This document shows, piece after piece, positions 1 to 64,000 of a DNA stretch of 64,000 nt. The stretch comes from an uncultured Christensenellaceae bacterium (GTDB lineage: Bacteria; Bacillota; Clostridia; Christensenellales; UBA3700): NCBI GenBank assembly GCA_910588545.1, contig CAJUOU010000003.1:54248-118247 (forward strand). The letters are read 5' to 3'. The position numbers and the translations under genes are program-made. The notes beneath the pieces are model-generated. The model had not been told where the DNA came from. It was given only the letters and a program-made list of their open reading frames with translations, and did not search any database. Every line of letters begins with the position of its first letter. Within the stretch, counting starts at the first letter, position 1.

Positions 1-2086
1 AAACAACTTGCTCGGTTTCCTTAACGATTTCATATTTCTCAGGAGGAATATGCATATCGAACACGGATGTTGTAATTGCACCGATAGTAGAATATTTATA
101 GCCTTGAGCCTTGATTTTATCCAATACGACAGATGTTTCTGTAGCACCCTTATATTTAAAGCAAGCGTCTACAATCTTTGAAAGTTGGCTCTTTCCTACC
201 AAGAAATCAATTTCCAAATCCAAATTCATTTCTGGACTGTTGTCTTGACTGATTGGAAGCTCAGGATTGTATCTCTTAACAAAATTCAAATCTTGTGGGA
301 TTGCCTCGTTAAAGATAAATCTACCAACCGAAGTTTTAATATTCTTTTGATAGTGTTTAACAACCTTTTCGCCGTTGATTTCAACTTCCATATCCATTGA
401 ATGACGAATACTTACCACATCTTGCAAACCGATTTCCTTTAATTGATAAGCCATTAAAGCTTCGTTAAAGCTACGATAGCATTTCAAATTGTAAGCAGAC
501 GGATTTTCCCAATACTTATCTGCATCGATTTTGATTTCTTTATTGTTTTCGTCAACGGTTATTGCATCTTTTTGAATTGTCAAATAGTATGAACCGATAA
601 CCATATCTTGCGATGGAGAAACGATTGGGTTACCATCCGACAATTTTAAAATATTGTTTGTTGCAAGCATTAAGAATCTAGCTTCTGCTTGAGCCTCTAA
701 ACTTAGTGGCACGTGAACAGCCATTTGGTCTCCGTCGAAGTCAGCGTTGAACGCACCGCAGGCAAGCGGATGCAATTTGATTGCTCTACCCTCAACCAAT
801 ACAGGTTCGAATGCTTGTATACCAAGTCTGTGCAATGTAGGAGCACGGTTTAAAAGTACAGGGTGGTCTTTGATAACATCTTCCAAAATGTTCCATACCT
901 CATCGGTACCTTTCATAATGTACTTTCTTGCAACTCTTATATTTAGGCAGTAGTTTAACTCTACAAGCTTTTTAATAACAAACGGTTTAAATAGCTCAAG
1001 AGCCATTTCCTTTGGAAGACCGCATTGATACATTTTCAATTCCGGACCTACAACGATAACCGAACGACCTGAATAGTCAACACGCTTACCAAGCAAGTTT
1101 TGACGGAAACGACCTTGTTTACCTTTTAACATACCTGTCAAAGACTTTAACTCACGTCCGCCCGGACCTGTAACAGGTTTGCCTCTTCTGCCGTTGTCAA
1201 ACAAAGCATCTACAGCTTCCTGTAACATTCTTTTTTCGTTTCTGATAATGATATCCGGAGAGCCATACTCGATAAGTTTTTTCAAACGTTTGTTACGAGT
1301 GATTACTCTTCTGTACAAATCATTCAAATCGGATGTAGCATATCTGCCACCATCAAGCGGTACCATTGGGCGCAATTCAGGTGGAAGTACAGGAATAACA
1401 TCCAAAATCATCCATTCAGGGCGATTACCGCTTACTCTAAACGACTCGATAATATCAAGTCTTTTGGAAGATTTAAGTTTTTTAGCACCCTCACTCTTTG
1501 CGATTTCTTTTTTAAGTTTTTCTGCCTCTTTATCCAAATCAAGTTGCTTTAGCAATTCTTTGATTGCCTCTGCACCCATCATAGCTTTAAAGCTGTCTCT
1601 ACCAAACTTTTCTTGCGCCTCACGGTATTCTTGGTCATTGATAGTTTGTTTGTATGCGAAATCCGTTTGACCCGGGTCAATAACGATAAATCTTGAAAAA
1701 TACAATACACTATCCAATTCCTTAATACCCAAATCCAAGCATAAGCCGATTGAGCTAGGTGTACCTTTGTAATACCAAATGTGAGAAACAGGAGCGGCAA
1801 GTTCGATATGTCCCATTCTTTCACGACGGACTTTACTGTCTGTCACCAAAACGCCGCATCTATCGCAAATAGTGCCCTCGTTTTTCTTTTTATATTTACC
1901 GCAAGCACATTCCCAACTGCGAGAAGGTCCGAAGATTACCTCGCAGAAAAGACCGCCTTTTTCGGGTTTTTGTGTTCTATAGTTAATTGTTTCGGCATTA
2001 ACAACTTCGCCTTTAGACCAACTTCTGATTTTATCCGGAGATGCAACTCCTATTTGGATAGAACTGAAATTATTTAATTCAAACAT
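1..2086 (-). CDS. rpoC: DNA-directed RNA polymerase subunit beta' (5' part; gene runs off the left edge)
   Basis: Absent from the ORF track because it has no in-window stop. Translating the minus strand from ATG at 2086 (GGAGG at 2093-2097) gives [28 protein letters not shown]... and the catalytic [12 protein letters not shown] motif near 730-765. It lies directly downstream of rpoB. Confidence 0.95.
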
Positions 2087-2098
2087 TTTCTACCTCCG

Positions 2099-5000
2099 TT
2101 ACTCTTTATCGTCATTACCGATACCGATGTCAAACAAATCGCCTGCATTTATATCGTTATTTGACTCACTTGCAATATCAAACAATTCCCCGGCGTTGAT
2201 ACCGTCATCGCCTGTAGGATTGTCATTGATACTGAAACCTAACAAATCGTCATCTTCAAATGAGAAATCATCCATATTGTAAGAATTATCATTGTCTATA
2301 CCGAAAATATCAAGTTCACTGTTACCGCCACCTATAATATCAATCTCTTTAAGCTCTTTTGGCTCTACATAAGGAGTATTCATGCCTTTAGAGCTGTAAG
2401 TATCGATACTGATTTCGTCGCCATTATCGTTAAGTGTACGAACATCCAAACACAATGAGCGGAACTCTCTTACCAATACCTTGAATGCCTCTGGAATACC
2501 CGGCTCGCAAATAGCATTGCCCTTAACAATAGAGTTGTAAATATTTGTACGTCCCTCTACGTCATCCGATTTAACAGTCAAAATCTCTTGCAAGATATGT
2601 GATGCACCATAAGCTTCCAATGCCCAAATTTCCATCTCACCGAATCTTTGACCACCGAACTGAGCTTTACCGCCAAGTGGTTGTTGAGTTACTAGTGAGT
2701 ATGAGCCTGTAGCTCTTGCGTGAATCTTATCGTCAACCAAGTGGATAAGTTTCAACATGTACATATAACCTACTGTTACAGGGTTTTCAAACGCTTCGCC
2801 TGTTCTTCCGTCAAACAACTTGATTTTACCGCTAGGGCTTAAATTGTTCTCGATGAATAGTTTTTTGATATCATCCTCGGATGCACCATCAAATACAGGA
2901 GTTTCTACTTTCCAATTCAACATTTTTGCAACATAGCCCAAGTGAACTTCAAGCACCTGTCCGATATTCATACGTGAAGGCACGCCCAATGGGTTAAGCA
3001 CGATTTGAAGTGGTGTACCGTCTTCCATAAATGGCATATCTTCCTTTGGAAGAACTCTTGAAACAACACCCTTGTTTCCGTGACGACCTGCCATCTTATC
3101 GCCTACGCCAAGTTTACGTTTTTGAGCAACATAAACTACAACTTTCATATTTACACCAGGAGAAAGCTCGTCCTTATTAGCTCTTGTAAATACTTTTACG
3201 TCAACAACAATACCTTTTTGTCCGTGAGGCAATCTTAATGATGTATCTCTTACATCCCTTACCTTTTCGCCGAACATTGCTCTTAGCAATCTATCCTCCG
3301 GTGTAAGGTCTGTTTCTCCCTTAGGAGTAACTTTACCGACCAAAATGTCTTCACTTGAAACTGTGCTACCGATTTGAATAATACCGTCCTCGTCAAGGTT
3401 TTTAATCATATCGTCGCTCAAGTTAGGAATATCGCGAGTAATTTGTTCTGCACCCAATTTACTGTCACGAGACTCGATTTCGTATTCTTCGATATGAACG
3501 GATGTAAACACATCGTCCTTTACCAAATCTTCACTGATAAGTATTGCGTCCTCGTAGTTATAACCCTCCCAAGACATGAAACCGATAAGAATATTCTTAC
3601 CAAGTGCAAGTTCGCCTTGTGAAGTTGCAGGACCGTCTGCGATTATCTCGCCTTTATTTACTTTTTGTCCCAACGAAACAATAGGTCTTTGGTTAATGCA
3701 AGTACCTTGGTTTGACCTTTCAAACTTACGCATATAGTACTCTTTTCTGCCACCGTCATCATTGGTTATGACAACTTTTTCGCCGTCTACATAAGTAACT
3801 GTACCATCAATTTCAGACAAAATACATACGCCGCTGTCATAAGCGATTCTATGTTCGATACCTGTTGCAATGATAGGAGCTTCTGTTTTGATTAGAGGAA
3901 CTGCCTGACGTTGCATGTTCGAGCCCATTAGTGCACGGGATGTATCGTCGTTCTCAAGGAACGGAATAAGTGATGCAGCAACCGAAACCAACTGCTTAGG
4001 GCTAACGTCCATATAGTCAACACGGCTTGCATCCACTTCGCGAATATCTTCACGGATACGGCAAGTAACACGCTTATTTTTAAAGCTACCGTCCTCGTTA
4101 AGTTCCACGTTTGCTTGTGCAACAACATATTTATCCTCTTCGTCAGCTTGCAAGTACTCAACACAATCCGTAACTATACCATTAGCTTTATCAACCTTAC
4201 GGTAAGGTGCTTCAATAAAACCATATTTGTTTACTTTTGCATAAGTTGCAAGTGAGGAAATAAGTCCGATATTTTGACCTTCAGGAGTCTCAATAGGACA
4301 CATTCTACCATAGTGAGAGTGGTGAACGTCACGAACTTCAAAGCCTGCACACTCTCTGTTCAAACCGCCAGGTCCCAAAGCCGACAGCTTTCTTTTATGA
4401 GTAAGCTCTGCGATTGGATTGTGATGGTCCATGAATTGTGACAACTGTGAAGAACAGAAAAATTCTTTAATTACACTTGTTACGGGTTTGATATTGATAT
4501 AAGATTGTGCGGTTTGCTCATTGTCGTCTTGAGTAACGCTCATTCTTTCCTTGATAACTTTTTCAAGTCTTACCAAACCTACACGCATTTGATTTTGCAA
4601 CAACTCGCCTACCGCTCTTACTCTTCTGTTTGCCAAGTGGTCGATATTATCGATTTCGCCAAAGCCGGAAGCGTGAGCCAAGTTGATATTCATAGTTGCA
4701 ATAATATCATCCATTGTGATATGTTTTACAACTAATTCCTTTGCATTTTCCTTAATAGCGTTGATAAGTGCTTCCCCGCTGTAGTCTTGCATCATTTGCT
4801 TTAATACAGGGTAGTAAACTCTTTCGTTAATACCAAGCTCTTCAGCATTACAATCAACAAACGCATTGATATCAACAGTGTTGTTACCAATCATTTTGAA
4901 AACGCCGCCGTCTCCGTTTGCATTGTATAGCAATACTTCGTTAATACCTGCGTTTTGAATATTCAATGCCACTTCTTCGGAAATTACCTCTCCTTTAGTT

Positions 5001-5920
5001 ACAAAAATCTCGCCGTCCTCGCTAACGATATCGCTTGCAGCAGTTTGATTTGCAATACGAGTTGCAATGGATAATTTTTTATTGAATTTATATCTTCCGA
5101 CTCTTTGAGTATCGTACCTCTTACTGTCAAAGAACATATTGTTAATCAATTCGGTAACGCCGTCAATAGTAGGAACTTCTCCGCTCTTCAATTTTTTGAA
5201 AAGCTCTATTTTAGCATCGTCCACATTGCGTGCAATATCTTTTTCGATAGTATCTTTAAGCATTTGATTGTCACCGAACAACTCAAAAATTTGTTCGTCG
5301 GTTCCAAATCCCAAAGCTCTTATAAATGTAGTTGCCGGCAATTTTCTTTTTCTGTCAACCACAACATATAAAATATTGTTGGAATCTTGTTTAAACTCAA
5401 GCCAAGCACCTCTGTTAGGAATAACAGTTGTATCAAAACGGTCAATACCATTCCTATCCTTTTGTGCTGTTGTGTAAACACCCGGGCTTCTTACAAGCTG
5501 CGAAACAATAACACGCTCCGCACCATTGATAATGAAAGAACCGCTGTCAGTCATCAACGGAAACTCGCCCATAAATACTTCGTTATCAATAGCTATAGGC
5601 TCGCCGTCCGCATTCTTTTTAATTAACCTGACTTTAACTTTCAAAGGTACTGCGTAAGTAGTATCTCTATCTTTACACTCCTTTACGGAATACTTTGGAT
5701 TCATATCCAAATAGTAATCCAAAAATTGAAGTTCCATTCTGCCCGCATGGTCTTTAACAGGCGAAAAATCTTGCAAAACTTCGCCAATTCCTTTCTCCAA
5801 GAAATTTTTGTAAGAGTCCTTTTGCAAAGCGATAAAATATGGTATATCGATAGTCTCTTTTATGTTGCTGAAAGAAACTCTTTCTGTCTTGCCATATTTA
5901 ACTTTGTGAATATTTGACAT
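2099..5920 (-). CDS. rpoB: DNA-directed RNA polymerase subunit beta, with an extra acidic C-terminal tail
   Basis: 1273-aa ORF with typical beta-subunit blocks ([50 protein letters not shown]). Stop lies 12 nt before the rpoC start. Confidence 0.97.
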
Positions 5921-6250
5921 ATTGCACTCTCCTTCCTAAAAAACTTTTAATGCCTGAAATACTTGCGCATACACCGACATTATAATACCTTACCATTGTA
6001 CAATAATTAATTTTTTAAGTCAAATATTTTAATTATTTATTTGATATTTATTTAATAAGATTTTACAAGCTGCGAAAACTATCGGTTTTATGACAAAAAA
6101 GCTAAATATTTCTATTAAAAAGGCAAGGATATTTTACCTAAATTTTTCATTGTAATTTTTTGGTAATTGATATTTAGCCATAATTATTCTTTTATTAAAC
6201 TTGTATTTATTGAACAAAGCCAACAAAAATTGCATTTTTCACAAAAACCA

Positions 6251-6279
6251 TTGACTTCCCAACATTTTGGGAATATAAT
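6251..6279 (+). promoter_or_regulatory. Sigma-A type promoter TTGACT-17-TATAAT with an embedded operator-like inverted repeat
   Basis: TTGACT at 6251-6256 and TATAAT at 6274-6279. The spacer is filled by TTCCCAA-CATT-TTGGGAA (6256-6273), the same half-sites seen at 7145-7221. Confidence 0.6.
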
Positions 6280-6438
6280 TAAATTACGATAATTAAATTA
6301 GCTTTAAGCTTAAATTTACCATTGCATTTCAATAAACTTGCATTAAAGTTATTAACTACTTGATTAAGTTTTGCAATAAACATGCTCAACCATGATTTGC
6401 AACGTATTTATTAAAAAGATAATTATTAGGAGAATAAA

Positions 6439-6783
6439 ATGTTTTGTAAATATTGCGGAAACGAAATAAACGAAAAAGCTATAGTTTGCCCTAATTGCGG
6501 AGTTGCAGTAAACAACACCATTTGCCATAGCAGCGAACAAAAAACCAATGTGCTTGCTATAGTAGGATTGATTATGGCATTTTTTATGCCAATCGCAGGA
6601 CTTATTTGCTCGATAATCGGATACAAAAAAGCAGGAGAATACAGTGATAACAGCAAACCTATGGCACTTGCAGGAATTATTATTAGTTCTATTATTATGG
6701 GGATAATTTTGATTATTTTATCAATTTATATAAACCTTGTTGTTTTTCTTCTAGGAGCATTTTCCGGCATGAAGGCCTTTTAA
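6439..6783 (+). CDS. Zinc-ribbon membrane protein (N-terminal CxxC...CxxC, DUF4190-like C-terminal TM pair), paralog A
   Basis: AGGAGA RBS before the ATG. MFCKYCGNEI...CPNCG zinc ribbon followed by two hydrophobic helices. Clear paralog of 7258-7596. Confidence 0.8.
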   Translation: MFCKYCGNEINEKAIVCPNCGVAVNNTICHSSEQKTNVLAIVGLIMAFFMPIAGLICSIIGYKKAGEYSDNSKPMALAGIIISSIIMGIILIILSIYINLVVFLLGAFSGMKAF

Positions 6784-6810
6784 AAAATATCAAAGTCTGC
6801 AAACTAAAAA

Positions 6811-6838
6811 TCGGTGTCAAATAAGACACCGATTTATT
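6811..6838 (+). terminator. Rho-independent terminator
   Basis: TCGGTGTC-aaataa-GACACCGA stem followed by a T-rich run, 28 nt after the stop. Confidence 0.6.
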
Positions 6839-6927
6839 ATATTATTTACAAAATTAAACTTACTAAATAACACTTAAAATGTTATTTTTTTATTTAAAAA
6901 AGCATCACATAAACAATAAAATTTACT

Positions 6928-7134
6928 TTAATCCTCCAAACCCGCAAGATAATCTATAGACACCCCAAAATACTGTGCTATTACTATTAACTTAGATAAA
7001 GTTGGTTCACTTTTACCTAGTTCCCAGCAACTGATTATTGATTTGCCTACATCTAAATCTTTTGCTAATTGAATTTGCCCAATCCCCTTTTCTAATCGCA
7101 ACGCTAACAAACGCTCTGCAAATATACTTTTCAT
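6928..7134 (-). CDS. XRE-family helix-turn-helix transcriptional regulator (68 aa)
   Basis: Typical Cro/C1 HTH pattern (LRLEKGIGQIQLAKDLDVGKSIISCWELGKSEP...YFGVSIDYL). Divergent from 7258-7596. Confidence 0.85.
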   Translation of the reverse strand: MKSIFAERLLALRLEKGIGQIQLAKDLDVGKSIISCWELGKSEPTLSKLIVIAQYFGVSIDYLAGLED

Positions 7135-7144
7135 ATTAAAAATA

Positions 7145-7228
7145 TTACCACAATGTTGGGAAAAATACTTAAATTCCCAATAAATTGGAAAAAAGCACTT
7201 GACTTTCCCAATATATTGGGAGTATAAT
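7145..7228. promoter_or_regulatory. Divergent control region with three operator-like palindromes and the promoter of 7258-7596
   Basis: TTACCAC-AATG-TTGGGAA (7145-7162), TTCCCAA-TAAA-TTGGAA (7174-7190) and the perfect 16-bp palindrome TCCCAATATATTGGGA (7206-7221). The last lies between TTGACT (7199-7204) and TATAAT (7223-7228). Confidence 0.6.
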
Positions 7229-7257
7229 AAATTTATAAAATTTAGGAGGAATTATTA

Positions 7258-7596
7258 ATGTTTTGCACTAATTGTGGTAAAGAAATCAATGATAATGCAG
7301 CAATTTGTCCATATTGCGGAGTCGTAGCAAACAAATCTGCTCTAAGCAACGCTAGCGGCAACACCAATCAATCAAACACTATGGCTATAGTTGGATTTAT
7401 ATTTTCTTTCTTCTTTGCACTAGTTGGCTTGATTTGCTCTATTATCGGATTTAAAAGAGCTCCAGAATTTGGTGGTAATGGTAAAGGTCTTGCTTTGGCA
7501 GGAATCATTATCAGCTCAATATCAATTATAATTACTATTATAGTTTTCGTAGTTGTTATTGGCGGTGCTTTGGCATTTGCCGGTTCTATGGCATAA
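7258..7596 (+). CDS. Zinc-ribbon membrane protein, paralog B
   Basis: AGGAGG RBS. MFCTNCGKEI...CPYCG, with the same TM layout as 6439-6783. Confidence 0.8.
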   Translation: MFCTNCGKEINDNAAICPYCGVVANKSALSNASGNTNQSNTMAIVGFIFSFFFALVGLICSIIGFKRAPEFGGNGKGLALAGIIISSISIIITIIVFVVVIGGALAFAGSMA

Positions 7597-7611
7597 AAAT
7601 AAAATGATTAA

Positions 7612-7636
7612 AGCCTGTGCAAACAGGCTTTTTTTC
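7612..7636 (+). terminator. Rho-independent terminator
   Basis: AGCCTGT-gcaa-ACAGGCT followed by TTTTTTT. Confidence 0.75.
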
Positions 7637-7715
7637 ATACAAAACTTTATATTATATTAAATATATCATTAAAATAGCCTTACTAAAACAAATAAAAATT
7701 GATTGGAATAAAAAT

Positions 7716-7741
7716 ACCCGCTAAAAAGCGGGTTTATTTTT
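7716..7741. terminator. Bidirectional terminator
   Basis: ACCCGC-taaaaa-GCGGGT flanked by A-run and T-run, directly after the stop of the minus-strand gene 7743-8210. Confidence 0.7.
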
Positions 7742-7742
7742 A

Positions 7743-8210
7743 TTATTCGATTACAATATCCGCATCGACATTTGTAACATCTTCAGTTTCATTGTATTTT
7801 ACTTCGACGTCTTTTTCATCTGCTACAGCATCTTCACTTTGCTCTTTTTGTTTTTTCAACTCTTCCATATATCTTTTTTCGTCACGCATAAGTTTACTGC
7901 ACATAAACAAAGTAGCTCTTGTCATTTTAGAAATATTATGAGCCATAGTAATTAACAAGCCCAACAAAAATATGCTTATAGCACAATTAATAAACCCTAC
8001 AAAAAGCGATGAAACGCCGGCTTGAACGCTAAAGCAAAAGTTTATAATCATTGCAATTAGGTTAGCTACAAGTAAAAGTGTGCATACGACAATAAAAATA
8101 ATACTAAAAAGTTTCTTCTCTTTCTTTAAATTTTCATTTGGGTCATCTTTAACATGGTCAGGCAAAAATGCTTCAAACAAATCTTTTGTCTTATTGTTAT
8201 CTTTTTTCAT
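7743..8210 (-). CDS. Hypothetical membrane protein with acidic C-terminus
   Basis: 155-aa ORF with a GGAGGGGAA-type RBS at 8212-8220, two or three hydrophobic helices and no motif I recognise. Confidence 0.6.
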   Translation of the reverse strand: MKKDNNKTKDLFEAFLPDHVKDDPNENLKKEKKLFSIIFIVVCTLLLVANLIAMIINFCFSVQAGVSSLFVGFINCAISIFLLGLLITMAHNISKMTRATLFMCSKLMRDEKRYMEELKKQKEQSEDAVADEKDVEVKYNETEDVTNVDADIVIE

Positions 8211-8388
8211 ATTCCCCTCCTATTATACAATATAATTTTATCACTTTTTATATTGTATGTCAATATATAGGTCAAAAATTTTTATAATTATGATATTGGC
8301 TACCGCAAAACGCTGAAATTAAATAAAAACCAATAGTAAAAATCTAATATAATGTTATTATAATATAAAATAAAAATTTTATCTATAT

Positions 8389-9024
8389 TTACTGCACTTC
8401 TTTTTTCAACAACTCAGGAGATATTTCCCTATCTTTAAAATAAAACTTGTCGTCACGCTCGCCGATGTCACGTTGCACTTTGCAAGGAGTGCCGTAAGCC
8501 ACAACATTAGCAGGTATATCCTTTGTAACCACTGAACCTGCTCCAATTACAGAGTTATCGCCTATGCTAACCCCGGGCAAAATCACGGCATTTGCCCCAA
8601 TCCAAACATTTTTTCCGATATGTATTGGCATATTAAATTGATAAATTTTTTCCCTAAGTTTGGCATTGATAGGATGTCCCGCAGTACAAACGGTAACGTT
8701 AGGTCCAAACATAGTACTGTCGCCAACGTAAATATCCGCATCGTCCACCAAGGTCAAATTAAAGTTTCCGTATACATTTTTTCCAAAATGTACATTTCCG
8801 CCACCCCAATTACTATGAAAAGGTGGTTCAATATAGCAGTTATCCCCAATTTCCGCAAACATTTTTTTAAGCAGTCTTTCTCTTTTCTTTTGTTGCGAAG
8901 GCTTTGTTTTGTTGTACTTATGCAAAAGTTGCAAGCATTTTAATTGGTCTTGTGCCAACTCCTCATTATCGCAGGAATAAAGTGCTCCCGAGCGTACTTG
9001 CATCTTCAATTCTTCAAAAGTCAT
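8389..9024 (-). CDS. Maltose/galactoside O-acetyltransferase family (hexapeptide-repeat) acetyltransferase
   Basis: Maa/LacA-like N-terminus plus left-handed beta-helix repeats ([31 protein letters not shown]). Start moved to MTFEEL (ATG 9024), which has AAGGAG 7 nt upstream. Confidence 0.85.
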
Positions 9025-9093
9025 AAATTTCTCCTTAAAAAAACGCAAACTACCCCCTTATTTGGGATAGTTTGCCTAAAATTTGTTTTTTAA

Positions 9094-9462
9094 TCAGTCG
9101 CCGTCGCCAAGCCTGCAACCATTGCAACCGCAATCGCAATCATCGTCGCACTCGCCGTCGCAGTCACAAAATCCCTCTTCCTCGGCTTCTTTCAAATACT
9201 CGTTAAATACTTCGTTAAGCAAGTTTTCGTCCTCGATAGGTATAAACTTGTCATCTCCGTCTTCGTCCACGCCTAATTCGTAAATAATCACTTCGTCTTC
9301 CGCAATACCGTCGATTAGCTCAACAGGTTGTAAAAATATATACCACTTATCTTTATAATCAATAGTTGCGACATGATAAAAATCAACATCTTTACCATCC
9401 ATATCCACAAGAGTGATAATATCGCACTCTTCTTCCATCATTTCGTCCATAACTTCTGCCAT
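9094..9462 (-). CDS. DUF1292 (UPF0473, YrzB-like) protein with Cys/Asp-rich C-terminal tail
   Basis: Acidic ~95-aa core (ITLVDMDGKDVDFYHVATIDYKDKWYIFLQPV) downstream of ruvX, as in the Bacillus yrrK-yrzB arrangement. The tail is CDCDGECDDDCDCGCNGC. Confidence 0.75.
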   Translation of the reverse strand: MAEVMDEMMEEECDIITLVDMDGKDVDFYHVATIDYKDKWYIFLQPVELIDGIAEDEVIIYELGVDEDGDDKFIPIEDENLLNEVFNEYLKEAEEEGFCDCDGECDDDCDCGCNGCRLGDGD

Positions 9463-9619
9463 TATATGCCTCCCTTTGCATTAATAAATCAATGCTATAC
9501 CTTAATATTATTATAATTACCAAAAATTGTCAATACCTTTTTTAAAAATAATAACCCGTTTTTGTCATTTTATGTAATCAAAATATTAAACACCGCACAT
9601 TTAACTCAAATAAAAGCAT

Positions 9620-10036
9620 TTATCTTTTGCAATCAAGGTACTGTTGCAAAATAATGGTTGCAGCGATTTTATCGATTACGCCTTTGCGTTTTTCTCTTCG
9701 CACACCTGCTTCGATAAGCATTCTCTCGCCCGTTACGGTAGTAAGTCTTTCGTCCTGAAATGAAATTTTGACATTCGGGATTAATTGCTGCAATTTATCC
9801 GCAAATTCCCTTGTCCTTAGCACTCTGTCCCCCTCCGTACCATCCATATTGATAGGAAGCCCAAAAACAATCTCGTCCACCGCATTGGGTTTTACAAGTC
9901 CTGCAATATACTGCAAATCTTTTTCTTCGGAAACACGTTTGTAGGTCTCGTAACCATTTGCGATTATTTTCATAATATCGCTCATAGCTATTCCTATCCT
10001 TGCATCTCCGAAGTCCAAAGCCATTACTCTATTCAT
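9620..10036 (-). CDS. ruvX: Holliday junction resolvase-like / pre-16S rRNA nuclease RuvX (YqgF)
   Basis: MALDFGDARIGIAMSD...GLPINMDGTEG...DERLTT motifs. Start placed at MNRVMALDFG (ATG 10036), which has AGGAGA 5 nt upstream. Confidence 0.9.
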   Translation of the reverse strand: MNRVMALDFGDARIGIAMSDIMKIIANGYETYKRVSEEKDLQYIAGLVKPNAVDEIVFGLPINMDGTEGDRVLRTREFADKLQQLIPNVKISFQDERLTTVTGERMLIEAGVRREKRKGVIDKIAATIILQQYLDCKR

Positions 10037-10047
10037 AGTATCTCCTA

Positions 10048-11694
10048 TTAAATCTCCAAACATTCATACTTTTGCAACATTTTAGGATACACACAAACTA
10101 CTGCAAATAAAGCATATAACAAAGAACAACCCAAAGTCGGCAACATACTTATAAAATAGTTAAGACTTATATTGTCTCCAAACAAATCAGGCCAAATCGC
10201 ACCAAAGCAAATTACGCTTATGACTGAAACAAGTAGAAGCGGCAATGCCAACACCAAGGATGTCAAAGATTTGGAATTATTTTTAAACAGCTCTTTATTT
10301 GTATTCCAGACAAAGTTTGGCGATTTTAAATCAAAATTTATAACAATTACATTTACCGCATTGCCCGCAATAAACACAGAAAGCACAGTCATAATTACAA
10401 TTACATAATGCACTTTAGCGATAAACATACTTACAATTAAAACCAAAGTCATTAGCAAAGTATATAAACTTGCTAGTGCAATTTTTTGATTGACAACCAT
10501 TTTATCGGGAACAGGCAACATTTTAAGTACATCCATTTGCCTGCCCTCGCGTGAAAATGCGACAATGGCAAAATAGTTCATACCGCAGCCGAAAACCATT
10601 GCAAGACTTACAGCAATAGTAATCACAGGGGCACTACCGCCCGGTTGATTATCACCTCCGTAAATCAAACTCATCATTATCATTACTATAGGCACGATAA
10701 CTAACCCCATCAAATAGTTTATAGCACCGCTTGTCTCCCCAAGGCAGCTTTTTAAATCTCTTAACACCAACGATTGAGCAGGAGATTGAACTTGATTATC
10801 CTTTACCTTGCCATTTCCTTTAGCACCGCTTTCTAAACCTCTTCTTGCGCTTCCTTTATACAAAAATGCGGAAATAGTTATTGAAATAGCAGCAAGACCC
10901 GCAATTATCGCAAAGAAAATACCGAAATTTTTAAACGCTTCTAGCCCGCTTGTAACCATACTGTTTGCAAGATATGTGTTCGGATAAATTATATACGACA
11001 TAATTTTCATTGCGCTTTGTATGCTTTCCATATTAAGGCTGCCGCCTTGTGCTGTATTTTGCATTGCAAAAATCAAATAATAATATCCCGCAAAAAAGCC
11101 GGCGAACAGCAACAATACAATTATCGTTCCTATAATATTGTTACGTTTAAAATAACTTATTACGTATCCCAATGGAACAGCGATTATACTAATGATAAAC
11201 AGCGGTATAAAAGGAGTTAATATACTGCCAAGTATTCCTAAAATATAAAATCCCGCACTTTTGATAGCAGCCCCAATACCCATTACAAGTACAACAGGTA
11301 GTTGGATAAGTAGTGCAAGTCCCAAATGCAACAAATACACCGTTGTAAGCTTGGACAGAAATATATCCAATCCCGTTACGGGTAACGCCATTAATAGCTC
11401 TGTATCCTTTGCGAAAAACAATACCGAAATGGATGACATTACAGCAAAAAACATCACTATTATTTCACTTAAAAACATAATAGATGCTATTGCACTTGCG
11501 ACCATGTCCATAGTCATATTTCTTGAAATGTAGTACACCGCTATGCAAGCAATAATCAAAATAGGCAACATAAGCACACTAAGCGCAACATAAACTGCAA
11601 TGTCTCTACGCCTTTGCTTAAAATCTTTGCTAAGCCCAAACATTATTTTAAAGTTATTTGCTAAAAGCGGTAAAAAAGCCTTTGTCATAATCAA
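10048..11694 (-). CDS. Multi-pass membrane protein, putative ABC exporter permease
   Basis: 548 aa with more than 10 hydrophobic segments. Overlaps by 4 nt the stop of the upstream ABC ATPase gene. Confidence 0.65.
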   Translation of the reverse strand: MIMTKAFLPLLANNFKIMFGLSKDFKQRRRDIAVYVALSVLMLPILIIACIAVYYISRNMTMDMVASAIASIMFLSEIIVMFFAVMSSISVLFFAKDTELLMALPVTGLDIFLSKLTTVYLLHLGLALLIQLPVVLVMGIGAAIKSAGFYILGILGSILTPFIPLFIISIIAVPLGYVISYFKRNNIIGTIIVLLLFAGFFAGYYYLIFAMQNTAQGGSLNMESIQSAMKIMSYIIYPNTYLANSMVTSGLEAFKNFGIFFAIIAGLAAISITISAFLYKGSARRGLESGAKGNGKVKDNQVQSPAQSLVLRDLKSCLGETSGAINYLMGLVIVPIVMIMMSLIYGGDNQPGGSAPVITIAVSLAMVFGCGMNYFAIVAFSREGRQMDVLKMLPVPDKMVVNQKIALASLYTLLMTLVLIVSMFIAKVHYVIVIMTVLSVFIAGNAVNVIVINFDLKSPNFVWNTNKELFKNNSKSLTSLVLALPLLLVSVISVICFGAIWPDLFGDNISLNYFISMLPTLGCSLLYALFAVVCVYPKMLQKYECLEI

Positions 11695-12593
11695 ACTCCT
11701 TCATCCACACTTTCAGCAGAGATATTTGTATCGCTATTATCTGCAATAGTATCGATTTTTGACGTATTTTTATCAATATCTTCGCTTGAATTGTCTTGAG
11801 TATTTACCTCATTTTTAACTTCGCCACCATTTATATCATTGCTTTTAACTTGCTTGTTTTCGCTAGTATATTTTGTATCCGTAAGTTCAAGGAAAATATC
11901 TTCCAAGCTTTTGCCTTGTTGTTTTTGCTCAAGTTCTTCCATTGTAAAGCTTGCTATGATTTCGCCGTCTTTTATTATTGCAATACGGTCACAAAGTTTT
12001 TCCACAACTTCCAAAACGTGTGAGGAGAAAAACACCACATTACCTTTTTCGCAATGCTCTCTCATAAGCCCTTTTAATTCTTTTGCGGATTTAGGGTCCA
12101 AGCCTGTAAGAGGCTCATCCAATATCCATACTTTAGGCTCGTGTATAAGAGCGCCTATTACGCAAATTTTTTGTTTCATACCATGTGAGTACGACTTAAT
12201 AGGGCTGTCAAGCTTGTCCTGCAAATCAAACCTTATTGACAAATCATTTAGCCTTTGGTCACGGTCTTGCTTGGAAACACCGTAAATATTGGCTAAAAAG
12301 TTAACATACTCCCTACCCGTAAGTTTATCGTAAACACTGTGATTGTCGGAAACATAGCCGATATTCTTTTTAGCTGAAATACTGTCCTTTGCCATATCAT
12401 AGCCTGCAATTTCTATACTTCCGTCGTTGTAAGGAAGTATACCCGTAATGCACTTGATAGTCGTTGACTTACCTGCACCATTTGCTCCTATAAAGCCAAA
12501 CACCTCTCCGTCATTTACGATAAGGCTTAAATTTTTTACCGCAAATCTGTCGGCGTTTTTGTACATTTTTGACAAACTGTTAATTTTAATCAT
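11691..12593 (-). CDS. ABC transporter ATP-binding protein with ~70-aa low-complexity acidic tail
   Basis: Walker A GANGAGKST, signature YSHGMKQK and Walker B VWILDEP. The C-terminus after ~aa 230 is N/D/S/E-rich. Confidence 0.9.
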   Translation of the reverse strand: MIKINSLSKMYKNADRFAVKNLSLIVNDGEVFGFIGANGAGKSTTIKCITGILPYNDGSIEIAGYDMAKDSISAKKNIGYVSDNHSVYDKLTGREYVNFLANIYGVSKQDRDQRLNDLSIRFDLQDKLDSPIKSYSHGMKQKICVIGALIHEPKVWILDEPLTGLDPKSAKELKGLMREHCEKGNVVFFSSHVLEVVEKLCDRIAIIKDGEIIASFTMEELEQKQQGKSLEDIFLELTDTKYTSENKQVKSNDINGGEVKNEVNTQDNSSEDIDKNTSKIDTIADNSDTNISAESVDEGV

Positions 12594-12639
12594 TTTTGTC
12601 TCCTTTTACAATTTTGAATTTTTTAGCTTTTTACAATTA

Positions 12640-13938
12640 TCAACCTTTGTTTTTCTTAATAACTTTTGCTCTTACAAGAGTACTCTCCTTTCCGTTTGTA
12701 GACGGAATATACAATTTTTCATCCCTTAAACTATCTGGCAGATACTGTTGCTCAACCCAACCTCCAAAGGAATGCGGATATTTGTACCCCTCCACTTTTT
12801 CAACCTTAAAATTTGCATCGCGCAAATATAACGGTACAATGTCATCTTTTGATTTATTGACAAGTTCGACAGCTTTATCCAAAGCGTTTACCACGCTGTT
12901 TGACTTGCTTGCCTCACATACATAAATAATACTATTTACAAGTGGCAGTCTACCCTCGGGCATACCAATATTTTGAATTGCAAACATTGCCGAAGTTGCC
13001 ATAAGTTGTGCCATAGGGTCTGCCATACCAACATCCTCTGCACTATGAGCAATCAGTCTCCTTGCAATAAGCATTGGGTCACAACCGCTTTCAATCAAAC
13101 GTATTGCCCAATATACCGCGGCATCCGAATCACTACCACGAAGACTTTTGCAAAATGCACTAAGCATATCGTAATACATAGATTCGTCTATCGAAAGTGC
13201 CTTTTTTTGTATAGACTCCTCTGCGATATTCTTATTGATAATTATCTTACCTTGGCTGTCGGGTTGAGTAGTAACAACTGCAAGCTCCAACGCATTGTAA
13301 GCAGTACGCAAATCCCCATCACTTGCCCATACTATATGGTTAAGTGCCTCATCGGTTATTTTTATCTCATAGTTACCCAAACCATTTTCCTTATCCGACA
13401 AAGCTTTATTTAAAGCTTGCTTAATATCTTGGGAGTTAAGCTTTTTAAACTCGAATATCCTACACCTTGAGACAATAGCCCTTGTCATTGATATAAACGG
13501 ATTTTCGGTCGTTGAGCCTATAAATACGATATAACCTTGCTCTATCCCCGCAAGCACTGAGTCTGATTGTGCTTTATTCCATCTATGGCACTCGTCAAGC
13601 ATAAGATAAGTTTTTTTGCCGTACATTTTCAATCTTTCTTTGGCATCTTCTATAACTTTTTTAGCCTCCGCAACACCGCTGGAAACTGCATTCAACCTTA
13701 CAAAGTCTGCCTTTGTCGTGTTTGCGATTATATTTGCCAAAGTAGTTTTACCGCACCCCGGCGGTCCGTAAAATATAATGCTACCAAGGCTATCCGCCGC
13801 AATAGCTCTTCTTAACAACTTGCCTTTGCCCACAATATGAGTCTGCCCAACAAAATCATCAAGACTTGTCGGTCTCATCCTTTCCGCAAGCGGTGCAAGT
13901 TTACTTGTATTATCCATAAAATCAAACAAATTATCCAT
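12640..13938 (-). CDS. rarA: Replication-associated recombination protein A (AAA+ ATPase)
   Basis: LAERMRP...GPPGCGKTT...LDECHRWNK...ALRGSDSDAAVYW, typical of MgsA/RarA. Confidence 0.92.
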   Translation of the reverse strand: MDNLFDFMDNTSKLAPLAERMRPTSLDDFVGQTHIVGKGKLLRRAIAADSLGSIIFYGPPGCGKTTLANIIANTTKADFVRLNAVSSGVAEAKKVIEDAKERLKMYGKKTYLMLDECHRWNKAQSDSVLAGIEQGYIVFIGSTTENPFISMTRAIVSRCRIFEFKKLNSQDIKQALNKALSDKENGLGNYEIKITDEALNHIVWASDGDLRTAYNALELAVVTTQPDSQGKIIINKNIAEESIQKKALSIDESMYYDMLSAFCKSLRGSDSDAAVYWAIRLIESGCDPMLIARRLIAHSAEDVGMADPMAQLMATSAMFAIQNIGMPEGRLPLVNSIIYVCEASKSNSVVNALDKAVELVNKSKDDIVPLYLRDANFKVEKVEGYKYPHSFGGWVEQQYLPDSLRDEKLYIPSTNGKESTLVRAKVIKKNKG

Positions 13939-14096
13939 ATAAACATTTTACACCTAATTATTAGCCGTTGTCAATAGTTATCAAAACTATATTTTATCAC
14001 AAATTATTATATATTAAACGCTTAATAATTTATATAGCACAATTTAAATGTATTAATCCGAAAGTTAAATATGCCTATTTAAGCCTAATTAATTTA

Positions 14097-14269
14097 ACAT
14101 AGAATAAGTATATCTATGTACAAAATCGAAGATTTTTTGAGTTTAAATATATAATTTTTGTATGCTTAAAGTAAAGAGTTTACAAAACCTTTATCATAAC
14201 GTTGACATTATCTTACTTTTTAGTTTAAAATATACATATAATATGTACATAGATATACTTATTCCATGT
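14097..14269. promoter_or_regulatory. Candidate invertible promoter element (inverton), copy 1
   Basis: IR-L ACATAGAATAAGTATATCTATGTACA at 14097-14122. IR-R at 14244-14269 is its reverse complement with 1 mismatch. The core carries TTGACA (14202-14207)-18-TAAAAT (14226-14231) reading toward +. Confidence 0.5.
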
Positions 14270-14420
14270 ACCCAAACTTTACATTAAAGGCAAATATTTA
14301 ACCCCAATAGTCCCGATTTTTGATAGGATTATTGCAGTGAACAGCACTTTTTGCCAACTTGAAACTTTACACAAAAAGTTACACCCCAAAATTAAATGTT
14401 TCGGGGTGTATTTTATTTTT
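14238..14420 (+). ncRNA. Candidate ~180-nt sRNA (copy 1), from the core promoter to an intrinsic terminator
   Basis: Predicted TSS ~7 nt after the -10. Hairpins: GGCAAA/TTTGCC (14289-14294 with 14350-14355) enclosing a 9-bp stem (14305-14313 with 14326-14334), then AACTT/AAGTT (14356-14360 with 14376-14380), then terminator ACACCCC...GGGGTGT plus T-run (14381-14420). No plausible ORF. Confidence 0.4.
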
Positions 14421-14569
14421 AAGATTTATATCTTCTATCAAAATGCTAGAAAAAATGTGGCTCATTTAATGATTATCTGCTTAATCAACTTTTATCTTAA
14501 ATTGCATTAGGCATTAAATTATCTTTATACCAAAAACCATTTATTGCTATATAAGTTAACTAACAAAAA

Positions 14570-14602
14570 ATATCGGGGTGAGATTCACTCCGATATTTTT
14601 TG
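14570..14602. terminator. Bidirectional terminator after the minus-strand gene 14682-16016
   Basis: 11-bp stem ATATCGGGGTG / CACTCCGATAT (one G-U pair) flanked by A-run and T-run. Confidence 0.65.
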
Positions 14603-14681
14603 TTAATTAAATTAAAAACAACACTTGTCGCAATTATTCTAAAAATTATAATCTTAATCAATCGTATTGACTGCTAAATTA

Positions 14682-16016
14682 TTACCTTTTACCCCAATAG
14701 TCACTCGCCTTTGTGGTTATAATATGTGTAGGGGTTATTTGTCCCGTCTCATCCATAACAATTTTTGTACCTCCAAAAAAGTAGCTTGAATTCCAAGGCT
14801 TAGGGGACGGACCTGCTTTTAAGCCATATCCGTACATTATATTGTCATATTCAAATACTATATCATTTTCGTGGTCGTGACCTACAAACCAACCTTTTAA
14901 TCCCAAATCTTTCATACTGTCGACCATACCTGTATTGTATAGTGCGTGTCCCGGAACATAAGCAAACCTGCCTAAAATTCCCTTTAACTCTTTCCCGTCA
15001 ACAACAGGATAACTGTTATCGCTATCGCTAGCGGGTTTAAACTCCGGAGTGTTACCGCTTGGCGGGTTATAAGCACCGCTAATCGTCCAATACCCCTCAC
15101 TATCCTGCTTTTGCAAATCATCGCTACTACTATTGTCTTGGATTTGTCCGTCAAGTCTGCCGTTTGCTCCTGCCACATATTTAAGCAATACATTTCCCAT
15201 TTCATAAGGCGCACAATGTGTAAAGAATATACTTGGCACAACGCTGCCCGATAATTTGTTTATGTTTTTAGCTTGCCATTTACACCACTCAATTTGTGCG
15301 TAAGGGAATGGCCTTTCCTTATTGTTTCTGCCCTCTTTTTCGTAAACGGAGTTTTTTAATTCCTTTGAATAGTTTGCATAAGCACTATTATCCAACATAT
15401 AAAGTGACTGAACTATTTTGTCCCCCTCTTTTACATTTATGACATAGTTGCCAAGCAAATCGCCATACTCGTCGCCCAAATTAGTTGGACCTTTTTGAAA
15501 AAGACAATGTCCGCCGTTTTCGCGAGAGGCTTTTAAATATTGGTCTCCCGACCAATTAGGAGTTGCGCGCATTTCGTTATCGTGATTACCAAAAACAGGC
15601 GCCCACAAAAAATCATAGTTTGCAGCCAGCTCCTCAATTTTGTTAACAAAAGTTTTTAAAAGCTCAGGCACACCCACGCCCGAAACATTATCTCCTGTAA
15701 AAACAACCAAATCCGGCTCTGCTTGCATTATAACTTTTTCCGCTGTTTCAAATGCAAAATTATTATCCTTACCGCTACTCCAAAGTTGCATATCGGTCAG
15801 TTGAACTATTACAAAATCTTTATTCGCCTCTTTTTGCACAACAACCGAATGTGTGTTTATATCGTACGCAGAGTTAGGACCAAGCCATAAATTTTCGTAC
15901 TTTTTGCCTTTAAGAGGTATAAACAATACGCATACAGTTACGATTAGACTAACCAAAACAATACTGCAAATACTACCTACAATGCAAATAAATTTTTTGT
16001 TTTTTACAGATAACAT
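14682..16016 (-). CDS. Membrane-anchored calcineurin-like metallophosphoesterase
   Basis: N-terminal TM helix, then TGDNV, GNHDNE and GHDHEND motifs. Start moved to MLSVKNKK (ATG 16016), which has an AAGGGAGAA RBS. Confidence 0.8.
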   Translation of the reverse strand: MLSVKNKKFICIVGSICSIVLVSLIVTVCVLFIPLKGKKYENLWLGPNSAYDINTHSVVVQKEANKDFVIVQLTDMQLWSSGKDNNFAFETAEKVIMQAEPDLVVFTGDNVSGVGVPELLKTFVNKIEELAANYDFLWAPVFGNHDNEMRATPNWSGDQYLKASRENGGHCLFQKGPTNLGDEYGDLLGNYVINVKEGDKIVQSLYMLDNSAYANYSKELKNSVYEKEGRNNKERPFPYAQIEWCKWQAKNINKLSGSVVPSIFFTHCAPYEMGNVLLKYVAGANGRLDGQIQDNSSSDDLQKQDSEGYWTISGAYNPPSGNTPEFKPASDSDNSYPVVDGKELKGILGRFAYVPGHALYNTGMVDSMKDLGLKGWFVGHDHENDIVFEYDNIMYGYGLKAGPSPKPWNSSYFFGGTKIVMDETGQITPTHIITTKASDYWGKR

Positions 16017-16228
16017 TTTTTCTCCCTTAATAGATAATTGCACAAAAAACAATTAAAAATTATATAGATAGAGTATATTTCTGTAATAATTATATATTTA
16101 ATTTAAAATATTGTCAATATGGAATTAATAAAAAAATTAATTTAAAAAGTTAAAAATTCTATTGCTTTTTTAGCAATAAATTATAAAAAATTTAGAAAAT
16201 TGCGACTCGTCGCTGTCTTTATCCTATC

Positions 16229-17143
16229 TTACCGTCTAAGTAGTTTTCCTACTCTGTTCATCATTGACGTTTTGTGGTCAAACATCGAGTGTGCATATCT
16301 ATTTAACGTAATTGTAGGGTTTGCATGTCCCAAAATTTCCGACAATGTTTTAACATCCATACCGCACTCTAACGCACGTGTTGCAAAAGTATGTCTTAAG
16401 GAGTGGAAGCCCTTGTGAGCAATGCCCAAATCCAACAACATTTTTTCAAAAAACCTTTGATATGTCCTTACACCCGAGCCATAGTCTGTCCTGCCTGGGA
16501 TAACATACTTGGACTCCGCATTTCTTCTCATAACTTTAAGATAAGGCACAAGCTGTTTAGGCATTGGTATTATCCTTTGAGAAGTATGTGTCTTAGGGGT
16601 GTCGATTACTTTTACATAGCCGCTCTCCCCCCAACTGTCGTGACAAGACTTGGAAACTTTGATAACGCACTTTCTCATATCCAAATCCGACCACTCAAGT
16701 GCCAACAACTCGCCTAAACGAATACCTGTATAAAGTGTCAAAAGCACACCGAAATACTTTGGTTTGTCAATAAAGACGATAAAGTTTTCAAGCTTTCTTT
16801 GCTCATAGATTGAAAAACACTCCACACGTTTTAGCTGTTGCTTTGGACGGGTAAGATAGTTTGAATATTCCTTGTCTATTATATCCAATTCCACAGCCTT
16901 GACAAGCGACAACTTTAATAGTGAAATCATTCCGTGAATCGTTGCACTTGCATATCCTTGATACATTTTTGTGTTGACAAATTGCTGCAACACAGCTGTC
17001 GACAACTCGTTCAAGTGATATTCACCTAGCTCAGGCAAAATATGAGCTTTTGCTAAATGACAATACTTTTCGTATGTCCTTTCCTTTACTTGTGACTTTA
17101 CATAGCAGTTAAGCCACTCACTGCACCATTGTTTGTAAACCAT
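16229..17143 (-). CDS. Tyrosine site-specific recombinase (phage-integrase/Xer family), orphan
   Basis: Full catalytic set visible: TGIRLGE (Arg), HSLRHTF (His-x-x-Arg), LGHANP (His), RYAHS (Tyr). An N-terminal SAM-like core-binding domain is present. Start at MVYKQW (ATG 17143), with GGAGG 8 nt upstream. No phage, IS or ICE genes are adjacent. Confidence 0.9.
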   Translation of the reverse strand: MVYKQWCSEWLNCYVKSQVKERTYEKYCHLAKAHILPELGEYHLNELSTAVLQQFVNTKMYQGYASATIHGMISLLKLSLVKAVELDIIDKEYSNYLTRPKQQLKRVECFSIYEQRKLENFIVFIDKPKYFGVLLTLYTGIRLGELLALEWSDLDMRKCVIKVSKSCHDSWGESGYVKVIDTPKTHTSQRIIPMPKQLVPYLKVMRRNAESKYVIPGRTDYGSGVRTYQRFFEKMLLDLGIAHKGFHSLRHTFATRALECGMDVKTLSEILGHANPTITLNRYAHSMFDHKTSMMNRVGKLLRR

Positions 17144-17355
17144 AATTGGTTCCTCCATAAAAAAATTTATTTCACTTTTAAAAAAGTGATACTTTAATTA
17201 TAATTCACAATTTGGCAGTTTTAAATATTTTTTCTTTACTTTTTCCGAAAATTTACATATATTTTTAATAATTATTTTACATTGATTTTATTTTAGAGAT
17301 TTTTTCTCACATAATTATTAAATAATTTTAACTTTTACTATACATTTGTTTTATT

Positions 17356-17384
17356 TTGACATATTGCAAAAATTGCGGTATAAT
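17356..17384 (+). promoter_or_regulatory. Consensus sigma-A promoter for 17490-18527
   Basis: TTGACA (17356-17361), 17-nt spacer, TATAAT (17379-17384). Confidence 0.65.
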
Positions 17385-17489
17385 ACTCATATACAAAGCT
17401 ATTTGTAAAAAATATTGTTTATATCTATTAAATAAATATAAATTCTTTTACAAATGCTTACAAACAAATTAATTTACGGGAATTATATT

Positions 17490-18527
17490 ATGAAAAAACA
17501 CAAATCACTACTGCTTATTTTGATTATTGCGGTTGCAATACTGACTTTTTCTCTTTCTGCGTGTGCAAAAACGCAACCTGCGGAGCTTACACCCGAGAAA
17601 GCTGCTTTTTACAAAAGTTGGATGAGTCATTTAGATGATAACACTCGCATAAAAAACGTAGCGATACTCGGCTCTCACGATAGTGGTATATCCACTACAA
17701 CAAGCATTATTAAGGATATGACTAAAACTCAAGACCTTACCATTGCAGAACAATTAAATTACGGCTGCAGATATTTTGATATTCGGGTAAGCAAAAATAA
17801 AAAGGGCGATTTGACAATATTTCACAGCATTGATACTACGGGCGAAAAATTTACCGATATAGCAAACGGTCTTGTAAATTTTTTAAAGGAAAATCCAAGC
17901 GAGTTTTTAGTGCTTGATTTTCAACACTTTAACAATGAATCTCAACTATCTGTAATAGATGTTATAAACAGTAGCGGACTTATTGATTATGCCATAAAAA
18001 ACAATACAACTATGTCCGACCTTGATTTTGCAGATAGTTTGACTGTACAAGATATGAGAGGAAAAGCGATATTAATTTGGGGTAGCAATCAAGCAAATGA
18101 TAGTACTTACCCTTATCTTTTTAGACGAAACAACGATAAATGTACCATCGAAAACGCCGTGTTGGACTCGCTATACCTAAGTGAAGACAACAAAAAACCA
18201 AGTGAAAAATTTATTGAGGAAACAATACCCAAGTACTTTGAGCATATCATCGCAACAGAAAAGGGCTTAACCGTACTTCAAGCACAGCTGACTGCAAAAG
18301 GATTGGATAATCTTAAAAATTTGGAAAACAGTCACAACGAAAATATGAGCAAATTTATAAGAAGCATTGGGGATAATAAAATTTACCTTAATGCGGTAAA
18401 TATAATTATGCGTGACTTTATCGGCAGTGATTTGGAAAAGACAAACAGCGTACTTTACCTAAACGTACTGAAAAACAATATAAAAGCTGTTAGCACCGCA
18501 TTATTTTCAAACCATACGAAAAATTAG
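17490..18527 (+). CDS. PI-PLC X-domain (PLC-like phosphodiesterase) lipoprotein
   Basis: Signal peptide with lipobox (LTFSLSAC). ILGSHDSG and CRYFDIRV...IFHS motifs match the PI-PLC X box. Start placed at MKKHKSLL (17490). Confidence 0.75.
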   Translation: MKKHKSLLLILIIAVAILTFSLSACAKTQPAELTPEKAAFYKSWMSHLDDNTRIKNVAILGSHDSGISTTTSIIKDMTKTQDLTIAEQLNYGCRYFDIRVSKNKKGDLTIFHSIDTTGEKFTDIANGLVNFLKENPSEFLVLDFQHFNNESQLSVIDVINSSGLIDYAIKNNTTMSDLDFADSLTVQDMRGKAILIWGSNQANDSTYPYLFRRNNDKCTIENAVLDSLYLSEDNKKPSEKFIEETIPKYFEHIIATEKGLTVLQAQLTAKGLDNLKNLENSHNENMSKFIRSIGDNKIYLNAVNIIMRDFIGSDLEKTNSVLYLNVLKNNIKAVSTALFSNHTKN

Positions 18528-18650
18528 AAAAAAACGACACATTCAAATTGTTTTTGCCATAAAAAACAACTTCATAAGATTTTGTATTGACATACGGCGG
18601 AAAAAAATATATACTTTAGTTATAAAATAATTTATTTTGCAGGGAAAATT

Positions 18651-20222
18651 ATGTTTAAAGAAAAATTAAAAGAAGTGTTTGACAGTAAACTTAAAATTGC
18701 CGCAACAATATGCAGTGTAGTTTGGTTTATCCTATATTTTGCACTCGGAGCAAATATTTTTGATAATATGTGGAATACATCGCCTGCCCTTCCTTTTATC
18801 GGAGGAGTATTTGCACTTATTCCTATAATATTGCAAACGGTAAATTTGCTGTTTTGGAAAAACAAGTGGCTTGATATATGCGTGATTGCGGAAAGCTTGG
18901 CATTTATTTTGCTACATTTTTTCTTTTTTGCATTTGTGTTATCCAAACTAAGTTATTTTTTAATAACGGGCACTCCTTATTTTATTACTATAGGGTTGAT
19001 TGCTTTAATTGCTTTTTTTGTTTTCGTATTTCCCAAACTTCAAAAAATATTAAAACAAATAACTGCTGTAGGACTGACCGTAATTATTTTGATAATATGT
19101 ATAATATGTTTGTTTGATGCAACACCTTTCTACGTAAGCGCTGGGGCTACGGTATTTGCAGTAGAAGACGAATATCAAATTGCTTTTGCAACTTCACATA
19201 AGTCCACGGGAGCTATAGAAATAGACGGAACAACTTACTACGACCAAACCGACGGACAAAACAACATATCTACGTTGCACAAAATTAGTGTTCCTGCAGA
19301 CAAATTGGACATCAATAAAAAATATTCCGTAATAACACAAAGCGTACCTATCAATTCCGCTTATCTTCCATCCAAAGGCAGAGTGATTAAAAACGATTAT
19401 ACTTTTAGACCGATTGATGAGAGTGACGGTATTCAAATTTATAACCTATCCGATACTCACGAGTGTATTGGCGGGCCTGTAAATGCAGCATCTTACTTTG
19501 GCGATAAATTAGATTTGTTGATTTTAAACGGAGATATAATAAACGATATTTCGGGTGAGTCACAAATAGCGATAATATATAAAATAGCAAACAAAATTAC
19601 AAACGGTAGCAGACCCGTAATATTTACCCGCGGCAATCACGAATGCAACGGCAAATTGGCAGCAGACCTTGGCAAATATGTCGGCTCTACCAATAACGGA
19701 ATGTACTATACCTACAGTATTGGAAATACTATTTCCATGTTAGTATTGGACACCAATAACGATATGGCGGACGACAATAAATTGCTTAGCCCTATAGCCA
19801 ACTTTGATATTGTACGTAAAGAACAAACGGAATGGATAAAACAAAATTCCGATTGGAACAAGGACTATCAATTCAGATTTGTTGTAGCACACATGGCTTA
19901 TCCGTTATCCGGTTATATTGAAGATAAAAATTCTTGGAGCGGTTGGGCAAAAGAATTAGTAAGCCTTACAAACGGAAAAACAGATTTGTTGCTAAGCGGA
20001 CACTCTCACAAAACTGACTTTATAAAAGCAGGTACGGATGACAATAAGATTGCCGATTTCCCTGTACTTCGCGGGTCGCTAAGGAGCAACAAGTACAGTA
20101 ATAAAGAGGGCGTTTCTCCAAACGAGTTCACAGGCACAGCGATTGAAATAATAGGCGGCAAAATAAATGTCAAGTTTACCAATGCCAAGGGCGAAATCAA
20201 AAACGAATTTTGGCTTAACTAA
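18651..20222 (+). CDS. Polytopic membrane-anchored metallophosphoesterase
   Basis: About five N-terminal TM helices, then the SDTHE, NGDII, RGNHE and SGHSH metallophosphatase motifs. Confidence 0.8.
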   Translation: MFKEKLKEVFDSKLKIAATICSVVWFILYFALGANIFDNMWNTSPALPFIGGVFALIPIILQTVNLLFWKNKWLDICVIAESLAFILLHFFFFAFVLSKLSYFLITGTPYFITIGLIALIAFFVFVFPKLQKILKQITAVGLTVIILIICIICLFDATPFYVSAGATVFAVEDEYQIAFATSHKSTGAIEIDGTTYYDQTDGQNNISTLHKISVPADKLDINKKYSVITQSVPINSAYLPSKGRVIKNDYTFRPIDESDGIQIYNLSDTHECIGGPVNAASYFGDKLDLLILNGDIINDISGESQIAIIYKIANKITNGSRPVIFTRGNHECNGKLAADLGKYVGSTNNGMYYTYSIGNTISMLVLDTNNDMADDNKLLSPIANFDIVRKEQTEWIKQNSDWNKDYQFRFVVAHMAYPLSGYIEDKNSWSGWAKELVSLTNGKTDLLLSGHSHKTDFIKAGTDDNKIADFPVLRGSLRSNKYSNKEGVSPNEFTGTAIEIIGGKINVKFTNAKGEIKNEFWLN

Positions 20223-20294
20223 TTATTTTACAGTTAATTAAATTTATTAAAACTATTTACTTTATTAGCTTTTAAAATTAAGTTGTATAAAAAA

Positions 20295-20321
20295 CACCGC
20301 CTCTAAAGCGGTGCTTTTTTG
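20295..20321. terminator. Bidirectional terminator between convergent genes
   Basis: CACCGC-ctctaaa-GCGGTG with an A-run before and TTTTTT after. Confidence 0.65.
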
Positions 20322-20363
20322 ATTTAATATCGATTTTTGTAAGCTTTTTACTTAAAACCTATT

Positions 20364-21989
20364 TTATTCCGCGATTGCTTGCTTTATCGCAGCATTTATT
20401 TTTTCACGGGTTGCAAGTTGCCAATCGTCACAATGAGGATATTGGGCAAATGTAATAGGCTCAATACCATCCTCCAATATTTGCATTGTTTTTTCCTTTC
20501 CTATCAAACTCTCAAGTAGTTGCAATGCCCTCATATCTTGGAAAGCATCGTAAAACACTTTAAGTCTTAGCGAAATCAATGGCGTACCATTATCCCCGGG
20601 ATATACAACAAACGAATCGCCTGACGGGAAACTACCGCCCGCATCTGTCTCCGTAAACGGGTCAACAGGTCCGGTAGAAAACTGTTTGTACCAAAAGTTA
20701 TATCCCCAATGCAAAAAGCCTTTTACATTAAATTTATACATTTGATAGCCTAAAACTCTGTTACGTTGAGATGGCATAGAGAAGAATTTGTTCGAAACAC
20801 CTTTTACCTGAACGCAGCAGTAATATGTCCACAAATCCGAAACATTGCCTATAAACAGCTCGATATGGTCATTTGCTGGAACAGGCAATTTTACAAGACC
20901 TTTTTTATAAAATTTATAATTGCTCAAAGCATCCATAATTTTATACTCGCCAAACAACTCATTTACTATATTGCTTGCTTTGCGATAATGCCTTGCAATG
21001 GCAGCAAACGGCTCGTCGGATACATGGAAATACACTTTATCTTCCAAGCCCTTTTCCTTAAGATAAGGTTTGAACACCTCTGCAAAAGCAGTAAGGAAAC
21101 TGCGATATGCCTTTCCTGAAGCTTTGGTATCCCAACCGAAAATGCGTTTTTGCACGCCGTCTACCTCTGCAATAATTTTAGGGCATTTTTTCGCCCCCCA
21201 TTGAGTGAAGAAATGCGATAACTCCAAATATTTTATGCCTACTTCATCGCAAATTGCTATCCATTTGTCAAGATTTGTAAAATCAAATTTATACTCTCCG
21301 CTTGTCACTTTTACCCCAACTAATTGAACAGTTGGTCTCTCCCCGCCAACCTTTGTATCAAGCGGCGGTGTAAATAGCGGTGTTAAAACCATATTCATAC
21401 CGTGGTCTACGGCAACTTTTAAAAAGTTTTTAACATACTCCCAATATTTATCGGAAAAAACTTCTACATTATAATGTGTTGCAATGCAATCTGTATGAAA
21501 CCAATTTGTATTTATCAATGTTTGAGCAGGTAGTTGCGCGTCAATCACATCCAAAGTGAAATCGATAGTCTGTACGTCCTCCCCACAAGTTAAAGCAACA
21601 TTTATTTTTTGTTCCCCTGCCACAAGCGTCGGGTTTGGTACAACCTCTAACCAAATGCTATTCCACTTGTTTGCTTTTGCATTAAAGCAACCCTCCAACA
21701 GGCGTAACAACTCGGGGAAATAACCGGATTTTTTCCTTAATGTATAGTTATCTTGCAAAGCGTGTACAGGATTTTTGGAATATATCTCCTCCACATAATA
21801 AACATTTATGCAATCTTTAAACTTACAATCGACTTTTACATTTACCTCGCAATCGGAATCGTTACAAAAAGCTACTTGGAGTTGCACTCTTTCATTGCTC
21901 AAACAGCTTAGCTTTGTAAACGGTTGAGCGGTAGGCTCTTCGTCCGAAAACACTTTTATAAGTGAACTTAAAGGAATAATTTTTAACAT
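20364..21989 (-). CDS. DUF4091 / GH123-like putative glycoside hydrolase
   Basis: 541 aa with an AGGAGAG RBS. Overall layout and the VYFHVSDEP, FLHWGYNFW blocks recall DUF4091 proteins. This is recognition-level only. Confidence 0.55.
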   Translation of the reverse strand: MLKIIPLSSLIKVFSDEEPTAQPFTKLSCLSNERVQLQVAFCNDSDCEVNVKVDCKFKDCINVYYVEEIYSKNPVHALQDNYTLRKKSGYFPELLRLLEGCFNAKANKWNSIWLEVVPNPTLVAGEQKINVALTCGEDVQTIDFTLDVIDAQLPAQTLINTNWFHTDCIATHYNVEVFSDKYWEYVKNFLKVAVDHGMNMVLTPLFTPPLDTKVGGERPTVQLVGVKVTSGEYKFDFTNLDKWIAICDEVGIKYLELSHFFTQWGAKKCPKIIAEVDGVQKRIFGWDTKASGKAYRSFLTAFAEVFKPYLKEKGLEDKVYFHVSDEPFAAIARHYRKASNIVNELFGEYKIMDALSNYKFYKKGLVKLPVPANDHIELFIGNVSDLWTYYCCVQVKGVSNKFFSMPSQRNRVLGYQMYKFNVKGFLHWGYNFWYKQFSTGPVDPFTETDAGGSFPSGDSFVVYPGDNGTPLISLRLKVFYDAFQDMRALQLLESLIGKEKTMQILEDGIEPITFAQYPHCDDWQLATREKINAAIKQAIAE

Positions 21990-22113
21990 AACTCTCTCCT
22001 GATATTACTGATATATTGTAATAATTATACCATATAACAAACAATATTTCAATACTTTTTTTATTTCCGTAAATTATCTTATATATCTAATTATTTATAT
22101 TGCATTAAAAGAG

Positions 22114-22148
22114 CAAAAAAAATTGCCCGTTTTAATTAAACAGACAAT
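22114..22148 (-). terminator. Terminator of 22173-23471
   Basis: On the minus strand TTGTCTG...CGGGCAA (two G-U pairs) followed by TTTTTTTT. Confidence 0.5.
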
Positions 22149-22172
22149 TTAATATCGATTTTTGAACTATTT

Positions 22173-23471
22173 TTATAATTTTGCATCTTTAGTAGCAGGG
22201 TTATTTATCATTTTCCCGTTACTCTCAAACCTTGAGCCATGACAACTGCAATCCCAACTATGTTCCCTTTTGTTATACTTTAATGCACATCCTAAATGCG
22301 GGCAACGTTTAATTGTCGGACACAACATATTTACCACAACAGCGCCTATATTAGCAAACAGTTGCATTCTTAAAACACGTCTTTTTGTAGCAAAAGTTTT
22401 TGCAAATTCATTATCCTTGCCGCAAACAATGTCTTTTAAAACCATAGCCCCTACCATAGAGCCTGTCATTCCCCACAAATTAAATCCTGTTGTTACAAAC
22501 ACGTTATTAAGATTCCCGTATCTACCTATATATGGCATATCGTCAAGGGTTACACAATCTTGATTTGCCCACAAATATTTGACTTCCGCATCAGGATAAA
22601 ACTTGTCCTTAAAGTCTTTCAACTGCTCTAGTGCTTTGGTTTTGCAACCCGTTCTGTGTTCTCCTTTGCCGACTATCAATAAATCATTGTAATTCCTAAA
22701 ATAAAAACCCTCTTCCTTATCGTCTATAAAACTGCCATTCAACTTGTTTTCAACTTGCAAAGCCATAACGTATGAACGTTTTTGGTGCATTTTGATAAAA
22801 AACCAACCGTGTGTATTGATAAACGGAAAGTGACTTGCAACAATCGCTTGCTTAAACTTTATATTGCCTTTATCGGTAAAAGCCATGTCGCCGTCAATCT
22901 TTTTTACAAATGTGTTTTCGTATATTTTTAGTTTTTCGGCTAGTTTGTACAAAAATTTCAACGGATGAAACTGTGCCATATCATTAAATTTAACGGCACT
23001 TCTTATATCGTAAGGCAATTCCGTTTCAAAAACAAGCTCGGCATCATATCCAAGTTTTTTCAAAGCCTTTACTTCGTCATTCAAATTGTAATCTTTAGAG
23101 TACATGTACGACGGAGTTATTTCAAAATCGCAATCGATTTGCTCCCTGTTTATAAGTTGCTTAAACTCCTCTACAGCGGATAAATTTGCCATCAAATAAT
23201 TTTTGGCATTTTCCTCGCCGTAATACTTTATTAAATCTTTATACGGCGTATCATGTTGCGCTGTAATTACTGCGGTGGTTTTTGCAGTCATACCACTTCC
23301 TATTTGTGCCCCCTCAACCAAAACAACATTTTTACCCTCACGCATTAAATAGTACGCGGTCAATATACCTGCCATTCCTCCACCAATAACCAATATATCG
23401 CAGCCTATGTCTCTGTTTAACTGTTCAAATTCTTTTTTCTGCGAAAACTCGCTCCATACACTTTTATCCAT
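22173..23471 (-). CDS. FAD-dependent oxidoreductase fused to a C-terminal Rieske [2Fe-2S] domain
   Basis: Dinucleotide fold DILVIGGGMAGILTAYYL. Rieske ligands CPHLGC...CSCHGS. Confidence 0.85.
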   Translation of the reverse strand: MDKSVWSEFSQKKEFEQLNRDIGCDILVIGGGMAGILTAYYLMREGKNVVLVEGAQIGSGMTAKTTAVITAQHDTPYKDLIKYYGEENAKNYLMANLSAVEEFKQLINREQIDCDFEITPSYMYSKDYNLNDEVKALKKLGYDAELVFETELPYDIRSAVKFNDMAQFHPLKFLYKLAEKLKIYENTFVKKIDGDMAFTDKGNIKFKQAIVASHFPFINTHGWFFIKMHQKRSYVMALQVENKLNGSFIDDKEEGFYFRNYNDLLIVGKGEHRTGCKTKALEQLKDFKDKFYPDAEVKYLWANQDCVTLDDMPYIGRYGNLNNVFVTTGFNLWGMTGSMVGAMVLKDIVCGKDNEFAKTFATKRRVLRMQLFANIGAVVVNMLCPTIKRCPHLGCALKYNKREHSWDCSCHGSRFESNGKMINNPATKDAKL

Positions 23472-23555
23472 ACAATTAGTTTGTTCATTTTATTAAAATT
23501 ATTACTACATTTTATAAATAACCCGATTTTCGCAGCATTTTTTTATTTTTACAAT

Positions 23556-23588
23556 GAAAAACAAGGTCAAAATTTTGACCTTGTTTTG
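23556..23588 (-). terminator. Terminator of the surface-protein gene
   Basis: Perfect palindrome AACAAGGTCAAAATTTTGACCTTGTT with flanking A/T runs, ~10 nt after the stop at 23598. Confidence 0.7.
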
Positions 23589-23597
23589 CTTTTGTTG

Positions 23598-26396
23598 TTA
23601 AAAGAATAAGTTTATCATAAGTAATTTATCTATTACATTTCTTACAATTTCTGCATCTGCAGATGTTACATTGCCTTTGTTGACTACCATGCTTGCCAGC
23701 TTCTTTTCCGTACTCAAACTTTGGTATAATGTATCGTCACTTGCTAATTGTCTTAGGTATGATACATCGCTTGCACTTATCCTGCCGTCTCCGTTCACAT
23801 CCCCTAATACGGATAAAGTTATTCTTTCCACTTTACTACCCGATTGGTACTCCATATACCAACCTGTTCCAATAGCTAACTCTTTGCCGTTATTCAGTAA
23901 ATTTTCATTCACATTAGCATTGCCTTTGTCATATATTAACATGCCTTTACTGTTGTATATTTGCAACTTGGTTATATCAAACATTAAATTATTGACAAAT
24001 TCGTTTACGCTTGTATTAGGAGTAATATTGCCTAAAATCAATTTGCCGTTGTTATTTGTTGCAACTACTTCGCTATCATTTACCAATCGATAAATACCAT
24101 TTTCCCTATAACTTTTTCTAACCAATTTATCTCCGTCCTGTTCCAAATATAAAAAGTCATAAATGCCGTTTTTAATCATACTTTTATCTTCGATTGTGTA
24201 GGTTAAACTTATCTCCTCCGTTCCGCCTGTTGCCCACTCGTAATTACTCGTGTCTTTAATAGTTATTTTTGCGGTATGAACACCTGCCGTCTTAGCCTTA
24301 TTTCCCTCGATTTCCATTTTGTCATCATCAAAATTATCTGGCGTAAATACATGTTCCTCTCCGTCCAAAATGTAGTTTGCACTTCCGCTTGGAGCAGTCA
24401 ATTTTGCTTTTGTAATATTATAATATTTTGTATTTGAGGAAGCTTTTATCTTATAGTTTTTATTGCTTAAGGCAATGGCTACAGCTTTATACCCGCTACC
24501 TGCATTTATATTGCCGCCTTGTATGGTAACAGTACACTCGCTATCCTCCGCTATGCTTGCGGCTGGGCTTTGCACTTTTCCGTTATATACCAGATTGTCA
24601 TTATTCCATACTACATTTACTTCCTTAGGCAAAATGGTAAACATAAATGTAGGATTTTTATAATTACCTGCAGAATAAAAAGCATAACTTCCCGCATCCC
24701 TCAATGTACGACTTGTAAATGGAGCATCTTCTCCTTGCATATAAATTTCGCCTGTTGCGGAAATTACATAATCACGCCCCGTGTAGTTTACTGTCGCATT
24801 AGACCCGCCGTTTGTTTGACCACCTGTCCACTTCCAAGTCAAGTCGGTAGCAGTATTATCTTCATCTTTCAAAATAGCCTCTGTGCCCGAAGTGCCTATT
24901 CGTTTATTGCTGTTTGAAAAGAAATATCTGCTTGGAGTGATATCGTAATTGCCACCTGTATAATATCCGTAGGTAAATTCTCCTGTGTAATCGCTACTCA
25001 ACAAAACACCGACATGTGTTGTACTACTTGAAGTAGCCAATTTTCCTACTACCCTAATCCTCTCGCCTTTTGTCAAAAAAACATCTGCAGCACCGCTTGA
25101 GTTTGTATTATTATAAATTTGAGCACCTGCACCGATTGCAATAGTACCGTATGCACTGGTTACAGCGTGGTGTGTATTTATACCTGCTCCGTCCTTAGCA
25201 GAAATATTATTGTAAATTTTGCAGTTTCTTATAATAACATCACTTGACACAATAGTAATAGCTCCGTATGTATCAAAACTATTATTCCTAATTTCGCCGC
25301 CATTAAAATTAAATGTACCCACTTGCGTGTAAACTACTCCTGCACCGCTTTTATTAGCCAAATCATTCATAAAATAATTTCTTTCTATTATACCGTCGTC
25401 CATATTGAACTCTTTACAAACAACACGCATAGCGCATCCCCATCCATGGGCGGCATTTCTAGATATTAATCCACCGGTTATATTTACCGTAGATTTGTCA
25501 TTATAAGCACTTATGGCTCCACCCGTATCAATAGCAGAATTATTATGTATAATTCCTCCGTTAATTTGCAATTTTTTTGCTTGAAAATTTATTGCTCCGC
25601 CATCCCCTGAAATTATTCCATTATGTACGCCGATTGCTTGGTTATTAATTATCATTCCGCTATTAATTGTAATCGAGCTGTTTATTCCGGAATAAATAGC
25701 ACCTCCTCCTTGCGAGCCTTGTGCAATATTTCCGTAAATCATCCCGCCGTTCATCTCAAAGTAGCCCTCGTAGCTAACAACTAGTGCTCCACCGTCATTT
25801 GTAATATATCCGCCTGTTATACCACCCGCACCATAACTTTGCAAATTTGATTCCGGATTTTTATTATACGCATCCAAAACTTTTTGCTCATCGTATTTAC
25901 TATCCATAAGAATCAAATTGCCCCTTACATACATAACATTACCCCAATTAACCGCTACAGTCAATTTTCTGTCAATTTTAAAACCATTTAAATCCAATGT
26001 AATTGTCGCTCCTTCCGGAACAGCAATGCTACCATTGAAAAAGCTATTTTCATAACTGCCAAAATAGTTATTGCCGCTAGTAGGAGCAATCCAATCCCTT
26101 GACAATACAACTTTGATATGCAAGCCTTCCAATGACTCGACAATTACGTCATTCCACTCTTCGGCAATCTCTTCACAAGTAGTTCCTTTAAATATTACTT
26201 CCTTATCTATTTTACCGACAGTACTTTTTGTGATATTATTTTTGGAGTCTATGCTAACATTATCGATATTACTTGTAGGTGCACTTTCCAAAACATTTTT
26301 GTTCGCATTTGCAAAAACTACTATCCCGATTAATAATAGACAAGATATTACTGACACAAAAAATATTATTCCTGCCCTTTTAATAATCTTTGCCAT
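23598..26396 (-). CDS. Large cell-surface protein: signal anchor, Pmp-like GGAI beta-helix repeats, MBG-type Ig-like repeats, C-terminal dockerin
   Basis: Repeated GGAI/GGAL motifs (GGALVV, GGGAIYSG, DGGAINF, TGGAISAY). YNGKVQSP and YKAVAIALSNKNYKI blocks. C-terminal GDVNGDGRISASDVSYLRQ...VNKGNVTSADAEIVRN is a type-I dockerin pair. Start set at MAKIIKRAG (ATG 26396, GGAGG at 26404-26408) rather than the track start at 26447. Confidence 0.85.
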   Translation of the reverse strand: MAKIIKRAGIIFFVSVISCLLLIGIVVFANANKNVLESAPTSNIDNVSIDSKNNITKSTVGKIDKEVIFKGTTCEEIAEEWNDVIVESLEGLHIKVVLSRDWIAPTSGNNYFGSYENSFFNGSIAVPEGATITLDLNGFKIDRKLTVAVNWGNVMYVRGNLILMDSKYDEQKVLDAYNKNPESNLQSYGAGGITGGYITNDGGALVVSYEGYFEMNGGMIYGNIAQGSQGGGAIYSGINSSITINSGMIINNQAIGVHNGIISGDGGAINFQAKKLQINGGIIHNNSAIDTGGAISAYNDKSTVNITGGLISRNAAHGWGCAMRVVCKEFNMDDGIIERNYFMNDLANKSGAGVVYTQVGTFNFNGGEIRNNSFDTYGAITIVSSDVIIRNCKIYNNISAKDGAGINTHHAVTSAYGTIAIGAGAQIYNNTNSSGAADVFLTKGERIRVVGKLATSSSTTHVGVLLSSDYTGEFTYGYYTGGNYDITPSRYFFSNSNKRIGTSGTEAILKDEDNTATDLTWKWTGGQTNGGSNATVNYTGRDYVISATGEIYMQGEDAPFTSRTLRDAGSYAFYSAGNYKNPTFMFTILPKEVNVVWNNDNLVYNGKVQSPAASIAEDSECTVTIQGGNINAGSGYKAVAIALSNKNYKIKASSNTKYYNITKAKLTAPSGSANYILDGEEHVFTPDNFDDDKMEIEGNKAKTAGVHTAKITIKDTSNYEWATGGTEEISLTYTIEDKSMIKNGIYDFLYLEQDGDKLVRKSYRENGIYRLVNDSEVVATNNNGKLILGNITPNTSVNEFVNNLMFDITKLQIYNSKGMLIYDKGNANVNENLLNNGKELAIGTGWYMEYQSGSKVERITLSVLGDVNGDGRISASDVSYLRQLASDDTLYQSLSTEKKLASMVVNKGNVTSADAEIVRNVIDKLLMINLFF

Positions 26397-26420
26397 AATA
26401 AAACCTCCGTTTTTTACCTT

Positions 26421-26593
26421 ACATAGAATAAGTATATCTATGTACAAAATCGAGGATTTTCGGGAAAGTTTTTTAAAGTTTTTGTAGCTTTTTTGTAAAG
26501 CAATTACAAAATGTTTAATTAAACGTTGACAAAAGTTTACTTTTGACCCTATAATATATATATAAAATGTACATAGATATACTTATTCCATGT
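26421..26593. promoter_or_regulatory. Candidate invertible promoter element (inverton), copy 2, abutting the surface-protein start
   Basis: IR-L at 26421-26446 and IR-R at 26568-26593 (1 mismatch). The core carries TTGACA (26526-26531)-18-TATAAT (26550-26555) reading + and away from the gene, whose ATG lies 24 nt outside IR-L. Confidence 0.55.
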
Positions 26594-26744
26594 ACCCAAA
26601 CTTTACATTAAAGGCAAATATTTAACCCCAATAGTCCCGATTTTTGATAGGATTATTGCAGTGAACGGCACTTTTTGCCTACTTTAAACTTTACAAAAAA
26701 AGTAACACCCCAAAACTAATCGTTTCAGGGTGTATTTTTTATTT
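26562..26744 (+). ncRNA. Candidate ~180-nt sRNA (copy 2)
   Basis: Same predicted structure as copy 1. Hairpin TACTTT/AAAGTA (26680-26685 with 26699-26704) shows a compensatory A-T to T-A swap relative to copy 1. Terminator ACACCC...GGGTGT plus T-run at 26705-26744. Confidence 0.4.
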
Positions 26745-26854
26745 AAGTCAATTTTAAATTTGTCAAAAATTAAGACAAAAAATGGCTTATTTATAAGTTG
26801 TTGATAGAAATTTAAGCAATTAAAATCGCCTTGCATAACTGCAGAGCGTTAGAT

Positions 26855-27220
26855 TTATTGTTTAGCGACAAAATTTTTAACTATTTCAAATATATCATCC
26901 GTAATTACATGCTCAATACGGCAAGCATTTTCTTCCGCGCTTTCCTCCTCTGCACCTAGTTTTATCAAAGCTTGCATAAGCACCCTGTGTCTTTCAAAAA
27001 TATTTTCCGCCTTTTGTCGTCCCACATCGGTAAGCACGAGTTCGCCTGTATTTTTAATTTCTACAAACCCTTTTTTTGCAAGCAGATTGACAGCTTTGGA
27101 TACACTTGATTTAGCATATCCCAACTCCTCCACAATATCTACCGAGCGGACTAAACTTTTTTTATTTTTTAAATTTAGTATTGTTTCCAAATACATTTCT
27201 TCAGACTCATAAACTCTCAT
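26855..27220 (-). CDS. DtxR/MntR-family metal-dependent transcriptional regulator
   Basis: EMYLETIL...VRSVDIVEELGYAKSSVSKAVNLLAKKGFV winged-helix region plus the dimerisation helix HRVLMQ. The start choice (ATG 27220) is uncertain. Confidence 0.8.
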   Translation of the reverse strand: MRVYESEEMYLETILNLKNKKSLVRSVDIVEELGYAKSSVSKAVNLLAKKGFVEIKNTGELVLTDVGRQKAENIFERHRVLMQALIKLGAEEESAEENACRIEHVITDDIFEIVKNFVAKQ

Positions 27221-27389
27221 ACCAATTCCCAAACCTTTACTATTGTAACATTACATATATTTTAACATAATTTTGTTTAAAATGCAATAACAAATTTAAT
27301 TACCGCATATCTGCAAATTTATACATTATTTTTGTCTGTAATAAAATATCAAAGTATGTTAATATCACAGCTAATTGTTCGCATACAAA

Positions 27390-27416
27390 AAGCAAGCCTA
27401 AAATAAGCCTGCTTAA
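27390..27416 (-). terminator. Terminator of lemA
   Basis: On the minus strand a 10-bp stem AAGCAGGCUU/AGGCUUGCUU (two G-U pairs) followed by a U-run. Confidence 0.55.
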
Positions 27417-27473
27417 TTGTTATTTTAAAATAATCCCCTACCTTAAATAATTAAGGGATAATGCTATTTAAGC

Positions 27474-28145
27474 TCAACCAAAGAAAGTTCCTTTTGCTTG
27501 CTCTTTAATTTCTCTAGATGCAATAAACGGAATTTTAGTTGTATAGCCTTGTTTTGCTGCAACGATTTGGTTTGTAGGCCATTTAAAGATAGCCATATTC
27601 CAACTGTTGATTAAATCGTTATAAGTATCTCTTGCAGCAGTAACTTCCCTTTGCAAGTAGTTGTTTTGTTGCATAGCACTTTGAATACTTTCGTGTGCTT
27701 GCAATTCAGGATAATTTTCCATTGCAAAACGCAAGTTTGCAGCAAATCCATCTACCTTTTGAGAAATCTCATTTCTCTCCTCGCCTGTCTCTGGGTGAAC
27801 GCCCGAACGCAAAGCTGCGATTTGAGTAAATGTATCTTTATCCAAATCAATAGATTTGTTTACAAGTTGAGCACAGTTTTGAAGAACGATGACTCTTTGC
27901 TCCAAATAGTTGTCAATAGTAGATGCTTGCTTATTGATTTGTTGTTCGATACGCTTTAATTTGTTATCGGCATTCTTTTTCATAATCATAAATACAACAC
28001 CCGGAATAATAGCCAAAACCCAAAGCATAATTTCAAATATCTTTGAGCCTAAACCTACTTTCGGCGAAATTTGTTTTGCGATTACATTAACTTCACGTCC
28101 TTCTTCCATTGGGACATAGTTCATTTCATCCAATTCATTTGCCAT
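27474..28145 (-). CDS. lemA: LemA family protein
   Basis: N-terminal TM helix followed by the LemA helical region (YLEQRVIVLQNCAQLV...TYNDLINSWNMAIFKWPTNQIVAAKQGY). AGGAGG RBS. Confidence 0.85.
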   Translation of the reverse strand: MANELDEMNYVPMEEGREVNVIAKQISPKVGLGSKIFEIMLWVLAIIPGVVFMIMKKNADNKLKRIEQQINKQASTIDNYLEQRVIVLQNCAQLVNKSIDLDKDTFTQIAALRSGVHPETGEERNEISQKVDGFAANLRFAMENYPELQAHESIQSAMQQNNYLQREVTAARDTYNDLINSWNMAIFKWPTNQIVAAKQGYTTKIPFIASREIKEQAKGTFFG

Positions 28146-28223
28146 AAAATTTTACCTCCTAAGCATAAAAGCCTTTTGTTTTTATTTTAATTGCATAGAA
28201 CTCTATACAATATTAACCTATGA

Positions 28224-30134
28224 TTAATTATTATTTTGTTTTGTCAAAATATTTTGCACTGCGTTCATAAATTTTTCTCTGCTACTTTTTACAAAATCTT
28301 TGTCCCTCTTTTTCAAAATTTCGTTGATTTTTTGGATAAGTTCGTCTTTTGTAGCCTTTTTAGGGATAACCACAACCACACCCGAGCAATCTGCTATTGC
28401 GGAAAATTCTTCCCCTACAATATTATCATACCTCTTTAACATATCAACTAATTGAGCGTAAGTTTCATTACTTAAACCGTTAGCATCAAAAATCAAAGCC
28501 TCGGTAGTTTTCATAAGTGGGTTATATTCATCCCAATTAACAGGCACGCTGTACATTCTTCCGTTACCTGCAACACGCGGCACAAAATCCGTCCTTGTGG
28601 TAATGCTGTAAGAATATGCGTAAATCATAATGCAATCTACTTCGCCTATACTCGATATAAACTTTACTTTAGGGATAACCCTTGTAGCACTTCCTTTTGC
28701 ACCGATATAATTGTCAGGCAAAATGTTTACTAGCATTTCCGCCTCTCTAGCCGCGATATTAGTCTCTGAGCTCAAGTCAATATCCATATCATTTGGTTTG
28801 AACTGTTGATAAAGCGGTATGCTAAGCAACGGAGCAAGCATAAAATACAAGTTTTTAAAGAAATTGCAGTTGTAATTGGTAAACATTTGTTTTGCCAAAT
28901 CCACACTATAAGACGAAATATTCCTGCCTGCAAGCATATCCCATGTATCCCCGTGATGGGAATATATAGTATTTAGTTTGCCTTGCTTTGCAAAATAAAA
29001 ATCGTCGCCATAAGGGCTATCTTTAACCAAATCGATGGTATTCCTTTGTGCAAGCGGAGTAAATAACAATCTAAATTGATTTTCGTTATCTCTGTCAAAA
29101 GCCCCAAATAACACATCGAACTCAGTATCCGACATTGCAACAAACGAGCCATCTCCGTGTTTCATATCATCTTCGGCAATCTTGGCAAGTTTTTTCTCGC
29201 CGCGTTTTACCATTCGTTCAATCTGTTTGTCGTCTTTACCATGAGCTTGCGGTTTTCTTGAAAAATTTAAGTCAGGTGCAGACTCATTGCAATATACCAA
29301 AAATGTTTCGGTGTCATAAAAAGGACATGGCTTGGTAACTGTGGCAATCAATGTTTGACTGTGCGTTACGGTATAAGTTTTTCCTTGTGAGTCACGTCTG
29401 GTTTCCGTCCAAGTGACAACCAAACTACCCTCGTATGTCTTCATACCCATTTCCACTTCAAGCTCCCTTGAAATCACAAAAGGGTTACCCGTGATAGTTC
29501 CTACTACCATATTAATTGTGGAACTGTTGTCATTTGAAAAATACGGGAATTTATAGTACTTGTGTAAATATACTTCATGCAAAACGCTGTAATATCTATC
29601 AATCTGAATTACGGTATCCAAATCATTTACCATATTATTTGTTATATCGCTATTAAATAATTTGTTAAGCGGCGCCATTTGTTTCCACGCCTCTTCCAAT
29701 ATCAAATCCGCATTTTGTTTTAAAACTTTAACCACCTCTTTAAGTGCCTTAATCTTTTTATTAAGCACTAAAGTTATAGTCAAAATTGAAACAATCATAA
29801 CAACCGGTCCAATAACAGCGGTCAAAACCCCTGCAAGAATTGAAGAATCAGTGGTAATAGCGCCGTATATCATGAGTCCACCGATAACTGCAGCAACCCC
29901 ACCGACAATGCTCAAAAAGATAAGAAAACTTCTCCATCCTCTTAAAGTATGTAGTTTCTTCTTTTCCTTTTTATATTCAACATCTGCCTCATCATACATT
30001 TTGACAGTATTTCTGTTTTTTTCTACATCGATATTACTCTTTTTTACTAAGTCTTCAAAAGTCTTATCCACAGAATCGTCAAACTGTTTTTGATACCTTG
30101 AATATTCTTTTAATGGCTCTAATATCTCTTTCAT
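28224..30134 (-). CDS. Hypothetical 636-aa membrane protein co-transcribed with lemA
   Basis: Coiled-coil N-terminus, two TM helices (aa ~70-125), and a large C-terminal domain with no motif I recognise. 78-nt gap to lemA. Confidence 0.6.
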   Translation of the reverse strand: MKEILEPLKEYSRYQKQFDDSVDKTFEDLVKKSNIDVEKNRNTVKMYDEADVEYKKEKKKLHTLRGWRSFLIFLSIVGGVAAVIGGLMIYGAITTDSSILAGVLTAVIGPVVMIVSILTITLVLNKKIKALKEVVKVLKQNADLILEEAWKQMAPLNKLFNSDITNNMVNDLDTVIQIDRYYSVLHEVYLHKYYKFPYFSNDNSSTINMVVGTITGNPFVISRELEVEMGMKTYEGSLVVTWTETRRDSQGKTYTVTHSQTLIATVTKPCPFYDTETFLVYCNESAPDLNFSRKPQAHGKDDKQIERMVKRGEKKLAKIAEDDMKHGDGSFVAMSDTEFDVLFGAFDRDNENQFRLLFTPLAQRNTIDLVKDSPYGDDFYFAKQGKLNTIYSHHGDTWDMLAGRNISSYSVDLAKQMFTNYNCNFFKNLYFMLAPLLSIPLYQQFKPNDMDIDLSSETNIAAREAEMLVNILPDNYIGAKGSATRVIPKVKFISSIGEVDCIMIYAYSYSITTRTDFVPRVAGNGRMYSVPVNWDEYNPLMKTTEALIFDANGLSNETYAQLVDMLKRYDNIVGEEFSAIADCSGVVVVIPKKATKDELIQKINEILKKRDKDFVKSSREKFMNAVQNILTKQNNN

Positions 30135-30386
30135 TTTCGCCTCGCAAATATAAATAAAGCCTTTTTATAATATATTTTTATTTTAACAAATTTATTTGCT
30201 TTTGTCAAGAATTGCAATATATTGTAACATTTAAGTGATTTTTCGTCTGCAAAACAACCACTTTTTTACACACAAATAAAGTTTACCCACGATTTTCAAC
30301 TGTTTTTTTGCAATTTTTCTTTTTGCATTAACTTTGTTAATAAAAAATAAAAAAAGCCCTAATTTAATAGAGCTTTTTATCATAAA

Positions 30387-30893
30387 TTAAAATCCAAAAC
30401 TAAAGCTTGAAGTCACTGTAGAAGTTACAACTGAACAGCTTGTTACATTTTCAACATCGCTCTTGCTTACAGATAAAAGAGTTTGACGAACTTCATAAAA
30501 CTCAGCCAAATCTTCATCTTTACGATTTCTCGAAAGTTGAATAGTAAGTTTATCTCCGTCAACAGCAACTTTCTTAATTTCGTAAGTTTCATAATCAATT
30601 ACACTATGGCTTAAAACAAGCACGGCTCTTTCCTCAAAAAATTCTTCTGTAAATTTTTCTATCTCTTGAATTTCATAGTCCGTTTCTTCTCCGGCCAAAA
30701 AAGTTATCAACTCGTCTCTGCTTCTAACAAGTGTTGCTGCTGTATAATCTTCTGCTCTTCCATGGTCTGCTGTAGAGAAAATAGCAACTTCTTCATCAGT
30801 AAATTCGATAGGGGTACCTTTTACACAACCAACTAAGCAAGTCGCTAATATTACTACCAAAATTACTATTGTAAACAAACTAAATTTTTTCAT
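30387..30893 (-). CDS. Hypothetical lipoprotein
   Basis: AAGGAG RBS and a signal peptide with lipobox LVGC. Confidence 0.65.
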   Translation of the reverse strand: MKKFSLFTIVILVVILATCLVGCVKGTPIEFTDEEVAIFSTADHGRAEDYTAATLVRSRDELITFLAGEETDYEIQEIEKFTEEFFEERAVLVLSHSVIDYETYEIKKVAVDGDKLTIQLSRNRKDEDLAEFYEVRQTLLSVSKSDVENVTSCSVVTSTVTSSFSFGF

Positions 30894-31096
30894 AAAATTA
30901 AACTCCTTAAAAAATTGAATTATATTAGATGCTTATCATTATACATAATTTATCGAAATTTGTCAAATATTTTGTCTTAATTATTATACATATAACCATT
31001 GGTTTGTTAAATTTTGACAATTACATTTACACAAACTATACATAATTGTTTTTTTTCTAGCCATATATATACTAATATTCAGCATTCAATGTAGTA

Positions 31097-31567
31097 TTAT
31101 TTATTCAGTATTTCTATCGCTTTTTTCACATGTTCCTCTTCTAGTCCAAACCTAAAATGAGGCTCGGTTTTTACGTAGTTTGCTTGCAAATCTCCCCAAC
31201 CATATTGGTAATCATCTATTATCACAAAGCTTTCTACTCCGTCCGCATACTCAAGCCAATCTTTTATTTCGTTATATCGCTCTGCCATAATCCCCAAATA
31301 TGGTGTTTTATCATAAATAGTAAGCCCGTATTTAGCAAAAGTATCAACCATGTATTTCCCAAAGTTGTCGCACAGAATTTCGTTTTTGTCCCAATGAACA
31401 CGCCATGTAGTGCTTAAAACAATAACGGCATCTGTGCTATCTACAATTTGCTTGAGCAAAGGCAATCTGCTCTCGTCAATAAAGTCGCTCCTGCCATCCC
31501 GCATACGCAATCTATCAAACTTTATACTATTTAAAACTCCGTCAATATCCAAAAATATAACTTTCAT
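31097..31567 (-). CDS. HAD-like hydrolase (small stand-alone HAD phosphatase type)
   Basis: MKVIFLDIDGVLNS (DxDG nucleophile motif), LSTTWR, IIDD. Start moved to ATG 31567, which has an AGGTGGGG RBS. Confidence 0.7.
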   Translation of the reverse strand: MKVIFLDIDGVLNSIKFDRLRMRDGRSDFIDESRLPLLKQIVDSTDAVIVLSTTWRVHWDKNEILCDNFGKYMVDTFAKYGLTIYDKTPYLGIMAERYNEIKDWLEYADGVESFVIIDDYQYGWGDLQANYVKTEPHFRFGLEEEHVKKAIEILNK

Positions 31568-31708
31568 ACCCCACCTTTGTTGTATAATAACATTATATAA
31601 CAAAATCAACTTTTTGTTACAATAATTTTCACAATTTTAAAATTACCCCCGATTTTCAGGGGCAAAATTATAATTTTATTAAATTCTAATCTTGGTCAAT
31701 TTGTTTGT

Positions 31709-32461
31709 TTATAATTTTAAAAACAGAAGAATGTTTCTAAACCTTCTTAAATTGTTATATTTTTGAGCATCCTCGTCATTTACATTAGGCGAAGATATTT
31801 TCTCTCCATCCAATTTGATAGTAAACATTACCGTAAAAATCACATTAAATATGGATGTTATATCCATTGTAATATACAGTTTATCAGTACGTACAAGTAT
31901 ATCGCAGATATCTCTATCTTTTAGTCCTATGTCAAATGAAACGCAATTATAGCCTCTATCCAATATATTGGAGGCATAATCGGTAGGAACAGGCTTTTTG
32001 CTGCTTATGTCAAGCAAAATTTCATTGCTTTTGTCCTTTGCTATTACAGAATAAATGTCCGCCTTATACATAGGCTTATTTATATAGTCGCTTACTTTCA
32101 TTACAAATCTAAAATATTTATTGCTTTCATTTTGCTGTAGAACATTGGCATAATCAATACTATCGTCCGAATCAAAAGTGGTAATTCTATTGCCTATATC
32201 TATTAGCGAATAGTTATTTGTTATATAAACATCATCTTTCTTAAATAATGTGTCGTTTATCTCATTTTGTCTTTCGTTTTGGCGATAAATCCCCATTGAG
32301 AAAAACACACTTGACATTAAACTTAAAAAAGCAATAATCAATGAAGAAATAGATAACGCATCATATACGTAGTCGATTTCCTAAAAAAAGCTACACACTG
32401 TAATTGCAATAATGTTTACAAACAAAACAATTTCGGAAACAACCGAAAAAGAAATCAACAT
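31709..32461 (-). pseudogene. Membrane protein ORF interrupted by one in-frame TAG (26 codons + TAG + 223 codons)
   Basis: Codon-by-codon reading upstream of the track ORF (TTG at 32341) stays open to a TAG at 32381-32383. It then continues open, in the same frame, to ATG at 32459-32461 (MLISFSVVSEIVLFVNIIAITVCSFF). Confidence 0.45.
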
Positions 32462-32681
32462 TTTTTTGTTTTTTCCGGTCTTTTTATACCGTCTTTCCTC
32501 TTAAATTTCTTTAGCATACCTCATTTGTATTCCATTTATAACTATATGTCTATTTTAATTATAAACTATTTTTTGCCTTTGTAAATATACAATATTTTAC
32601 AATAGACTTATATAAAATCATCTTTCATATAAAACATAAAAATTAAAAAAGCGCACCCATATAGATGCGTTTTAATTGTAA

Positions 32682-33032
32682 TGGTGGAACTGACGGGAGT
32701 TGAACCCGTGTCCAAACGGGGATTGACTATGCTTTCTTCGTGCGCAGTGCAAATTTTGAATTTTTCGCGATGTCGCCTTTTGCACAAGCTACATTTTGAT
32801 GAGGTGTTAATTTATCTTATTGCTCCACACCAAAAGCAATAAGACCTTCCTATCTAAATGATGCCACTTACCTATCCGATAGGTCTATAGGGGTGACAAG
32901 CTCGCTAATTAAGCAGCGAAAGCTAATTGATTATTATTTTTTGCGTTTATATTTAACGTTCGTTTTTACGTAGTCGAACCTACGGCACGCTTACACAATC
33001 TCACACCCACTTGTCGAATCCGTAACAGCCCC
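32682..33032 (-). ncRNA. ssrA: tmRNA (SsrA)
   Basis: 5' GGGGCTGTTACGGATTCGACAAG... and 3' ...GGACACGGGTTCAACTCCCGTCAGTTCCACCA (T-arm, acceptor, CCA). Tag reading frame GCA AAA AAT AAT AAT CAA TTA GCT TTC GCT GCT TAA (32909-32944) gives AKNNNQLAFAA. Confidence 0.93.
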
Positions 33033-33214
33033 AAGAAAGTTTGATTGCAAAAAATATTTTATAGCAATGACAAATTAACAATAGATTTATGTAATTTTTA
33101 TAAATTTACAATTATTTTTGATTATTGCCACTATATAACATATTCATAATAGCAAAATAAATTTAAAAAATCAAGTCTTTTTTTAATTTGACCTAAAAAC
33201 TCAAATATAAAATA

Positions 33215-33252
33215 ACAAAAAATGGACTAAACTAAGTTAGTCCATTTTTTTG
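33215..33252. terminator. Terminator after gap
   Basis: TGGACTAA-actaag-TTAGTCCA flanked by A-run and T-run. Confidence 0.7.
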
Positions 33253-33294
33253 TTTAATATCTAATTTTAAAGTTTAATTACTCAAATGATAATC

Positions 33295-34317
33295 TTAGAA
33301 AAATTTAGCGAAGTGCTTAATTGTTCTAACCATTTGGCTTGTATAAGAGTTTTCGTTATCATACCAAGATACAACTTGTACTTGAGAGTAACCATTACCC
33401 ATATCCATAACCATAGTTTGAGTAGCATCGAACAAGCTACCGAATCTCATACCGATAACGTCGCTAGAAACGATTTCGTCCTCAGTATAACCAAAAGACT
33501 CGTTAGATTGAGCTTTCATAGCAGCATTGATTTCGTCCTTAGTAGGAGTGCCTTTAACAACTGCAACCAAAATAGTTGTAGAACCTGTTGGAGTTGGAAC
33601 TCTTTGAGCAGAACCGATAAGTTTGCCGTTTAACTCTGGGATAACCAAACCGATAGCTTTAGCAGCACCTGTAGAGTTAGGAACGATGTTAACAGCAGCA
33701 GCTCTTGAACGACGAAGGTCACCCTTTCTTTGAGGTCCGTCCAAAGTCATTTGGTCGCCTGTGTAAGCGTGAATAGTGCTCATGATACCAGATTGAACAG
33801 CCCAATTATCATTTAGAGCTTTAGCCATTGGAGCCAAGCAGTTAGTTGTGCAAGATGCAGCAGAGATAATGTGGTCATCAGCAGTAATCTTGTCATGGTT
33901 AACATTGTAAACGATAGTTGGAAGGTCATTACCTGCAGGAGCAGAAATAACAACTTTCTTAGCACCAGCATCAATATGAGCTTGAGCTTTTGCTTTAGAA
34001 GTATAGAAACCTGTGCACTCTAAAACAACGTCAACACCGATTTGTCCCCAAGGAAGCTCAGCAGCGTTTGCTTTAGCGTAAATTTTAATCTCTTTTCCAT
34101 CAACAATGATAGAATCCTCAGTAGCAGAAACAGTATCAGCCAAAGCATATTTACCTTGAGATGAATCATACTTCAAAAGGTGAGCAAGCATTTTAGGGCT
34201 TGTCAAATCGTTGATTGCTACTACTTCAAAACCCTCAGCACCAAACATTTGTCTGAATGCAAGACGACCGATACGGCCAAAGCCGTTAATAGCTACTTTT
34301 ACAGTTTTTTTAGCCAT
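33295..34317 (-). CDS. gap: Type I glyceraldehyde-3-phosphate dehydrogenase
   Basis: [18 protein letters not shown] (catalytic Cys) and WYDNE motifs. 340 aa. Confidence 0.97.
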
Positions 34318-34521
34318 TTATTTATCCTCCAAAATTGCCTATTATAGGCATAATTATTATTGTTTGTATTTATTTTACCAAAAATTAGTCGGTTTGTCTA
34401 GTCTTTTTTACATTTTAAGTTATCTTTTTTTATAAAACCTACCGTAATTTTTTACATTATTAGTTTTTATTGTAATTACTTGTCATTTGTTATAAATTTA
34501 AAATAATTTGCGACATAAAAT

Positions 34522-35625
34522 TTACTTTAAGTTTTCGGGATTTAGACACTTTAATTCGTCTAGCACAAACAAACCGTCCTTACGTACCAAAACATCATCA
34601 AAATAAATTTCGCCACCGCCATACTCTGGTGTTTGAACTTGTACCAAATCCCAATGAATAGCGGATTTGTTACCGTTTGGTGCATCTTCATAGCTTTGTC
34701 CCGGAGTAAAGTGAATAGAGCCGCTAATCTTCTCGTCAAACAAAATATCTCCCATAGCTTTTGTAATATAAGGATTTACCCCCAAAGCAAACTCGCCGAC
34801 ATATCTTGCACCATCATCGGTATTGAAAATTTTGTTTATTGCCTCCGTATTATTTGCGGTAGCATTTACAATCTTGCCGTCCTTAAACTCCAAGCGAACA
34901 TTTTCAAACTTTATCCCCTCTTCAACCGACGGAACATTGTAAGTAATGTAACCGTTTACGCTATCTTTCACAGGTGCGGTATAAACTTCGCCGTCCGGAA
35001 TATTTCTAAGTCCGCTGCATTTGATAGCAGGTATGCCTTTTATAGAAAAAGTTAAATCGGTATCTTTAGCAACAATTCTTACCTTGTCCGTTCTGTTCAT
35101 AAGCTCTACAAGCGGGGTCATAGCTTTATCCATTTTGCTGTAATCTAAAGTACACACATCGAAATAAAAATCTTCGAAAGCCTCTGTACTCATACCCGCT
35201 TGCTGACTCATTGCCTCAGTAGGATACCTTAAAACCACCCATTTTGTATGGTCCACTCTTTGATTAAGCACAGGTCGCATAATGCGGTTATATTCTGCCA
35301 AATCCACATCCGAAAGTTCTTGATTGTTGCCGCCGCCACGGATTGCTATATAAGCTTGCATATCTTTCATACGGTACATTTCCATATCCGCATACTTTTT
35401 GGCAAGCTCCGCACTCATTCCTTTCATCCATTCACGCTTGATACGCAAATCGGTAAGATTAACAAACGGATAAGCTCCCTTTGCATAAACTTCCTTAACA
35501 AGGCTGGCTACTAGTTGATAATCCACGCCCGTTGCTTCGATAAGCACATTTTCCCCTTTTTGAACATCACAGCTAAAATCTACCAATCCGTGAGCTAATT
35601 TTTCTATTCTTTTATCTATCAACAT
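34522..35625 (-). CDS. M29-family aminopeptidase (AmpS/PepS-like)
   Basis: 367 aa with N-terminal LAHGLVDFSCDVQKGENVLI and C-terminal HWDLV...GGEIYFDD blocks, typical of thermophilic metalloprotease M29. Confidence 0.8.
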   Translation of the reverse strand: MLIDKRIEKLAHGLVDFSCDVQKGENVLIEATGVDYQLVASLVKEVYAKGAYPFVNLTDLRIKREWMKGMSAELAKKYADMEMYRMKDMQAYIAIRGGGNNQELSDVDLAEYNRIMRPVLNQRVDHTKWVVLRYPTEAMSQQAGMSTEAFEDFYFDVCTLDYSKMDKAMTPLVELMNRTDKVRIVAKDTDLTFSIKGIPAIKCSGLRNIPDGEVYTAPVKDSVNGYITYNVPSVEEGIKFENVRLEFKDGKIVNATANNTEAINKIFNTDDGARYVGEFALGVNPYITKAMGDILFDEKISGSIHFTPGQSYEDAPNGNKSAIHWDLVQVQTPEYGGGEIYFDDVLVRKDGLFVLDELKCLNPENLK

Positions 35626-35706
35626 AACTTACTCCTCTATTTATAAAGATTATAATTGAATTATAACCTATTATACTACAATTTTTACAAAATTACAATA
35701 CTAAAA

Positions 35707-37614
35707 TTATGCAATTTCTTCGGCTTTTTTACCATTGTAAAGTTCATAATATCTACCGCGCTTTGCAATTAATTGGTCGTGGTTGCCACGCTCGATAATT
35801 TCTCCGTGTTCCAAAACCATAATACAGTCGGAGTTTTGAATAGTCGAAAGCCTGTGTGCAATTACAAAACATGTTCTGCCTTGCATTAAGCTATCCATAC
35901 CTTTTTGTACTAAAATTTCCGTTCTTGTATCTATACTGCTTGTAGCCTCATCCAAAATCATAAGCGGAGTATCCGCAAGTATCGCACGGCTTATAGAAAG
36001 TAACTGTCTTTGACCTTGGGATAACGACGAGCCGTCGCCATCGATAACCGTATCGTATTTGTCAGGCAACATCTCTATAAATTCATGAGCTCCGCCACGC
36101 TTGCAAGCGCTTACCACTTCCTCGTCGGTAGCGTTTGGTCTGCCGTATCGTATGTTTTCAGCAATAGTTCCGCTGAACAAATTAACGTCCTGCAAAACTA
36201 TGCCTAAAGATTTTCTTAAATCTTCCTTTTTTATCTTGTTTATATTGATGCCGTCATATCTGATTTTTCCGTCATCAATATCGTAAAACCTGTTAATCAA
36301 ATTTGTAATTGTAGTTTTACCCGCACCCGTAGAGCCGACTAACGCAATTTTTTCGCCCGGTTGTGCGTTTATTGTTATATCCTTAAGCACTAACTTATCT
36401 TCCACGTAACCGAAGTCAACATGGTCTAGTTCAACCCTGCCTTCAAGTTTTGCATAAGTCAAAGTACCATCGCCATGAGGGTGTTTCCAAGCCCAATCGC
36501 CTTCTTCACACTCTATAAATTCGCCATTTTCTTCCTTACCTTTTACAAGAGTAACATAACCGTTATCTACTTCCTCCTCTTCCGAAAGCAGTTGGAAAAT
36601 ACGTTTAGAGCCCGCAGTTGCCATAGCAAAGTTGTTGATTTGCTCTGCAAATTGGTTGATTGGCATTGTGAAAGACTTGGATAATGGCAAGAATGTTACA
36701 ACCGCAGCAAGTGATGTGCCGCCTACACCCGTGATTACCAAAGCACCGCCAATCAAAGCTATCAAAACATAAAGTAAATGTCCCATACCCATCATAATAG
36801 GCATTATAGTACACGCAAGTTTAACTGCCCTAAAGCTAGCATTACGCCAATTATCGTTGATTTGAGCAAATTCTTTTTTACAAACTTCTTCGTGGTTAAA
36901 TACTTTAACTACTCTTTGACCTCCAATCATTTCCTCTACATAGCTGTTTACTTCGCTTATTGCTTTTTGTTGTCCGGCAAAGTATTTTACCGAACGTTTG
37001 CCGATAAACTGAGCCACAAACAACATTATTCCGCCGTAAACAAGTGTACAAGCTGCCAAAATAGGACTTAATATGAACATGGAAACCACAACTGCGATTA
37101 AAGTTGTAATCAAATTTATAAGTTGCGGTATACCTTGCGACAATAACTGCATCATAGTATCCGTATCGTTGGAAAAATAGCTCATTATATCGCCGTTATT
37201 TTTCCTATCGAAATACTTAACAGGCAATTTTTGCATTTTGATAAACATATCGTTTCTTATGGAACGCATTGTGTTTTGTGAAATGATAATCATTAATTGA
37301 TTGTATACCAAAGCGCTTAGCATACCGGCAGCGTAAATGCCTGCCATATAGCAAATTGCCGTAATAACATTGCTAAAGTCAGGGTTTTCAGTCCCGATTA
37401 GCGGATTGACATAATCGGTAAGCAAGGTTTTGATAAACATCGTTCCCGCAACGGATGCAAGTGCCGAAATCAAAATACCTCCCACCACAAATATAAACAA
37501 AGTTCTATACTTTTTGAAGATTGTTTTGAATATCAACGCGATGGTATTAGGTTGTTTTTGAGATGATTTTTTGTTTGTTACTCCCGATTTTCGAAGGGTT
37601 TTAGTTGTTGTCAT
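35707..37614 (-). CDS. ABC transporter permease/ATP-binding protein (type I exporter half-transporter, subunit B)
   Basis: Six-TM domain plus NBD (GSTGAGKTT, LSQGQRQLLSISRA, ILDEATS). Start at the second ATG (37614), 8 nt from GGAGG. Confidence 0.9.
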   Translation of the reverse strand: MTTTKTLRKSGVTNKKSSQKQPNTIALIFKTIFKKYRTLFIFVVGGILISALASVAGTMFIKTLLTDYVNPLIGTENPDFSNVITAICYMAGIYAAGMLSALVYNQLMIIISQNTMRSIRNDMFIKMQKLPVKYFDRKNNGDIMSYFSNDTDTMMQLLSQGIPQLINLITTLIAVVVSMFILSPILAACTLVYGGIMLFVAQFIGKRSVKYFAGQQKAISEVNSYVEEMIGGQRVVKVFNHEEVCKKEFAQINDNWRNASFRAVKLACTIMPIMMGMGHLLYVLIALIGGALVITGVGGTSLAAVVTFLPLSKSFTMPINQFAEQINNFAMATAGSKRIFQLLSEEEEVDNGYVTLVKGKEENGEFIECEEGDWAWKHPHGDGTLTYAKLEGRVELDHVDFGYVEDKLVLKDITINAQPGEKIALVGSTGAGKTTITNLINRFYDIDDGKIRYDGININKIKKEDLRKSLGIVLQDVNLFSGTIAENIRYGRPNATDEEVVSACKRGGAHEFIEMLPDKYDTVIDGDGSSLSQGQRQLLSISRAILADTPLMILDEATSSIDTRTEILVQKGMDSLMQGRTCFVIAHRLSTIQNSDCIMVLEHGEIIERGNHDQLIAKRGRYYELYNGKKAEEIA

Positions 37615-39340
37615 TGTCATCCCCTCCTTTTACTTGAGATTGATAAACCTCTTGATAAATAGTATTTGTCGCCATCAATTCGTCATGAGTGCCTATACCG
37701 TTTATCTTGCCGTTATCTATAACTATAATTTTATCCGCATCTTGTACGGAAGATATCCTTTGTGCGATTATAAGTTTTGTAGTATTTGCTTTTGTTACCC
37801 TCAAACCTTGTTTTATCTTTCTGTCAGTTGCAGTGTCTACCGCACTTGTAGAGTCGTCCAAAATCAAAATTTTAGGGTCTTTGATTAGTGCCCTTGCAAT
37901 ACATAACCTTTGTCTTTGTCCGCCTGACAAGTTTGCACCGCCTTGCTCTATATGATAATCGTATCCGTTAGGGAAACCGCTTACAAAATCCGTTGCCGAT
38001 GCAATTTCCAATGCCTCTGCAATCTGCTCATCTGTAACGTCGGGATTACCCCATCTCATATTATCGCGTAACGTTCCGCTAAACAAAACATTCTTTTGAA
38101 GCACTACGCTTACGCTGTCTCTCAAAGCTTTTATGTCATATTCTTTTACATTATGTCCGCCTACAATTACCTCGCCGCTTGTAGCATCGTAAAGCCTTGG
38201 AAGCAAGCTTACCAAAGTGGTTTTACCGCTACCCGTACCACCTAAAATACCAATCATTTCGCCGCTCTTAATTGAAAGATTGATATTTTTCATACATTCC
38301 TTACTGCTATCCCCTACATAACTGAAACCTACATTTTTAAATTCGATATCTCCGTTTTCCACATTATAAATAGGATTTTCGGGATTTACTATACTAGGCT
38401 CTTCCTTTAAAACCTCAACAATACGCTCGGCACTTGCTCTTGAAATTGTTATCAAAACAAATACCATCGAAAACATCATCAAACTCATAAGTATTGACAT
38501 TGTGTAAGACATTAAGGAAGTAAGTGCACCTACGCCCAAAGTTCCGTTAACGATTGATTTTGAACATAGCCAACTGATAAGCAACATGCAAGTGTAAATG
38601 CAAAACTGCATAAGCGGAGTGTTTAGTGCAAGCAATCTTTCCGCCCTGCTGTAGTTTTTGTAAATTTCGCCTGAGGCGTCTTCAAATTTATCAATCTCCT
38701 TACCTTGAGAGTTAAAAGACTTTACCACTCTTACGCCTTTTACATTTTCACGCACAACTTTGTTCATCTTATCGTAGCTTTTAAACACTTTTTCGAAAAG
38801 CGGGAATGCAAATCTTATAATAAGTATTAAACCTATTGCAAGTACAGGTGCAACGCCCAAATAAATAAGTGCAATTTTAGGGCTTACGGTAAATGCCATT
38901 ATAATAGATGCGATAAGCATAATAGGGCACCTTGTAGCAAGTCTTGAAACCATTTGATAAGATTGTCTTACATTCATAATATCTGTTGTAAGTCTTGTTA
39001 TTAAGCTGGAAGTAGAAAACTTATCTATATTAGCAAAAGAAAAATTTTGTATATTAGCATACATATCATCCATTAAATTTTTTGCAAAGCCCGTACTGCC
39101 CTTAGTCGCCGACCAACCTGATAGTACACCTAGTATCATTGCCATAGCTGCAAAAGCCAACAAAATAACACTTGCGATGCCGACATAACGCATATTGCCT
39201 TGACTTATTCCATTATCTATCAAGGCCTGCGTAATATATGGTATCATAACATCGATAATAACTTCCAATGCCACAAGGCACGGCGTTATCAAAGTATATT
39301 TTAAAGAGCCTTTTGCATGTTTTAAAAGTTCTTTTATCAT
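37601..39340 (-). CDS. ABC transporter permease/ATP-binding protein (type I exporter half-transporter, subunit A)
   Basis: TMD plus NBD (GGTGSGKTT, LSGGQRQRLCIARA, ILDDSTS). Overlaps its partner, suggesting a heterodimer. Confidence 0.9.
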   Translation of the reverse strand: MIKELLKHAKGSLKYTLITPCLVALEVIIDVMIPYITQALIDNGISQGNMRYVGIASVILLAFAAMAMILGVLSGWSATKGSTGFAKNLMDDMYANIQNFSFANIDKFSTSSLITRLTTDIMNVRQSYQMVSRLATRCPIMLIASIIMAFTVSPKIALIYLGVAPVLAIGLILIIRFAFPLFEKVFKSYDKMNKVVRENVKGVRVVKSFNSQGKEIDKFEDASGEIYKNYSRAERLLALNTPLMQFCIYTCMLLISWLCSKSIVNGTLGVGALTSLMSYTMSILMSLMMFSMVFVLITISRASAERIVEVLKEEPSIVNPENPIYNVENGDIEFKNVGFSYVGDSSKECMKNINLSIKSGEMIGILGGTGSGKTTLVSLLPRLYDATSGEVIVGGHNVKEYDIKALRDSVSVVLQKNVLFSGTLRDNMRWGNPDVTDEQIAEALEIASATDFVSGFPNGYDYHIEQGGANLSGGQRQRLCIARALIKDPKILILDDSTSAVDTATDRKIKQGLRVTKANTTKLIIAQRISSVQDADKIIVIDNGKINGIGTHDELMATNTIYQEVYQSQVKGGDDNDNN

Positions 39341-39351
39341 TTAAGCCTCCT

Positions 39352-39786
39352 TTATTCTGTCAGATTTTCCTTTATTCTTTCCAAGTAATTTCTGAATTGT
39401 TTTTTTTCGTCTTCGCTAAAACCGCGAATAATAGTTTCCTGTATCATCGTAAATTCTTCCCTTATCAACATTGCAAACCTCATTGACTTTTCGGTAAGCA
39501 AAAGTTGTTTTAAACGCATATCTCCACCGACAGGCACCCTTTTGATAAGGTCTTCCCTTTCCATATCTTGTAACATGCTTGTTGCGGTCGAACGCCTGAT
39601 TTTTAAAATCCTGCTTATATCCTTTTGAAATACAGGTTTGCCTTGATACTCATCTATGATGCCGATTACCGCAGCTTGCCTTCTGGAAATTTCCTTTTGC
39701 ACAACATTCAATTTTTCCGAGCCGTTGATTTTATGCCTAATCAAATTTACAATTACCAAAATATCGTCTTGAAAATACTTTACCAT
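39352..39786 (-). CDS. MarR-family transcriptional regulator
   Basis: Winged-helix block RSTATSMLQDMEREDLIKRVPVGGDMRLKQLLLTEK. First gene of the marR-ABC-ABC operon. Confidence 0.85.
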   Translation of the reverse strand: MVKYFQDDILVIVNLIRHKINGSEKLNVVQKEISRRQAAVIGIIDEYQGKPVFQKDISRILKIRRSTATSMLQDMEREDLIKRVPVGGDMRLKQLLLTEKSMRFAMLIREEFTMIQETIIRGFSEDEKKQFRNYLERIKENLTE

Positions 39787-39811
39787 TATTCCGTTTCCTG
39801 TTCAAAATTTT

Positions 39812-39861
39812 GTTAGTATGCTAACTGTTAGTATTCTAACATTTTTTGATTTTTATGTCAA
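39812..39861 (-). promoter_or_regulatory. marR operon promoter overlapped by two tandem GTTAG-N4-CTAAC palindromes
   Basis: Sites at 39812-39825 and 39827-39840. On the minus strand, TTGACA (39856-39861)-17-TAGAAT (39833-39838), with the -10 lying inside site 2. Confidence 0.6.
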
Positions 39862-40076
39862 TCATATTTTGAGATAAAATTAAATTATTTTAAAGTATTT
39901 GTCAAATTCAAGTATGATTATTTTACAATAAAATCTTTATTTATTGTGGCTTAAAACAACCTAATAGCTATTATATGTCATTAAAAATTTAATGTCAACG
40001 GTTTTTTGAAATTTAAAAATTCTGCAAACAAAAAAACAACAACCGTAAAAGTCGCTGTTTTCTAATATGTATTTTT

Positions 40077-40970
40077 TTACTTTTTTGCTAAAATATCCTG
40101 CATATCTTTTGGCAGCGGCGCACAAAATTCCAACTGCTCATTTGTTATAGGATGACGAAATTTGATTTTACTGCTATGAAGTGCAGGTCTTTCTATCATA
40201 CTTTTGCTACCACCATACAAATCATCGCCTAGCAATGGGTGCCCGATATAGGATAAATGTACCCTTATTTGGTGCGTTCTGCCTGTTGCCAATACAAGTT
40301 GTACCAAGCTGTAATCGGGACAAGAGGACAATACTTTATAATGTGTTTTTGCGTATTTACCTCCCGATTGTACAACCCCGCGTACCAAACTATTACCCGT
40401 AGGAATACCTATATCCGCTATTATATCCCCCTCGCATGTCAAAATATTATCTTTATCATTATGCACTATTGCAAGGTATTCCCTTTGCACATTTTTGACT
40501 GCTGTTTGTTTATCCTGTGCAATTTGTTCAGACAGTATACTGTGAGCAAGACTATTTTTTGCAACTATCATAAGCCCGCTTGTCCCCTTATCAAGCCTGT
40601 TTACAGGATGATAAACAAAATCTCCCCAAACAGCTGCAAGTGCATTCATAAGACTTTTGCCGTAATGTGCATTAGTTGCAAGCACTGCAATATCCGCACT
40701 TTTATTTATTACCGCAATATCATAATCTTGATAAACAAAATCAATAGGATAGTCAAATGGGGCGATTTTCGGAGGGTTTTCTTTTAAAATCACTTTTATT
40801 TTATCCCCTGCATTAACTTTTGCAACTACAAAAACAGGCTCGCCGTTTACGCAAACCAAGCCTAATTCTTTTTTTAGTAAGTTGCAAATCCGCTCGGAAA
40901 AGCCTTTACTTTTTAAAAGGTTTTGAACTGTACCATCTTCCGTTGCGGTATACTCTAAAATTCTTTCCAT
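40077..40970 (-). CDS. RluA-family pseudouridine synthase
   Basis: S4-like N-terminus, HPVNRLDKGTSGLMIVAK (catalytic Asp) and TGRTHQIRVH. Start moved to MERILEY (40970), after the upstream stop. Confidence 0.88.
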   Translation of the reverse strand: MERILEYTATEDGTVQNLLKSKGFSERICNLLKKELGLVCVNGEPVFVVAKVNAGDKIKVILKENPPKIAPFDYPIDFVYQDYDIAVINKSADIAVLATNAHYGKSLMNALAAVWGDFVYHPVNRLDKGTSGLMIVAKNSLAHSILSEQIAQDKQTAVKNVQREYLAIVHNDKDNILTCEGDIIADIGIPTGNSLVRGVVQSGGKYAKTHYKVLSSCPDYSLVQLVLATGRTHQIRVHLSYIGHPLLGDDLYGGSKSMIERPALHSSKIKFRHPITNEQLEFCAPLPKDMQDILAKK

Positions 40971-40989
40971 ACCAAAACAATAACATATT

Positions 40990-41934
40990 TTATTTTTTAT
41001 TGCAAGCCTTGGCAATTAAATTGTTTATATTTTGGCAGTTTGCCGAACGATTAAGTCTGCCGAGTAAATATAAAGACTCCCTGCCTTTTACATAGTTCAA
41101 ATGCTCATTACAAGTCATAGTCATTTGATACTTCAAATTTTTAAGCACGCTTTCGCTTTCTTTACAGTATTCGCCATAAGGGTAACAATAAGTTTTTGTT
41201 TTTACCCCTATGCTTTTTAATTTATCCGTCAACTTTTGAGTATCCGATTTAAAGGTTTGTATATATTCATCGGACGTTTCTCCGTTTTTTATTTTAACGC
41301 CTTTTCTACCGTTTTTAATATGGTGATAATCGTAAGAGTGTTGAGCAATTTCTACTCGTGGATTTTTTGCAAGCTCTTTTACTTCGTTAGTGTTCATATA
41401 ACTGCAACGGGTTTTATATTCTATTTTATCCTGTTTGTCCATAAACTCGCCTACCACTGAGACAATACAGCTCATATCATATTTTTCGAGTAGTTTAGGC
41501 ACATATTTGTATACGCCGTAAAACCCGTCGTCAAAAGTAATCATGGCATATTTACCATACTTTTTATTGTCAACAACCTCTAAAAGCTTTTTTCTGTTTA
41601 CACATGTATAGCCTAATTTTTTTATTTCCGCAAAATCCTGTTCCAACATATTTACTCTTACTTCGTAGTCCCCTTGTTTTTGATTATTCCCTACGATATT
41701 GTGATACATTAAGCACAAAAGTTCTATCTTTCCGCCGTTAACTTTGACACTTTTGCTTGTATTTTGCACTCTGTCGTTTACTATTTGTCTAGCTGTACTC
41801 ATATTATGCTTATCGGTAAAATTAACTTGTTTAGCGGCATACTCGCATTTATCCATACCGATAATAAAGCAAACTGCAAAAATCAGCATACATAACATTA
41901 AAAACAAAGTAAACTTTCCATTATTTTTTGCCAT
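40990..41934 (-). CDS. Polysaccharide deacetylase (NodB homology) family protein, membrane anchored
   Basis: ITFDDGFYGVY and QHSYDYHH motifs. Start at MAKNNGK (41934), which has an AAGGAGAG RBS. Confidence 0.8.
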   Translation of the reverse strand: MAKNNGKFTLFLMLCMLIFAVCFIIGMDKCEYAAKQVNFTDKHNMSTARQIVNDRVQNTSKSVKVNGGKIELLCLMYHNIVGNNQKQGDYEVRVNMLEQDFAEIKKLGYTCVNRKKLLEVVDNKKYGKYAMITFDDGFYGVYKYVPKLLEKYDMSCIVSVVGEFMDKQDKIEYKTRCSYMNTNEVKELAKNPRVEIAQHSYDYHHIKNGRKGVKIKNGETSDEYIQTFKSDTQKLTDKLKSIGVKTKTYCYPYGEYCKESESVLKNLKYQMTMTCNEHLNYVKGRESLYLLGRLNRSANCQNINNLIAKACNKK

Positions 41935-42132
41935 AATACTCTCCTTACTTTTAGTATTGATAATTTTAAGCAAATTATTTGTTTTTAACTAAAAATAAAG
42001 TTTATCAACGCCTTTAATGCCATTTGTATTGCATAAAATTCCAGCAATACTCCCGCCGATTGTTGCTTAATTCGACAATTTTCCACTATATAACAAAAAA
42101 TATATCTTTTTATAAAATTAATATAAAATAGC

Positions 42133-42161
42133 TTGAAATAAAAAGTTTTTTATAGTATAAT
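42133..42161 (+). promoter_or_regulatory. Promoter of the transketolase operon
   Basis: TTGAAA (42133-42138)-17-TATAAT (42156-42161). Confidence 0.55.
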
Positions 42162-42212
42162 AATCGCTAGAGATTGTTTATACAAAACATTATTCAGTTA
42201 TAGGAGTTCAAA

Positions 42213-43034
42213 ATGGAATCTAATACTATCAGCACCCTTTACAAACAGGCTGATTTAATACGCAAAATGTGTATCGAATGTATAGCAACATTCGGTGTTG
42301 GTCATATCGGCGGCTCTTCAAGTATAATCGAGTTTTTAACTGCACTATACTTTAAGATGGCTAACATTGACCCTAGTGACCCGAAAAATCCCGACCGTGA
42401 CAGGATTGTACTTTCTAAAGGCCACGCTGCACCGGGACTTTACGCTACACTTGCCGCAAGGGGGTATTTTGACAAAAAATTATTGCTTACACTAAATCAA
42501 AACGGCACTCAACTTCCATCTCATGCGGATATGTTGAAAGTAAACGGTGTTGATTTTACTGCGGGCTCGTTGGGACAAGGTATTTCCGCTGCGGTTGGTA
42601 TGGCAATTAACGCCATTATGGACAGAAGAAAATATCATACTTTTGCTATTGTCGGCGACGGAGAAAGTCAAGAAGGTCAAGTTTGGGAGGCATTAATGCT
42701 TGCCGGCTCAAGACATTTGCACAACTTTACAGTAGTTATCGATAACAACAAAATGCAAATCGACGGTATGACTGCGGATGTTTGTAAGGTAGAGCCTTTT
42801 GAGTCTAAATTGCGTGCTTTCCGTTTTAAAACATACACTATTGATGGTCACGATATGGAAGCTATTGTCGACACTATCGAAAAATGCAAACGCTCCCGCA
42901 TGCCAACGGCAATTATTTTAAATACTATCAAAGGCAAAGGTTTAAAATGCTGTGAGGGGCACTACAAATCACACAGTGTCAGCTTCACTCCTGAAATGTT
43001 TGCTGCAGAATGCACGGGAGGAGTTTTAAAATGA
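42213..43034 (+). CDS. tkt: Transketolase, N-terminal (TPP-binding) subunit
   Basis: GHIGGSSS, LSKGHAAP and VGDGESQEGQVWEA motifs. Split-tkt arrangement. Confidence 0.92.
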   Translation: MESNTISTLYKQADLIRKMCIECIATFGVGHIGGSSSIIEFLTALYFKMANIDPSDPKNPDRDRIVLSKGHAAPGLYATLAARGYFDKKLLLTLNQNGTQLPSHADMLKVNGVDFTAGSLGQGISAAVGMAINAIMDRRKYHTFAIVGDGESQEGQVWEALMLAGSRHLHNFTVVIDNNKMQIDGMTADVCKVEPFESKLRAFRFKTYTIDGHDMEAIVDTIEKCKRSRMPTAIILNTIKGKGLKCCEGHYKSHSVSFTPEMFAAECTGGVLK

Positions 43035-43990
43035 GCGAATTACACAATAAAGAAATGCGTCAAGTTTACGTTGACAATTTGATTAAATACTCTAAACTCG
43101 ACAGAAGAATTGTCGTGCTTGAGGCAGACCTTATGAACTGCATAGGTACAGGCAAGTTTAAGGAAGCTTTTCCAAGACGTTTTATTAACTGCGGAATTGC
43201 GGAAAGTAATATGATAGGTGTGGCAGCAGGTCTTGCAAGTTGCGGCAAATTGCCTTTCTGCTCTTCTTTTACTCCGTTTGCTACAAGAAGATGCTATGAC
43301 CAAATCGCAGTTAGCGTTGGATATACAAAACAAAATGTAAAAATAGTAGGAACAGACCCCGGCATTATGGCTCAAATAAACGGCGGCACACACATGAGCT
43401 TTGAGGACGTTGCTCTTATGACTCAAGTACCCGATATGATTGTTGTTGAGCCTTGCGATTGCGTTTGCCTTGACAAACTATTCCCTCAAATTTTAAAATG
43501 TGATAAACCGATGTATATTAGATTGCAAAGGAAAAAGACTCCTCCAATCTATGACGAAAAAGCTAAAATCGACCTTTTTAAAGCTAATACTGTTGTGGAC
43601 GGAGATAGCCTTACCATCATAGCTTGTGGCATTATGGTACACCGTGCTATAGCGGCATCAATGACTTTGAAAAACCAAGGTATTAATGCAAGGGTTATTG
43701 CACTTCACACTTACAAGCCTTTGGATAGTGAAACAATACTTAATGCTTGTCGCGAAACAGGTGCGGTAGTAGTTTGCGAAAACCATCACTTGATAGGCGG
43801 CTTGGGCTCTGAAGTTGCTGCACTGCTTATGCAAAATGATGTGCTTATCCCTATGACTAGGGTTGGTATCGGTGACAGATACGGCGAAGTCGGCAAAGAA
43901 GCTTACCTTGCGGAAGTTATGCACCTAACCGAGCAAGACATTGTGGAAAAAGCGCAAGAAGCTTACAAAAGAAAACTTTCAAATATGTAA
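43031..43990 (+). CDS. tkt: Transketolase, C-terminal (pyrimidine-binding) subunit
   Basis: FINCGIAESNMIGVAAGLA motif. ATGA start/stop overlap with the N subunit and a GGAGG RBS. Confidence 0.92.
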   Translation: MSELHNKEMRQVYVDNLIKYSKLDRRIVVLEADLMNCIGTGKFKEAFPRRFINCGIAESNMIGVAAGLASCGKLPFCSSFTPFATRRCYDQIAVSVGYTKQNVKIVGTDPGIMAQINGGTHMSFEDVALMTQVPDMIVVEPCDCVCLDKLFPQILKCDKPMYIRLQRKKTPPIYDEKAKIDLFKANTVVDGDSLTIIACGIMVHRAIAASMTLKNQGINARVIALHTYKPLDSETILNACRETGAVVVCENHHLIGGLGSEVAALLMQNDVLIPMTRVGIGDRYGEVGKEAYLAEVMHLTEQDIVEKAQEAYKRKLSNM

Positions 43991-44062
43991 TTATAAAAAA
44001 ACAAAAACTACTGAATAAGCTCAGTAGTTTTTGTTTTTACCCCCGATTTTCAATTAATTTTT
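43934..44062 (+). repeat. Left copy of island-flanking direct repeat (authentic tkt 3' end + terminator + ACCCCCGATTTTCAATTAATTTTT)
   Basis: Aligns with 53937-54064. I counted 11 mismatches in the 57-nt coding part and about 6 differences in the 72-nt non-coding part. Confidence 0.85.
44002..44038 (+). terminator. tkt terminator
   Basis: 13-bp stem CAAAAACTACTGA/TCAGTAGTTTTTG followed by TTTTT. Confidence 0.85.
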
Positions 44063-44170
44063 GTCAAAAATTATCTTTTTATTTTAAAACAAATTCATTT
44101 AAACACTTAAATAATTAAAGAGTTTTAATGGCGTTTTATCAATTAAATAGCAAGTGAAAATGTATCATGT

Positions 44171-44214
44171 ATAAAAACCTCTAGTTAAAAATATTTTTAA
44201 CTAGAGGTTTTGTC
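44171..44214. terminator. Terminator after the island ABC gene
   Basis: 17-bp perfect palindrome AACCTCTAGTTAAAAAT/ATTTTTAACTAGAGGTT with flanking A/T runs. Confidence 0.7.
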
Positions 44215-44235
44215 TTTATCTTTTTGTTTTCTAAA

Positions 44236-46755
44236 TTACTCTTTAGTTTTTTGAAATGCTTTGCGAAGATTTTTGTCGCTTATTCTACAAATGTTGAAAG
44301 TCAGTGCCAATACAGCAGTGGCTACAGCAATAAATATTGCAATAATTATAGATACTGGTATCAATGGCAATTTAACAATTAATGTCTGACCAATTATAGT
44401 AGTCATAAGAAAATTAAACAAGAATATTACTCCTATACCAACCCCAATACCAATAATTAGTTCAATTAAAAGTTGTATTATTGTGAATATTCCATAGATT
44501 TTGAAATAATCTAATTTTTTTGCACCAAGTGACTTAAGTATAAGCAAATCGTTTGCCTTTGATGTTATAATAATACCAATAGAATTATATATAAGTACTC
44601 CTACAACAGCTGCAAGTATAATACTTGCCACAATGAAAACATAATTACCAATCATTCGCATTTCAGCATATTCACTTGTTATTAGTATGCCATCATCAAT
44701 AATAAAATCTAACATTGATTGATAATAGTTATCATAACTTTTCCCACCATATAGTTTCTTTGCTTGTGCATTTAATTGTTTAAGTCCGCCTGCACTTAAA
44801 CTATCCATATTGAAAATGATTTTATTTAATTGTGATTTTTCATATCCACCCATCATCATTTTATAATCTTCTTCATTATACAAAATTCCTAAATTATTTA
44901 TATCATTTAATCGAGCATCAATTTTAACTTTAAACTTTATGTTCATTCGGATATTTCTGTCAATGGTATATTCTCCACCTAAATCTTGAACATCACCCCT
45001 CACTAGCATAGTTGAAAGCAGTATTGCATCACCATCGTTTAAATTTTTAAACATCGCATAATGATTGTTCATTAACACAGTACCTTTTTCCACACTATCA
45101 ACACCCGTAATATGTGCAGTCAATGAATTAGCAGGTGCTACACCAATGTTATTGTATTTTGCATTCTCTGTTGTCATTAAGGTATGTACATATTGCCCTT
45201 GATTACTTTTAACTTTTCCAGGGCTTTCAATATACATTGTAGCATCCCACACATCACTCCAAGCAGTTGAAACAATTACCGATTGTGCCAAAATCTTATC
45301 TATAACATAAGAATATGCCTCTTGCTCATCCTCACTTTCAAACTCGCTTATTGGTTTTGCAAATTTTTCTGGAACAACAACGCCATCATCAAATACACCA
45401 ACAATTTTAATGCCATAAAAGTTATGTTCAAAGATATTCTCTACTGCAACAAATTTATTAGTATCTTTGTCACGATAACCACCTACAGCATTAAAATATA
45501 TTAATTTACTTTTAGGAATAGCTATTTCTCCTAATTTCTCAGGTTGTCTTCCTTTTATAAGAGAAATACCTAGGCTTTCTAAGTCATTTGTCACTATATA
45601 TTTATCTATAAATGCATATCCGTATGCCACATCTTGCAAATTAAGCATTTTTTCATTTATATCATAAGTCAGAGTGCCAGTAAACTCAGTATCAATACCA
45701 AAAATATCTGTTACATTGGTATATACCTTTGCACTATTTATCCCCTTTTTATCTTTAAGATATTTACTTATTTCAGTCAAATCATTATGCGTTGTCGCAG
45801 TAAAAGTACCATTACCAATTACTCTAGATACTTTTTCATACTTTGAGTATTCAGATATAACCATATTACTTACATTTCTCTTGTCGTAAGTAGCACGAAC
45901 CATAGTTTCGTAATCAATCGATGCCCAATTACAGCAGAACATAAGCATCATAAGTAGAATAGTTGTCATAACCATAAAAGCAATTCGTCTGCCTACCTTT
46001 GCTTTATTAAAAGCAATCGCTACTGACATAGATGTTTTAAAACTTAAACCAACTTTTTTAGCCTTTTGCACGCCGATATTCTGTGGTTTTTCTACATTTT
46101 TACAAACGGCTAACTCAGTAAGTTCTTTATCTTCTACAATTACGCCATCTTGCAATCTTAACATTCGATTAGCATAATTTTTTATAGTTTCAACATCATG
46201 CGTAACAACAATTATTAGAATATCTTTTGCTAATTCTTGAAGTAAACCAAAGATATTTTTGCTGTTTTTGCTGTCAAGATTGCCTGTAGGCTCATCTGCA
46301 AAAATAATTTTTGGCTTTTGTACTAATGCTCTTGCTATAGCAACTCTTTGTTTTTGTCCACCAGACAAACTAAGTACTTTTTCATTTTTACACTCAAAAA
46401 TGCCAAGTTTATCTAGCAAAGCGTCAATTTGCTCTATACTATAGTCACTAGCAACCAATTCCTTTGCAACCAAAATATTGTCAATAACACTAAGGTTTTC
46501 AATTAATTTATAATCTTGATATATTGTAGCAAAAGTTGACTTAATCTCTCTAGGATTGCACTTTTCTCCAAAAATAAAGATTTCGCCATCACTTTTTTCA
46601 TCAATGCCCGACAAAACATTTAGCAAAGTAGACTTTCCACAACCACTACTTCCTACAACTGCTATCATACCATAATTAGGAGTGTCAAAAGACACTCCTC
46701 TTAAGGCTTCAACTCCATTTTCGTAAGTTTTTGTTAAATTTTCAACTTTTAACAT
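44236..46755 (-). CDS. Fused ABC ATPase / FtsX-MacB-type permease (839 aa)
   Basis: N-terminal NBD ([30 protein letters not shown]). A TM helix follows, then a ~400-aa extracytoplasmic region and a C-terminal FtsX-like 3-TM bundle. AAGGAGG RBS. Confidence 0.85.
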
Positions 46756-46952
46756 AAAACCTCCTTAATTAATATAAATTTTAATTTTGGAGTAAAACTA
46801 TATAACTAGCAGTCCTCATCATAAGTATTTTAACATAGTTTTACTCGTTTTTCAATATGAAAAATCAAATTAATTTTTCAATGTTCGCATTTTTTGTTGC
46901 TACACTCTTTAAAAACTTTCTCTTATCACCTCCTTAAGATATTACATTTTCC

Positions 46953-47032
46953 CCCTTCTACTTTATATACGAATAACTTGGCAATTTTTATTCAAAAAAA
47001 AGAAGAATTTTTGAAAATCTCAAAAATTCTTC
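46953..47032 (-). promoter_or_regulatory. Repeated module: 13-bp-stem terminator plus TGAATA-N17-CGTATA promoter (copy upstream of the ABC gene)
   Basis: Hairpin GAAGAATTTTTGA-aaatc-TCAAAAATTCTTC (47002-47032) plus a U-run. -35 TGAATA is the complement of 46989-46994 and -10 CGTATA the complement of 46966-46971. About 78 bp are near-identical to 51655-51736. Confidence 0.6.
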
Positions 47033-47071
47033 ATGTACATTGTTTTAATTAGTCTACACCATTATAATTAT

Positions 47072-50000
47072 TCAATTTAAAAACATATCAAAAAATTCAT
47101 TTGAGTAAGCAGAAGGCAAATCTACTATAGAATCTTCAACTTGATGTTGTCCTGCAACTGGTTTACTTACTTGATCACCTACAGGTCCCACAGAAGTGGT
47201 GCCATCACGACCATATTCACCATTTTTACCATCGCTGCCATTGTTTCCTATAATTCCAGCATTTCCTCCTTTACCACCAGTACCTTTGTGACCAATATTG
47301 CCATTTTTACCATTGATACCACCATCAGTAGTTAAAGTTTCAACATTAGTTCCTTGAGCAGCACTTCCTGCAACTCCATTGGTTCCACCATTGCCACCTT
47401 TACCACCATCACCAGGGTCACCTGTTCCAGTAAACCAATCTCCACTAACATCATCAGCACCTTTGCCGCCATTACCACCATTGCCGCCATTGCCACCGTT
47501 TCCACCGTCGCCACCTTTAATATAATAATTAGAACCACGAGCAACATTAATTATATTATTTGATGCATAAATAGCATATCCGCCATTACCACCGTTTCCA
47601 CCAGCAGATCCATCTTTTCCTGGAGCGCCATCATCACCCTTTATAGGTTTAAAAATACTACCTCTTGGAGGTCTTTCACCATCTTTACCATTTTCACCAT
47701 TATAGCCGCTACTACCATTTCCGCCATTACCACCATAGATATAAACTTTAGAATCAGAATTAAAAGCCATTAATGTAACTTCCTTAGCTTTAATTCCATA
47801 ACCGCCATTAGCACCAGCTACACCATTACCACTTCCATCAGCTCCATTTCCGCCTTTAATGGTAACTGAACCAAAGTAAGTTAAATAAATTGCTGAACTT
47901 TCACAATCAATAGCATTAACTGCACCTCCAGTTGGTGCTTTTATATCAATATTTTTCAAGCCAAATAGAATTGCACCATTTCTGTTTAAAACATTAATTT
48001 TTGCAGTTATTGTCATATATCCATTGCCAATAAATGTTATCATTTTTACAGAAGAGTTTATATTTATAGTATACTTCATACTACTTGAAGCATTAGAAAA
48101 ATCTACTATAGCAACTCTATCAGTGATAGACAAATTCTCACTTGCTGTAATAACTCTTCCTTCCCATTCTACTACTAATTCAATATCTTTAAATATTTCT
48201 TTTGTATTTTCAAAACTATTACCATTATAACTCCATTTTACAAATAAATAACCAAATTTTTGTGGAGTAGCAAGTTCTGTGTTAAACACTGGATTGTCTA
48301 CTGTAAATTCATTTGGCAAATCAAACACAACATCGGCATACCTAAAATTATATGTAATATTATATTTAATTAAATCATATTGAGGGTATAATGTGTTGCT
48401 ATCAATTTGATCTTCCCATACCCATGTTTTTCTTGCATCAATGATAAGATTTCCACCTATTGGTTTATCAAACCAACCTTTAAATATCTTACCTTCTATT
48501 TCTGGAATTGCTATATCCAATGTTTGTCCATATTCAATAAATACTTCTTGTCCCCCATTATCACCGATAATAATTTGATATTTTGATGTTTCATATTTTG
48601 CTAATAGACTAATATCGTCATAAAAATCAATCATATCATTAACATTCAATCTTGTTCCATTATATTCCCAACCACAAAAATCTTTACCAGTTATTACTGG
48701 AGCAACAATATAGTTATCAAACTTAGACCCATAATACTCTGTCCTACTGCCAATAAAATTATTATTTATATCATAAAAATTGATTGTTAATTCTTTTGCT
48801 TTTAATGTATTAGTCAAATTAACAAAACAGATATTCTCTTGATATTCCTGCAATCTAGCTTCTTTTACATACAATATAACTTTATCATCAAAACAATCCC
48901 CATCTAAAACTGGTGGAATATCAGAAGTAAATATTATGCTTTCTAAATCTGTTGCACCTTTAAATGCTGAAACTCCTATAGAATCAATTTTATCAGACAA
49001 TATAATTTGAGTAGGGACATTGTTATCAAAACAATCTCTTCCTATTCTATGTATATTATCTGGAATTTTTACAATTCTTTCTGTTCCAAAATACTTTAAC
49101 AAAACTTTTCCTAAAATTACAAATTTACTTGCATTATTTGAATACCAAGGGGTATCTAACAAAGCGGTAATATCACAATCAATAATATTATTTGCATTAT
49201 TAATATATGCCAATGAACTATTTGTGAATGTTTCAGGTCCAATAAACTCTACTTGATTTAAATTAATAGTTCTAATATTTTTGTTGTTTTTAAATAATCT
49301 AGCATTTAAAATTGTTACTTTATCAGGAATTGTTATTTCAGAAACTACAGGATTTGCATATATTGCCACTTTTTTATCTGTATCTGTAACATTACATTTA
49401 ATTAAAATATTATCTTGCCAAACATAATTTGCATTGCTTTTAAAATTAGTAATCATAGTGCCTAAAAAAGCATCATCTTCAATACTATTAACACCATAAG
49501 GTATGATAAAATCAGTTATTGCTGTATTTGCAAAAGCACATTTAGTTATGATATTAAGAGAGGTATTAGCACTTAAATTTACATTGTTCAAATTACTACA
49601 TCCTGCAAATGCTCTTTCGCCCAAATTGTTCAAATATGGCAAATTGATAGAAGTTAATCCTAAACAATTTTCAAAAGCTGAATTGCCAATATTTTTCAAC
49701 TTATCCATAGCACTTCCTATATTAATACTTGAACAATTATAAAATGCTTCTGCGCCAACATTTTGTAAATTACCTAAGTCATCTAATGCTTCCAATTTAG
49801 TACAATTTTTAAAAGCATAATCTCCAATGTGTGTTACATTGTTCAAATTAGTTATAGATTTTAAATTAGTACAATTTTCAAAAGTTCCTATACCTATATT
49901 TTTAATGTTTTTGGATAAAGCCAAATTTTCAATACTATTATTAGCAAATACATAATCACCTAATTCAGTAACATTTTTTTCATAAATTGTATCAGGAATA

Positions 50001-50782
50001 GTTGTTATACCTTTTGCTTCGGGAATAAGTAATCTATTAATTTTTATTTCATTATTATTAATTTCCACTGCTTCGTATAGAAATTGCGGTCTTAATCCTA
50101 TAACATTTGATTCTATTAATATGTCATATTCTGCCTCTCCTTGTGGTGAATCATTAAAAATTTGCACACAATCACCTTGTGAAACATGTTGAATGATTTT
50201 TTTTGCAATTTCTTGATCACTTAAATCTAAATATTCAAGTCCATATTTTCGCCCTTTCTCATTATTAAATAAATCCATTTCTTTATCAACACCTTGCGAA
50301 TCATCTCCACTTTCATGTGCATCTGCATAAGTTTTAGCATCATCAACTCCCACATATTTAACCATTAATGCATTCCAATATGTATGTCTAAAAGCATCCC
50401 CATTATCCTTATAAAGACTTCCATCATAATAATATAGTGCTTCAGCTTTTGCTAACTTACTACACTCATATATTTGCAATGCAGCGCCTGGTTTTGTAAA
50501 TATAAATGTTTTTTCATCAGGCGAAAGATCTCCATAAAAATCATGAAATTTATCATATAAAGATTTTTCATCTTCAGTTTCATTATTATCTGTTTCATCA
50601 TTAATAGATTGCCTCTCTATTTGATTTACACTCAATTCACTAAACTTTGCTTTGTTGATATTAGCAAATTGCATAGTTTTTCCTATTAAAATTGTCCAAC
50701 TAAATATTGCAATAATCAAAATTGTTGGAATCAATAAAAACTTAAAAAGTTTTGAATTTTTAATTCTTTTATGTTTATCCAT
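47072..50782 (-). CDS. Giant surface protein: TM anchor, DUF6973-like domain, BspA-type LRRs, Listeria-Bacteroides repeats, Gly-rich/collagen-like C-terminus
   Basis: GDAFRHTYWNALM...DAHE...MDLFNNEKGRKYG block. More than 10 repeats of the IGxxAFxNCxxLxxI type. FCGWEYNG and FKGWFDKPIGG repeats. 14 uninterrupted G-X-Y triplets (GINGKNGNIGHKG...GRDGTT). Confidence 0.8.
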   Translation of the reverse strand: MDKHKRIKNSKLFKFLLIPTILIIAIFSWTILIGKTMQFANINKAKFSELSVNQIERQSINDETDNNETEDEKSLYDKFHDFYGDLSPDEKTFIFTKPGAALQIYECSKLAKAEALYYYDGSLYKDNGDAFRHTYWNALMVKYVGVDDAKTYADAHESGDDSQGVDKEMDLFNNEKGRKYGLEYLDLSDQEIAKKIIQHVSQGDCVQIFNDSPQGEAEYDILIESNVIGLRPQFLYEAVEINNNEIKINRLLIPEAKGITTIPDTIYEKNVTELGDYVFANNSIENLALSKNIKNIGIGTFENCTNLKSITNLNNVTHIGDYAFKNCTKLEALDDLGNLQNVGAEAFYNCSSINIGSAMDKLKNIGNSAFENCLGLTSINLPYLNNLGERAFAGCSNLNNVNLSANTSLNIITKCAFANTAITDFIIPYGVNSIEDDAFLGTMITNFKSNANYVWQDNILIKCNVTDTDKKVAIYANPVVSEITIPDKVTILNARLFKNNKNIRTINLNQVEFIGPETFTNSSLAYINNANNIIDCDITALLDTPWYSNNASKFVILGKVLLKYFGTERIVKIPDNIHRIGRDCFDNNVPTQIILSDKIDSIGVSAFKGATDLESIIFTSDIPPVLDGDCFDDKVILYVKEARLQEYQENICFVNLTNTLKAKELTINFYDINNNFIGSRTEYYGSKFDNYIVAPVITGKDFCGWEYNGTRLNVNDMIDFYDDISLLAKYETSKYQIIIGDNGGQEVFIEYGQTLDIAIPEIEGKIFKGWFDKPIGGNLIIDARKTWVWEDQIDSNTLYPQYDLIKYNITYNFRYADVVFDLPNEFTVDNPVFNTELATPQKFGYLFVKWSYNGNSFENTKEIFKDIELVVEWEGRVITASENLSITDRVAIVDFSNASSSMKYTININSSVKMITFIGNGYMTITAKINVLNRNGAILFGLKNIDIKAPTGGAVNAIDCESSAIYLTYFGSVTIKGGNGADGSGNGVAGANGGYGIKAKEVTLMAFNSDSKVYIYGGNGGNGSSGYNGENGKDGERPPRGSIFKPIKGDDGAPGKDGSAGGNGGNGGYAIYASNNIINVARGSNYYIKGGDGGNGGNGGNGGNGGKGADDVSGDWFTGTGDPGDGGKGGNGGTNGVAGSAAQGTNVETLTTDGGINGKNGNIGHKGTGGKGGNAGIIGNNGSDGKNGEYGRDGTTSVGPVGDQVSKPVAGQHQVEDSIVDLPSAYSNEFFDMFLN

Positions 50783-50792
50783 ATTTTATCTC

Positions 50793-51479
50793 CTATTTTG
50801 TTTCATTCTGCTTAAAATGAAAAATTAAATCTTCATTCCAACGAACTTCCAATAATTCATCTTTATAAAAATAAATTATTTGTTTTTTATCTGTTGTTTC
50901 ACTATTTAATATATTAATCTTACCATCTTCATCTTGGCTAAAGTCATATTTAACTCCACCAAACTCTACACCACCATCAACAATAAGCTCTATTGATATT
51001 TCGTTATTTGCCAATAAATCTTCTTCTACCAAATTATATGTGCCTTTGGGTATTCCATAATTTTCTAAAATCTTCAGTTTATCTTTCTTATAACGTAAAA
51101 TTACATGTGGATAATGGACTTCCAATATGTTTTTTTCATAAAAATATTTAATTAGTATTCTTTTTTCTACAGGTACATTTTTATTACCTAGACATACTTG
51201 TCCATCTTCGCCTTGATAAATATCAGATGAATAAGTATCAATGTAATTTTCAATAAATTCAATATCATTATCAATATAAATCACATCAAAAATGGCTTCG
51301 GCACTATCTATGTCTTCATCAATCAAACTATAATATCCAGTAGGAATACCAAATAATGACTCATTAGATGGTTTTCTTAAATAAACATCTATAAAAGCAC
51401 ACCCTGACAAAAGCATACTCATTGTCACAAGTAACAAAGATATAATTATTGGAACTATAACTATTTTTGTTTTTTTCAT
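50793..51479 (-). CDS. Lipoprotein with an internal tandem ~90-aa duplication
   Basis: Start at MKKTKIVIV (ATG 51479, GAGGAG RBS) and lipobox LLSGC. The two halves align (IPTGYYSLIDED...ILEVHYPHVILRYKK versus IPKGTYNLVEED...LLEVRWNEDLIFHFK). Confidence 0.65.
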   Translation of the reverse strand: MKKTKIVIVPIIISLLLVTMSMLLSGCAFIDVYLRKPSNESLFGIPTGYYSLIDEDIDSAEAIFDVIYIDNDIEFIENYIDTYSSDIYQGEDGQVCLGNKNVPVEKRILIKYFYEKNILEVHYPHVILRYKKDKLKILENYGIPKGTYNLVEEDLLANNEISIELIVDGGVEFGGVKYDFSQDEDGKINILNSETTDKKQIIYFYKDELLEVRWNEDLIFHFKQNETK

Positions 51480-51654
51480 CTTATTTCTCCTCATTTTTGC
51501 TAAGTTATAATTATTAAATAAATTATAACTCAAATATTTAAGTTGCTGCAAATTATTTTTTTTAATTTTCTATGTTTTCATATCCATCACTATCTCCTTT
51601 AAATAAAATATTTTATTTTTCTATTGAATAATTTTTATTGCTTAATAAATCACT

Positions 51655-51736
51655 TCCCTTTCTACTTTATATACGAATAACTTGGCAATTTTTATTCAAA
51701 AAAAAGAAGAATTTTTGAAAATCTCAAAAATTCTTC
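51655..51736 (-). promoter_or_regulatory. Repeated module: terminator plus TGAATA-N17-CGTATA promoter (copy upstream of the lipoprotein and giant-protein genes)
   Basis: Hairpin at 51706-51736. -35 is the complement of 51693-51698 and -10 the complement of 51670-51675. Confidence 0.6.
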
Positions 51737-51761
51737 TTTTTTCGTGATGTTTTAGCCGTTT

Positions 51762-52448
51762 TTATGCTAGTAATTTACTAATCTCTTCTTGCCAATCTGT
51801 TTCTCCTTCCAAATCAAAACAAATTCTGTACACATGACCTTTATAGCTAAATTTAGTAAAAGATTTATATAAATATATTTCTTCATCAAACTTTGTATTA
51901 TAATTTATTTTAACACCATTAATTATAATTTCACTAGATAGTGATTCATAGTTAGACAAAAATTCAAAAATATAATTATCTTTTAGTTCCACAAATAATT
52001 TAATTTGTTCATAAGTATCAAGCAAAATCACATCTTGACTCAATAAAACATCTTTTTCTCCATCCTTATAAATTTTAACCCTTTCTTCGATATTTTTATA
52101 ATTTTTAAAATACAACAAATCCAAATTTCTATCTTCATTATATTTTTCAACTGAACCATATTTATAAATATTATTTTCGGAATATGAATAATGAATTGGT
52201 GGCTCTAATGGATTGTTTGGTTTTGATAAAATTATACCAAGAAAAATACCAAAACTAATTATAATAAGCAAACAACAAATTGTTGCCGTAATGATTAATT
52301 GCTGTTTTCTATTATCAACTGCTTTTACTTCGCAGGCGTCATTCCAATGAGTTTCTTCCTTTGCTTTGTGCAAAATTTCATAGTTTATCTCTTGTTTATT
52401 GTCATCTTGCTTTTCCATAAGTTTTGCTAACTTTCTTTTTGTAAACAT
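51762..52448 (-). CDS. Single-pass membrane protein (possible anti-sigma/signalling partner)
   Basis: Start at MFTKRKL (ATG 52448, GGAG upstream, 1 nt after the upstream stop). One central TM helix (LIITATICCLLIIISFGIFLGIIL). No zf-HC2 motif. Confidence 0.55.
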   Translation of the reverse strand: MFTKRKLAKLMEKQDDNKQEINYEILHKAKEETHWNDACEVKAVDNRKQQLIITATICCLLIIISFGIFLGIILSKPNNPLEPPIHYSYSENNIYKYGSVEKYNEDRNLDLLYFKNYKNIEERVKIYKDGEKDVLLSQDVILLDTYEQIKLFVELKDNYIFEFLSNYESLSSEIIINGVKINYNTKFDEEIYLYKSFTKFSYKGHVYRICFDLEGETDWQEEISKLLA

Positions 52449-52449
52449 T

Positions 52450-53301
52450 TTAATATATCTCCACTCCAACAATATCATTAACTGCAGTTGTTCCCTCTAA
52501 CCATATATAGCCGGTAGGAAAATGTTCTAGTCCACTACTGACACTTAAATATGTATCCGTCCTAATTACGTTATTACCATTATAGTACCTAACTTTTTTT
52601 ATGCCATTTGCAATAAGTATATGATTAGCATTATACTCAGTGGTTGTCATAGTTAGGTTTGTATCCCCTATTTCCAAATTTGTTACTAAATTTGACATTG
52701 TAATAAACAATGCAACAGGTTTGCCATTTTTAAAACTATTAGCTATTGCATCATAATCAATCTTGCTACCTTGCCCATAGCCCCTATACGTTATATTATA
52801 TCCTTTATCAACCACATATTCATTCAAACCATTTTTAAATTGCTCTTCTGTTGCACCTGCTCCCGTTGTGTTAACTTTCATACGAAAATACAAGTCATTC
52901 ATAAGGTTTTGTATGTTTGAATCGATTGGCTTATAAACAATATTTCCACCTCTTTTTAAAAAAGAACTAAAATTCGGTATTATATTTTCCAATGTAATAT
53001 CATAATAACCAACAATAATTCCGCCTGCAACTGCTGCACAACCATTTTTCAATACAGAATCAGCATCATAATAATTTGGTGTCTTTGGCGACATTGTTGT
53101 ATCTATAAGCACTTCTTTTCTTGTATAATTCAAAGTCTCATTTCTAGTAGAAAATAAAGATGGTCGAATCTCTGAGTTATAATATATTTCTCCTGCTTCT
53201 TCTGCAAAAACTTCTAATGGCATAAATGTAAAACCCATTACAAAAGCAATCATAATTGCTACAATACTTAATGTTACTACATATAATTTTTTTGTGTTCA
53301 T
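52450..53301 (-). CDS. Secreted papain-fold cysteine peptidase-like protein (C10/C39-like)
   Basis: Signal peptide. Candidate catalytic Cys in KNGCAAVAGGIIVGYYD and His in NANHILIANG. This is recognition-level only. Confidence 0.45.
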   Translation of the reverse strand: MNTKKLYVVTLSIVAIMIAFVMGFTFMPLEVFAEEAGEIYYNSEIRPSLFSTRNETLNYTRKEVLIDTTMSPKTPNYYDADSVLKNGCAAVAGGIIVGYYDITLENIIPNFSSFLKRGGNIVYKPIDSNIQNLMNDLYFRMKVNTTGAGATEEQFKNGLNEYVVDKGYNITYRGYGQGSKIDYDAIANSFKNGKPVALFITMSNLVTNLEIGDTNLTMTTTEYNANHILIANGIKKVRYYNGNNVIRTDTYLSVSSGLEHFPTGYIWLEGTTAVNDIVGVEIY

Positions 53302-53319
53302 ATCCTAGCCTCCACTATA

Positions 53320-53348
53320 TATACGAACAACTTTGCAATTTTTATTCA
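53320..53348 (-). promoter_or_regulatory. Third copy of the TGAATA-N17-CGTATA promoter motif (upstream of the peptidase gene)
   Basis: -35 is the complement of 53343-53348 and overlaps the sigma gene stop codon. -10 is the complement of 53320-53325. GGAGG at 53309-53313 and ATG at 53301 leave an unusually short leader. Confidence 0.45.
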
Positions 53349-53870
53349 ATTTTGATAAAAATTTTTCATTTTTTTATAAATTCGTGTTCTTTGCGTATAT
53401 ATTGTAGCTATAGGGACATTATCCATTTCTGCTATTTCTTTAATTGTATATCCTTCCCAAAACATACGATATAACAATTCTTTTTCTTTATCATTTAGTA
53501 TTGACATTAATTCTTCAACAATTAGTGTTTTTAACGGCTGAAAACTTTTGTCTTCAATTTCATAATAACTATTACTTATATATTCTACTTTTATATCCTT
53601 TTTGTTTTCATCTATTGCTAAATTTTTTATGATTGTATACATCCAATTATATCCATTCTTTTTTATATCGAATCTACTTGCTTTCAACAAAATTTTTTTA
53701 TATAGTTCAAGCAAAACATCTTCAACACTATTCTTATTCTTCAAATAGTATTTTGCAATGCTTTCCATATTTTTATATGTATATTCAAACAATTTATCAA
53801 AAGCATGCTCATTTCCATTTGCAACCTGCTTGATATAATGATTTATTTTTTTATAATCTAATTGTTTCAA
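53346..53870 (-). CDS. Sigma-70 family (ECF-like, regions 2 and 4 only) RNA polymerase sigma factor
   Basis: Region 2-like AFDKLFEYTYKNMESIAKYYL...VEDVLLELYKKIL. Region 4 HTH LLYRMFWEGYTIKEIAEMDNVPIATIYTQRTRIYKKM. TTG start. Confidence 0.8.
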   Translation of the reverse strand: MKQLDYKKINHYIKQVANGNEHAFDKLFEYTYKNMESIAKYYLKNKNSVEDVLLELYKKILLKASRFDIKKNGYNWMYTIIKNLAIDENKKDIKVEYISNSYYEIEDKSFQPLKTLIVEELMSILNDKEKELLYRMFWEGYTIKEIAEMDNVPIATIYTQRTRIYKKMKNFYQN

Positions 53871-53910
53871 AAAATCTTATCCTTTGCCAAAGGCTATTAA
53901 ATATAAAAAT

Positions 53911-53939
53911 ATTATATCTTACTTGCCACAGTATGTCAA
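53911..53939 (-). promoter_or_regulatory. Consensus sigma-A promoter of the island sigma gene
   Basis: On the minus strand TTGACA (53934-53939)-17-TATAAT (53911-53916). It lies on the antisense strand of the tkt relic. Confidence 0.6.
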
Positions 53940-53993
53940 GATTTTGTTAAAAAAGCACAAGAAACTTACAACAGGAAACTTGAAAATATATAA
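53913..53993 (+). pseudogene. Relic 3' end of a second, diverged transketolase C-subunit gene
   Basis: 53937-53993 translates to QDFVKKAQETYNRKLENI-stop, against QDIVEKAQEAYKRKLSNM-stop for the real tkt end (43934-43990). Weaker similarity continues ~8 codons further upstream, and a stop at 53904-53906 closes the frame. Confidence 0.7.
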
Positions 53994-54064
53994 TTATAAA
54001 AAATAAAAACTACTGATTTAAACTCAGTAGTTTTTGTTTTACCCCCGATTTTCAATTAATTTTT
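53937..54064 (+). repeat. Right copy of island-flanking direct repeat (relic tkt end + second terminator copy + ACCCCCGATTTTCAATTAATTTTT)
   Basis: Same stem AAAAACTACTGA/TCAGTAGTTTTT as 44002-44038 with a different loop. Confidence 0.85.
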
Positions 54065-54160
54065 TTAAAACGCCTTTTAAATTTAAAATCATTTAAATAA
54101 CTTCTTTCATAGGTGTTGTTTTATTTTAGAGCATTGTAACTTTTAAGTTGCATTTAAAAA

Positions 54161-54401
54161 CTAATCAATGTCTAATGTTTCAATATCAAAAAGTGGGCTA
54201 TCAAAAAACTCGCTAACAGACATTTCTAAAGCTGTAAAATTGTAATTAAAGTTGTTAAATTTACACTTTTATATCTATTATAAATTAATGATGTAAAAGT
54301 ACCTTTTATAAGCCTGAAGATAATTGTAATTTATACAAAGAAATCCCCTTTTCTGCGACAATTTCTATAATTCTTTCACTTACTGCTTTTGCTATTGTCA
54401 T
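54161..54401 (-). pseudogene. Decayed XRE-family HTH gene (two compensating frameshifts)
   Basis: GGAG plus ATG at 54401. Reads MTIAKAVSERIIEIVAEKGISLYKLQLSSG, then the next frame gives LIKGTFTSLIYNRYKSVNLTTLITILQ, then the original frame gives ALEMSVSEFFDSPLFDIETLDID-stop. Confidence 0.6.
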
Positions 54402-54480
54402 ATCTGCTCCTATGTTTCGTGGTTATGTTTAACATAGTCATTTATAAATATAATGAATATTGATATTTTAAACCCTACAC

Positions 54481-54984
54481 TTATTTGTTAAGCATTGTAT
54501 CAATAGTTAAATATTTTAGTAGCAATTTTGCCATAAACTCATTGCTCTCGTTCATTCCACTTTCAACCCATCTATAAATTACTGCTAATATACCATTATT
54601 TATAAATGTTGTATCATATTCATCTACTTCAAAATTTGTGTACAAATATTGGTGGCTTAAACGCAATAATTCTTCATCTAAATTCATTTTATGCATAAGC
54701 ACAAATGCTTCGCTATTTACCCTAAAATATTCAAACAACTTTACAAAATTTTCAAACTCGTAACCAAGCTCCAAATTTAAACTACTGTGCCAATTTATAA
54801 TCAAATTATTTACTTTTTGTATTACAATATCTTCCTTAGATGAAAAATGTCTATAAAAAGTACTACGGTTATAGCCGGCCTTTTTGCATATTTGTTTGAT
54901 ATTTATCTCATTAATGTCACAGGAATTGCTTAAAGAAATCAAAGCATCGTAAAAACACTCCTGAGAAAAATTTTTTGTTGACAT
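54481..54984 (-). CDS. TetR/AcrR-family transcriptional regulator
   Basis: N-terminal HTH INIKQICKKAGYNRSTFYRHFSSKEDI. Divergent from 55175-57579. Confidence 0.85.
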   Translation of the reverse strand: MSTKNFSQECFYDALISLSNSCDINEINIKQICKKAGYNRSTFYRHFSSKEDIVIQKVNNLIINWHSSLNLELGYEFENFVKLFEYFRVNSEAFVLMHKMNLDEELLRLSHQYLYTNFEVDEYDTTFINNGILAVIYRWVESGMNESNEFMAKLLLKYLTIDTMLNK

Positions 54985-55174
54985 TAGCAACACACTCCCT
55001 TTATTTGTCGCAAAATATAACCAGCAAATGTATTTTTATAAATTGTACTATTGACTAAAAAAGTAATTTTATGATATTATTTACTCATAGGTATTTAGTT
55101 TTATTATAATTATTATATCATTTTTATAGCTAAATGTCAAAAATAACAAGTAAAATTTTTGCAAAGGAGAAATC

Positions 55175-56722
55175 ATGAAAATTGCCATGACAGGTGTTAG
55201 TGGTAATATGGGCAGTGAGGCGCTTAAACAAACGTTTGAACTGCCTAATGTGGAATTTATTCGCATTATATTACGAAACACGAACAAAAACCAAAAACTA
55301 GCAAAAAGATTAAAAAAACTTTATAAAAATAAAATAGATATAATTTTCAGCTCAATCGAAAATCAAGAGGCTTGCGAGCAGTTGGTCACTAATGTAGATT
55401 ATGTTTTGCACATGGCGGCAGTTATTCCGCCACTGTCCGACAACTCCCCTCAACGCAGTTATGACTGCAACAGGTGTGGTACAGTCGCTTTGGTTAACGC
55501 TATCAAAAAGCAAAACCCTATGGTAAAATACATACATATTTCTACCATTGCAGTATATGGTAACCGAAACGAAAAACACCCCTTTGGGCGTGTGGGAGAC
55601 CCGTTACTTATCAGTCCGTTCGATGCGTATGCAAAAGACAAGTTGTACGCAGAGAGATATGTTTTGGACGCACAACTTGAAAATTGGGTAGTACTTCGTC
55701 AAACGGCAATGCTACATCCTAACTTGTTTAAGGACAATATTGCCGATGGTTTAATGTTTCATACGGCATTAAATTCTCCGCTTGAATGGGTTACTGCACG
55801 AGACAGCGGTTATCTTATCAAAAACATTTTTTTAAGAGACAGTGCCAACGAAATATCCGACTTTTGGCATAAAATTTACAATATCGGCGGCGGCTATAAC
55901 GGCCGTTGTACCGGTTACGATACAATGAATGACGGATTTGGAATAATAGGCGGCAATATTGAAAAGTTTTTTAAGCCTTACCATTTTTCCGCACGCAACT
56001 TTCATGGCATTTGGATGTCAGACGGAGACAAATTGAACGAATTGTTCGGCTATCAACGTGACGGCGGACACAAACAATTTTGGCTTGATGTGGCAAAAGA
56101 CCACCCTATATTTGTTTTAGGTAAGATTGTCCCTAAATTTTTATTAAATTTATTTTTATTCAATCGCTTGATAAATGACGAAAACTCTCCTACTACTTGG
56201 GTTAAAAATAAAGATTTACCTAAAGTCAAAGCATATTTTAACGGCATGGATGCAGCAAAAAGCATTTCCGGTAATTGGAAAGACATAAAGTTGCTTTGCA
56301 AAAACGATTTTGGCGATTTTGACAAATTGCGTGCTGCGACTTCCGAAAATCTTTTGTCGCACGGATATGACGAAAGCAAAAAACTTTGCGAACTTACTCT
56401 TGAAGATTTACAAAAGGCAGCTGAGTTCCGCGGTGGCAAGTGCTTAGCGGATAAAAAGCCTGAAAATGAGTATATTAAAATAAAGTGGCAATGCTCGGAG
56501 GGACATGTATTTGAAAGTTCGATTTACACAGTACTAGGTGGTGGACATTGGTGCCCTGCTTGCACTATGCCGGAAAATCCAATTTGTTGGAGATTTGATA
56601 TATTAGCTAAAAAAAGTCCGTTTATTGCACAACTATGGTACGATTCACACGATAAAGACGAAGATTGTTTATACTTTATCGACGAGCAAGGCAATCAACA
56701 GATTAAAAAGGATACAATATGA
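55175..56722 (+). CDS. NAD-dependent epimerase/dehydratase (extended SDR) with ~190-aa C-terminal extension ending in a zinc-ribbon-like motif
   Basis: MKIAMTGVSGNMGSEAL Rossmann motif and YAKDK (YxxxK). C-terminal WQCSEGHVF...HWCPAC. AAAGGAG RBS. Confidence 0.75.
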   Translation: MKIAMTGVSGNMGSEALKQTFELPNVEFIRIILRNTNKNQKLAKRLKKLYKNKIDIIFSSIENQEACEQLVTNVDYVLHMAAVIPPLSDNSPQRSYDCNRCGTVALVNAIKKQNPMVKYIHISTIAVYGNRNEKHPFGRVGDPLLISPFDAYAKDKLYAERYVLDAQLENWVVLRQTAMLHPNLFKDNIADGLMFHTALNSPLEWVTARDSGYLIKNIFLRDSANEISDFWHKIYNIGGGYNGRCTGYDTMNDGFGIIGGNIEKFFKPYHFSARNFHGIWMSDGDKLNELFGYQRDGGHKQFWLDVAKDHPIFVLGKIVPKFLLNLFLFNRLINDENSPTTWVKNKDLPKVKAYFNGMDAAKSISGNWKDIKLLCKNDFGDFDKLRAATSENLLSHGYDESKKLCELTLEDLQKAAEFRGGKCLADKKPENEYIKIKWQCSEGHVFESSIYTVLGGGHWCPACTMPENPICWRFDILAKKSPFIAQLWYDSHDKDEDCLYFIDEQGNQQIKKDTI

Positions 56723-57579
56723 AAATAGGTTTTTTTGCCTTTACGGGGACAGGCAATACTTTAAGAGTATGCAAAATACTTGCAAAGGAACTTGAACAAA
56801 ATGAATTGGTATGCGATATCAAGCTTATTAAACAAGTTGCCGACTTGCAAGTGATAAATGACTACGATAAAATTATTATCGCCTACCCTGTACACGGCTT
56901 TAATACACCAATGCCTATGCTCGACTTTATAAAAAGCTTGCCAAACAGCACTAATAAAAAATGTGTATATATTGTAAGAGTTTCAGGCGAGCCGTTGAGC
57001 ATAAATCACGCTGCAAGCATTGTGCCAAAACGAATACTAAAATCTAAAGGCTACAAAGTAATGGGCGAATTTGCCTATGTTATGCCTTACAATATTATTT
57101 TTCGACATACAGATAATATGGCTGCCCGCATGAAAAATGCAGCTATACTAAAAGCTAAAAAAGATGTTCAAATAATATTTAACAACGACGTGAAATTGTT
57201 TAAAAACAACATGTTTAACAGGCTTGTTTCCTTTATATGCAAGATTGAACACCCTGCAATGCCAATGTTCGGTAAACACTATAAAGTAACAGACTTGTGC
57301 TCATCCTGTGGTGTGTGCGAAAAGGTTTGTCCCGTAGGCAATATAACACTAAAGGACGGGAAACCTGTTTTTGGCAAACATTGCGTAGGTTGTATGGGGT
57401 GCTCATTCCATTGCCCTCACGATGCAATTCGCATTGCAATGCTTGACGGCTGGAGGGTAAATGGTGCTTACAACTTTAACACAACCCCTGCTACTGATGA
57501 CGAGATATGTAACTATTGCAAAAAATCTTATTTAAAATATTTCCATGACTCCGAGGACACAGCTTGCGATAAAAAGTAA
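56719..57579 (+). CDS. EFR1-type ferredoxin (flavodoxin-like N-domain plus 2x[4Fe-4S] domain)
   Basis: MKIGFFAFTGTGNTLRV, then CSSCGVCEKVCP and CVGCMGCSFHCP. 4-nt overlap with the upstream gene. Confidence 0.75.
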   Translation: MKIGFFAFTGTGNTLRVCKILAKELEQNELVCDIKLIKQVADLQVINDYDKIIIAYPVHGFNTPMPMLDFIKSLPNSTNKKCVYIVRVSGEPLSINHAASIVPKRILKSKGYKVMGEFAYVMPYNIIFRHTDNMAARMKNAAILKAKKDVQIIFNNDVKLFKNNMFNRLVSFICKIEHPAMPMFGKHYKVTDLCSSCGVCEKVCPVGNITLKDGKPVFGKHCVGCMGCSFHCPHDAIRIAMLDGWRVNGAYNFNTTPATDDEICNYCKKSYLKYFHDSEDTACDKK

Positions 57580-57735
57580 AGCTACAAATATTAAAGCCAC
57601 TTTTAAAGATACAAAAATATACATTATTAATTGCTCAAATGTTTGAGGCATATTTTCGCAAATACTATCTATTAATGACAATATGTAATAAATATGTTAT
57701 AAAATATTATTTACTTTATTAATAACTCATAATAA

Positions 57736-57764
57736 TAAAAAACACCCTAAAGGGTGTTTTTTTA
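57736..57764. terminator. Bidirectional terminator between convergent genes
   Basis: ACACCC-taaa-GGGTGT with an A-run before and a T-run after. Confidence 0.75.
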
Positions 57765-57782
57765 TTGTCTGTAAAAGTTATT

Positions 57783-59060
57783 TTACTTGTTTGGAGTAAA
57801 GCCCTTACCATCTGTGGCGTCTTTAATTCTGCCGACTTCGGTATTATCGCACTTTCTGCATTGCAATTCCGACAATGGATTTTTTGCAGTTTCAAAACGA
57901 TAATCTTCCCCAAACTTTTTGATATACTCGTCAATCACTATATGTGACGGAGTATTGTCAACCGTTGGATTGATAATCGCTTGATATTTAAAGAAGTCGC
58001 TGTCTTTTGCAAGACCGTTTATATTTTCATACTCCTCCAATACGGAAGTAAATTGAGCGGTATTTTTGATTATATTTCTTACATAATCGATATTCTCGTG
58101 TAAAGAAAGCGGTGCCGGAAACTCTGCATTCGGTATAACTTGCTGCCAAGTTTTGTTTTCATGCTTTTGCAATAGTTTTGCAGCCTCGTGTAAATGTGCG
58201 ATTTCGATTGCAAGGTTTTCCTCCCATAACGCTTTGATGCGTTTATCCGTTTCCGTCATCATACAAGACCAATACAAATAACACTCTACATACTCATGCC
58301 ACAAATTCATTTCAAACCAACTGCCGTTGGCATCCATCAAATCTTCGTATTGAGTTACGTGCTCCTCTTCCACAAGTGCGATTTCCTCGTACAACTTACG
58401 GGTCAAATCATCCGTTGCCAAAGTAGAGATATTCATATAGTAGTTCATTGTTTGTTGCTCTGCTGCTGTAATTATCATTGTCCCCAATATAGTTTGTAAA
58501 TCAGCAGTTTTGGAATTAATGCCACGTCTTACATTATCTTTAGGGAATCTGTGATGCGAGATTGTAGGTCTTGCAGGCATAATCTCCGTATACTTGCCTA
58601 CCAATCTTTCAGCAATCACACCTTGATTCATATAAAGTAAATCAGAATATCTATACAAATGGTCAAAGTCCTCAAGCAATGCAAAATCCAAAGCTTTTTT
58701 TACGTAAAAGTCTTTTTCTCTTTTTGCAAGCTCCGCAGTAAGGTCGACTGCAAGTTGCTCGTAGCCGATAGTTTGCTCAAGTTGAGTTTCGTCGGCAGGC
58801 TTTAGCAACGAAATTTTTAATTGTTGTTGTTTTTCTTGTGCTCTTACTACGGCTAAATCTCTGCGGATATCCGTACAAGCAACATGTCTTGAAAATTGGT
58901 GTGAAAACCAATTTGCTTCAAATTCGGTACCGTTCATCAAAATAATACGTGTTTTTGTATAAGGGTCAACATCATTTTTATTGTATGACTTTGGATATAA
59001 CCCTTTCCAATTTTCAAACGCATTGATTAACGAAATCGGTTTTTCATTAAATGGATTCAT
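57783..59060 (-). CDS. Ferritin-like (di-iron carboxylate four-helix bundle) domain protein, 425 aa
   Basis: Repeated E...ExxH signatures (LLEDFDHLY, AAEQQ...LVEEEHVTQY, AIEIAHLHEA). AAAGGAGAA RBS. Confidence 0.6.
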   Translation of the reverse strand: MNPFNEKPISLINAFENWKGLYPKSYNKNDVDPYTKTRIILMNGTEFEANWFSHQFSRHVACTDIRRDLAVVRAQEKQQQLKISLLKPADETQLEQTIGYEQLAVDLTAELAKREKDFYVKKALDFALLEDFDHLYRYSDLLYMNQGVIAERLVGKYTEIMPARPTISHHRFPKDNVRRGINSKTADLQTILGTMIITAAEQQTMNYYMNISTLATDDLTRKLYEEIALVEEEHVTQYEDLMDANGSWFEMNLWHEYVECYLYWSCMMTETDKRIKALWEENLAIEIAHLHEAAKLLQKHENKTWQQVIPNAEFPAPLSLHENIDYVRNIIKNTAQFTSVLEEYENINGLAKDSDFFKYQAIINPTVDNTPSHIVIDEYIKKFGEDYRFETAKNPLSELQCRKCDNTEVGRIKDATDGKGFTPNK

Positions 59061-59309
59061 ATTTTTCTCCTTTCAAATATTTTTTTAATATACTTATATT
59101 TTTCCCAAAATACTTTAATAAATACGATAAATACTCTAATTAATAAAATTTAATCACATTTATATTTCCCAAAAATACCAAAATACCCACGAAAATCGGA
59201 GGTATTAGATAAAATTGATTGATTATTTTTAATTTTTATATTAATTTTTTTAATAATTAGTGATTTGTTACATAATTAATGCTACAATTATAAAAAAGGA
59301 GATAATATA

Positions 59310-59451
59310 ATAGATAGCACGCGAATACAAAAAAAACATTTCCACGGAAATTAAGTTAAGCAGAATGTCGCAAATAAAATTGGCAATTTCTTTAATTGTT
59401 TCCAAAACAACTATATCAAGATATAAAACGGTGATTGTTTTTCGTCATTAA
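59310..59451 (+). pseudogene. Possible relic of an XRE HTH gene (start codon lost, frameshift, truncated)
   Basis: AAGGAG (59296-59301) is followed 8 nt later by ATA. Frame 1 reads IDSTRIQKKHFHGN-stop. A shifted frame reads LSRMSQIKLAISLIVSKTTISRYKT..., matching the GLSQxxLAxxLxVSxxTISRYE pattern. Confidence 0.35.
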
Positions 59452-59513
59452 ATGTTTTTGCTTATTTATGTTACGTTTTGGATTTAGATGCAAACTAAAT
59501 ACTTTGTATCAAC

Positions 59514-59548
59514 AAAAAATAATGCACCTAAAAAGTGCATTATTTTTT
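59514..59548. terminator. Terminator after pnp
   Basis: ATAATGCAC-cctaaaaa-GTGCATTAT flanked by A-run and T-run. Confidence 0.7.
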
Positions 59549-59608
59549 GTTTTATTACTAAATTTTATTAGAATATCGTATTTAAATTTATCTAGGCTTT
59601 ATTGCAAA

Positions 59609-61693
59609 TTAAAGCTTTTTGATAAGTTTTAAATCAATCCTACCCTTGTCGTCTATTTTGATAACTTTTACCAAAACTTTATCGTCGATATTTACAACGT
59701 CGGTAACTTTTTCCACTCTTTCTTTAGCAAGTTTGCTGATATGAATCATACCATCTTTGCCGGGAGCTATTTCAACAAAAGCACCAAAGTCCATAATTCT
59801 TACAACAGCACCCTCGATTTCGTCGCCTACTTCAGGGTCTTTTGCAATAGCCAAAACGATTTTCTTAGCTTTTTCTGCCATTTGCTCGTCATTGCTTGCT
59901 ATAAATACAGTACCATTATCGCTAATATCAATTTTAACGCCTGTATCCTCGATAATCTTGTTGATTACTTTACCGCCACTGCCGATAACTTCACGAATCT
60001 TGTCAGGGTCGATATCAAAAGATATAATCTTTGGAGCATATTTGGATAGTTTTTCGTTTGCTTTTGGAAGAACTGCAAGCATTTGACCCAAAATTTCAAG
60101 TCTTCCCTCTCTAGCTTGAGCCAAAGCGGTACGCAAAATTTGCTCGTTGATACCTTTTATCTTAATATCCATTTGGATTGCTGTAATACCGGCCTCGGTA
60201 CCTGCAACCTTAAAGTCCATATCTCCAAGGAAATCTTCCAAACCTTGAATATCTGTTAAAATTTTAACATTGCTTTTGTCAGGAGTACTGATTAAACCCA
60301 TTGCTACACCTGCTACAGGAGCTTTGATAGGTACACCTGCATCCATCAATGCCAATGTGCTACCACAAACGCTTGCTTGAGATGTTGAGCCGTTAGAACT
60401 TAAAACCTCACTTACTGTACGGATAGCGTATGGGAATACCTCTTCACTTGGAAGTACAGGCTCCAAAGCTCTTTCTGCCAATGCCCCGTGACCGATTTCA
60501 CGACGACCAGGGCTCTTTGCAGGTTTTGCCTCGCCAACGCTATAGCCAGGGAAATTATAATGATGGATATATCTCTTAAATACTTCGTCATCCAACCCTT
60601 CCAATTTTTGCACTTCACTTATAGTACCTAAAGTTGCTGTAGTCAAAACTTGAGTTTGTCCACGAGTGAACACACCGCTGCCATGTACTCTTGGCAAAAT
60701 GCCGTGCTCACACCAAATTGGTCTGATTTCCTTTAATGTTCTGCCGTCAGGACGAATACCTTTGTCCAAAATTTTAGCACGAACTTTTTCCTTTTTCATA
60801 TTATAAAGCACTTCTGCAATATCTTTTTTACCATCAGGGAAAACCTCTGCAAAGTGAGTAAATACGTCTTGCTCCAAAGCCTCTTCCAATTTTTCACGAG
60901 CTTGTCTGTTAAACTCTTCCAAAGCCTTGTCCATCATATCGTTTGCATATTCTCTTACTTGCTCTTCAATAGCGGGCTCTGCATGATAAATGTTAGGAAC
61001 TATTTTTTCTTTACCGATTTCTGCTTGAATACCCTCGATAAATGCAACGATTTTCTTAATCTCTTCGTGACCGAACAAGATTGCACCAATCATTTCCTCT
61101 TCAGTAAGCTCGTTAGCGCCTGCCTCAACCATCAAAATAGCGTCCTTTGTACCGCTCAAGCTCAAGTGAAGTCTGCTCTTTTCTCTTTGTTCTGCACTTG
61201 GATTGATAATGTACTCGCCATCGATATATCCAACAACAACAGAGCCTGTAGGTCCTGCAAAAGGAATATCCGAAATAGAAAGTGCAACCGAACTACCAAT
61301 CATAGCATAAATTTCAGGTGGAACGTCAGGATTTACCGATAGGCAAGTTGCAACAACGGATACATCATTATAAAAGCCCTTAGGGAACAACGGTCTTAAA
61401 GGTCTGTCAATCAAACGGCAAACAAGAATACCTTTATCGCTTGGGCGGCCCTCTCTCTTTTTAAAGCCACCGGGTATTTTGCCGACAGAATACATTTTCT
61501 CTTCGTAATCAACGTTCAAAGGGAAAAAGTCAACGCCGTCTCTTGGCTCTTTTGACATGGTAGCGTTAACCATTACCACAGTTTCCTCGCACTTTACAAG
61601 GCAAGTACCATTTGTCATACCGCAATATGCACCGGTTTCTACCTCAACTTCTCTTCCGCCTATTGTAGTTTTGTAAATTTTTCTATCTATCAT
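59609..61693 (-). CDS. pnp: Polyribonucleotide nucleotidyltransferase (PNPase)
   Basis: 694 aa with two RNase PH domains plus KH and S1 ([15 protein letters not shown]). Confidence 0.97.
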
Positions 61694-61785
61694 TTTCTCC
61701 TCCTATATCTTTGGTCATCCAAAGATTTTCAACCAACCGGTTGATGATATATATAAAATGTTTTTGTATCGTATTTGTTTATATA

Positions 61786-61820
61786 ATAAAAAATTACCCG
61801 AACACTTACTATTCGGGTTA
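61786..61820 (-). terminator. Hairpin between rpsO and pnp
   Basis: ACCCGAA...TTCGGGT 7-bp stem followed on the minus strand by a U-rich run. Confidence 0.55.
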
Positions 61821-61826
61821 TTTTTA

Positions 61827-62099
61827 TTACTTTCTTAGGTTTAATTTAGCGATAACTGCTCTGTATCTTTCGATATCCTTATTTTTTAGATAAGTAAGCA
61901 AGTTTCTTCTTTTACCTACCATTTGCAACAAACCGCGACGGCTGTGGTGGTCCTTTTTGTGCACTGCAAAGTGTGCTTTTAAAGTTTCGATTCTTGCAGT
62001 TAGCAAAGCAATTTGAACTTCAGGAGAACCTGTGTCGCCTTCCGATTGAGCAAATTTCTCAATAATCTCTTGTTTAGTAAGTTTTGTTAAATCTTCCAT
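61827..62099 (-). CDS. rpsO: 30S ribosomal protein S15
   Basis: [19 protein letters not shown]...[21 protein letters not shown], 90 aa. Confidence 0.96.
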
Positions 62100-62313
62100 T
62101 TTTAATCTCCTAATAAATATTTATTCCTAAAACCAAGTAAATCATCGGAGTGTTGATAAACATAGTCAAAGGTACTATCTAATCATAACATAATTTTTTT
62201 TGAGTGTAAACTGATTTTTGGTATTTTTATCTAATTTATTTTATATTTTTTAATTTTTGTATAAAAGCTCACCTATTAAGACATTATTTGACTAAAATTT
62301 AGGTCGCTCAATC

Positions 62314-63711
62314 TTATTTGAAAAAGTTTTCCTTATCTGCCAATATTTTTTCTTCCCTTTCCAAATATACATCTATGCCTTTAGGGTTTGCTAGCCTTTC
62401 CAATCTGTTTTGCTCGCTCCAAACTCTTTTGGATATAGCCCCTGCACCGCAAGCAATTATGCTATGTGTTTCCTCCATAATGTCAATATTATATATACAA
62501 GATTTATTTTGTTTTGCGTAACCTGTATTGTCCAAATTACCGCTCATATATTTTTGTCTGTACATATAGTATGGCTCAAAACCGTTTGAAATAATTGCAT
62601 TTCTTGAGTACTCAATCATTTTTTCGGGCAACAATTCGATTTTGTTGTCATACTCTTGGAGTTTCAAACTGCTACCTTTTTTAATTGCAAGTGTATGTAT
62701 AGTAATATTTTCGGGATTGATTGCGATTGCTTGATCGACGGAATATTTAAAATCCTCAAAACTCTCGTTTGGCAACATTGCAATCAAATCCATATTTATA
62801 TCAAAATCGAACTCTCTTGCCATATCATAAACTTTAAAAATATCTTGTTTAGTATGATTCCGTCCTATCAAAGCTAAGGTTTTATCGTTAAAAGTCTGCG
62901 GGTTAATACTTATTCTTGTAACTCCATTGTCAGACATAATCTTTAGTTTTTCTTTACTTATCGTGTCAGGTCTGCCTGCCTCCACGGTAAACTCTTTGCA
63001 TTTGATTTTGCCAAGTTCCGCGATTATTTGTTCAAAATCTTTCTCGCACAAACTTGTAGGTGTACCTCCTCCCACATAAATCGAACGCACTTGTAACCCT
63101 AAATTTTCAACCAAAGCTACACTGTGCTTTATCTCCCTTACAACTTGTCCGACATAAGGGGCAAGCCATTTTTTAATTTTTCCGAGTTCCGCGGAAATAA
63201 ACGAACAATAGCTACACCTTGATACACAAATAGGGATATTTACAAAAAAATCAACTTGTTTGTCATTGTGTGAGTATATACCTTTTTGATTATCGCAAAT
63301 CCTTTCTATCCAATCCGCACCTTGTTGCGGCACACGCAAATACTCCTTAAAATAATTTTTTGCATCCTTGCCACTCTCCGTAAGTTCGTGATAAAGCTTG
63401 GTCGGTCTTATACCTGTAAGCGAGCCGTAAGGCAACCTTTTGCCCGTGCACTCTGCAAGCAAGTCGTAAAGCATTATTTTTGCAAGCCTTTTTAACTCGC
63501 TTTTTTGCTTTATCGGAGGCAGATTTTGTATTTCGCACCGATTTTCGATGGTTTTTTGATTAAATTTTAAAGCTACAGTATCGTTATGTATCTCAATATA
63601 AACAATATTTTTCTGCTCATTTTCGTCTATTGCGACCAATGGGGAAAACGCCCTCACAACATCCATCAAATCGGGTAAAAACTCGCTGTTTGTAATTACT
63701 TTCAGCTCCAT
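62314..63711 (-). CDS. HemN/HemZ-family radical SAM protein (coproporphyrinogen dehydrogenase-like)
   Basis: CVSRCSYCSF (CxxxCxxC) after a ~150-aa N-terminal extension, as in HemZ-type proteins. Confidence 0.8.
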   Translation of the reverse strand: MELKVITNSEFLPDLMDVVRAFSPLVAIDENEQKNIVYIEIHNDTVALKFNQKTIENRCEIQNLPPIKQKSELKRLAKIMLYDLLAECTGKRLPYGSLTGIRPTKLYHELTESGKDAKNYFKEYLRVPQQGADWIERICDNQKGIYSHNDKQVDFFVNIPICVSRCSYCSFISAELGKIKKWLAPYVGQVVREIKHSVALVENLGLQVRSIYVGGGTPTSLCEKDFEQIIAELGKIKCKEFTVEAGRPDTISKEKLKIMSDNGVTRISINPQTFNDKTLALIGRNHTKQDIFKVYDMAREFDFDINMDLIAMLPNESFEDFKYSVDQAIAINPENITIHTLAIKKGSSLKLQEYDNKIELLPEKMIEYSRNAIISNGFEPYYMYRQKYMSGNLDNTGYAKQNKSCIYNIDIMEETHSIIACGAGAISKRVWSEQNRLERLANPKGIDVYLEREEKILADKENFFK

Positions 63712-64000
63712 AAAATCATATTTCCTTCTCTTTCGTAATCCATAGTAGTACTATCGCCGTGTCCCGGATAAACAACATAATCGCCGTTTAGTCCAAACAA
63801 TTTTACGATTATGGAATTTTTTAAATCGTTAAAAGAACTATCCTCAAAATCATATCTGCCGTAGCTACTCAAAAACAATGTGTCGCCTGAAAACACCACA
63901 TTTTTTATAACATAACAAACTCCGCCTGAAGAATGTCCCGGAGTATGAATGACTTTAAATTGCAAATCATCAAAATTCAAAACATCCCCGTCATCTACAA
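63702..64000 (-). CDS. MBL-fold metallo-hydrolase (3' part; gene runs off the right edge)
   Basis: VIHTPGHSSGGVCYV...GDTLF...PGHG motifs. The reading frame stays open to position 64000 (..VDDGDVLNFDDLQF). Confidence 0.8.
   Translation of the reverse strand, partial: VDDGDVLNFDDLQFKVIHTPGHSSGGVCYVIKNVVFSGDTLFLSSYGRYDFEDSSFNDLKNSIIVKLFGLNGDYVVYPGHGDSTTMDYEREGNMILWS

Follow-up and report, generated by a model that had tools for sequence, protein, structure and literature searches.

Promoters of the B. subtilis ECF sigma factors carry a tgaAAC element that is followed by a homopolymeric tract, with CGTA being found for sigma-W (PMC5758882). In Clostridia, eight sigma factors are associated with conjugative transposons in C. 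difficile 630, and their consensus sequences are unknown (PMC7438776). Based on the comparison of a 64-kb window, i.e., the whole stretch of DNA that was analysed, with loci of related genomes, we describe here a 10-kb island in the genome of an uncultured gut bacterium of the Clostridia that probably encodes a small ECF-type sigma factor together with three copies of its cognate bipartite promoter. As in generic ECF modules (PMC7826278; PMC7776599), the gene of this sigma factor lies together with those of its predicted targets and of a single-pass membrane protein, and the promoter copies of the island are near-consensus. The modules differ in that the island contains a promoter inside the stop codon of the sigma gene itself, a sigma gene that starts with TTG and has a perfect housekeeping promoter, and strain-variable cassettes that are flanked by terminator-promoter units.

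The island and its sigma factor

The GC content of the island is 28.7% compared with about 35% in its flanks, and it is bracketed by two direct repeats on the plus strand that are 87% identical: the 3' end of an intact tkt, with its terminator, on the left (43934..44089) and a tkt relic on the right (53937..54088). The ECF-type sigma factor gene (53346..53870, minus strand) encodes 174 aa, and its TTG start codon is weak and conserved. The two-domain architecture that was initially annotated was recovered using Pfam, in which Sigma70_r2, Sigma70_r4_2 and Sigma70_ECF were matched; like sigma-W, the protein is small and consists of regions 2 and 4 only, and region 2 is conserved. It passed the cut-off of the NCBIfam sigma70-ECF model TIGR02937 (56.7 bits vs 42.9), and its closest relative with a solved structure is B. 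subtilis SigW (5wuq). In sequence, however, it is distant from SigW (phmmer, E 4.8e-8), and it remained far under the cut-offs of the SigW equivalog models of NCBIfam. The clade is narrow, with two representatives at E<=1e-30 among the 1.84 billion searched. Like the sigma factors of clostridial mobile elements, it lies in a low-GC, repeat-flanked island, in one relative (L011) beside conjugation-type genes, and, as for those of C. difficile 630, it is presumed to transcribe the genes of its own element. Unlike them, it has no close relative among sequenced plasmids and phages (best matches <=31% identical), the island carries no genes for transfer or integration, and the island sequence itself reveals a candidate promoter.

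The sigma gene is preceded by a sigma-A-type promoter, TTGACA-17-TATAAT (53911..53939, minus strand), which scored 12/12 in the consensus scan, and the homologous genes in L023, L007 and L055 are also preceded by this perfect consensus. The promoter had been placed within the tkt relic; both the promoter and the relic are real, but contact with the relic is limited to the -35 element at its inner edge, and the -10 element lies outside. In a PWM scan of the window, the sigma gene was not preceded by the island motif, and this genome, unlike the sigma-W system, has no autoregulatory copy. Since about half of the ECF sigma factors do not autoregulate (PMC7776599), this is not disqualifying.

Motif copies and the organisation of the transcription units

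The pattern TGAATA-N17-CGTATA occurs exactly on the minus strand at 46966-46994, 51670-51698 and 53320-53348, which reproduces the positions of the initial annotation, and each of the three island transcription units has one copy in front of it in gene orientation. The pattern, repeat and PWM scans delimited copy 1 as TGAATAAAAATTGCCAAGTTATTCGTATATAAAGTAGAAGG (46954..46994) and copy 2 as TGAATAAAAATTGCCAAGTTATTCGTATATAAAGTAGAAAG (51658..51698), while copy 3 is TGAATAAAAATTGCAAAGTTGTTCGTATATATAGTGGAGGC (53308..53348), all on the minus strand. Sites with at most one mismatch numbered five in the window against a shuffle mean of 0.66, and none of 100 shuffles reached five; because the three copies form a repeat family and are not independent chance events, the significance of the motif comes from its cross-species conservation rather than from this test.

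Copies 1 and 2 are part of 81-nt terminator-promoter units (46952-47032 and 51656-51736) that are 99% identical, in agreement with the near-identical units annotated before. In each unit, a 13-14-bp hairpin with a T-run (folding energy -13.9 kcal/mol) directly abuts the motif. The hairpin at 51706..51736 (minus strand) ends the unit of the peptidase-like and membrane-protein genes and its T-run adjoins copy 2; the one at 47002..47032 (minus strand; hairpin scan and folding) ends the unit of the lipoprotein and the giant surface protein. Copy 3 has only the core of about 40 nt in common with these units. The first three bases of its -35 hexamer are the TGA stop codon of the sigma gene (53348-53346), and it holds the ribosome-binding site of the next gene. 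The overlap, which was initially called odd, was confirmed, but it is no oddity: no other form of the motif is conserved as widely, and the same arrangement was found in L007, L011, L018, L020, L021, L023 and L026. The overlapped stop codon is TGA in the window; in L011, it is TAA and a different frame is used, which indicates conservation at the DNA level.

The hairpin scan revealed no terminator in the gap between the sigma and peptidase-like genes, and copy 3 is therefore certainly transcribed within the sigma mRNA. A sigma-A-like promoter candidate, TTGAAA-17-TAAAAT with an extended -10 TG (10/12; 46827..46855, minus strand), lies in the leader of the ABC gene. The terminators abutting copies 1 and 2 are in line with insulated units, but the separate dependence on the sigma factor that had been proposed remains tentative: with this leader promoter, and with possible read-through from the sigma promoter into the peptidase-like and membrane-protein genes, strict dependence is not required.

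Conservation of the motif and its link to the sigma factor

Across 13 motif instances from loci with sigma factors 48-100% identical, mean pairwise identity revealed two conserved blocks. Block 1, TGAATAAAAATTGC, comprises the -35 element and an A-tract (89%), and block 2 is (C/T/A/G)(G/C/A)TATATAWAGT (91%), of which TATATAWAGT is conserved family-wide; between them lies a variable spacer of about 9-11 nt (44%), and a purine-rich segment resembling an SD sequence comes after block 2. Positions 24-25, the CG of CGTATA, are just 39% conserved across the family and are unconserved outside the closest lineages, which makes the -10 register and the start site uncertain. Real copies scored 29-59 bits in the PWM scan; no other site in the sigma-bearing loci scanned or in the window reached 12 bits, and chance pattern matches in unrelated loci all stayed below 22 bits. 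In every cassette copy, the motif comes after a terminator hairpin, which in L011 is built from a different sequence.

The motif was present with the sigma subfamily in every examined lineage, down to 48% protein identity, and its orientation was always that of the genes. With sigma homologues 48-80% identical, it still adjoins the sigma gene, and this holds in several chromosomal contexts that are unrelated. Sigma gene and motif are found next to tkt in the window species, to an LRR_5 gene and tsaE/tsaD in L007 and L018, to conjugation-type genes (PcfJ, MutS_I and a methylase) in L011, and to nrdD and an agr-like operon in L055. In L055-L060, a lineage that is 48% identical, one motif copy lies upstream of the sigma gene, which is the classical ECF autoregulatory position, and a further one precedes the agr-like operon. 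Many of the copies arose by recent duplication or were possibly transferred as units, so that shared descent, and not selection, may account for some of the conservation. Nevertheless, co-occurrence, the two-block conservation, orientation and the stop codon overlap support the earlier suggestion that sigma factor and motif are a matched pair driving the island units, and this comparative evidence makes it likely that the motif is the cognate promoter.

The sigma regulon of the island was previously described as self-contained. This holds for the window and, under the strict pattern, for the nearest representative genome, but not for the family, given the copies in L055-L060 and an unlinked one in MAG MGBC128953. 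In the latter, a terminator-motif unit follows rpsI on a contig without the sigma gene (L027) and precedes a cassette that is homologous to one in the island of strain L004. Such an unlinked copy fits a trans-acting factor.

The motif had been likened to ECF-type promoters. As in the promoters of the B. subtilis ECF sigma factors W, M, X and V, it is bipartite, with a TGAA-type -35 element and a homopolymeric (A) tract downstream, and the -10 element of the window copies contains CGTA as for sigma-W. Unlike the sigma-W promoter, its -35 element is TGAATA instead of TGAAAC, thus lacking the AAC typical of ECF promoters, the spacer is 17 and not 16 nt long, and the CG is not conserved in relatives. 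The segment TAWAGT (positions 30-35) has an A at position 2 and a T at position 6 in 13/13 instances, which is the signature of a housekeeping -10 element, and an alternative register or another holoenzyme is conceivable. The motif would then be a real promoter that is read by the housekeeping sigma factor, with an activator on block 1, or by a forespore sigma factor of the SigF/SigG type. TGAATA is similar to the forespore-type -35 element, and the contig of one relative encodes Spo0A, so that the lineage may sporulate. We consider another holoenzyme unlikely, since the island sigma factor is the sole constant companion gene of the motif across unrelated contexts and, in the activator reading, would have to act as an activator despite its conserved region 2. 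Moreover, TAWAGT lies 23 nt from TGAATA, and AAAATT, 17 nt upstream of TAWAGT, is poor as a -35 element. The cargo of exported surface proteins and exporters is also atypical for forespore products, and the forespore reading, which had been offered as an alternative, is disfavoured.

Block 2 is unusually long and extends past the predicted start site into the SD-like purine run; together with the presence of copy 3 in the sigma mRNA, this would suit a conserved 41-nt stretch that is no promoter but an operator bound by a repressor or activator, or else an element of the transcribed RNA (e.g., a leader motif or a processing site). This is highly improbable: no stable or conserved structure was seen, as the folding energy of 8/8 tested instances was within about 2 SD of the mononucleotide-shuffle means, and the island had zero Rfam matches. 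In addition, the motif is non-palindromic and the sigma factor is the only DNA-binding regulator conserved beside it, a TetR gene being found only in the window species.

Cargo genes and cassette boundaries

The predicted targets, which are exported or envelope proteins and an ABC exporter, resemble those of the B. subtilis ECF sigma factors. All of the cargo genes are on the minus strand. The gene that follows copy 3 encodes a secreted or anchored 283-aa protein (52450..53301), a possible Cys/His peptidase with Cys88 and His227 invariant in 16 homologues. Its match to Peptidase_C39_2 was weak and below the cut-off (E 0.02), and the calpain-core matches in the fold search, which used a weak model (pLDDT 60), were non-significant. 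It is followed by a 228-aa single-pass membrane protein (51762..52448), a candidate regulator or anti-sigma factor, whose true start, MFTKRKLAKL, does not vary among 13 homologues. In its AF2 model, residues 56-85 form a TM helix, and the C-terminal beta domain is modelled with confidence but the N-terminus with low confidence; no family match in Pfam or NCBIfam and no significant fold match were obtained. The sigma, peptidase-like and membrane-protein genes form a trio that is conserved down to 48% sigma identity, while the latter two are missing altogether in strains L007 and L010.

According to the sequence reading and the L002 gene calls, the first gene of cassette 1 encodes a 228-aa lipoprotein with the lipobox LSGC (50793..51479), for which no Pfam or NCBIfam family was matched. 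The adjacent 1236-aa surface protein (47072..50782) contains DUF6973, BspA-type LRR_5 repeats and a Gly/Asn-rich repeat tail, and its gene has 9-nt periodic repeats at 47203-47842; it also showed a sub-threshold Pfam match to Flg_new (22 vs 27 bits) and a partial NCBIfam match to the HupY/LrrG adhesin. The last gene (44236..46755) encodes an 839-aa fused ABC ATPase and FtsX-type permease (Pfam ABC_tran and FtsX; NCBIfam), a MacB-like exporter, after which the hairpin scan found a two-way terminator (44174..44211).

Strains that are 98-99% identical part precisely where the motif ends on its 3' side, and the motif is the exact left boundary of the strain-variable cassettes. Divergence begins at 10581 between L007 and L018 and at 12215 between L002 and both L004 and L003; L002 and L004 are colinear through the 3' end of motif copy 2 and different directly beyond it. 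Strain L003 has one hybrid unit at the copy-1 site, reflecting the loss or gain of a cassette between copies 1 and 2. The motif marks the sites at which surface-protein and exporter cassettes are swapped among strains. This exact onset of strain differences, the near-identity of copies 1 and 2 over 81 nt and the many assembly contigs that end directly past the motif would also be expected if the repeats functioned mainly as junctions for recombination or were a small mobile repeat, conserved by recent copying or gene conversion and not by promoter function. The unlinked unit of L027 points the same way, its 95 nt being 90.5% identical between species and the cargo proteins 27-64%. A pure junction is nonetheless quite improbable, because neither two conserved blocks around a freely varying spacer, nor the strict orientation and position upstream of genes, nor the autoregulatory position in the most distant lineage is expected of it; terminator architecture is kept although the hairpin sequence differs, and no recombinase gene was found in the island using Pfam and NCBIfam. 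The two roles are compatible, and a cognate promoter that also serves as a junction is the best explanation.

As in integron cassette arrays, a fixed expression signal is followed by strain-variable cargo and a repeated unit bounds each cassette. Unlike integrons, the island has neither an integrase nor attC-like folded sites, and a separate promoter and terminator go with every cassette. The simplest account of the exchange is homologous recombination of the ordinary kind between the 81-95-nt units.

Proposed mechanism

The sigma gene would be transcribed by the housekeeping RNA polymerase from its consensus promoter, and the protein, after TTG-initiated translation, would bring the core polymerase to the three motifs. 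Copy 3 would boost the peptidase-like and membrane-protein genes, while copies 1 and 2, each after an intrinsic terminator, would drive the ABC-FtsX exporter and the lipoprotein/LRR-giant pair as insulated units. The terminator-promoter unit may double as a conserved junction at which cargo is gained, lost or swapped by homologous recombination, so that a cassette inserted there would come under the control of a private sigma factor. Finally, the sigma factor may be kept in check by the membrane protein, perhaps jointly with the peptidase. We propose that the sigma factor, by driving its possible restrainers, would produce negative feedback without positive autoregulation. Family and fold searches found no recognisable anti-sigma domain in the island, including none of the RsiW type that accompanies sigma-W, and, together with the strains that have no peptidase-like and membrane-protein genes, this makes the control step speculative.

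The SD-like purine run near the predicted 5' end resembles the STAB-SD of B. thuringiensis cry3A (PMC4113751). The likeness is one of sequence, with 5' ends that are themselves predicted. Counted in the sequences, a purine run (GGAGG, GAAGG or AAGGG) lies a few bases from the predicted 5' end in 11/13 instances, among them units with the start codon another 150-250 nt downstream.

The motif and its proposed role

The initial annotation had reported three minus-strand copies of the motif TGAATA-N17-CGTATA in the island, a 10-kb low-GC segment of the window, and all three were found exactly, at 46966-46994 before the ABC gene (copy 1), at 51670-51698 before the lipoprotein and giant protein genes (copy 2) and at 53320-53348 before the peptidase-like and TM protein genes (copy 3). 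Five sites with at most one mismatch were present in the window compared with 0.66 on average in 100 shuffles, all of which stayed below five; because the three copies are one repeat family, this statistic says little alone and the real test is conservation in other loci. Copies 1 and 2 belong to 81-nt units (46952-47032 and 51656-51736) that are 99% identical and that both open with a hairpin of 13-14 bp and then a T-run (folding energy -13.9 kcal/mol), which bears out the near-identical terminator-bearing unit that had been described there. Copy 3 has only a core of about 40 nt in common with these units. Directly 3' of copy 1, at 46942-46955 (-), an SD-like GGGGG precedes an ATG-TAA start-stop pair (46947-46942).

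Wherever the sigma is at least 48% identical, each lineage has a recognisable motif copy attached to its sigma gene. Over 13 motif instances, the mean pairwise identity was 89% in block 1, which comprises the -35 and an A-tract (TGAATAAAAATTGC, positions 1-14 of the 41-nt family motif), and 91% in block 2 (TATATAWAGT, positions 26-35), and it was 44% in the spacer (positions 15-23) and 51% in the purine-rich tail (positions 36-41). The 'CG' of CGTATA (positions 24-25) is only 39% conserved over the family; the CGTATA element that had been proposed therefore holds for the window copies, all of which have CGT, but not for the family. The weight-matrix scores of the real copies ranged from 29 to 59 bits, no other site in the sigma-bearing loci scanned or in the 64-kb window reached 12 bits, and the pattern also matched unrelated genomes and viral contigs by chance, with all scores below 22 bits. 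The pattern used for the genome scan was strict, with 19 fixed bases, and missed the copy beside the sigma gene of the relative L023 (T for C at position 14), so weaker sites may exist elsewhere in the genome. The motif and the end of the sigma ORF overlap at a TGA stop codon in the window and at a TAA, in a different frame, in the relative L011; the motif is therefore conserved at the DNA level and not as a by-product of coding.

Judging from these patterns, the motif is probably the cognate promoter of the island sigma factor, whose regions 4 and 2 would recognise blocks 1 and 2, respectively. Copy 3 would then act as an internal promoter from which the sigma factor raises the expression of the peptidase-like and TM genes; these could also be read from the sigma promoter, because no terminator separates them from it. 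Copies 2 and 1 would head insulated units, each behind a terminator. With CGTATA as the -10, transcripts would start near 53313, 51663 and 46959, at a conserved run of purines similar to a Shine-Dalgarno (SD) ribosome-binding site; the near-absence of a leader at copy 3, which had been called odd, does exist and would be explained by such a start. With TAWAGT as the -10, the starts would lie about 6 nt further downstream. It is a matter of speculation that the SD-like start of the units with long leaders resembles the STAB-SD stabiliser (PMC4113751).

The motif could instead be read by another holoenzyme, either the housekeeping sigma with an activator or the forespore SigF/SigG, whose -35 resembles that of the motif; this is improbable given the spacing and the linkage of the motif to the island sigma. 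An operator or RNA element is very improbable, since the motif instances share no fold, the motif has no Rfam match and no other conserved regulator was found. The RNA element was rejected because no stable or shared fold was obtained and the single Rfam family match in the window, a full-length tmRNA (RF00023, 173 bits) at 32682-33032 (-), lies elsewhere. On the plus strand, copies 1 and 2 read TACGAATA, which is presumably the streptococcal ComX box (com-box); this candidate was rejected because the strand is wrong for these genes and the relatives carry TACAAATA or TATAGT instead.

The sigma factor and its control

The 174-aa sigma factor is encoded by the ORF 53346-53870 (-). Its Pfam domains are Sigma70_r2 (residues 27-88) and Sigma70_r4_2 (117-168) with no r3, and the presence of regions 2 and 4 only, with no region 1.1 or 3, together with a length within about 170-200 aa, places it among the ECF (group 4) sigma factors. 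It exceeded the cut-off of the NCBIfam superfamily model TIGR02937 (sigma70-ECF; 56.7 bits, cut-off 42.9) but failed all of the named NCBIfam equivalogs; for the SigW equivalogs NF007223 and TIGR02948, the scores were 43.6 bits (cut-off 209) and 36.9 bits (cut-off 243), respectively. The closest solved structure is that of B. subtilis SigW (5wuq, E 4.8e-8). The island system would work like a SigW-type ECF regulon, but its sigma factor is not a SigW orthologue. ECF promoters usually combine an 'AAC' -35 core with a 'CGT' -10 core, whereas the island -35, TGAATA, has no AAC and the CGT of the window copies is only partly shared, so that the AAC/CGT signature is absent at the family level. A homopolymeric tract has been described for the ECF promoters of B. 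subtilis (PMC5758882), and the A-tract that follows the island -35 is comparable to it.

An exhaustive search of 1.84 billion entries with the sigma returned two representatives at E<=1e-30 and 173 at E<=1e-10, i.e., a narrow clade. The identical protein is present on many gut-metagenome contigs, and homologues were located at 48-80% identity; the nearest representative genome is labelled 'uncultured Clostridia bacterium', one relative is 'uncultured Christensenella sp. MGBC128953' and the contig of another is labelled mouse gut. The sequenced phage and plasmid collections contained no close relative of the sigma, and a phage or plasmid origin of the sigma and motif was rejected on these grounds. 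The 13 motif-pattern matches in viral contigs scored at most 19.4 bits, one that was inspected in detail sits in a tail gene module, and they were treated as chance. In MGBC128953, the sigma gene has a single-G deletion (contig L026, about 6890), which shifts the frame after residue 24 compared with L040 and L007 and is either a pseudogene or an assembly error. Phase variation was rejected because the deletion lies outside any repeat tract, with no evidence for slippage.

The sigma gene is preceded by a perfect TTGACA-17-TATAAT promoter (12/12) at 53939-53911 (-), as had been claimed. Its placement on the tkt relic, a second partial copy of the tkt 3' end, holds in part: the relic is real, but only the -35 hexamer touches its inner edge. 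A perfect housekeeping promoter precedes the sigma gene in the window and in the relatives L023, L007 and L055, and the TTG start codon is kept in the window, L007, L011 and L055. In the window, the sequence ahead of the sigma gene contains no motif copy at the place where a common though not universal ECF autoregulatory feature would be located; in L055-L060, whose sigma is 48% identical, the motif TGAGTAAAAATAGCG...ACTATATATAGT occupies this classical autoregulatory position. Read from its upstream sequence, the sigma of the window genome would thus not be autoregulated and would lack positive feedback. The TM protein encoded two genes downstream of the sigma has a conserved cytoplasmic N-terminus of 50 aa, which is low-confidence in the model. 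Its gene is absent from strains L007 and L010. It is at most a candidate anti-sigma factor: the family scans found no anti-sigma family, and Foldseek on the AF2 model found no significant fold match.

Cassettes and genomic contexts

The strains of the window species have the sigma, 283-aa and 228-aa genes in common, and the gene sets between these and tkt differ. Between genomes of 98-99% identity, colinearity runs exactly as far as the 3' end of a motif copy and is lost immediately after it (L002 versus L004 and L003 at 12215; L007 versus L018 at 10581). In place of the two units of the window, L003 carries a single hybrid unit, a difference that is a gain or loss of the lipoprotein/giant protein cassette between the repeats. 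A terminator hairpin lies upstream of the motif in all of the cassette copies, with a different hairpin sequence in L011. Since the terminator and motif stand at the cassette breaks, the unit would be both an expression signal and a conserved junction of exchangeable cassettes. That the copies are purely recombination repeats is improbable, slightly more so than their use by another holoenzyme; it leaves the block and spacer pattern, the orientation and the autoregulatory copy unexplained. In other strains, a 287-291-aa gene lies between motif copy 1 and the ABC gene (L001 17787-18650; L003 12416-13291); it is cleanly absent from the window (46755-46955) and L002, where the junction has a 17-nt overlap. 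The ABC gene there thus takes over the leader of that gene, about 200 nt long.

The neighbours of the sigma and motif change completely from lineage to lineage: tkt in the window species, tsaE/tsaD and an LRR_5 gene in L007 and L018, PcfJ, MutS_I and methylase genes in L011, a Polysacc_synt_2 gene in L021, and nrdD and an agr-like operon in L055. The sole constant neighbour of the motif across lineages is the sigma. In L011 (1204-6375), the module adjoins DUF4326, MutS_I, PcfJ and N6 methylase genes, typical of conjugative or mobile elements, which hints that it travels on them. In L055-L060 (e.g., L055 9244-9284, 11794-11834 and 11977-15076), the sigma/peptidase-like/TM trio lies beside an agr-like quorum-sensing operon that consists of a LytTR regulator, a histidine kinase, AgrB and a 48-aa peptide, and a second motif copy precedes this operon. 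Moreover, on the MGBC128953 contig L027, which has no sigma gene, a terminator and motif unit follows ecfT, truA, rplM and rpsI and precedes a cassette of a secreted protein, a permease and an ABC protein; it is 90.5% identical to the unit of strain L004 over 95 nt, compared with just 27-64% for the cargo proteins. The self-contained regulon that had been suggested thus agrees with the window, but not with this unlinked unit or the copy before the agr-like operon.

It is conceivable, and we propose it tentatively, that the terminator and promoter unit of about 80-95 nt is a portable adaptor that insulates its cargo and wires it to a private, non-autoregulated sigma, the copies serving as homology for shuffling cassettes between strains, species and sites. 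If true, this would be a cassette array for the variable surface structures of gut Clostridia, sigma-addressed and without an integrase, in which adhesin pairs, exporters and even a quorum-sensing operon carry or have landed behind one copy. An integron or other site-specific cassette system would need a recombinase gene with its attachment sites; no recombinase or integrase family was matched (Pfam, NCBIfam) by any of the six proteins of the island, and the flanking direct repeats have no enzyme associated with them. The layout, with conserved expression adaptors before exchangeable adhesin and exporter cassettes, suggests how surface variation may arise in gut commensals. Sigmas that are carried by islands or transposons and have unknown promoters were already known in Clostridia (PMC7438776); new here are an uncharacterised narrow sigma subfamily, a putative promoter built into the sigma stop codon, the apparent lack of positive feedback in the window genome and the predicted terminator and promoter adaptor that bounds strain-variable cassettes, also at an unlinked site. 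If the motif is the promoter of the sigma, this is an unusually clean case in which the sequence of an uncultured gut Clostridia lineage gives the sigma, its promoter, the terminators and the targets, and the compact sigma/promoter pair, unlike the usual AAC/CGT ECF type, would be a candidate orthogonal expression part for Firmicutes.

In L014 (about 5000-5220 and 9806-9948) and the equivalents in L015 and L016, a 39%-identical sigma is followed by two pairs of a small and a giant protein, each preceded by a different shared motif (GTCGTAATTTT ... ACTAAACATTATGGAAGG), again with a terminal SD-like purine run. The architecture is the same, with an apparently different specificity.

Island borders and cargo proteins

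The tkt relic (53937-54088) is 87% identical to the intact tkt 3' end and terminator (43934-44089). These direct repeats of about 150 nt bracket the 10-kb island, whose GC content is 28.7% compared with about 35% in the flanks, and look like an integration scar of an island without a recombinase gene. A broken XRE-type helix-turn-helix gene (MTIAKAVSERIIEIVAEKGISLYKLQLSSGL, a stop and a continuation in other frames) is located at about 54160-54400 (-), in the interval from the sigma promoter to the TetR gene (54481-54993); the gene callers report no more than a 31-aa ORF there.

In the peptidase-like protein of 283 aa, Cys88 and His227 are invariant, and the match to Peptidase_C39_2 (E 0.02, 15.9 bits) is under the 24-bit cut-off. 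A peptidase fold is at most a candidate for this protein: the model is weak (pLDDT 60) and its matches to the calpain core are non-significant. The 228-aa membrane protein has the invariant N-terminus MFTKRKLAKL, one TM helix and an extracellular beta domain that is confident in the AF2 model, with no family match and no significant fold match. The trio of sigma, peptidase-like and TM proteins is kept down to 48% sigma identity, with some strains lacking the latter two. The last island gene encodes a fused ABC/FtsX exporter, and the gene that precedes the giant one encodes a lipoprotein. The giant protein of 1236 aa combines DUF6973, BspA-type LRR and a Gly/Asn-rich repeat tail, and its Flg_new match is sub-threshold (22 bits against a 27-bit cut-off). 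Its C-terminal part is encoded at 47203-47842 (-) by 9-nt-periodic Gly/Asn-rich repeats of the GNGG type in 26 overlapping copies.
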